Source of the DNA: a virus
Taxonomy: Duplodnaviria; Caudoviricetes
Reading direction: 5' to 3' (one strand)
Length of the DNA: 26,845 nt
IMG/VR virus record: IMGVR_UViG_3300032116_001119
Location: 1 to 26,845 of that record
Position numbers and translations under genes: made by a program. Numbering within the stretch: the first letter of the stretch is position 1; each line of letters begins with the position of its first letter. The notes under the pieces are model-generated. The model was not told the origin of the DNA and did not search any database. It worked only from the letters and a program-made list of their open reading frames with translations. Shown here in pieces: positions 1 through 26,845 of this stretch.

Positions 1-98
1 TTGCCGTTGTTGTCGCGCTTAAAATTGGCCTTTCCGCAAGCTTGGTTAGCGCGCTGCCACCGGAAGCGCAGCGACACTTCGAAGAGGCAAAGACATGA
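1..98 (+). CDS. 3' end of an upstream hypothetical gene (partial)
   Basis: Open frame from base 3 (AVVVALKIGL...HFEEAKT) ending TGA 96-98, overlapping the next ATG (ATGA). Confidence 0.55.
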   Translation, partial: AVVVALKIGLSASLVSALPPEAQRHFEEAKT

Positions 99-331
99 CC
101 GAGGATGAGGCGAAGACGAAATGGTGTCCGTTTACGCGCGCTATGGCGGCGTCAGTGAGCACCAGCCCCAACAGGCTACTCGACGGTGCCCCGCATCGCG
201 GATCGATGTGCATCGGCTCCGCCTGCATGGCTTGGCGCTGGCATCAGCCAACTTATAGCGGCCGGTATGGCGAAACACCAACTGGCGAAGCGCCCACTGA
301 AGGCCACTGCGGCCTAGCGAGCCGCCCATGA
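95..331 (+). CDS. Small Cys-rich phage protein, probable Zn-binding
   Basis: 78 aa; KWCPF...CIGSACMAWRW...GHCGLA with four Cys; GAGG upstream; ATGA overlaps at both ends. Confidence 0.8.
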   Translation: MTEDEAKTKWCPFTRAMAASVSTSPNRLLDGAPHRGSMCIGSACMAWRWHQPTYSGRYGETPTGEAPTEGHCGLASRP

Positions 332-552
332 CTGACACGAAACAGAAAAGCCCCGCATCCCGCAGTGCCGGTTTGGTTGAGCCAGCGCTTGACGGTAGCC
401 AACCCATTGCCGGGCGTGGGGCGGGCGAGCCCGGCACCAACACAGACCAGCCACATCGAACCGAAGGCTGGGACTGCGACGACGGCTGGGAGCTGGCCAC
501 GCCGGAAGCCCTGTCCGAGGTTTTCAACATCAAGCTGGTGGACAAGCAATGA
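328..552 (+). CDS. Hypothetical protein
   Basis: 74 aa; ATGA overlaps with both neighbours. Confidence 0.65.
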   Translation: MTDTKQKSPASRSAGLVEPALDGSQPIAGRGAGEPGTNTDQPHRTEGWDCDDGWELATPEALSEVFNIKLVDKQ

Positions 553-608
553 CCCTCATCCTCCTCCTCCAACTCATCGGCGTCGTCGTCTGGGCAGGTG
601 CGGAATGA
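549..608 (+). CDS. Putative 19 aa hydrophobic peptide (MTLILLLQLIGVVVWAGAE)
   Basis: Exactly bridges the flanking genes with ATGA overlaps at 549-552 and 605-608; not in the ORF track. Confidence 0.45.
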   Translation: MTLILLLQLIGVVVWAGAE

Positions 609-787
609 GACCGATCTCAATCCGCTGCTCGTGGGGCGTCCACAAGTTCACCGAGGTGGACGACTGCAACCGCGTGACCTGTGAGCGCTGCGGCGAACGC
701 AAGCCTGTCCGGTTCCGCGTGCTGTCGCCTGACGAATTGGACGGCCGGCAGATGATCAGGCCCAAGACCCGAGGAGCCAAACGATGA
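605..787 (+). CDS. Small zinc-ribbon phage protein
   Basis: 60 aa from ATG 605 (the track extends it to 365); CSWGVH...CERCG pattern; ATGA overlaps. Confidence 0.7.
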   Translation: MRPISIRCSWGVHKFTEVDDCNRVTCERCGERKPVRFRVLSPDELDGRQMIRPKTRGAKR

Positions 788-876
788 CCTGGACCCTGTT
801 CTGGCTGGGGCTGCTCCTGACGGTGATCTTCATCGGCTGGGCAATGTGGATGTCGCTGTCGAAAGGAGGCGAGTGA
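784..876 (+). CDS. 30 aa single-transmembrane peptide (MTWTLFWLGLLLTVIFIGWAMWMSLSKGGE)
   Basis: GAGGAG upstream, ATGA overlap at the start, TGATG overlap at the end; one strongly hydrophobic helix. Confidence 0.7.
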   Translation: MTWTLFWLGLLLTVIFIGWAMWMSLSKGGE

Positions 877-1067
877 TGACCCGCGGAGATGCACTGCAAT
901 GGGGCATAACGATCGACACGGACGGCAAGCGCTGGAACGTGACGCTGACCACTGCCCGCAAACCTGACTGGACCTTCGACACGTTCGAAGACCTCATCGC
1001 GTGGCTCGAAGATGAGAACGAGGGGCTCAAAGTCTCCAAGATGATCAAGGAGCCCCCCCATGCCTGA
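876..1067 (+). CDS. Hypothetical protein
   Basis: 63 aa from ATG 876 preceded by AAGGAGG; GC3-rich codons. Confidence 0.75.
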   Translation: MTRGDALQWGITIDTDGKRWNVTLTTARKPDWTFDTFEDLIAWLEDENEGLKVSKMIKEPPHA

Positions 1068-1434
1068 CGACACGAAAGCCTACCTCACCGCCCTCGAAGC
1101 CGCCCTCGCCGCATCCAACGCGCCCGAGCAGCGCAAGAAGCGTGAACGCCTTGCCGCCATCACCCGCGAGTACGAGGAACTGTCTGCCTCAATCACAGAG
1201 GCCGACAGGGCCGTCACAGAGGCCGAGATCGCTTTGAGCCGCCACCTCAGCGCCAAACATGGCAAAACGCCGCCAGCGGCCATCCTGAGCGATCCTGAGG
1301 CATTGCCCGAAATCCCATCCCTCGACGGCACGCCCTGCGACGACCTCCTCGACGGCTCGATCACCGAGGACGCCAGCGGACGGTACGAGGCCCGAGCTGG
1401 CCGCTGGCGCCGCATTTCCGAGGAGGCCGCATGA
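1060..1434 (+). CDS. Hypothetical protein with N-terminal coiled coil
   Basis: 124 aa; AAGGAG upstream; Ala/Glu-rich helical N-half. Confidence 0.75.
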   Translation: MPDDTKAYLTALEAALAASNAPEQRKKRERLAAITREYEELSASITEADRAVTEAEIALSRHLSAKHGKTPPAAILSDPEALPEIPSLDGTPCDDLLDGSITEDASGRYEARAGRWRRISEEAA

Positions 1435-2111
1435 CCCAGCCCCGCACCCTGTCACCCGCTGCCACCTCGCCGGCTGCCATCCTCGCCAGGATCGCAGAGG
1501 AGCACGGCTATTCGATCGACGCGCTCAGGGGCCGGTCTCAGGAAGAACGCCTGTGCCGCGCCCGTGCCCGTGCCATGAAGGCCCTGCGCGAGCGCGGCTG
1601 GTCGATCCGGCGCATCGGTGCCTACTTCGGAAACCGCACACCGGGCGCGGTCCACTACATCTTGTGCCATGTGAAAGAACGGCAACAAAGTGTTCAGTCT
1701 TACCTTGAACACCCCGATCTGGTGCATGAGGTCGAGGCCCAGCTGCGCCGCATTACCGGGGTCAACCTGACCCATCAGGTCGCCTATCAACTCTCCATCC
1801 CCACATGGCAGGCTATATTCCTTGCTATCCTGATGGAGGCCTATCCCAACGTGCGCACCGCCGAACAGATCATGGAAGCCTATGAGGCCGCCTCCGAGCG
1901 GCTGAACCAGGAGTCGAACGGCGCGATGGACAGCCAGATCCGCACGTTCAACTACCACATCCGCAAACGCTTCGAGGCGCTCGGCCTGCCCGAACCCGTT
2001 GATGCGATCCGCCCGCGCGGGTTCGTCCTGACCTATGCCGCAGCTGTCTGGCTGCACAACCAGTTTGGCCGCCCCCTGATGCTGACACAGCCGGCGAGGG
2101 CGAGCGCATGA
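1431..2111 (+). CDS. Two-domain DNA-binding protein: DnaA C-terminal-like HTH plus OmpR/PhoB(CtrA)-like winged HTH
   Basis: N-part IAEEHGYSIDALRGRS..RARARAMKALR..GWSIRRIGAYFGNRTPGAVHY fits the DnaA domain IV pattern. C-part FLAILMEAYPNVRTAEQIM...IRTFNYHIRKRF...VDAIRPRGFVL fits the OmpR-type effector pattern. GAGGAGG RBS. Confidence 0.75.
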   Translation: MTQPRTLSPAATSPAAILARIAEEHGYSIDALRGRSQEERLCRARARAMKALRERGWSIRRIGAYFGNRTPGAVHYILCHVKERQQSVQSYLEHPDLVHEVEAQLRRITGVNLTHQVAYQLSIPTWQAIFLAILMEAYPNVRTAEQIMEAYEAASERLNQESNGAMDSQIRTFNYHIRKRFEALGLPEPVDAIRPRGFVLTYAAAVWLHNQFGRPLMLTQPARASA

Positions 2112-2314
2112 CCGATCAACCCATGGAGAACGAGATGTACAACGAAATTGCAGGTCGCCTGATGACCGAAACCGAGCAGGCCGATCACAAGGCTCAATAC
2201 CGGGCTCAAGACAAGCTGAACCTTGTCCGCATGGCGCATGACATCACGCGCATCGAAGACCCGGAACAGCTGATGAAGATCGCAGACCAGCTCGACGCAT
2301 GGTCACGCAAGTAA
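2108..2314 (+). CDS. Hypothetical protein
   Basis: 68 aa; ATGA overlap; last gene of the coupled chain. Confidence 0.7.
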   Translation: MTDQPMENEMYNEIAGRLMTETEQADHKAQYRAQDKLNLVRMAHDITRIEDPEQLMKIADQLDAWSRK

Positions 2315-2321
2315 CATGAAT

Positions 2322-2438
2322 CGCGCGCTCCTATTTTGGCTCCCGCTGCCGCACCGGGCTACGGCGGACACTGGGCATCCTGCCTCGCAAGAGGTCAAAT
2401 CCGTTGGAGCGCGCGGGTTTGGCGCGGTCAAGGATGCC
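2322..2438 (+). ncRNA. Candidate structured RNA (three-way junction with pseudoknot)
   Basis: Pairings 2374-2381/2431-2438, 2382-2395 (GCAA tetraloop) and 2396-2403/2414-2421; loop 2406-2413 is complementary to 2324-2331; fills the intergenic gap. Confidence 0.5.
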
Positions 2439-2464
2439 AACCCGGAACTAACACTGGAGTTTGC

Positions 2465-2875
2465 ATGACCAGTCCTCTCATCAAGCTATCGTCTGAGGTT
2501 GCGCCCGGATCGCAAATCCCCCGCATCATCCACCAGATGGTCGAGGCTGCTGATCCGCCGCCCGGAACACATGCCCGTGTGGTGAATGTCTACGCCGCAT
2601 TCCTCGACAAGTTTACCGAGCGCCTCGCCAGGCGCGCCTTCGTGCCGATAAACGAGATCGCATTCGAGGCTGCGGCCTACGAGCACTCCGTCATGGACCG
2701 GAACGCCCCAGTCTTCCCCCACGGCTATCCCGTGATCGGCATCCACTTCAACGGCGCCATGGTCGGCATTACCGGCATCTCCTTCGACGGCACGGAATGC
2801 ACGATGCACCACGCCGAAACGACATCGGCTCAGTTCCTGCTCAAGGCTGAGCCTAAGTGGCTGAGGGCGGACTGA
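2465..2875 (+). CDS. Hypothetical protein upstream of terS
   Basis: 136 aa from ATG 2465 with GGAG upstream (the track's start at 2336 is unlikely); TGATG coupling to terS. Confidence 0.7.
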   Translation: MTSPLIKLSSEVAPGSQIPRIIHQMVEAADPPPGTHARVVNVYAAFLDKFTERLARRAFVPINEIAFEAAAYEHSVMDRNAPVFPHGYPVIGIHFNGAMVGITGISFDGTECTMHHAETTSAQFLLKAEPKWLRAD

Positions 2876-3432
2876 TGGCGCTCACCCCGAAGCAGGCGAA
2901 GTTCTGTGTAGAATATCTCATTGATCTGAATGGGACGCAGGCGGCTATTCGGGCTGGATACAGCGAAAACACTGCCGCTTCGATTGCGAATGAGAACCTT
3001 AGAAAACCTGAGATCATAGAAGAACTAAACCGTCTGCGTGGTGAAATCGCCAAAACGACAAAGATTACCCCTGAACGTATCCTTCAGGAGTATGCCCGGA
3101 TCGGGTTCAGCGACGTGCGCAAGACACTCGGTCCAGATGGCCAGCTGAAGAACCCACAAGAGTGGGATGACGACACAGCGGCCGCCATTGCCGGCGTTGA
3201 GGTCGTGACGCGCACGTCTGGCTATGGCGATGACGCTGCTGTCGAGTACGTCCACAAGATCAAAACCTGGGACAAGAAGGCCGCGCTCGACAGCATGGCA
3301 AAACACCTCGGCATGTTTGACGGCAAGAAGGGTGCCGACGATCCGGAGGAGACCGAGGAGGAGAAAAGCCTTCGGTCCATTGGCCGCAAGCTGGCGTTTG
3401 TTTTGCAGGGCGCTGTCAGCGGGGGCACCTGA
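2875..3432 (+). CDS. terS: Terminase small subunit
   Basis: MALTPKQAKFCVEYLIDLNGTQAAIRAGYSENTAASIANENLRKP is the classic small-terminase HTH N-terminus; IKTWDKKAALDSMAKHLGMF C-terminal motif. Confidence 0.95.
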   Translation: MALTPKQAKFCVEYLIDLNGTQAAIRAGYSENTAASIANENLRKPEIIEELNRLRGEIAKTTKITPERILQEYARIGFSDVRKTLGPDGQLKNPQEWDDDTAAAIAGVEVVTRTSGYGDDAAVEYVHKIKTWDKKAALDSMAKHLGMFDGKKGADDPEETEEEKSLRSIGRKLAFVLQGAVSGGT

Positions 3433-3435
3433 TCC

Positions 3436-5100
3436 GTGTCAGCCCTGTCGCTTGATGACATCCTCGCCAAACTGACAGCGCTGCCGATCGAGGAGCAGAA
3501 GAAGGCCATCGCCATAGCCGAAGAAGGCACGCGCGGCATGGTCATAGTGCCGAACCCCGGCCCTCAGACCATGGCCTACAACAGCAAGGCTGACTTGCTC
3601 TACTACGGCGGTTCGGCCGGCGGGGGTAAAACGATCCTCCTGCTGGCGCTGGCTGCCAATGAGCACCGGGTCAGCCGCTTGTTTCGCCGGCACTTCAAGG
3701 ACATCGACGGCGAGGGCGGCATGGTTGAGGCCCTGGCGGAGTCGCTGGGCTCCAAGAAGGGCTATAACCTTCAGAAGCACACATGGAAGCTCCCAGAGGA
3801 GCAGACAGCAGGCGTCAAGCGCTCCATCGAGTTCGGTGCATTCACGAACCAGACCGAGGCCGAAGCATATCAAGGCCGCGCGGCTGACTTCCTTGGCTTT
3901 GACGAGGCGGTGCAGTTCCAGGAAGACCTGATCGAGTTCGCCATGGGCTGGAACCGTCCGGCCAAAGGGGTGCCATCTGACCAGCGCTGCCGTGTCGTGC
4001 TGGCATCCAACCCGCCGCTGACACCGGAGGGTCTGTGGATCTTCGACTGGTTTGCGCCGTGGCTGGACCCTGAATATGCTGATCCGCTCAACAAGGGGCC
4101 GGCCCAGCCCGGCGAGCTACGGTGGTTCGCCAAGATCAACGGCGTCACGGTCGAGGTCGAGCATGACTGGGTGGGCCATATCACGGACGCTCAGGGCCGC
4201 GAGATAGAGGTCAGGCCGAAATCCCGCACGTTCATCCCGGCAGCATTGGCAGACAACCCCGACCTGATGGACAGCGATTACGCCAACCAGCTGGCGCTGC
4301 TGCCCCAGCACCTGCAAGACGCGCTGCTTCGGGGCAAGTTTGTCACGACCCTCGATGACGCTGAACGGCAGGTCATCCCGACCGCATGGATACTTGCGGC
4401 GCAGGAACGCTGGATGATCCGCAAGCGCGAGACTGATCCGGCCTCGCCTTACTACAAACCTATGTCGGCGCTTGGCGTGGACGTGGCGTCCGGAGGCGTT
4501 GACCGCATGGTTGCTGTGCCCTTGCACGGGGCGACGTTCGGCCGGCATGTCGTCAAGCCTGGCGCTGAGGTCCGTTCCGGCGGCGAAAAGCTGGCTTTCG
4601 TGGTCAGCGTGGCGCGTGACGATCCCCAGTTCAACGTCGATAACAACGGCTATGGCGACGATTTGTGCTCGGCCCTTGAGAGCAACGAGTTCAACGTCAA
4701 GCGCATCAAGGCCAGCTTCAGCCCGACCCGCAAGGCCCGCGATGGCCGCGAGTTCGAGAACATGCGCGCCCAGCTGGTCTGGGGATTGAGGGAGGCGCTG
4801 GACCCGGTAAACGGGGATAGCGTTGCCCTGCCGCCCGGCCGCGACGTGCTGCTGGAGCTGTCCAGCTTTCAGGAAAAGCCGCGCGAAGACATGCGTAAGG
4901 TCATCCGCATCGAGTCGAACGACGAGATCAAGAAGCGCATTGGCCGCTCACCAGACCTTGCCTGGGGCTACTTCTTTGCATGGGCTGCACCTGATGATCT
5001 GGCCAAGGCCGAGCGCAGGTCGCACGTCTCCAAGCGTGGCAATGCAGGCGCTACACCGCCCATCATCAGGCATCAGGCTAAGAACGTAGGCAGACGTTAA
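3436..5100 (+). CDS. terL: Terminase large subunit
   Basis: 554 aa, GTG start; adenine-binding PNPGPQ, Walker A YGGSAGGGKT, Walker B LGFDEA, coupling motif ASNP, nuclease LGVDVA and GRSPD. Confidence 0.95.
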   Translation: MSALSLDDILAKLTALPIEEQKKAIAIAEEGTRGMVIVPNPGPQTMAYNSKADLLYYGGSAGGGKTILLLALAANEHRVSRLFRRHFKDIDGEGGMVEALAESLGSKKGYNLQKHTWKLPEEQTAGVKRSIEFGAFTNQTEAEAYQGRAADFLGFDEAVQFQEDLIEFAMGWNRPAKGVPSDQRCRVVLASNPPLTPEGLWIFDWFAPWLDPEYADPLNKGPAQPGELRWFAKINGVTVEVEHDWVGHITDAQGREIEVRPKSRTFIPAALADNPDLMDSDYANQLALLPQHLQDALLRGKFVTTLDDAERQVIPTAWILAAQERWMIRKRETDPASPYYKPMSALGVDVASGGVDRMVAVPLHGATFGRHVVKPGAEVRSGGEKLAFVVSVARDDPQFNVDNNGYGDDLCSALESNEFNVKRIKASFSPTRKARDGREFENMRAQLVWGLREALDPVNGDSVALPPGRDVLLELSSFQEKPREDMRKVIRIESNDEIKKRIGRSPDLAWGYFFAWAAPDDLAKAERRSHVSKRGNAGATPPIIRHQAKNVGRR

Positions 5101-5118
5101 CCTGCCAGGTTCCCGCCC

Positions 5119-5334
5119 ATGATGCGTACACCCAGACTGCCGCCGCCTCCGCCTCCGGCGCCTCCGCCGAAGCCCATCCCCACCGCAACCGCGCCGAACG
5201 TGCGTCAGGCTGCGATCGAGGACGCGCGCAAGGGCCGAAGCCGCGCTGGCCGCATGTCCACACTGCTGTCCGGCTCCCTGGGTGACGGCAATTACGCTGC
5301 GCCTGCGACCAGCCAGCGGACGCTGCTCGGCTGA
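5119..5334 (+). CDS. Small Pro-rich virion-associated protein preceding the portal gene
   Basis: 71 aa; poly-Pro N-terminus, GRMSTLLSG and terminal RTLLG typical of pre-portal peptides in this gene order; TGATG coupling. Confidence 0.75.
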   Translation: MMRTPRLPPPPPPAPPPKPIPTATAPNVRQAAIEDARKGRSRAGRMSTLLSGSLGDGNYAAPATSQRTLLG

Positions 5335-7091
5335 TGGCATACGAGGCAGGCTCAGGCGACACGGCCCGCGTCGAGATGGACGCGCTGCAAACCCGTGCCC
5401 GCAAGGCGCTGGAGACGGCAGACAAGGCGTTCAAGGACAAGCTGCTGTTCGACGACCTGTTCCAGAAGCAGGCCGAGATTTTTTACCAGGAGCGCGCCGA
5501 CTTCACCCGAACCTATTCGTCCGGCGATGAGCGCTATGAAGGCGTGTATTCCGTCGAGCCGATGCTGATGCGGCGTGACCTCGCCCAGAACCTCGGCGCC
5601 ATGCTTCGCCCGCGTGGCCGTGACTGGTTCCGTGCTGTGGCCAAGCCTGAAGCCGTGATGAAGGACGACGAGGCCAAGCGCTGGTGCGAGGACGCGACCA
5701 AGACGCTCCGCAACATCGTGTACTCGCCAAGCGCCAACTTCTCGAAGGCCATGGCCGAGTCGGACCACGACTATGTGACGTTCGGCAATGCTGTCATCGC
5801 GCACCCGTACAACCTGATGCAGACCGGCATCCTGTTTAAATGCCTGCATTTGAAAGACGTGGCGTGGAGCAAGAACGCCGAGGGCAAGGTCGATACGCTG
5901 CACCACCGGCTGCACCTCACGCTGCGCCAGGCGGCCCAGCTGTTCGGCCTTGAGCGCCTGCCGGCCGAGTGGAAGCGCGAGATCGACCAGGGCCACCTCG
6001 AAGCCAAGAAAATCGTGTACCGCTGCACCATGCCGTTCGACCCGCTCGGCTATGACCCGAAGGAGCGCAAGCTCCGGGGCGCTGAGTACATGGCTGTCTA
6101 CGCCGCGAAGGGTGTGAAGGAGCCGGGCATTGGCTCGGGCGAGTTCCTGACGTTCCCGTATACCGTGCGGATCTGGATGGACGTGAGCGACGAGCCCTAT
6201 GGCCGCTCGCCCTGCACGTCTGTCGCCCTGTCTGATGGCCGGATGCTGAACATCTCCGAGTCCGCCATGATCGAGGGGCTGGAGAAGGCTGTCCGCCCGC
6301 CGCTGATTGCGAAGAAGGGCATCATCCAGGGCGCGCTGTCGCTGCAAGCCGATACCGTGACGTTTGTTTCGGAGGACTATGACTACCGGCTCGGTGATCC
6401 GCTGACCCCGGTGCAGTCCGGCGATCCGCGCTATGGCATGGAGTTCGTGCAGTTCCAGACCGAGCGCCTTGGCCGCGAGTTCTTCGTGAACCTGCTGAAG
6501 CGCCTGCCTGACAAAGAGATGACGGCCTACGAAGCAGCCGAATGGGTCGAGCAGTATGTGATCGAAGCTGCTCCGCTGTTCGAGCCGATGGAAGCCGAGA
6601 ACGCGATGCTGATGGACAGCGTGTTCAAGCGCGCCATGGCCAAGGGTGCGTTCGGCGCTGTGCTGCCGGACGGCTCGATCGACGGCTTGCCCGAGGCTCT
6701 GTCCGAGGCTGACATCGACTTCGAGTTCGAGACGCCGCTGTCGGACGCGCTGCGCAAGCTGAAGGCTGCCCAGTTCGACCAGGTGCTTGGCCGCGTGACG
6801 GCATTGATCGCAACGCAGCATCCCGAAGCGATGGACGCGATCGATAACGTGGACTTTGACGAGGCCCTGCGTGACGCGATGGAGGGCATTGCCCCGGCCA
6901 AGTGGCAGCGCAAGAAGGATGATGTCGAGGCGATCCGCGAGCAGCGCGCCGAGGCCCAGAACGCTGCGAAGATGGAAGCCATGGCGATGGAAGCAGGCAA
7001 GGCAGCGCTGAGCGCCAAGCCGGAGAACCTGCGCACTGTTGGCGATGCGATCGGCGGGGCGATGCTTGAACCTGGCATCGGTGCTGTCTGA
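5334..7091 (+). CDS. Portal protein (head-to-tail connector, T7 gp8-like)
   Basis: 585 aa; DYVTFGNA, EPYGRSP, EMTAYE and EFETPL motifs; position after terL. Confidence 0.93.
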   Translation: MAYEAGSGDTARVEMDALQTRARKALETADKAFKDKLLFDDLFQKQAEIFYQERADFTRTYSSGDERYEGVYSVEPMLMRRDLAQNLGAMLRPRGRDWFRAVAKPEAVMKDDEAKRWCEDATKTLRNIVYSPSANFSKAMAESDHDYVTFGNAVIAHPYNLMQTGILFKCLHLKDVAWSKNAEGKVDTLHHRLHLTLRQAAQLFGLERLPAEWKREIDQGHLEAKKIVYRCTMPFDPLGYDPKERKLRGAEYMAVYAAKGVKEPGIGSGEFLTFPYTVRIWMDVSDEPYGRSPCTSVALSDGRMLNISESAMIEGLEKAVRPPLIAKKGIIQGALSLQADTVTFVSEDYDYRLGDPLTPVQSGDPRYGMEFVQFQTERLGREFFVNLLKRLPDKEMTAYEAAEWVEQYVIEAAPLFEPMEAENAMLMDSVFKRAMAKGAFGAVLPDGSIDGLPEALSEADIDFEFETPLSDALRKLKAAQFDQVLGRVTALIATQHPEAMDAIDNVDFDEALRDAMEGIAPAKWQRKKDDVEAIREQRAEAQNAAKMEAMAMEAGKAALSAKPENLRTVGDAIGGAMLEPGIGAV

Positions 7092-7402
7092 TGCAGGCCC
7101 GCAAGCTCGGCCAGATACCGAAACTCGAGCCGGACCATGTGCTGGCGATCCGTGCGATCTTCCGCGGGACGGCGACTGAAGTGCAGCAGCGCATCGCGGT
7201 GCGGGAGATACTGCGCCAGTTCTGCGGCCTGACGACACTGGAACCTGCCCGCATGAACGAACGCGAGGCCGGGTTCATGGCAGGCCAGCGCTGGGTCGGT
7301 ATGGCGATGGGAGCTGTGGCCGGCATCAACCTCTACACGCTTCAGGATGTCGATCCTGAGTATGGCTGGGACTGCATCGAGGACAGCACGCAGGACGAAT
7401 GA
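7091..7402 (+). CDS. Conserved post-portal protein (BPP-1 Bbp19-like)
   Basis: 103 aa; QQRIAVREILRQFCG...AGFMAGQRWVG; position between portal and scaffold. Confidence 0.75.
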   Translation: MQARKLGQIPKLEPDHVLAIRAIFRGTATEVQQRIAVREILRQFCGLTTLEPARMNEREAGFMAGQRWVGMAMGAVAGINLYTLQDVDPEYGWDCIEDSTQDE

Positions 7403-7459
7403 ACCAGCCATAGCGGGCGGGGGTGTAGGCATGGGTCAAGCCAAAGGAGGGCTGACGTT

Positions 7460-7651
7460 ATGCCTAAGTTCGACCAAGTGTTTATCGGCAATGTTCTGGC
7501 TGGCCTCGCGCTGGCTTTCCTGATCGACAACCTCGCCATGGGCGGCGTCGTCACGAAGACGCTTCCGGCGGAAATCGTCGGCATCATCGGCTTCATCATC
7601 TTTGCAGGCGTGTGCCTGTACGGGTTCAAGCAGGCGAAGAAGCTCAACTAA
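7460..7651 (+). CDS. Small two-transmembrane protein (moron-like)
   Basis: 63 aa; AAGGAGG RBS; two hydrophobic helices and basic tail KQAKKLN. Confidence 0.75.
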   Translation: MPKFDQVFIGNVLAGLALAFLIDNLAMGGVVTKTLPAEIVGIIGFIIFAGVCLYGFKQAKKLN

Positions 7652-7701
7652 ACAACGCCTCCATCCAGCCTGCATATTCTGCACGCTGACAAGGAGATTT
7701 C

Positions 7702-8664
7702 ATGTCTGAAGCCACCACGATCCTGACTCCGCCAGCTGCTTCTGCCGCTGGAGCCCCGCCCGCTGCTGCTGTTCCTCCGGCAGCGTCCCCGGCTGCCGCA
7801 GCAACCCCACCGGCTGCGGCAGTTCCGGGTGCGGGCGACCAGGGCGGTTCGGACTGGCGTGCATTGCTGGCCGGCGAGGACGACAAGGCAAAGCAGATGC
7901 TTGAGCGCTACGCCGACCCCGGCGCGTTCATGAAGACCTTCACCGAGGCGCAGAATACCATCCGTTCCAAGATGGAAGGCGCGATCAAGATCCCCGGCGA
8001 CAACGCGACCGACGAGGACCGCGCTGCATTTGCCAAGGCGCTGGGTATTCCCGAAGCGCCGGACAAGTACGAGCGTGTCGAACCGCCGAAGGGCCTCGAC
8101 CTTGGCGAAGGCGACAGGGCTTTCATCGATGCCAAGCTGGCGGACCTGCACAAGAAGGGCGGGTTCACGGCCCATCCTGAAGTCGCAAAGACATTCCAGG
8201 CGCTTTACTACGACGCGCTGAACGAGCGCGCTGCCCAGATGGCGGCCGCGGCTGTGGTCAAGGCGCAGGAAGCCGAGCGCCAGCTCCAGAAGGAATGGGG
8301 CGCGGATTACAAGATGAACCTCGGCCTTGCCAATGAGGCGCTGCGCTCGCTTGGCGGTGACGAGGCTGTTGCGCTTCTCGACCAGCAATTCATGGACGGC
8401 ACCACGCTCGGCGCGCATCCGGCAATCATCAAGATGCTGGCCAATGCGGCGCGTGCCACGTCCGAAGACCTGACATTCACGAAGTCGCTCGTGTCGGCCC
8501 CGGCAATGGGCGTCGAGGCGTTGCAGGCTGAGTACGACAAAATGAGGGCATGGCGAAACGGCAGCGCGACTGAGCGCGCCCGCTATGCAGATGCATCCAA
8601 GCCAGGCGGCGACCTTGAGAAGGTCATGGCCCAGCTGGAACGAGCTTCGGGGCGCCGGGCCTAG
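7702..8664 (+). CDS. Capsid scaffolding/assembly protein
   Basis: 320 aa; AAGGAG RBS; Ala/Pro-rich disordered N-terminus, LGIPEAPDKY and LQKEWGADY motifs; directly upstream of the capsid gene. Confidence 0.85.
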   Translation: MSEATTILTPPAASAAGAPPAAAVPPAASPAAAATPPAAAVPGAGDQGGSDWRALLAGEDDKAKQMLERYADPGAFMKTFTEAQNTIRSKMEGAIKIPGDNATDEDRAAFAKALGIPEAPDKYERVEPPKGLDLGEGDRAFIDAKLADLHKKGGFTAHPEVAKTFQALYYDALNERAAQMAAAAVVKAQEAERQLQKEWGADYKMNLGLANEALRSLGGDEAVALLDQQFMDGTTLGAHPAIIKMLANAARATSEDLTFTKSLVSAPAMGVEALQAEYDKMRAWRNGSATERARYADASKPGGDLEKVMAQLERASGRRA

Positions 8665-8684
8665 CCCGCGTTCCATCAGCCAGA

Positions 8685-8838
8685 CCCCCTGTCGCGGCGG
8701 CGATAGGCAGGGGGCGAGGCACGCGGCCAACCCGGTTTCCGGCCCCGCGTTTCTATAAGGCCGCTGTCAGCCCCCGCTTATGCGGGCCAACCTGTCAGCC
8801 AGCCGGATCGCCTTGTTTTCACCCCTCTTTGACAAGGG
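8685..8838 (+). promoter_or_regulatory. Structured capsid mRNA leader with twin CCAAC/CC internal-loop hairpins
   Basis: Hairpins 8685-8714, 8721-8750 and 8763-8799, plus CCCT/AGGG 8823-8838 over the probable SD. Confidence 0.6.
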
Positions 8839-8849
8839 ATCGATAGATC

Positions 8850-9701
8850 ATGTCTGTTTCAACCATCAGTGCGCTTGAGCGTACAAAGTTCGTAGACGAA
8901 ATGAAGGAGGACTTCGAGCGTAACGAGTCCCTCCTCAAGAAGTGCTGCCGTTCGGACGGTCTCATGGCCGGCTCGACCATCAAGTGGGACGTTGTTGGCC
9001 TCTCTGACGAAGCCACGACCCGCACGCGCAACGGCGACATCCCCGAAGGCCAGCTCGCCCTGAGCCAGGTCACGGCGACCGCCAAAGAGCACTTCATGAA
9101 GTACCGCCTCGACTCGTTCGATGCGTTCCGCACGAATCCCAACGTGCGGGGCGCGCAATACAAGAAGGTCGTCGCGGCCACGAACCGCGCGATCGACAAG
9201 GAGATCATCACCCAGCTCGACACGGCGACGGTGCAGGTTAACTCCGGCTCGGCAGTCTCCTTTGCCACGCTGGCCACGTTCCTGACCTGGACCACCACGC
9301 TCTGGGCGAACGATGTCCCGAACGATGGCCGGGTCTGGGGCGTCCTGACGCCGAAGGCTTATGGCCAGATGCTCCGCATCAACGAGTTCAAGTCGAGCGA
9401 CTTCATCACGGTTCGCCCGATGGAGAACGGCATCCCGGCCATGGGCTTCCGCCGCTGGCTGGACGTGAACTGGATCACCCATACCGGCCTGACCGGCACG
9501 GGTACGGCCACGGCGTCCTGCTTCATCTTCCACGAGTCTGCGCTGGGCCACCAGATTGCAGGCGACCCGGAAGTCCACGCCTATTACTACGAGCCGCAAG
9601 ACCGCTCGGAAGTGTGGGCGAAAGTCTGGCACGCTGCGAAGCTCTGCCTTCCCCGCGGCGTGGTCGAAGCCGTCCACGACGACACCGCAGCCTTCGCATA
9701 A
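8850..9701 (+). CDS. Major capsid protein
   Basis: 283 aa, very strong codon bias; AATNRAIDKEII helix and FRRWLDVNWI...CFIFHESALG...GVVE pattern of HK97-fold coats; follows scaffold. Confidence 0.88.
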   Translation: MSVSTISALERTKFVDEMKEDFERNESLLKKCCRSDGLMAGSTIKWDVVGLSDEATTRTRNGDIPEGQLALSQVTATAKEHFMKYRLDSFDAFRTNPNVRGAQYKKVVAATNRAIDKEIITQLDTATVQVNSGSAVSFATLATFLTWTTTLWANDVPNDGRVWGVLTPKAYGQMLRINEFKSSDFITVRPMENGIPAMGFRRWLDVNWITHTGLTGTGTATASCFIFHESALGHQIAGDPEVHAYYYEPQDRSEVWAKVWHAAKLCLPRGVVEAVHDDTAAFA

Positions 9702-9713
9702 GGAGATAAGCAG

Positions 9714-10046
9714 ATGGCTTTCACACCTGATACACTTCACCTCGCGGCTGAGGCCGGCGGCATCCTCGGTTTCAAGCTCTGGGTCTATGACACGACGGAT
9801 GCAACCGGCGTGGTCGATGGCACGGACTACTTTGCTGGCATGTCCGCTCCGGCTTACGGCCACCGCGGCATGGAAGTCGGTGACCTGATCCTGGTCCGGA
9901 TCTGGACGACCTCTGTCCCGGCGACGACGGCAGCTAAGAACGCGGCGAACCCGGCAGATGCCGGTTTCTACATCGTCCGGGCTGTCGATTCGGACGGCAA
10001 CGCCACCACGGCGACCGAGACCGCAATCGTGGTGGCTGCGGGCTAA
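9714..10046 (+). CDS. Virion protein, probable capsid decoration/cement
   Basis: 110 aa; TAAGGAG RBS; Thr/Ala/Gly-rich beta character; immediately after capsid. Function inferred from position. Confidence 0.65.
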   Translation: MAFTPDTLHLAAEAGGILGFKLWVYDTTDATGVVDGTDYFAGMSAPAYGHRGMEVGDLILVRIWTTSVPATTAAKNAANPADAGFYIVRAVDSDGNATTATETAIVVAAG

Positions 10047-10075
10047 CCGGCTCCGTAACTCACCCATACACGGCG

Positions 10076-10103
10076 AGGGGGCTAGGTTCATCCTGGCCCC
10101 CTT
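10076..10103 (+). terminator. Strong hairpin, partial terminator or mRNA stabiliser
   Basis: AGGGGGCTAGG-TTCAT-CCTGGCCCCCT; poor U tail; lies after the two high-copy head genes. Confidence 0.55.
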
Positions 10104-10118
10104 AGCTATGGAGCAAGC

Positions 10119-10634
10119 ATGACAGTCCGCTGCGAAGACAAGAACCTGAAGCTCGAAGTGGCGGGCTCGACCCGCAACAAGTACCACTGCCGCGTGCCGG
10201 TGACGCATTCCGTCGATGACGTGCTGAACCCGGACTATTTCGGCCTGCTTCAGTCCAGCAACCGCCTCACGGTAGGCGACCGGATCGAAGTCGAGTGGCA
10301 GGATTTTTCCTGCATGTTCGAGCTCGTCGTCCTTGCCCAGACCAATATCAGCCAGCTGATCTGCCGCCGCGTGACGGAGATCGTGACGTTTGGCGAGATG
10401 GCGTTCCCGAAAGACTGGGAAGCCAAGTGGATGGGCGACGCCGAGAAGTACGGCATCTTCTATAAAAACACGCTGAAGGATGCGGGGCACCTGTCCAAGG
10501 AAGCTGCCCTGACCCGCGTGAATGCGATGATCGCTGCCGATGCACAGGCCGCACAGGGCCGGGCGATGAATGCCGGCATGGTGGCAGAGCCCAAAGCCAA
10601 GGCGAAGGTCAAGGCAGACGAGGCGGCGGCGTGA
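10119..10634 (+). CDS. Hypothetical protein
   Basis: 171 aa; GGAG RBS; DDVLNPDYF..LTVGDRIEV. Confidence 0.8.
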   Translation: MTVRCEDKNLKLEVAGSTRNKYHCRVPVTHSVDDVLNPDYFGLLQSSNRLTVGDRIEVEWQDFSCMFELVVLAQTNISQLICRRVTEIVTFGEMAFPKDWEAKWMGDAEKYGIFYKNTLKDAGHLSKEAALTRVNAMIAADAQAAQGRAMNAGMVAEPKAKAKVKADEAAA

Positions 10635-10867
10635 GCGAGGGCAAAACACAAATTCCAGTCGTGCAGTTTCTGGCCGCTAACAAAGCCTACGCGGTATCCC
10701 AGCGTTTGGCTGGTGTGGTAGCGGCTCGCCTTGATGCCGAGCCCGCTTTTGCTGCTTGGCTTCAGGAGCAGGCGGACATGCTGCGAGACGTGCATGACGA
10801 CCTGTATGGAAGACCGCAGGCCGAAGCAAAATTGCACGTAATCAATAATTCCTCAGCGGAAACCTAA
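10631..10867 (+). CDS. Hypothetical protein
   Basis: 78 aa; GTGA overlap; fills the gap to the next gene; weaker codon bias. Confidence 0.55.
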   Translation: MSEGKTQIPVVQFLAANKAYAVSQRLAGVVAARLDAEPAFAAWLQEQADMLRDVHDDLYGRPQAEAKLHVINNSSAET

Positions 10868-10870
10868 CCC

Positions 10871-11476
10871 ATGCCCACGCAGGCGACCGTATTGAAGAAT
10901 GCGCTTCGCCTGCTGGGCGAGCCGTCGAGTGTCGGCATCGACAGCGACAAGAAAATCGTCCGCGAGATCATGGGCGCATGGGAAGACGTGGCGGGGCGAT
11001 TGTTCGAGTCGCACCCGTGGAACGCTTTCAAGTCCGTTGCCCAGCTGACGCAGGTCACGCCGGCAGTGCTCGGCTGGGAATACACGTTCAACCAGCCCGC
11101 CAATTGCAAGCGGGTGATTTTCGTGTCGGACGTGCTGAACGAAGACGGCTACCCGATCGAGTACACCTGGCACGCGGGCAAGATCCTGTCGAACCACGAG
11201 ACGACCTATTGCTGGTTCGTGGACGGCGCGTACATCGAGCAGGTTGGCGGCTGGCCCTCGACCTTTGCAGACCTGCACGCGGCGCACCTTGCGAGCGAGG
11301 TCTACCCCGTCAACGACGAGAGCGACAACACCCGCAGCCGGATCGACACAGCGATCGTGGACCGGGGCAATGCGGCGCGGGCCTTTGACGGCTCGACGGA
11401 CCCGATCGTGAGAAGCAAGCCGGGCGAGTACCTGCGGTCCCGGCGCGGCTGGCGTCCGGGCGGCTGGAGAGGGTGA
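10871..11476 (+). CDS. Tail tubular protein A / adaptor (T7 gp11-like)
   Basis: 201 aa; NALRLLGE, HPWNAF and WEYTFNQPANC motifs; position. Confidence 0.85.
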   Translation: MPTQATVLKNALRLLGEPSSVGIDSDKKIVREIMGAWEDVAGRLFESHPWNAFKSVAQLTQVTPAVLGWEYTFNQPANCKRVIFVSDVLNEDGYPIEYTWHAGKILSNHETTYCWFVDGAYIEQVGGWPSTFADLHAAHLASEVYPVNDESDNTRSRIDTAIVDRGNAARAFDGSTDPIVRSKPGEYLRSRRGWRPGGWRG

Positions 11477-11517
11477 CATGTACAACCTCCTGACCCTGAC
11501 TTCGAAGGGCTGATGCA

Positions 11518-12006
11518 ATGGCCAAATCCAAGTCGGAAGTGGTCGCGTTCAATGCGGGCGAGCTTGGCAAGGAAGCCCTTGCCCGTGTCGATCTCCAAAA
11601 CTACGCCCGCGGCGCCGAGATCATGGAGAACATCTTCCCGCTGAGACAAGGCGGGATGACCAAGGCGCCGGGCACGATATTCGTAGGCGAGACGCCGGAC
11701 AGCGCGGTGGCATTGCTCCGGCCGTGGGTCACAAGCGACGTTGCGCGGTTTGCCCTTGAGATCAGCGGCTCGAAGATCCGGTTCGTGGTCGATGGCGGCT
11801 ATGTCACGCTTGAGGGCGCGGCTGCGACCGTGGGCAGCTGGACAGACGAGAGCGCTGTCATTCCGAGCGGCGGCGGCACGGCTCCTGATGGCGGCACAGG
11901 CGACATTGGCGGCGGCAGCGAAGGCGGCAGCGGCGGCTTTGGCGGCGGCTTCTTTGATGGCGGTCTTGGCGGGTTCAGCGGCCTTGGCGGGGGCTATATC
12001 CCATGA
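11518..12006 (+). CDS. Tail tubular protein B / nozzle, N-terminal part, with Gly-rich tail
   Basis: AFNAGEL..ARVDLQNY..ENIFPLRQGGMTKAPGT is the characteristic nozzle N-terminus; ends in about 45 Gly-rich residues. Confidence 0.8.
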   Translation: MAKSKSEVVAFNAGELGKEALARVDLQNYARGAEIMENIFPLRQGGMTKAPGTIFVGETPDSAVALLRPWVTSDVARFALEISGSKIRFVVDGGYVTLEGAAATVGSWTDESAVIPSGGGTAPDGGTGDIGGGSEGGSGGFGGGFFDGGLGGFSGLGGGYIP

Positions 12007-14294
12007 GCGCGTCCATTGCGGCAGTCGGGGCCGTGGTTACGTTTACGGGCGCGGCCGGAGAACGCGCTATTGCGCAAGTGGAAGTCACGACCGCTGCGCC
12101 TACCGATGCGGTCAGCTACAAGTTCAAGATCACGCGGCGCGTGCTGCGCCTCCGGGTTGGGTCAACGTCTGACGGTGAGGACATCGTCCAGGCTTCCTCG
12201 TTTGGCCCCGGCGACCATGTCGTCACGTTCACACCGGGCGTGTCGCCCTACTATGTCCAGTTCTTCCTTGAGGGCGTCGGCACGGCCACGCTCGAAGGCT
12301 TTGCCCGCATTGCTGCCGGGATACTTGAGCTGCCGAGCCCGTGGACGGCTGACGAAATCCCGAGCCTGAGACACGACCAGAGTTTCAATACGATGTGGTT
12401 CTGCGGCGCAGGCAAGGACATCCATGTGCTTGAGCGGCGCGGCGCGCTGTCCTGGTCGATCCGCCCGTTCCTCCAGCTGGACGGGCCGTTCGCTCCGATC
12501 AACCTTGGCAATACCACGCTGACCCCGAGCGCACAGACCGGCACGGTCACGCTCACGGCAAACAGACCGCTGTTCGGCACCTATGATGTGGGCGCACTGA
12601 TCCGCCTGACGCATAGCGGCCAGTTCGTCACGATCGGCGCTTCGGCGGTAGACGATGTGACGGACCCGGTCGAGATCACGGGCGTCGGCAACACGAGGCA
12701 GCTGTACTATTCTGTCACCGGCACCTTCGTAGGGACGCTTCTGCTTGAGCGCTCGATCGGCAACACGGTGAACTACCAGACTGTGCTGACGGTCACTACG
12801 GCGAGCGAGGCGTATTACCAGGACGACCTCGACAACCAGGTCGTCTATTATCGCTGGCGGATGAGCGCTTATACGTCCGGGTCGGCTGTCGCCAGCATCT
12901 CGTTCCCGTCTGGTGTGACGGATGGCATCGCCAAGATCATCACAGTCACGGCTGACAATGCCGTCACGGCGGATGTCATCACGCCGTTTGGTTCGCTTGT
13001 CGCCACCTCGCTCTGGTCGTTTGGCGACTGGTCGGGCCGGTACGGCTATCCTGATGCCGTGGCGCTGTTCGATGGCAGGCTGTGGTTCGGACGGGGCAAC
13101 CAGTACTGGGGGTCGGTCAGCGACAATTTCGGCAGCTTTGCAATCGGCCCGCTGGCCAGTGACGCGATCGGCCGCAGCTTTGGCGGGCGGATGTCGGCGG
13201 TGCGCTGGCTGTGCGGCGCTGGCGGGCTGCTGGCAGGGTTGTCTGGATTTGAAAGCGAGATCGGTAGCAACGCTTATGGCGACGTGTTGAAGCCTGAAAA
13301 CGTGCGCGCGTTCAACAAGACCACAAAGGGCTCCGCCGATGCCAATCCCGCCTTGGTCGATCAAGCTGCGATGTTTATCAACCGCAGCCGACAGCGGATA
13401 TATCGGTTCGGGTACAGCAACTCCGCCACCGACCTGGAGCGCGGCAGTGTCATTGACCTGACGCGCTTGCACCGCGAGATCGCCTCGACGCTGGGCTTTG
13501 TCGAAATCGACTGGCAGCAGGAGCCGGAGCCGCGTCTGTGGTGCGTGCGGGGCGACGGCGAGGTCGGGGTGCTGGTGTTCGACGCTGATGAAGGCGTCGT
13601 GGCGTGGAGCCGGATCAAGATGGACGGCTTTGTCGAGTCGGTCTGCTGCCTGCCTACGGACGGAGCGGAGGACGAGGTTTACATGGTCGTGCGGCGCACG
13701 GTCGATGGCGAGACGGTGCGGTATGTCGAGCGCCTTGCGCCCGAGGCATGGGACGAAATCGAGGACGCCTGGCGCCTGCACTGCGCGCTGGAGTATGACG
13801 ACGAGGCCACGACAACGCTGTCCGGCTTGGAGCATCTGGAAGCGCGCACGGATGTGTATGTCTGGGCCAATGGCCAGCAGGCCGGGCCGTTCACGGTGAC
13901 GGACGGTGAGATCGAGCTGGATTTCGAGGTCACGTATGCCATCGCGGGGCTGCTGTACGAGGGCAAGTACAAGTCCGGCCGCCTCGCATGGGGCGCGCAG
14001 ATGGGCGCTTCGCTGGTTGCCAACAAGCAGTTGGAGAAGCTGGGGCTGGTGATCCACCGCACCGCAGGCGCGGCGCTGAAGTGGGGGCCGGACTTCACCG
14101 ACATGGAGCCGTTGGACGACCGCATTGCCGATGGCTCGCTGACGTTCGACAGCGCCGTCCAAGAATGGAACGGCGACCACGAGTTCAACGTGCATAGCTG
14201 GACCGAGCGCGACACGCGGCTGCATATCTCGATGCCGACCGCGGGGCCTGCGACGGTGCTGGCATTGGTGAACACTTTGAAGGTGAACGGTTGA
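12003..14294 (+). CDS. Tail tubular protein B / nozzle, main body (T7 gp12-like)
   Basis: 763 aa, beta-rich; GYPDAVALFDGRLWF, WQQEPEPRLWCVRGDG, VVAWSR and LSGLEHLE motifs. Confidence 0.88.
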   Translation: MSASIAAVGAVVTFTGAAGERAIAQVEVTTAAPTDAVSYKFKITRRVLRLRVGSTSDGEDIVQASSFGPGDHVVTFTPGVSPYYVQFFLEGVGTATLEGFARIAAGILELPSPWTADEIPSLRHDQSFNTMWFCGAGKDIHVLERRGALSWSIRPFLQLDGPFAPINLGNTTLTPSAQTGTVTLTANRPLFGTYDVGALIRLTHSGQFVTIGASAVDDVTDPVEITGVGNTRQLYYSVTGTFVGTLLLERSIGNTVNYQTVLTVTTASEAYYQDDLDNQVVYYRWRMSAYTSGSAVASISFPSGVTDGIAKIITVTADNAVTADVITPFGSLVATSLWSFGDWSGRYGYPDAVALFDGRLWFGRGNQYWGSVSDNFGSFAIGPLASDAIGRSFGGRMSAVRWLCGAGGLLAGLSGFESEIGSNAYGDVLKPENVRAFNKTTKGSADANPALVDQAAMFINRSRQRIYRFGYSNSATDLERGSVIDLTRLHREIASTLGFVEIDWQQEPEPRLWCVRGDGEVGVLVFDADEGVVAWSRIKMDGFVESVCCLPTDGAEDEVYMVVRRTVDGETVRYVERLAPEAWDEIEDAWRLHCALEYDDEATTTLSGLEHLEARTDVYVWANGQQAGPFTVTDGEIELDFEVTYAIAGLLYEGKYKSGRLAWGAQMGASLVANKQLEKLGLVIHRTAGAALKWGPDFTDMEPLDDRIADGSLTFDSAVQEWNGDHEFNVHSWTERDTRLHISMPTAGPATVLALVNTLKVNG

Positions 14295-14755
14295 GAACCG
14301 AGCTCTTGACCGGCTGGCACTTTGTCGAGATCGGGCTGGGCTACGCGCCGGAAGACGTGTCTGGCTTTGCGCTGCGGGACGATGACGGAAAGCTGCTCGC
14401 AATGGGCGGGCTGTGGTTCATCGATGACCGCGCCGTGGCGACGTTCTGGTCGAGGCCCGGCTGGACACCTAAACCCCGCGTCCACCGCCTTGCGATAAAG
14501 ATAGTTGATGCGGCGGTTCACGCTGGTGTCACAGAGATATGGGCGGAGGAAGATGCGCGTGTCCCGAATGCCCGCAAGTGGTTGGAAAGATTTGGTTTTG
14601 AGCGTGTCGGACAAGCTGAAGACGGATTGCCGTTGTGGAGGCTCGACCTAGATGGCCGAGCCCGTGACAATGACCATGATGGCCGTGGGCGCGGCCACCA
14701 GCGCAATGGGCTCCATCAGCCAGGGCCGTGCAGCGAACGCAGCGGGCAAGTATAA
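14291..14755 (+). CDS. GNAT-fold protein at the T7 gp13 position
   Basis: TTG start overlapping the previous stop; LLAMGGL and NARKWLERFGFE GNAT-like motifs; 3' end overlaps the next gene by 104 nt. Confidence 0.7.
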   Translation: MRTELLTGWHFVEIGLGYAPEDVSGFALRDDDGKLLAMGGLWFIDDRAVATFWSRPGWTPKPRVHRLAIKIVDAAVHAGVTEIWAEEDARVPNARKWLERFGFERVGQAEDGLPLWRLDLDGRARDNDHDGRGRGHQRNGLHQPGPCSERSGQV

Positions 14756-15236
14756 CCAGCGCGCGGCGCAGGCTGAAGCTGCCGCCATGGAGATACAGGC
14801 CGGGCAGGAGATTGCCGGCGCCTCGCACAATTCGGCGCGCATTGCCCAGCGGATGCGCGAAATCCTTGCCGAGCAGCAGGCAGCTGCTGCGTCTGGCGGT
14901 GGCTCGACACAGGACGCGACCGTTGTGGCGATCCGCGACGAGGCGGTGAAAACCTCGACGCTCGACCAGCTGCTTGAGATGACGGCTGCGGAGGAGCGGG
15001 CTGAACACATCAAGCGCGGTGCCCGTGTGACCCGTGACGAGGGCTACATGGCCCGCCAGCAGGGCAAGGCGGCGCAGACGGCAGGATACCTGCAAGCTGG
15101 GGCTTCGCTGCTGAGTGCGGGCTCTACATGGGCCGACAAGTTCGGCACCGGCAGTGTGCCGAAGACGGGCGTCGGCGCGGCTGCTGGCGGCATGACGAGC
15201 ACGATCGGCTCAACCATCAAAAAGTATAAGGGCTAG
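14652..15236 (+). CDS. Internal virion / ejection protein (T7 gp14-like)
   Basis: 194 aa, Ala/Gln/Gly-rich; hydrophobic N-terminus then SQGRAANAAGKYNQ; GGAGG RBS. Confidence 0.8.
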   Translation: MAEPVTMTMMAVGAATSAMGSISQGRAANAAGKYNQRAAQAEAAAMEIQAGQEIAGASHNSARIAQRMREILAEQQAAAASGGGSTQDATVVAIRDEAVKTSTLDQLLEMTAAEERAEHIKRGARVTRDEGYMARQQGKAAQTAGYLQAGASLLSAGSTWADKFGTGSVPKTGVGAAAGGMTSTIGSTIKKYKG

Positions 15237-15239
15237 GCC

Positions 15240-17090
15240 ATGGCCAAGCTCCCCCGCTCCCCCATCTCGGTTGACGTTCAGACCAACTACCGCCCCGTGC
15301 GCGAGGCGCGGGCGAGCGGCGCTGATCCTGTCGGGCAGGCGATGGAGCAGGTCGGCAACGCAGGCTTCGAGATTGCAACCCGCATGGCGGATGCGAAGAT
15401 TGCGGCAGATGCGGCTGAGGCTTCGATCCGCCTGCGCTCGCGCCTCGATGAAGAATCCCGCGCGATCGAGAACGACATGGAGGGCGACCCTGCGGGGTTT
15501 GAGGCCCGGTTCCGTGAGCGTGCTGCTGCGATAGCGAACGAAGAAGCGGGGAAGATGTCGAGCCCGGCCATGAAGCGCGCCTTTGCGCTGAAGGCCCAGG
15601 AGCAGACCGAGACCTATTCGATCAATATGCGCGACGTGACCCGGCGCCGGCAGGTCGAAGGCGTCAAGGCGCAGACCATGAAGGTCGGCGCGGACTATGA
15701 ACTGCTGGCGAAAGACCCGTCGAAGCCCCGCGAGTTGCTGGAGCAGTCCCGCGACGATTACCTCGCGCTGATTGACCGGCAGCAGAAGGCGGGCATCTAC
15801 ACGCCGGACGTGGCCGAGGCGGCGCGGATCGCGGCGAATGAGGTGTACCGCGCAGGCGTCACGACGCGGCACCTGACGAACGTCGATACGATGCTGGACG
15901 CAGGCCGGTATGGCGAGGCCGAGGAATACTTCAAGGCCAACTACGGCGAGATGGACCCGGCCCAGCGCGAGAAGGCTGAGCAGGTGCTGGAGACGAAGAG
16001 GCGCGACGGTCAGGCCGTTTCGCTCGCGGATGAATACTGGGCAGCATCAGGCAGCAACTACGGCGCAGCCATTGCTGAAGCGGCAAAGATTGAAGACCCA
16101 GACCTGCGACTGAAAACCGAGGCGCGGATTGCGCAGCTTGAAAGCCAGAGGACAGCCGCTGAAGGCATCAAGGACGACGCCGACTGGAACGCCGGCATGG
16201 AGTACGTCACCACGGGGCGGCCAATTCCTGCATCCATCATGCGCGAGGCATCGCCCAAGGTGCGCGACCTGTTGCAAACCGAGGAGCGTTCGCGTGCGCT
16301 TTGGGCGCAACAGATGGCGACAGCCAGCGCTGAGGAGAGGGCAGCCTTGCGTGAACTCAGCATGGGCAACTATCGCAGCCTCAAAGCCGCCGTCATCAGC
16401 GATCCGGAGCTTGCGATGGCGGGCACGCGCGCTGTGTTGGCAGACCCCTATCTGGCTGACCTGTACCAGAACATGACGCAGGACGAGCGCGGACAATTTG
16501 ACCTCGACATGGCGAACGCTGCCAAGAATGGTGGAGCGCCTGTGGACTCGGTGTCGAAGGCCTACAAAGCGGTCGTGGCGGTTGCCGGTGTCTACCTGCC
16601 TGAAGGCCTGACCGCAAAGAAATATTCCGACAAATTCAAGGGCCTTGGCGAGGGCGATCCGGCAGCAAGGAAGTACGGGGCAGACAAGACCAAGAAAGAC
16701 CCAGCTATCCTGTTCGAGCGCGAGCTGATGCGCCTCGTGGAAGACGAAGTGCGGCGCACTGGCAATCCGGAAATTCCGGCAGATCGCGCCAAGCAACTGA
16801 TTGCCCTGTCATATGCGGCGGCCGGCAAGAAGGAAGACGGCAGCACGGCGTACCCGATCAGTCAGGACCTTGCGGGCGGCATTGTCTCGACGCAGGCACA
16901 GCGCGATGTGCTGGACTTCCGCCGCATGAACCCGGACCTCTGGTCGGAAGCCACGGCCATGGTCCGCTCGAAATACCCGGAAGCGTCCGACGCGCTCATT
17001 CTGGCCGAGGCCCGAAGAATCAGGGCATATCAGGACGCAGAGGCGGCAGCCGGCTTTGTTGGCTCGCTGTTTGGCGGCAAGAAGGAATAG
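15240..17090 (+). CDS. Internal virion / ejection protein (T7 gp15 position)
   Basis: 616 aa, helical, MAKLP start; assigned by synteny. Confidence 0.72.
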   Translation: MAKLPRSPISVDVQTNYRPVREARASGADPVGQAMEQVGNAGFEIATRMADAKIAADAAEASIRLRSRLDEESRAIENDMEGDPAGFEARFRERAAAIANEEAGKMSSPAMKRAFALKAQEQTETYSINMRDVTRRRQVEGVKAQTMKVGADYELLAKDPSKPRELLEQSRDDYLALIDRQQKAGIYTPDVAEAARIAANEVYRAGVTTRHLTNVDTMLDAGRYGEAEEYFKANYGEMDPAQREKAEQVLETKRRDGQAVSLADEYWAASGSNYGAAIAEAAKIEDPDLRLKTEARIAQLESQRTAAEGIKDDADWNAGMEYVTTGRPIPASIMREASPKVRDLLQTEERSRALWAQQMATASAEERAALRELSMGNYRSLKAAVISDPELAMAGTRAVLADPYLADLYQNMTQDERGQFDLDMANAAKNGGAPVDSVSKAYKAVVAVAGVYLPEGLTAKKYSDKFKGLGEGDPAARKYGADKTKKDPAILFERELMRLVEDEVRRTGNPEIPADRAKQLIALSYAAAGKKEDGSTAYPISQDLAGGIVSTQAQRDVLDFRRMNPDLWSEATAMVRSKYPEASDALILAEARRIRAYQDAEAAAGFVGSLFGGKKE

Positions 17091-17099
17091 GCCCAAGAA

Positions 17100-17234
17100 A
17101 TGGAACAGATCGTTGCGAACGGCATTCAGACGGCCGTTGTCCTCTTTGGCCTGTTCGGCATCTTCTGGGCGGTCAAAATGATCGGCAAGGCCATGAGCGG
17201 CGGGCGCAAGGACGACGATCCGTCCGGCGGGTAG
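17100..17234 (+). CDS. 44 aa single-transmembrane peptide (MEQIVANGIQTAVVLFGLFGIFWAVKMIGKAMSGGRKDDDPSGG)
   Basis: AAGGA upstream; GC3-rich codons; fills the gap; below the ORF-track cutoff. Confidence 0.65.
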   Translation: MEQIVANGIQTAVVLFGLFGIFWAVKMIGKAMSGGRKDDDPSGG

Positions 17235-17276
17235 CGGTCCACTCCGGCTCCACATTCACCATGTTAGCCCTGCTGC

Positions 17277-20200
17277 ATGGCAGATGGCAGCAACTACACT
17301 CTCACCGAAGAAGAAATCCGTGCCGCATCCGAGCGCCTGAAGGCGCAGGAGGACGAGCGGCGTTCATACCGGCAGAAGTCATGGGACATGACCCAGCCGC
17401 CACCGGACCAAGCCGCTGAGGCGCTGGCTCTGGGCGGCAAGTTTGGCGTGCCTCGGCAAGCGGTCGAGGCTGATCCTGACTATTGGCGCCGCCGTGACAA
17501 GGAGGCCCAGGATGCGCTGATGCGCAGCGCCTCGCCGCGCGTCATGGCGTGGATGGACAACGCCGACAACTATGCCGTTGCGAAGGATGACGTAAGCCTC
17601 TGGTCCGACATTGAGCGCGGGTTCGGAGATATGGGCCGGGCATTGGCCGAGAACCCAGCCGGCGCTCTGGTAAAGACCGGCAACAACCTTCGCAGCGCGG
17701 TGCGCTCTGGCTGGTTGTCGATGAACAGCACGACTGCGGACATTGACCGCGAGCAGCTTGAGAAGGCTGCCGCGTACTATGACGCATATGACGAATGGAA
17801 GTCCCGCGAAGACCAGCGCAAGGCCGAGGGCAAAGGCGGCTGGCTGAACCGGATTGCCATGCAGCCGATTACGCCCCGGCTTTACCTGCCCGGCGATTCT
17901 GACCCAATGCCCCAGCCGTCTGACCGGCTGATCCGCGAAGCCATGAAGCCGGGGCAGGCGTCGTGGCAGAAGGTGCTTGGTATTCCGGGGGCTGAGTACC
18001 GCAACGATCCTGCTACGGCGATCAATGCGATCCGTCCCATGATCGAGGATGCCATGCGGGACGCAGTGCGCGTGTCGCAGGAAAAGGACGCCGCTGCCGA
18101 CGCGGCCATGCCGCAGACCGGAAACTTCGTGGCGGATAACCTGCTGGCCGGCATCCGGTCGCTGACTGAAATGGCGCCGCTGGTGGCGTCTGCCATTGCG
18201 ACACGGGGAAAGACTGTGCCGGCTGCCGTGATGGGCGGGCAAGTATACTACAACGAGTTCTCGCGCGGGCGAGATGCCGAGCTTGACCTTTCCGACTCCA
18301 CGAACCGCGCGCTCTTGCAAGCAGGTGTTGAGACGATCTCGGAGCGTATCTCGCTCGGCATCATTGACGACATGCTGAAGTCCGATCGCGGCATAGTCCA
18401 GCGGTTCGTGGGCGGCATGATTGCCGAGCAGGGACAAGAGCAGATTGCCACGATGGGCAGCCGCCTTGTGGACTGGGCCTATCTCGATTCCGACAAGACG
18501 CTGGACCAGTTCCTTGCCGAGACGCCGCGCTCGATGGTGCAGACCTCGCTTGCCACTTTTGTTGCCTCCGCAGGGATGCAGGGAACGTTCCTGGCGGTCG
18601 ATGCGATCACGCAAGGGCTTGCCAAGGAGTCGGTGTTTATCCAGCCCTCTGCAAACGAGAAGCGGCTTTCGACCTTGATCGACAAGGTGAGCGGCGCGAA
18701 ACTCTCCACCCGCTCCCCCGAGAAAGCCGCAGAACTGGCAGGCAGGCTCACTGAAGGCACAGACCTTGAGACTGTCACAGTGGATCTGGACGGCGTGGCG
18801 AGCGCCTTGCAGCAGGCTGGCATTGATCCGGCTGAGGCGTTGTCTGCGCTCGGCGTGACCGAGGAGCAGCTTGCCCAGAAGTACGAGCGGTTCGGTGAAA
18901 TCGAAGTCTCGACGGCTACACTCATCACCTCGCCCCTGATGCGCGAGAACCGGCAGCTGGTCGAGCCGCATGTCAGGGCGGGCAGCGATCAGTACACCCC
19001 GGCCAAGAAAGAAGCGCTGCGCACCGAGTTTGACGCTGAAGTCAAGGACGGCGTGGCGCGGATACAGGAAGCCATCGACGGCGGCCGTGCGCTGGTGGAG
19101 AAGGAACAAGCCGTTGTGGACCGCGTGCGTGAGCGCCTGTCAGGCTCCGGCATGTTTCCCGAGCGCGTCATGCTGGACAAGCAGGTCGCTATTCAGGCCG
19201 CGACGGTGAACACGTTCGCAAAGCGCCTCGGCGTCGATCCGGTCGAGTTCTACGAGCAGCACTTCCCGAAAATCCAGGGCTCCATTGACGGGATGGTGAT
19301 GGAGGAGAATGCGCTGGAGCAGGCCCGCACCGAAGGCTACGAGGGCGAGGACCGGGGCGAGGCTGTTTCATGGCTCGCAGCGAAGCGCAAGGGCCTTGAT
19401 ATGTCCGTTGAGGGTCGGATGGCGCGGGCGAAGGAGATGGGGTTCGATACGGAGACGGTGCTGTATCATGGCACGGACAAAGCAGGCTTCGACAGCTTTG
19501 ACGTAAATGCCCCCGAGAGCGCGCGAAGCGAAGGCGAGGAGGCCGTATTCCTTACAAACAACCCGACGAAGGCGTCAACATTCGCGGGCATTAAAAACCA
19601 AAGCATTATGCCACTTTACGTCCGTGGCCGGATCAAAACACTCAGCGCAGAAGACGTGCCAGAATTGGAAATTGCAGACGGCACCGGCCAAATGGCATAT
19701 CACTCAAAAACATTTTCACGCATCCTCGCGCAAGCCAAAGCGGAAGGCTTTGACGGCGTTCGGTTCAAGAATGTTAACGAAGGCGCGGTTGGCGACCAGA
19801 TCGCCATCTTCGACCCCTCCAACATCCGCAGCGTCCATGCCGCCTTTGATCCGGACAATGCGGGGAGTGCGAACCTGCTGGACCAACTCATCGGCTCGAA
19901 AGCCAAGTCCGCAGACAAGGCCATCCTGAACCGCGCAAAGGCAATGGCGAAGGAGAAGGTCAAGAACGACAAGGGCAAGAAGGTCCCGAAGTACACCCGC
20001 CAGCAAATCTGGGACGAGACGGCGAAGCTGGGCCAGCCTTGGTATCAGGACGACAACGGCGACTGGATCAGCGAGATCGAGGACGGCACGATTGTCGTCA
20101 AGGACGCCAAGGGCCCGCTCAGTGAGGTCATTGAGTTCCCGAGTCTCTATGCTGAGTATCCAGCGCTGACGAAGATGAAGGCTGATACTCGCAGCAAGGT

Positions 20201-23200
20201 AAAGGTGCAGGAAGAGGGGGGTAAAGACTTACCGGGCACCAAAGGTGTGTTCACGCCCAATCCGTTCTTGTTCGGCGCGCACGTACGAATTTCAGACCGG
20301 GGCAAGAACAGCCGCGAATACACCGTCACGCACGAACTGCAGCACGCGGTTGATCATCTCGAAAACCGCGAGATGGGCCGCAACAAGCCATACCTTCTCA
20401 AAGACACCGAGCGGCGTGCGTTCAATACGATGTACCGCCGCCTGTGGACCATGGAAGAACGGATCGCTACCCCGCCATGGAAGACCGAGCAGGAGGCCAT
20501 CGACTGGATGATGGGCCAGCGGGACTTGAATGCCGACGCTGCTAAATTTGCCAAAGACGGAACATTTGATCCCGGTTCGACGATCCGGCCGCCTGAACAG
20601 ACAATGCCGAAGACTCGCGAGGACGAAAACGTCCCTACTGGCGCGCGCGAACGAGACTTGGCAATGCCGAAAGAACTCGTCCGCGGTATCCATTATGGCG
20701 ACCGCGTGCCTCGCGCAGACTTGAAAACCTACGCCCCGCCAGCGGGTTTGCTTGGCCGCACGTTCCTGTCGATCCGCGACCTGATGCGGTCTGCGGCGAA
20801 GAATGAGCGGATTGCGGAGGTTTTGACCGGCCTTCAGAGCCCAGCAAAGGGTGAATATGTTTTTCGTGCTGACTTGCCCAAAGGCACGACTGGTTACGAA
20901 ACCATCCGCACAAAGATAAAAATTGGTGCCAACTTTGAACCGATCGCAATGATTGGGGAGGGAAGCCAACAAGCCGATGAAAGAGTTCGGTCGTTGATGC
21001 AGGCGATCGGGGCGACGCCCGAAGAAGCAGAGGTTTTGAGAATTGCCATCGCCCGCGACATGGAGGGTCCGGACGCTGTTCTGAAGTCACTGGACCAGAT
21101 GGTCAAAAATCGGCCTGACCTGATCAACAATCAGGATGTTGGCAGGCTTCGCGATATGGCGCGCGGCATGTTAAAAACGTTAGGTGAGCCAGAAACGCGA
21201 TATACAGTTCCGCGCACGAAAGCCGAAGAAGCCAAGGAAGCCAAACGCCTCGAAGTCGCGCTGGCCGACAAGCTGCTCGACATGGACAAAACCATCGATC
21301 AGCAGCCTGCAAACGTCCGCACGTTCTTCGAGGAAATGATCGCTGAGCAGCAGTCACGCCCCGACCTGATCGCGGGCGGGTATGACTACACCCAGCCGGG
21401 ATATTTTGACGGCATGACGGCCGGCGCGCTGATGCGCTCGCTTGCTGAGGCGCAATTCTCCGAGTCCGGCATTCGTGACCCGATGATCGCCATGATCCAG
21501 CGTCTTCGCGCTGCTGGCATTGTGGGCGCACGGTATGTGCCGGGCGGGGTCAACACGGCAGAGGATGCCCCGCCACAAACCCAATCCATCGTCATCTTCG
21601 ATGAGCGCGCCCCGGTCCTGCTCACGGACCAGTCCGGCAACCTGATGCAGGAACGCCGCGGCCAGTTCTCCCCCGATACCAACACCGTCACGCTGTTCGA
21701 GCAGAGCGACGTGACCACGATGCTGCACGAGGGCGCGCACTGGTATCTTGACCTTGTGGAGAAAATGGCAAAGGCGCCGGACCCGCATCCGTTCGTGGTC
21801 GAACAATACCAGGCCGTGCAGAAATGGTACGAGGGCGTCAAGAGCACCCCAGCCCTCAAAGCCGCTCGCCTGAACTACAGGATACAGCAACAGGGCAGCA
21901 GCTTTGTGCTCTATGAGAAGGACGGCGCGAAAGAAAAACTGCGCGGCCGCTTCGCATCGCAGGCCGAAGCGGAAGCCCGCATCGACTGGATCGAGATGCA
22001 CGAGACATGGGCCGAGACGTTTGAGGTTTATGTGTATACTGGCAAGGCGCCTTCGGAAGCGCTTCGCAGCACCTTTATTGCTTTCAAGGATTGGATCACA
22101 AAACTCTGGAAGCGCCTGTATGGCAATGGCCAACCTGCCCGCGCAAACCTCAACCCCGAAGTCATCGCCATCATGGACCGGATGCTGGCCGTCGATGAGG
22201 AGATCGATGCTGCGGTTGCTGATGTTTTCATACCCTTTGAGGCACAGGCAAAAGCCCTTCGCGCGCAAGGCGCGCTGACGCAAAAGGAGTATGAAAGAGC
22301 GCTCGCCAACATGGACGACGCCCGTGAGAAGGCCAAGGAAGACTTCGGCGCGCGTGTCATGGCGGACAAGATGCGCGAGGACGAGGCGTGGTGGAACACC
22401 GAGAAGCGCAGGGTGCGGGGCGATGTTGTGCGGGAACTGGACCGCTCACCGATCGGGCGGGCTCTGTCATGGCTGGGCTATGGGCAGTGGAAGGGGGATG
22501 TGCCGGTTGGGGAGACTGAGCAGCAGGATGATGGCGCGGAGTTCTACCAATCCATCCGCGCCGCCACCCGTATGCCGATGCCAGAGGTGGACGCATGGGT
22601 GCGCGATAACGTCTCTGCCAACATCCAGACGTTCCAGAACGGCGATGAAAGCATGATGATGCAATGGCCGCTGACGGAAGACCCGGACGCGCCGACCGTG
22701 CTGATGTCGATCCGCCTGAACCGCAAGGGCCGGGCAGACGTGAACCTGTTCCTCGACAACAAGATGGCCGACGCGCTGGAGAACGTTGAGGACGTGAATG
22801 AGCGCCGGATGCTGGCGACCGAGATGTTCTCGCAGGCGGTCATGGTCATGCGCCAGTATGCGGCCGAGACGCCGGACCTGAAGGCGTTCAATTTCATCGC
22901 GGCTGAGAGCCAGGCCGAAGGCACGAAGGCCAAGTCCCGCGAGGAGCTTTATCGGTTCATGCTTTCCACGCTCAAGCTGGACGGCTATACTGCCTATGAA
23001 GTCACGGGCCAGATGAGCGTGGTGCGTGAGGAAGGCGGGGCCAAGATGGCTGATCCGCTGTTCACGCCGGGCTCAAGTTTCGTTCTGGTCAAAGATGGAG
23101 TTGACGCCAATGAGTTCGCCCGCACCGAAATTCTTCGCGGCTCTCAGAGAGGGGGCAGTGCCGGAGAAGTCGTCACAGCCCTCAAGGCCGTCCAGCTCAC

Positions 23201-26200
23201 TCGTCCCGCCCGTGGAGGAATGGGCCGAGGAGGACGTGAAGCTGGCGGACCTGATACTGGCGGCGTTGTAGGAGACCAAAATGCGCTTAACCAACTGGGA
23301 CCCCAACGCTCCGGAGACCGAGGAAGACGGGATCAAGGCCGAAGGTTTGCGCCGCTTGCGGGTGCGCCAAATGTCCAAGGCGCCAGCGGCCCAGACCAAA
23401 GGCTTGTCCAAGTCGCGGAAAGCTACGCGCAAGCCCAAGGCTTAGACCTTCGCCGGCAGGCTGAATACGCCCGCGTCGATCCAGAGCGCGCTGCCCGGAT
23501 TGCGCAGGCATACGAGGACATGCAGCACGCGCCGAACGATCCGGCTGTACGTGCTGCTTATGAGGACCTGATCCGCCAGACCATTGAGCAGTACCGAGCG
23601 CTTGAGGCGGCCGGCTATCGGTTCTGGTTCTTTGACGAGACCATAGACCCCTATGAAGGCAACCCGTGGAACGCGATGCGGGATCTGCGCGCCAATCAGC
23701 GGATGGGCGTGTTCTCGACTGTTGGAGGTTTTGGCTCCGGCGCCACTGACCTGAATGTGGAAGACAATCCGATGCTGGCAGAGACTGGCATCGAGTGGCC
23801 GGTTGGCTCTCTGGACGGCGAGATGCGTCCGGTACTGGCCAATGACTTGTTCCGCGCCGTGCATGATGCTTTTGGACATGGCCTGGAAGGCGCAGGCTTC
23901 CGCGCACAAGGCGAGGAGAACGCATGGCAGGCGCACGTCCGGCTGTTCACGGGACCGGCCGTGGGCGCCATCACAAGCGAAACACGGGGACAGAATAGCT
24001 GGCTGAACTTCGGCCCGTATGGCGAGGCTAACCGAACGGCCGCTGTCGAAGACACGGTGTTTGCCGATCAGAAGACCGGCCTCATGCCCGAGTGGACATG
24101 GACCGAAGGCCGCGTTCCGGACATGGATGACGGCGTTGTAGATAACTCGCTGGGGCAGCAGGGGGCTGAGCAAAAAACCCTGTTTGTTGCTCACAACACC
24201 AGCGAAGAAAAGCTGCGCAAGACGCTGGAACTGGGCGGCTTCCCGATGCCGTCTCTCGCCGTTGCGCGCACCGACAAGGGTGGGTTCCCGAGCTTCGGGG
24301 AGATCACTTTCCTTGCCGATCCAAAGCTGCTGGATGAGTCGGATGTGACGGCCTACGACGCCGATATCTACTCACCAACCGTGCCGGAAAAATATCCGAA
24401 GGTGAGCCCTGAGAAGGCCGGCGCATTTGTCAAGAAGGCGAAGGCGCTGATCCCGGAAGGCGCGATGATCCCCGAGTATCTGGGGTATGACGAGACCGAC
24501 CGTGATCTTCCTCGCACGCTGATGAATAGCGAACTGGTGCAGCTTGCCTACCTGTCAGAACAGGGCAAGGCGCCGAAGCTCAAGAAGCTCAAAGTGGCCA
24601 AAGAGGTCAAGGCGGCGCTGAAAACCGAATATGAATCGCCGGAACGCGCGGCCTTCGCGTTGGCATATTACACTCGCCTTGATCAGGAACTGAACGCGGC
24701 TCGTGCCGAGAAGGGCATTGAACCGACAAACATCTGGGTCGAGGATGATGGCTCAATCTCTTACCGGAACCAACGCAATTTTGACGACCTGATTTCCGAG
24801 GCGAAGCGCTCGCCATTTGATCAGAAGGCGTACAAATCAGAGCTTTACAACCGGACTATGGGATCGCTTGTTGCCCGCGAGAAGTTCGCCAAGTACACGG
24901 CAGAACTGGCCGGTGAAATCACTGAGAGCTATCGTATTTTCAAAGGCTTCACCTATTCCGGAAACCGCAAGTGGGTGCCGTTCAATCTTGAGAATGTGAT
25001 GGCCGAGATGCGCAAGGACCTGCGCGAAGGTAATCACGACAGCTTTGGTGGCACAGGGTCGATTCGTGCGCGGGTTGGCACTACGGCCATGCCAAAGATG
25101 AAAGACGTGCAGCGCAATCGTGACCGCATCGTTTCAGAAGACGAAATGCGGGCCATCAAAGATCGCCAATCTGAGCGGTTCATGGAACTGGCAAACGACA
25201 TTGCCAAATATTACAAGTTCGCCGCAACAGGCCTTCGCTATTACGACGCCGCTGCTGAGGCGATCGCTCTCGGCCCGAAAGAATGGCGCGAGAGTTTTGC
25301 TGCTGAAGCGCTGCCCGCGATCCGCGCTTATGTCGAAGAACTGAAGGCTCTGCCTACGGAATATTTCGAGGCCAAGGCCAACCGCGTCATGCAACTCGGT
25401 GACTTTGCTGCTGCTGTGGTTCCTCGCAACGTCAGTCCTGACATTCTGCAAGCCATTCGTGCGGCTGGCGTGGACGTTCGCTTCTATAAGCGCGGCGACG
25501 AAGCGGATCGCCTTCGAGCCGTGCAGCAAATGGAAGGTTTACTATTTCAACCCGGCGACCCCAAAGGCTGGGGCGAAACAGCCCCGCCTCCGGACCTCCC
25601 GCCGATGCGCCTCGACCTTGAGGCGACTGAGCGCTTGTATGGCAAGGAAGCCGTGGCCAAGCTGCCCAAGGCGATCCGCGACCGGGGCCGGGACCAGACC
25701 AGCATCGACAGCATGTTCGCCATTGCACGGGCCACTGCAAAGACGCTGCGCCGCAAACCGCCCAAGTCGCTGTTCCAGTTCATCCGGTCCCGCAAGGCCC
25801 GCACCGTCGAAGGCAAGACCGTCCCGGTCAAGCAATGGGGCATCCGTGGCGCGGCTGACGAACTGAAGGCCATGGACCGGGCCGACCTCATCAATGAGGA
25901 AAACGGCATCCATATCGACTACATGCGCGAGCTGGCTGAGGAAGCCGGGTATCTCTCCGAAGGCTCGACGGTCAACGACATGCTGAACGCGATCGACCGC
26001 GAGGCGCGGGGCGAGCCGGTGTATTCGAGCCAGGATCAGAACGAAGTCCTCGACTATCAGAACGCCGAGGAATGGGCGAACTGGTTTGACGAGCAGGGCG
26101 TGGACATCACCGAGAAGGACGAGAAGGCGCTGCGCGCCAAGCTGGCCAAGGTCGTCACCTCGACCGCTGCGGATGCCGTCACGCCGGACCAGGCCGCAGA

Positions 26201-26845
26201 ACTGCTGGGCTTCAACACGGGCGAGGAACTGCTCGCCGCGCTGGCAGAGATCGGCAACCGCGAGCGGTTCATCCAGGCCGAGACGGATCGCCGGATGGCG
26301 GCAGAGTTTGGCGACCCCTACAAGGACGGCACGTTTGCCGAGGCGGCGCGTCAGGCTGCTGAGAGCGAGGTCAAGGCCCGCGCGGCCGAGATCGAACTGG
26401 AAGCGCTGGCGAGGGCCGTGGGCGAGTCTGCTGCGTCGAAGATGGCGAAGCAGATGGCTGAGGAATCGCTTGCTCTGATGACCGTCAAGGAACTGGCGGG
26501 CTGGACGAAGTTCCTCGACGCCGAGCGCCGGCATGGCCGGAACGCTCTGGCTGCCACGAAGAAGGGCGACATGGTGGAGGCCATGCTGCACAAGCGCCGG
26601 CAGCTCGTGTCGATGCACCTTGCCCGGGCGGCCCGCGAGAAGTCCGAAGCGCTCGAGAAGACGCGCAAGGACCTGATGAGCTATCTCACGTCCAAGGGGC
26701 GCCGGGACAAGATCGATAGGGGGTATTTGGATAAGATCGAGGCGCTGCTGGACAGCTACGAACTGCGCGTCTCGAAGCAGGGACCAGGCACCCAGCGCGC
26801 TCGCTTGTCTGCCAAGCAGTATGTCGAGCAGATGATCGCGGACGG
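17277..26845 (+). CDS. Giant polyvalent ejection protein (>3189 aa, 3' partial; T7 gp16 position)
   Basis: ATG 17277; the same frame is open to the window end. Contains YHGT ART-like (19464), HELQH (20331), HEGAH (21726), HDAFGH (23862) and HN...EYFEAK (24192-25376) modules. Confidence 0.93.
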   Translation, partial: MADGSNYTLTEEEIRAASERLKAQEDERRSYRQKSWDMTQPPPDQAAEALALGGKFGVPRQAVEADPDYWRRRDKEAQDALMRSASPRVMAWMDNADNYAVAKDDVSLWSDIERGFGDMGRALAENPAGALVKTGNNLRSAVRSGWLSMNSTTADIDREQLEKAAAYYDAYDEWKSREDQRKAEGKGGWLNRIAMQPITPRLYLPGDSDPMPQPSDRLIREAMKPGQASWQKVLGIPGAEYRNDPATAINAIRPMIEDAMRDAVRVSQEKDAAADAAMPQTGNFVADNLLAGIRSLTEMAPLVASAIATRGKTVPAAVMGGQVYYNEFSRGRDAELDLSDSTNRALLQAGVETISERISLGIIDDMLKSDRGIVQRFVGGMIAEQGQEQIATMGSRLVDWAYLDSDKTLDQFLAETPRSMVQTSLATFVASAGMQGTFLAVDAITQGLAKESVFIQPSANEKRLSTLIDKVSGAKLSTRSPEKAAELAGRLTEGTDLETVTVDLDGVASALQQAGIDPAEALSALGVTEEQLAQKYERFGEIEVSTATLITSPLMRENRQLVEPHVRAGSDQYTPAKKEALRTEFDAEVKDGVARIQEAIDGGRALVEKEQAVVDRVRERLSGSGMFPERVMLDKQVAIQAATVNTFAKRLGVDPVEFYEQHFPKIQGSIDGMVMEENALEQARTEGYEGEDRGEAVSWLAAKRKGLDMSVEGRMARAKEMGFDTETVLYHGTDKAGFDSFDVNAPESARSEGEEAVFLTNNPTKASTFAGIKNQSIMPLYVRGRIKTLSAEDVPELEIADGTGQMAYHSKTFSRILAQAKAEGFDGVRFKNVNEGAVGDQIAIFDPSNIRSVHAAFDPDNAGSANLLDQLIGSKAKSADKAILNRAKAMAKEKVKNDKGKKVPKYTRQQIWDETAKLGQPWYQDDNGDWISEIEDGTIVVKDAKGPLSEVIEFPSLYAEYPALTKMKADTRSKVKVQEEGGKDLPGTKGVFTPNPFLFGAHVRISDRGKNSREYTVTHELQHAVDHLENREMGRNKPYLLKDTERRAFNTMYRRLWTMEERIATPPWKTEQEAIDWMMGQRDLNADAAKFAKDGTFDPGSTIRPPEQTMPKTREDENVPTGARERDLAMPKELVRGIHYGDRVPRADLKTYAPPAGLLGRTFLSIRDLMRSAAKNERIAEVLTGLQSPAKGEYVFRADLPKGTTGYETIRTKIKIGANFEPIAMIGEGSQQADERVRSLMQAIGATPEEAEVLRIAIARDMEGPDAVLKSLDQMVKNRPDLINNQDVGRLRDMARGMLKTLGEPETRYTVPRTKAEEAKEAKRLEVALADKLLDMDKTIDQQPANVRTFFEEMIAEQQSRPDLIAGGYDYTQPGYFDGMTAGALMRSLAEAQFSESGIRDPMIAMIQRLRAAGIVGARYVPGGVNTAEDAPPQTQSIVIFDERAPVLLTDQSGNLMQERRGQFSPDTNTVTLFEQSDVTTMLHEGAHWYLDLVEKMAKAPDPHPFVVEQYQAVQKWYEGVKSTPALKAARLNYRIQQQGSSFVLYEKDGAKEKLRGRFASQAEAEARIDWIEMHETWAETFEVYVYTGKAPSEALRSTFIAFKDWITKLWKRLYGNGQPARANLNPEVIAIMDRMLAVDEEIDAAVADVFIPFEAQAKALRAQGALTQKEYERALANMDDAREKAKEDFGARVMADKMREDEAWWNTEKRRVRGDVVRELDRSPIGRALSWLGYGQWKGDVPVGETEQQDDGAEFYQSIRAATRMPMPEVDAWVRDNVSANIQTFQNGDESMMMQWPLTEDPDAPTVLMSIRLNRKGRADVNLFLDNKMADALENVEDVNERRMLATEMFSQAVMVMRQYAAETPDLKAFNFIAAESQAEGTKAKSREELYRFMLSTLKLDGYTAYEVTGQMSVVREEGGAKMADPLFTPGSSFVLVKDGVDANEFARTEILRGSQRGGSAGEVVTALKAVQLTRPARGGMGRGGREAGGPDTGGVVGDQNALNQLGPQRSGDRGRRDQGRRFAPLAGAPNVQGASGPDQRLVQVAESYAQAQGLDLRRQAEYARVDPERAARIAQAYEDMQHAPNDPAVRAAYEDLIRQTIEQYRALEAAGYRFWFFDETIDPYEGNPWNAMRDLRANQRMGVFSTVGGFGSGATDLNVEDNPMLAETGIEWPVGSLDGEMRPVLANDLFRAVHDAFGHGLEGAGFRAQGEENAWQAHVRLFTGPAVGAITSETRGQNSWLNFGPYGEANRTAAVEDTVFADQKTGLMPEWTWTEGRVPDMDDGVVDNSLGQQGAEQKTLFVAHNTSEEKLRKTLELGGFPMPSLAVARTDKGGFPSFGEITFLADPKLLDESDVTAYDADIYSPTVPEKYPKVSPEKAGAFVKKAKALIPEGAMIPEYLGYDETDRDLPRTLMNSELVQLAYLSEQGKAPKLKKLKVAKEVKAALKTEYESPERAAFALAYYTRLDQELNAARAEKGIEPTNIWVEDDGSISYRNQRNFDDLISEAKRSPFDQKAYKSELYNRTMGSLVAREKFAKYTAELAGEITESYRIFKGFTYSGNRKWVPFNLENVMAEMRKDLREGNHDSFGGTGSIRARVGTTAMPKMKDVQRNRDRIVSEDEMRAIKDRQSERFMELANDIAKYYKFAATGLRYYDAAAEAIALGPKEWRESFAAEALPAIRAYVEELKALPTEYFEAKANRVMQLGDFAAAVVPRNVSPDILQAIRAAGVDVRFYKRGDEADRLRAVQQMEGLLFQPGDPKGWGETAPPPDLPPMRLDLEATERLYGKEAVAKLPKAIRDRGRDQTSIDSMFAIARATAKTLRRKPPKSLFQFIRSRKARTVEGKTVPVKQWGIRGAADELKAMDRADLINEENGIHIDYMRELAEEAGYLSEGSTVNDMLNAIDREARGEPVYSSQDQNEVLDYQNAEEWANWFDEQGVDITEKDEKALRAKLAKVVTSTAADAVTPDQAAELLGFNTGEELLAALAEIGNRERFIQAETDRRMAAEFGDPYKDGTFAEAARQAAESEVKARAAEIELEALARAVGESAASKMAKQMAEESLALMTVKELAGWTKFLDAERRHGRNALAATKKGDMVEAMLHKRRQLVSMHLARAAREKSEALEKTRKDLMSYLTSKGRRDKIDRGYLDKIEALLDSYELRVSKQGPGTQRARLSAKQYVEQMIAD
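23110..23271 (+). CDS. Putative overprinted 53 aa ORF in the +1 frame of the giant gene
   Basis: GGAG 23097-23100; 3' half uses typical codons (GTG GAG GAA TGG GCC GAG GAG GAC GTG AAG CTG GCG GAC CTG). Confidence 0.45.
   Translation: MSSPAPKFFAALREGAVPEKSSQPSRPSSSLVPPVEEWAEEDVKLADLILAAL
23281..23445 (+). CDS. Putative overprinted 54 aa ORF in the +1 frame of the giant gene
   Basis: AGGAG 23270-23274, 6 nt before ATG; MRLTNWDPNAPETEEDGIKAEGLRRLRVRQMSKAPAAQTKGLSKSRKATRKPKA. Confidence 0.5.
   Translation: MRLTNWDPNAPETEEDGIKAEGLRRLRVRQMSKAPAAQTKGLSKSRKATRKPKA

Follow-up and report, generated by a model that had tools for sequence, protein, structure and literature searches.

The 26,845-nt window analysed here, a stretch of a Caudoviricetes virus (IMG/VR record IMGVR_UViG_3300032116_001119), encodes a giant protein in which short peptides ending in Gln recur between unlike modules. 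This raises the question of whether these peptides are cut, are bound by a partner or are merely traces of recombination.

A giant polyvalent protein and its modules

The giant polyvalent protein (17277..26845) lies on the plus strand, like every feature described below, and is likely a large internal-virion (ejection) protein. Its gene is cut by the window end, with 3,189 aa inside the window (ORF 17277-26843+), while the full-length protein has 3,944 aa (437 kDa; ORF L003:5627-17461, on a contig that matches the whole query at 100% identity). It is located behind podovirus head and tail genes. At 3436..17090 these comprise genes for the large terminase subunit, the portal, a likely scaffold, the capsid and tail proteins, together with an internal virion protein gene and, in the IVP-C position, a 616-aa ORF; a prohead protease was not recognised in this interval. 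Judging from its gene position, the protein is likely packed in the head and injected into the host.

Like the phage-type polyvalent proteins in the available text of Iyer et al. 2017 (PMC5512222), the giant protein combines LPD22, ART-PolyVal and PBECR5 domains, all above Pfam cut-offs, with two HExxH motifs and a downstream Glu; its gene likewise follows the virion genes listed above, and the domain architecture varies among relatives. By gene position only, it also resembles the IVP-D-like ejection proteins N4 gp50, H66 gp60, epsilon15 gp17 and BPP-1 Bbp10, which in the available text of Hardies et al. (PMC4819975) carry passenger domains for the cytoplasm, are encoded by the largest gene after the nozzle and internal virion genes, and have no processing code described.

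The N-terminal backbone (aa 1-682, 17277..19322) contains LPD22 at aa 37-121 (PF18834, E 2.5e-11) and also matches PHROG 9880. The conserved C-terminal backbone starts at 25551..26845; its full 1,186 aa match PHROG 9880 with E 2e-173, and identity to the closest relatives is 94-96%. Five cargoes and a peptidase lie between them. Junction 1, NALEQ (Q682, 19308..19322), where DNA homology to L001 ends at 19322, precedes cargo M1 (188 aa, 19323..19886), an ART-PolyVal ADP-ribosyltransferase-like module (PF18760, E 1.2e-13) closed by junction 2, NLLDQ (Q870, 19872..19886). Cargo M2 (588 aa, aa 871-1458, 19887..21650) consists of a region with the second zincin-like motif, HELQH (20331-20345), and an unnamed C-terminal part. 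It ends in junction 3, GNLMQ (Q1458, 21636..21650), directly before the peptidase, with L001 DNA homology restarting at 21647. The conserved putative zincin peptidase with its helical segment (300 aa, 21651..22550) bears HEGAH at 21726-21740 and a likely third zinc ligand, Glu1576 (22002-22004), and is closed by junction 4, AEFYQ (Q1758, 22536..22550). Cargo M3 (248 aa, 22551..23294) has no named family, its DUF6934-like match in an atlas search (score 0.87) being a lead only, and ends in junction 5, NALNQ (Q2006, 23280..23294). Cargo M4 (288 aa, 23295..24158), an unnamed module that is widespread and carries an HDAFGH motif, has 1,007 matches among shorter proteins and gave no usable match in the atlas search; junction 6, NSLGQ (Q2294, 24144..24158), follows. 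Cargo M5 (464 aa, 24159..25550) carries the predicted RNase domain PBECR5 (PF18814, E 5.4e-19) and ends in junction 7, GLLFQ (Q2758, 25536..25550), at which DNA homology to L001, L011, L012 and L014 restarts (25542-25545). All seven pentapeptides, first reported in an earlier note on this DNA, lie at the coordinates given there and are in frame with the ORF.

Gln tags at module ends

The consensus N-x-L-x-Q put forward in the earlier note had to be replaced, as it fits only four of the seven sites and Asn stands at position -4 in 31/131 homolog junctions. We arrived at [L/F/Y]-x-Q: across the 131 junctions, position -2 reads L99/F14/Y13/I3/M2 and position 0 is Gln, although the junctions had themselves been picked by these two positions. 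Bare motifs elsewhere in the protein, which the note had already cautioned about, are common: the 3,189-aa window protein has 30 instances of [LFY]-x-Q, so the motif alone is unspecific, and the count speaks for a chance pattern in a long protein. A homolog-trained profile ranks the seven sites 2, 3, 4, 5, 8, 12 and 14 of 145 Gln, with some off-junction sites scoring level with true junctions, and the bare motif reaches 12.8 per 1,000 aa in the cargo zone versus 16.0 and 6.9 (6/26 proteins parsed). The unraised density in the cargo zone and the scores of some off-junction sites count against cleavage at the tags, so that exposure must add specificity.

Enrichment at domain boundaries in homologs, the check that the note itself had named, was strongly borne out. 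Among 764 pairwise homology ends, located independently of the motif, 133 carry [LF]xQ (shifted null mean 35, max 54), and 66 of these 133 coincide exactly with the last aligned residue. Strict sharp-end logos found the motif at 33/208 ends in the close clade (7.9 under the shifted null) and 42/249 in the distant clade (9.2 under that null), and at 46/359 starts in the distant clade, within the null maximum of 50; these strict logos are diluted because variable loops sit inside domains. Junction Gln residues are kept in aligned homologs, for example Q870 in 57/58 and Q1458 in 68/84, whereas off-junction LxQ/FxQ sites are poorly kept (Q411 7/43, Q819 8/35, Q1476 15/117) and Q2834 is intermediate (21/39). 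The protein has a repeated site at its domain boundaries, as a self-cleaving polyprotein would. Chance is refuted for the boundary pattern and can practically be set aside as an explanation, as the boundary counts and the pre-peptidase, carrier and DNA-end counts given below all lie far above their nulls.

Modules start and stop at the Gln tags and are exchanged there among relatives, in line with the earlier claim. In peptidase-bearing carriers, each of the five window cargoes has the motif at both ends: at the start and end, respectively, in 40/46 and 46/47 cases for M1, 6/6 and 6/6 for M2, 19/19 and 11/14 for M3, 4/10 (the weakest end) and 12/17 for M4, and 16/20 and 16/17 for M5. The probable junction near 20600 that the note had listed as lacking the motif turned out to be no exchange point in relatives. 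M2 is inherited as a single unit with no conserved internal motif, and the missing site is explained by aa 871-1458 travelling together. MMGQ at aa 1081 was considered as an eighth site and ruled out, being unconserved in homologs. No joint skipping a module was seen in four low-depth contig sets.

The tag could also be a recombination footprint only, by which short DNA homology swaps cassettes in frame with the peptide as a passenger. Indeed, 16/86 alignment ends show a switch of DNA homology no more than 10 nt from a junction Gln (1.3 expected). The 10-mer GGCGTTGTAG occurs in the window only where the note had placed it, at 23262-23271 and 24132-24141, shortly upstream of junctions 5 and 6, and junctions 1 and 5 share 23/45 upstream bases. 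The codons tell against such a footprint: in 53 junctions Gln is encoded by CAG 32 times and CAA 21 times and all six Leu codons are used, and since junction codons vary freely, with L, F and Y interchanging, the constraint acts on the peptide. Furthermore, no junction repeat family is present among the 20 largest direct repeats, and the tag before the peptidase persists in relatives down to ~25% identity, where neutral microhomology should decay. We regard a mere footprint as improbable. A conserved DNA site at cassette ends, as in an integron- or shufflon-like system, was likewise absent, synonymous positions being free in the 53 junctions. The note's suggestion that the motifs may act as recombination anchors holds in part, given this switching of DNA homology at the Gln codon; no DNA consensus goes beyond that imposed by the peptide.

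Carrier family and peptidase

Sequence comparison indicates that the tag tracks the carrier family, the one that holds the HEGAH peptidase, and not the cargo module. ART cargoes end in the motif in 64/67 cases where the carrier has this peptidase versus 1/22 where it lacks it, and within the same ART tail subtype the figures are 42/44 versus 0/15. One ART cassette, identical at 207/233 positions (89%), ends in LLAQ where the carrier has the peptidase and in ILSAG where the carrier has no HExxH. An independent set found with M4 gave 6/6 versus 17/96, many of the 96 being fragments. The ART tree mixes carrier classes, with 10-12 changes of which 3-5 are forced by well-supported branches; only 3 tree pairs on such branches are independent, all concordant (p 0.25). 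Carriers of other kinds have their own recurrent tags, the ART of P0024/P0025 ends in His, and that of P0133/P0134 ends in Gln twice though without this peptidase. The backbone is inherited along with the peptidase, so co-variation of the tag is with the carrier family as a whole and not specifically with the peptidase, which counts against the cleavage reading.

The motif lies 22-40 residues before HExxH in 110/124 non-redundant relatives (random windows mean 26.3, max 43), with many different modules upstream of the tag-peptidase pair. The other 14 lack the motif at this place, which speaks against a cleavage site. H1484, E1485, H1488 and E1576 are invariant in 36/36 aligned sequences and 21 full-length proteins. 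As in a zincin-like metallopeptidase, the HExxH and the Glu of a later helix are present, both on helices in a model (pLDDT 81.7) with two strands followed by the HExxH helix; the single-sequence fold reached pLDDT 50. A VIA search returned weak zincin fold matches to 1yqy (Z 5.1, rmsd 3.6 over 94), 3dl1 (Z 4.7, rmsd 9.0 over 118) and 6fpc (Z 4.2, rmsd 4.5 over 104), scores not above unrelated rows of the same search. By sequence, Spartan SprT matched with E 0.14 and no solved relative fell below E 0.05. Relatives with a dead peptidase, which would be a natural control, were searched for and none was found, since all but one of the 14 sequences missed by the search expression proved to be pattern misses, truncated ORFs or split domains. 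Single-sequence patterns run against genome contigs found no relative.

That the tags are cut by another enzyme, be it the second zincin, HELQH, a further protease of the phage or one of the host, seems quite improbable. The window protein does contain a second HExxH, the scan covered part of the 53-kb source contig, so that a further protease gene is possible, and P0133 uses Gln without this peptidase clade. However, relatives with a single HExxH carry the motif before it in 93/105 cases, the head genes scanned gave no recognisable protease, and the tag changes with the carrier family, which a host protease would not require. The note's idea of an embedded HExxH as cutter narrows to one of its two candidates: HEGAH is favoured by invariant residues and carrier tracking, and HELQH is disfavoured as dispensable.

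The tag might instead be an uncut binding or handling signal, with module tails docking, during packing or ejection, on some part particular to the family: the backbone, the portal, the ejection conduit, or the peptidase fold acting as reader. Under docking, too, the constraint would act on the peptide, each module would have one tag and the tag would track the carrier family. In P0034, P0162 and P0170, a tag-bounded insert separates HExxH from the third ligand within the peptidase itself; cutting there would nick the enzyme, and such inserts are easier to accept without cutting. Against docking stand the invariance of the catalytic residues, the shortness of a three-residue tag in acidic, Gly/Pro-rich linkers, and the argument made in the available text of PMC5512222 that cargoes with different targets profit from release. 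On balance, we consider an uncut signal unlikely.

Putative self-processing and its implications

The reading we favour is that the [L/F/Y]-x-Gln tags are module ends, probably the self-cleavage site of the HEGAH zincin and reused as a crossover point; peptide constraint and carrier tracking lend the cleavage idea indirect support. The HEGAH zinc peptidase would recognise the tags and cut the chain at or next to them into separate products of about 75, 20, 66, 35, 27, 32, 52 and 131 kDa, to be released in the head or after entry. A new cargo would have to gain its carrier's tag in order to be released. As the modules all end in similar codons, the tag also acts as a short shared sequence for in-frame cassette swaps, a by-product that preserves modularity. 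That the chain is cut after Gln is our guess; many zincins recognise the residue that follows the cleaved bond, and the cut may therefore precede the hydrophobic residue.

RNA-virus polyproteins offer an analogy, in which the 3C/3CL proteases, chymotrypsin-fold cysteine proteases, cut after Gln in chains of fixed module order. Both systems would have one embedded protease, a short repeated Gln site and several products, but in RNA viruses the hydrophobic residue directly precedes Gln, whereas here it stands two before Gln, the enzyme would be a zincin and the cargoes are freely exchanged.

Among phages, autoproteolytic domain release was predicted for zincin-bearing polyvalent proteins by Iyer et al. 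2017, whose available text (PMC5512222) gives no cut site, linker or junction motif; here a candidate site is defined at residue level and matched to exchange points and carrier-family dependence. According to the same text, P1 DdrB is processed prior to packaging, and N4 virion RNA polymerase, with such a peptidase, is packaged uncut, which counts against cleavage. The crAss-like gp65-gp67 fusions are thought to be cleaved (10.1101/2020.03.07.982082). These polyproteins and DdrB are virion proteins with a zincin domain, as here, on different backbones, and the available texts name no sites and do not settle what the zincin does.

Self-processing of polyvalent proteins has been predicted since 2017 without a testable site, and exact sites, expected fragment sizes and a likely enzyme can now be given. 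Cultured relatives suited to testing are Cobetia phage Carin1 with gp32, Caulobacter phage JessA with gp39 and Pseudomonas phage UFJF_PfDIW6 with gp16; a literature search for virion gels or proteomics from a cultured relative found none. The tag also marks the domain boundaries of unnamed cargoes such as M3 and M4, which can thus be excised and tested for anti-defence or host-takeover activity. The cleavage, if confirmed, would reveal a protease with a new specificity and explain cargo swapping without breaking the ejection protein. An evenly balanced further proposal is that each lineage of giant phage ejection proteins pairs one zincin with one short tag, the cargo tails being rewritten on transfer and the tag serving as crossover point; the tags would be [L/F/Y]-x-Gln here and R-[F/Y]-S-like, LAS-R and AKGG-like in other carriers. 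If such family-specific codes are true, they would amount to self-releasing, plug-and-play delivery of injected effectors, with a new Gln-directed metalloprotease specificity.

Giant protein, candidate peptidase and tag sites

The window is a late region of podovirus type that carries genes for terminase, portal, capsid, tail and internal virion proteins, and its final ORF begins at 17277 (+) and extends past the window end; the full giant protein, 3,944 aa, was read from a contig that matches the query without a difference. Because Pfam recognizes LPD22, ART-PolyVal and PBECR5 in it, the protein belongs by sequence with the polyvalent phage proteins that Iyer et al. described in 2017 (PMC5512222). 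It may be packaged and ejected, as we infer from gene position: like the IVP-D-like proteins treated in PMC4819975, it follows the nozzle and internal virion genes. Nearby, 14291-14755 (+), which occupies the place of internal virion protein A in T7, gave a weak GNAT acetyltransferase match (E 0.003). The 616-aa gene and the giant gene are separated by a small ORF of 44 aa (17100-17234, +) that contains a single hydrophobic stretch; in the closest relative, L001, there is no gap at this point. An Hsp70 gene stands a little downstream of the giant gene in L003, the contig giving the full-length gene (L003:19648-20883, Pfam E 2e-93), and in L001 (L001:19755-20774, E 1e-72); the gene between them has a weak peptidoglycan-binding match in L003.

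The earlier note had read pentapeptides at seven module junctions (19308-19322, 19872-19886, 21636-21650, 22536-22550, 23280-23294, 24144-24158 and 25536-25550) as candidate self-processing sites and perhaps recombination anchors. All seven are in frame there, and the 10-mer upstream of two junctions is present at 23262 and 24132 only. Its N-x-L-x-Q consensus describes four of the seven but not the other three, and the giant protein holds 30 copies of [LFY]-x-Q, so the significance of this shorter tag had to be sought in relatives. The cargo zone shows no enrichment of the tag as such, and some tag-like sites in folded regions score as high as the junctions; linker exposure must therefore matter.

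The candidate peptidase is the HEGAH zincin, whose H1484, E1485, H1488 and E1576 are invariant in aligned relatives. In its predicted structure (pLDDT 81.7), two strands precede the HExxH helix and the Glu lies on a helix further along; zincins were among the fold-search matches at Z 4.2-5.1, no higher than background. The second HExxH (HELQH) is classed from sequence as cargo, since 93/105 single-HExxH relatives carry the motif. In three related proteins a tag-bounded insert interrupts the peptidase at a point past HExxH and ahead of the third-ligand Glu. The insert of P0162 is an ART, that of P0170 combines a GNAT-like part with M4, and that of P0034 is unnamed. Cleavage at these tags would nick the enzyme, which is feasible for a surface loop yet speaks against self-cutting.

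Tags at module boundaries and exchange points

Relatives came from the best 120 of 238 matches in a peptidase-region search and from 80 of 113 viral loci; L001 has the backbone in common with different cargoes and ART in another slot. In an all-against-all comparison of homology ends made blind to the motif, the proposed boundary enrichment was borne out: [LF]xQ lay within -4 to +2 residues at 133/764 ends (shifted null mean 35, max 54), exactly at the last aligned residue in 66 of the 133. Under stricter end comparison, loops within domains thinned the signal and the peak at ends remained; in the distant clade, homology starts were not above null. With the catalytic HExxH as independent anchor, [LFYMI]-x-Q occurred 22-40 residues upstream in 110/124 non-redundant relatives (left from 194 peptidase-positive sequences once 56 near-duplicates and 14 that did not match the pattern had been removed), after many different modules, against 26.3 in random windows. 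Chance, which the 30 copies might suggest, is thus a very improbable source of the pattern.

When the window cargoes were projected onto relatives and the motif was scored within 8 residues of each end (random about one in five), starts and ends carried it in 40/46 and 46/47 for ART, 6/6 and 6/6 for M2, 19/19 and 11/14 for M3, 4/10 and 12/17 for M4, and 16/20 and 16/17 for the PBECR5 module. Gln was conserved at junctions and not at off-junction motif copies. The tag is indeed missing near 20600, where the earlier note suspected a junction, but this site is no exchange point, because every complete copy of M2 (aa 871-1458) begins and stops at the same two points, and the MMGQ inside it is not conserved among relatives. 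At 19314 (runs X8-X10), a contig of another genome appears, by a short match, to run into the window sequence at junction 1, consistent with a related ART cassette beginning at the tag.

Across 53 junctions from 35 ORFs, picked by protein patterns, the Gln codon was CAG in 32 and CAA in 21, each of the six Leu codons was used, Leu, Phe and Tyr were interchangeable, and the remaining base positions all reached <=0.64 bits; none of the 20 largest direct-repeat families was a junction repeat. The suggestion of recombination at tags was partly borne out: in DNA alignments with seven close loci, homology switches <=10 nt from a junction Gln at 16/86 alignment ends (1.3 expected), these ends being non-independent events at junctions common to relatives. 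By these comparisons the constraint sits on the peptide and exchanges occur at the tag. A footprint of recombination and nothing else would account for the switches and leave the peptide constraint aside; we regard it as unlikely.

Dependence of the tag on its carrier

Searching with the ART module gave 56 large proteins, some from carriers without this peptidase. Of 97 distinct ART tails, eight lacked the second anchor and were set aside (motif in seven). The motif ended 64/67 tails in peptidase-bearing carriers vs 1/22 in others, and 42/44 vs 0/15 within the window's own tail subtype. Among the three exceptions of the 67, JessA was an anchor slip (true end LAQ) and two end in His; tails in carriers without this peptidase finish in R, S, A, G or K. 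One cassette, 207/233 identical, ends LLAQ in P0123 and ILSAG in P0143, which has no HExxH. The ART tree intermixes both carrier classes; well-supported branches yield only three independent pairs, all concordant (p 0.25), both trees being quick searches. In a separate set found with M4 (18/120 removed as duplicates, too short or unanchored), the result agreed, with the motif in 6/6 vs 17/96, many of these being fragments. M4 itself (23295-24158) is highly conserved, bears an HDAFGH motif and received no name from Pfam or the atlas search; among shorter proteins it had 1,007 matches, along with some small stand-alone-sized forms.

The counter-case is P0133/P0134, without this peptidase clade, yet with ART ending in Gln twice. 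Several carriers without the HEGAH clade (P0154, P0124, P0156, P0122, P0126) repeat tags of their own at module ends, among them D-[IV]-R-[FY]-[SRK], [LV]-L-A-S-R, ITKAKGG and LAR, and several of the five have an HExxxH-type motif. Cutting by another protease would suit P0133/P0134 and sits poorly with the 64/67 vs 1/22 division; we give it slightly less weight than the footprint. A handling signal that is never cut could also recur at module ends, and with the active site intact it seems improbable, if the least so of the alternatives.

Predicted self-cutting

The tag is probably the site of self-cleavage by the HEGAH zincin. Such cutting would free the N-backbone, ART, M2, peptidase, M3, M4, PBECR5 module and C-backbone, of 75, 20, 66, 35, 27, 32, 52 and 131 kDa in chain order if the bond after Gln is cut; we infer cutting, bond and timing alike. 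Among polyprotein enzymes, 3C/3CL proteases offer an analogy. The feature is real and lies within a known family. Processing of polyvalent proteins by these peptidases was predicted, with the polyprotein analogy, by Iyer et al. (PMC5512222), whose main text indicates no junction motif at its mentions of glutamine, linker, junction, boundary or cleavage site, while the supplement alignments may show the tag. The portions consulted of PMC9503650, the crAss-like polymerase preprint, the phi24B preprint, PMC4819975 and PMC8951688 give no sites, and a description of the tag was not found in the literature searched, where subscription journals are thinly covered. The site code and carrier dependence thus appear undescribed, and they make the standing prediction of self-processing directly testable.

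Follow-up and report, generated by a model that had tools for sequence, protein, structure and literature searches.

Why would a phage gene that encodes one very long virion protein carry, across a Gly/Arg stretch between two of its domains, two small open reading frames (ORFs) shifted by one base, each preceded by its own Shine-Dalgarno (SD)-like site? The window, i.e., the whole stretch of 26,845 nucleotides of phage DNA that was analyzed, contains such an arrangement, which the first-pass annotation had read as a pair of nested genes that move together with the cargo cassettes beside them.

A giant polyvalent-protein gene and its nested ORFs

The gene in question encodes at least 3189 amino acids, its 3′ end being open and continuing past the window. 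Its product matches the Pfam families PBECR5 (63.9 bits), ART-PolyVal (46.9 bits), and LPD22 (44.1 bits), all above the curated cut-offs, and the genes preceding it encode portal, major capsid, tail, and internal virion proteins. By these domains and this neighbourhood, the giant ORF encodes a polyvalent protein of the phage virion. Judging from its family and position, the protein is probably packaged and injected with the DNA. The gene has these domains, the shuffled modules, and the location next to virion genes in common with the polyvalent proteins that Iyer et al. 2017 (PMC5512222) treat in phages and conjugative elements. The relevant features are as follows.

17277..26843, plus strand: giant virion polyvalent-protein gene (LPD22, ART-PolyVal, PBECR5, HExxH motif)
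22551..23294, plus strand: upstream cassette, which begins after EFYQ and runs to the NALNQ junction; alpha/beta domain of ~215 aa, then a Gly/Arg tail
23097-23100, plus strand: GGAG, SD-like site for ORF1, 9 nt ahead of the first ATG
23110-23271, plus strand: nested ORF1, +1 frame, 53 aa; assigned to the upstream cassette
23270-23274, plus strand: AGGAG, SD-like site for ORF2, 6 nt ahead of the second ATG
23280-23294, plus strand: NALNQ junction in the main frame, the cassette border
23281-23445, plus strand: nested ORF2, +1 frame, 54 aa; assigned to the downstream cassette
23295..24158, plus strand: downstream cassette, ending at an SLGQ junction; a short Gly/Arg linker leads into a ~260 aa domain that starts at PLxGAP (23352)

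Both ORFs and their GGAG and AGGAG sites lie where the first-pass annotation had placed them, and the AGGAG of ORF2 indeed shares 2 nt with the TAG of ORF1 (23269-23271). The two ORFs were also said to straddle NALNQ, an Lx-Q type motif of the kind that recurs along the main frame at module borders. This holds in that ORF1 ends 8 nt before the motif and ORF2 starts within its first codon, but the first half of ORF1 still lies over folded sequence at the end of the upstream domain, and the second half of ORF2 over the beginning of the downstream domain, so the true linker spans only ~23190-23345. ORF1 covers the last 25 to 30 codons of its domain, and ORF2 the first 20 to 45 of its own. Each ORF lies wholly inside the giant gene, on the same strand and in an alternative frame, as embedded genes do. 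In the main text of PMC5512222, "overlap" and "linker" do not occur and both occurrences of "nested" refer to a hairpin, and its keyword passages mention no out-of-frame genes; a literature search covering listings, abstract beginnings, and keyword passages of PMC5512222 and PMC7824862 turned up no account of polyvalent proteins with nested genes.

A frame-specific codon-usage scan of the giant gene with a sliding window of 30 codons bore out the earlier contrast between a main frame of rare codons and a GC3-rich +1 frame. Over 23109-23447, the main frame has a GC3 of 0.51 and a CAI of 0.39, and 10 of its 113 codons are GGA (4.5 per 1000 elsewhere), with three CGA, two AGA, and two AGG, whereas the +1 ORFs reach a GC3 of 0.80 and a CAI of 0.59 to 0.60. 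This stretch, covering six successive windows, is the sole long region of the giant gene in which another frame outscores the main one, and the other junctions of the giant protein in the window showed no nested gene in the scan. A second, weak blip of an alternative frame, two windows long, lies at ~25467-25600. The SD strength of the two sites is ordinary (ranks 8 and 12 among 85 out-of-frame ATGs). An assembly frameshift was ruled out by identical DNA in contigs from two sequencing runs, with 0 differences: all 1901 tested bases matched in a contig of run X1, possibly the source of this DNA, and 352 bases of a contig from run X9, which belongs to another study, were identical to 23147-23498. 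Internal initiation of the giant protein in its own frame, downstream of either SD site, was also rejected, the sole main-frame start within 23100-23470 being ATG 23220, which has a weak SD (-2.8 kcal/mol).

Selection on the +1 frame

The conserved core of ORF2, (P)ETE(E/Q)DG...EALRRL at ~23311-23367, is only ~20 aa long, and its ends are variable. Between codons -21 and +15 around the PLxGAP anchor, 54 of 59 non-redundant loci keep the +1 frame open; the remaining five carry a shifted variant and were excluded before stops were counted. Over these 54 loci, which are related and do not count as independent events, no +1 stop was observed against the 30.0 that synonymous recoding of the main frame predicts; in three control windows within the domain, observed and expected stops were 72 and 72.9, 31 and 43.5, and 41 and 41.5. 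A +1 glutamate is found at position -14 in 51 of 54 loci (8.5 expected) and at -12 in all 54 (8.1 expected), and the ORF2 motif varies most at main-frame position 1, the wobble position of the +1 frame. Taken together, the 54 of 59 loci counted indicate that ORF2 is under selection as a protein, and the Gly/Arg linker is a by-product of selection on the amino acids of the nested ORFs.

Could the +1 frame merely mirror constraints on the main frame, or encode the tail of a product of programmed frameshifting, with no separate genes at all? The main frame largely fixes the C-terminal half of ORF2, as it does the N-terminal half of ORF1, and in 17 of 54 loci the open +1 frame extends far upstream and lacks an SD start close by. 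However, the +1 glutamates persist while the main frame exchanges Gly and Arg, and in many loci a +1 stop lies 0 to 15 nt upstream of the ORF2 start codon, leaving entry only there; we therefore regard this explanation as highly unlikely. An SD site with ATG or GTG within 45 codons was found for ORF2 in 37 of 54 loci, using a permissive 4-mer pattern scored with no control. Among nested candidates that begin at an SD site, those outscoring the main frame numbered 63 of 275 in the +1 frame versus 0 of 46 in the +2 frame.

For ORF1, ATG and stop are retained in all three DNA copies of the upstream cassette, and the SD-like site reads GGAG in L081 and GGGG in L083. Its final 22 codons, which include a conserved acidic/hydrophobic C-terminal segment (LVPPVEEW..ED..LA.LILAAL), are 77 to 82% identical in the +1 frame versus 32 to 68% in the main frame across the three copies, while the constraint on its first 27 codons comes chiefly from the main frame. 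These three copies indicate that ORF1 is under purifying selection as a protein in its C-terminal half only. Among protein-only homologs of the upstream cassette, 11 of 12 have tails able to encode the ORF1 end motif in the +1 frame, a test made on protein sequences, not DNA, with a motif picked post hoc. A metagenome scan for further DNA copies of the cassette gave only the near-identical L082, and neither a genome scan nor a near-length protein search gave any. The contrary outcome named by the first-pass annotation, +1 stops in close homologs together with missing start signals, did not arise.

Cassette-specific linkage of the nested ORFs

Searches of Pfam, NCBIfam, and PADLOC with both peptides and both domains that flank the linker gave nothing credible, nor did PDB sequence searches. 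In PHROGs, the sole match was phrog_3170 (unknown function), to the downstream domain; the upstream domain, covered only to 23108, has no family match. Its structure model (pLDDT 77) has a topology that looks GNAT-like to us, which is an impression. The downstream domain has two invariant motifs, HDxxGH (23862-23879) and then GEE. A zincin-like MPTase would have HExxH, where this domain has HDxxGH and GEE. Foldseek gave no PDB match to its fold at E≤0.001, a result from which neither a novel nor a different fold follows; the best comparison was VIA at Z 2.5, with a metallopeptidase at Z 2.0 (rmsd 5.1, 87 aligned). ESM Atlas returned only unnamed viral clusters, plus DUF6934 at 0.89 as a lead.

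The ORF2 core lies next to the HDxxGH domain in 79 of 80 domain loci, the sole miss being a cut contig, and the reciprocal search placed 59 of 59 ORF2 matches, nested, ahead of the same domain. Across these 59 loci, 27 clusters of upstream cassettes precede ORF2, which occurs behind them singly or in tandem, or forms fusions with other nested ORFs. In L054, a tandem duplication carries the domain and ORF2 jointly. ORF1 accompanies the upstream cassette in 3/3 copies, with three different downstream neighbours, and is present without ORF2 in L081 and L083. Hence, the two-gene operon proposed earlier was abandoned in favour of a chance meeting of two cassettes, each ORF pairing elsewhere with other neighbours, whereas the proposal that the nested genes travel with the adjacent cassettes was upheld for both ORFs by frame-specific selection and cassette-specific linkage. 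By these occurrences, the cassette to which ORF1 is linked is the upstream one, and that of ORF2 is the HDxxGH cassette downstream. Because such co-travel is partly forced by physical overlap, linkage alone does not prove partnership.

In a distant clade (clade B), a different conserved +1 peptide occupies the same site before the same domain in 41 of 42 loci. No homology to ORF2 could be demonstrated (hhalign probability 2.6), and the two peptides are apparently unrelated. In this case at least, the Gly/Arg "low-complexity linkers" are the shadow of small genes missed by annotation: at L089, L091, and L092, GenBank shows no CDS other than the giant one where the nested peptides lie. L089 is from the cultured Planktothrix phage Pag-Yong1, and its nested gene is clade-B-like. 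Database proteins matching ORF2 number 56, mostly gene calls on short contigs, and were not counted as evidence of expression. A tblastn search of isolated phages with the peptide cores lacked the necessary sensitivity, since the ORF2 homolog in L091 escaped it.

Starts, lengths, and fusions vary, and some lineages lack the nested genes, which might suggest relics, i.e., former neighbour genes of the captured domain that are now unexpressed or decaying. Against this, purifying selection in the +1 frame appears ongoing across displayed loci of roughly 37 to 69% GC, and among the loci fetched there was no free-standing ORF2 or clade-B peptide, which makes relics very improbable in our view. The peptides might also serve the whole giant protein (assembly, packaging, or control of Lx-Q cleavage), or internal translation might tune its synthesis. 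Nested ORFs cluster at junctions, the junction codons themselves make up the ORF2 SD site in many homologs, and passages of PMC5512222 propose that zincin-like peptidases process polyvalent proteins. Yet a nested gene is missing from most junctions, and almost every locus viewed lacks one at the junction that follows the HDxxGH domain. The peptide families are also cassette-specific, with particular residues conserved beyond a mere open frame; a role for the whole protein thus seems improbable.

A candidate partner role for the nested peptides

We tentatively favour, at slightly short of an even chance, the reading that each nested peptide binds, restrains, or chaperones the module with which it travels, as an inhibitor or folding partner; the first-pass annotation had likewise suggested inhibitors or chaperones. 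Each shuffled module would bring its own small gene, one base out of frame over the spacer. On the late mRNA, ribosomes would start independently at 23110 and 23281, and ORF2, whose SD shares bases with the stop of ORF1, might be reached by re-initiation. Recombination at Lx-Q junctions would then transfer domain and peptide gene as one unit. We speculate that the short acidic-then-helical cores bind their cognate domain in the producing cell during late synthesis of the giant protein, and that the peptides are left behind or released when the protein is packaged, cut, and injected.

Alternatively, the peptides may be translated accessory proteins with host or phage targets of their own (e.g., in counter-defence or late regulation), the linker being the sole tolerant site and the association with a cassette arising from overlap alone. 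Four loci (L088, L090, L108, and L109) keep the HDxxGH motif intact and have neither linker nor visible nested gene before the domain, and actinophages carry solo homologs of the domain with no nested gene visible; absence was judged before the domain, and a partner elsewhere in those genomes is possible. From these homologs, the nested peptide is not obligatory for the downstream domain, which counts against the partner reading and in favour of own targets. The occupation of one slot by two apparently unrelated peptides also fits, as does the frequent fusion of ORF2 behind other nested ORFs, which suits a small autonomous motif. Autonomy, however, predicts copies in other modules or standing free, yet all 59 ORF2 matches and 41 of 42 clade-B peptides precede the same domain, and even ORF2 variants that stop short of the domain start still accompany it. 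We consider own targets unlikely, if by no means negligible.

If the nested peptides do act on their modules, polyvalent proteins may more generally be two-layer cassettes, in which cargo domains can carry an antidote or chaperone gene overprinted on the linker and shuffling moves both; the +1 layer would consist of unannotated cassette-specific microproteins, some fused into a shadow polyprotein. This wider proposal we regard as plausible but rather doubtful. The nested peptides bear on how a phage makes multi-effector proteins and packs them into virions while sparing the producing cell. The one-to-one link of peptide and domain also offers a handle on two domain families that have no recognised fold or function, and under the two-layer model, the peptides would be ready-made specific inhibitors revealing the roles of orphan cargo domains.

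In polymorphic toxin/immunity cassettes, including phage MuF toxins, immunity genes are separate and lie downstream of the terminal toxin domain. The likeness is an exchangeable effector-like domain with a small dedicated gene that travels along; the difference is that here the small genes are written over internal linkers, ORF1 behind its domain and ORF2 ahead of its own. As in effector-immunity pairs, the small gene moves with one domain, partly forced by the overlap, but it does not invariably accompany it, given the four loci and the actinophage solo forms above. Lambda Rz1 in Rz and phiX174 B in A and E in D are embedded same-strand phage genes and, like the nested ORFs, complete small genes with their own start signal in an alternative frame. 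An o-spanin-like lipoprotein, as in the Rz/Rz1 pair, was rejected, both translated peptides being free of Cys. Those pairs are fixed, whereas the nested gene here belongs to a mobile polyprotein cassette, differs from one cassette to another, and can be fused to its counterpart in the following cassette.

Nested reading frames within a polyvalent-protein gene

The window is a segment of a tailed phage in which genes for terminase, portal, major capsid, tail, and internal virion proteins precede a giant ORF that starts at 17277 and extends past the window end (3,189 or more aa). Its LPD22, ART-PolyVal, and PBECR5 domains all score over the Pfam cut-offs, and the product is therefore a polyvalent protein as Iyer et al. 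2017 (PMC5512222) use the term. Short Lx-Q motifs, e.g., EFYQ, NALNQ, and SLGQ, border its modules. The features considered here all lie on the given strand.

22551..23294, upstream cassette, ending in NALNQ
23110-23271, ORF1, nested in the +1 frame (53 aa)
23281-23445, ORF2, nested in the +1 frame (54 aa)
23295..24158, downstream cassette, with an HDxxGH domain starting at PLxGAP (23352)

The two +1 ORFs, their Shine-Dalgarno (SD)-like sites, and the codon anomaly described in the first-pass annotation were all found in place. Over 23109-23447 the main frame has a GC3 of 0.51, with GGA at 10 of 113 codons, and the GC3 of the +1 ORFs is 0.80. The frame-specific codon scan that had been proposed identified this region as the only long stretch of the giant gene where another frame outscores the main one. 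The SD-like sites themselves are ordinary, ranking 8 and 12 among 85 out-of-frame ATGs. The DNA is identical to a full-length run X1 contig, possibly its own source, at all 1901 bases compared, and a run X9 contig belonging to a different study agrees with it throughout 23147-23498. The +1 frame also scores above the main frame in a second, weak stretch at 25467-25600, close to the LLFQ junction, where the ORF listing shows no ATG ORF with an SD site.

Selection on the nested ORFs

The best 80 of 403 relatives from the downstream-domain scan were taken; with the window added, PLxGAP served as an anchor in 78 loci, of which 59 remained once redundancy was removed at 90% nucleotide identity. Counting main-frame codons from this anchor, we find no +1 stop between codons -21 and +15 in 54 of the 59 loci, and one stop in each of the remaining five, which were left out before the stop and residue statistics (n = 54) and carry a variant peptide displaced upstream, ending at the domain start or just before. 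Expectations came from synonymous recoding of the main frame using the codon usage of each locus. Against 30.0 expected +1 stops, the 54 loci contain none; for codons 0 to 15, 18.7 were expected, with 0 observed in the 54 loci, or 1 if all 59 are counted. Inside the domain, control windows gave 72 observed versus 72.9 expected, 31 versus 43.5, and 41 versus 41.5. A +1 glutamate is present at -14 in 51/54 loci (8.5 expected) and at -12 in 54/54 (8.1 expected), while the main frame switches between Gly and Arg at these positions, and nucleotide variation in the region is shifted onto the +1 wobble position. A profile built in part from these sequences recovers the ORF2 core at 79 of the 80 loci and fails only on a cut contig. 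An SD-like 4-5-mer with ATG or GTG within 45 codons occurs in 37/54 loci, a count that has no control set beside it; in several loci lacking such a start, ORF2 continues an upstream nested ORF. Since the loci are mutually related, these tallies count sequences, not events. Taken together, they indicate that ORF2 is under selection as a protein.

For the upstream cassette, only two further DNA copies were found (loci L081 and L083), both retaining the ORF1 ATG and stop. Conservation favors the main frame across codons 1 to 27 (81-85% versus 67-81% for +1) and the +1 frame across the final 22 codons (77-82% versus 32-68% for the main frame), a pattern indicating that ORF1 is under selection in its C-terminal half. 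Among 13 protein-only matches, 12 are full length, and all 12 end in Gly/Arg-rich tails. The ORF1 end motif can be spelled in +1 in 11 of these 12 (background, 0.035 per 50 residues), a count that is supporting only because the motif was picked post hoc and scored on protein sequences alone. The nested feature is real, and ORF1 and ORF2 are very probably genuine genes; that they are relics is very improbable, and a shadow or frameshift tail of the main frame is equally so.

Linkage to cassettes and related nested peptides

The proposal that the nested genes travel with the adjacent cassettes held up: ORF1 accompanies the upstream cassette in 3/3 DNA copies, which have three different cassettes downstream, and ORF2 is absent from both L081 and L083. 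ORF2 is preceded by 27 upstream-cassette clusters among the 59 loci. A reciprocal search from the ORF2 core found it nested immediately before the HDxxGH domain in 59/59 loci, a result biased by a query that extends a few codons into the domain start. In locus L054, domain and ORF2 are duplicated jointly; the tandem copy (L054:2800-4650, on a contig shared with L195) could also be an assembly repeat. By this distribution ORF1 and ORF2 belong to different cassettes, and sequence comparison shows that two frame-shifted ORFs are under selection, each tied to one cassette.

In a distant clade (clade B, about 50% domain identity), a different conserved +1 peptide fills the ORF2 slot in 41 of 42 matches; the remaining match is weak and not nested. 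The clade-B peptide has no detectable relationship to ORF2 and is not annotated in GenBank record MW202675.1. Across 60 loci, SD-started +1 ORFs outscored the main frame in 63 of 275 cases, and ORF2 itself accounts for many of these; in +2, the count was 0 of 46. Further candidate +1 families occupy the 3′ ends of other cassettes; some stop just before ORF2 and others are fused to it.

L092:1349-1486, also L094-L107 and L111-L151, clade-B nested peptide before the HDxxGH domain, in phages with GG-type motifs in their linkers
L001, L063, L064, L068, candidate +1 family about 70 codons upstream of the PLxGAP anchor
L002, L006, L021; L007, L017, L022, L042; L028, L034, L043, L055; L019, L037, L054; L016, candidate +1 families at 3′ cassette ends, group by group

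L050 has a PETEED-type stretch in +1 right behind the HDxxGH domain (about 3690-3790); no ATG was seen ahead of this stretch. Another giant protein (P0057, residues about 1871-2180) has both cassettes in identical order with an NALFQ junction.

Phage genes embedded in other genes are already known, as are effector-immunity cassettes. Full-text literature searches, together with keyword passages from PMC5512222 and PMC7824862, turned up no account of genes nested within polyvalent proteins. What the present case adds is the reciprocal linkage to cassettes, the swap of one nested peptide for another ahead of an unchanged domain type, and nested ORFs that have become fused across junctions.

Cassette domains and possible roles

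The downstream-domain model (pLDDT 87.6) has no match in the PDB; invariant His, Asp, and Glu residues suggest that the domain may be an enzyme. The upstream-domain model is alpha/beta (pLDDT 77). Both ORFs would be translated independently off a late transcript, and the cassettes would be exchanged at Lx-Q junctions. As a tentative guess, and the favored one among the readings considered, each peptide would bind the domain of its own cassette while virions are being produced, acting as an inhibitor or a chaperone. A strict antidote role is countered by domain homologs that keep the motif intact with no visible nested gene: in L088, L090, L108, and L109, where the domain is fused to the preceding module and no nested linker gene is visible, and in smaller actinophage proteins. 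Autonomous accessory peptides are a less likely reading, and it is improbable that the peptides act on the polyprotein as a whole or that its translation is what they affect.

Loci L172, L191, and L201 (about 1640-1960) carry an additional in-frame domain of about 100 aa, inserted in an HDxxGH-domain loop. Distant homologs of this domain (L086:454-3634, L093:1392-2267, and L087:1734-2300) occur in Bixzunavirus mycobacteriophages (199 Mycobacterium phage records matched), Gordonia phage Skog, and Streptomyces phage Dagobah. An N-terminal TAREQFEML motif is common to two neighboring Rizal proteins, and a similar motif is present in the Skog protein.
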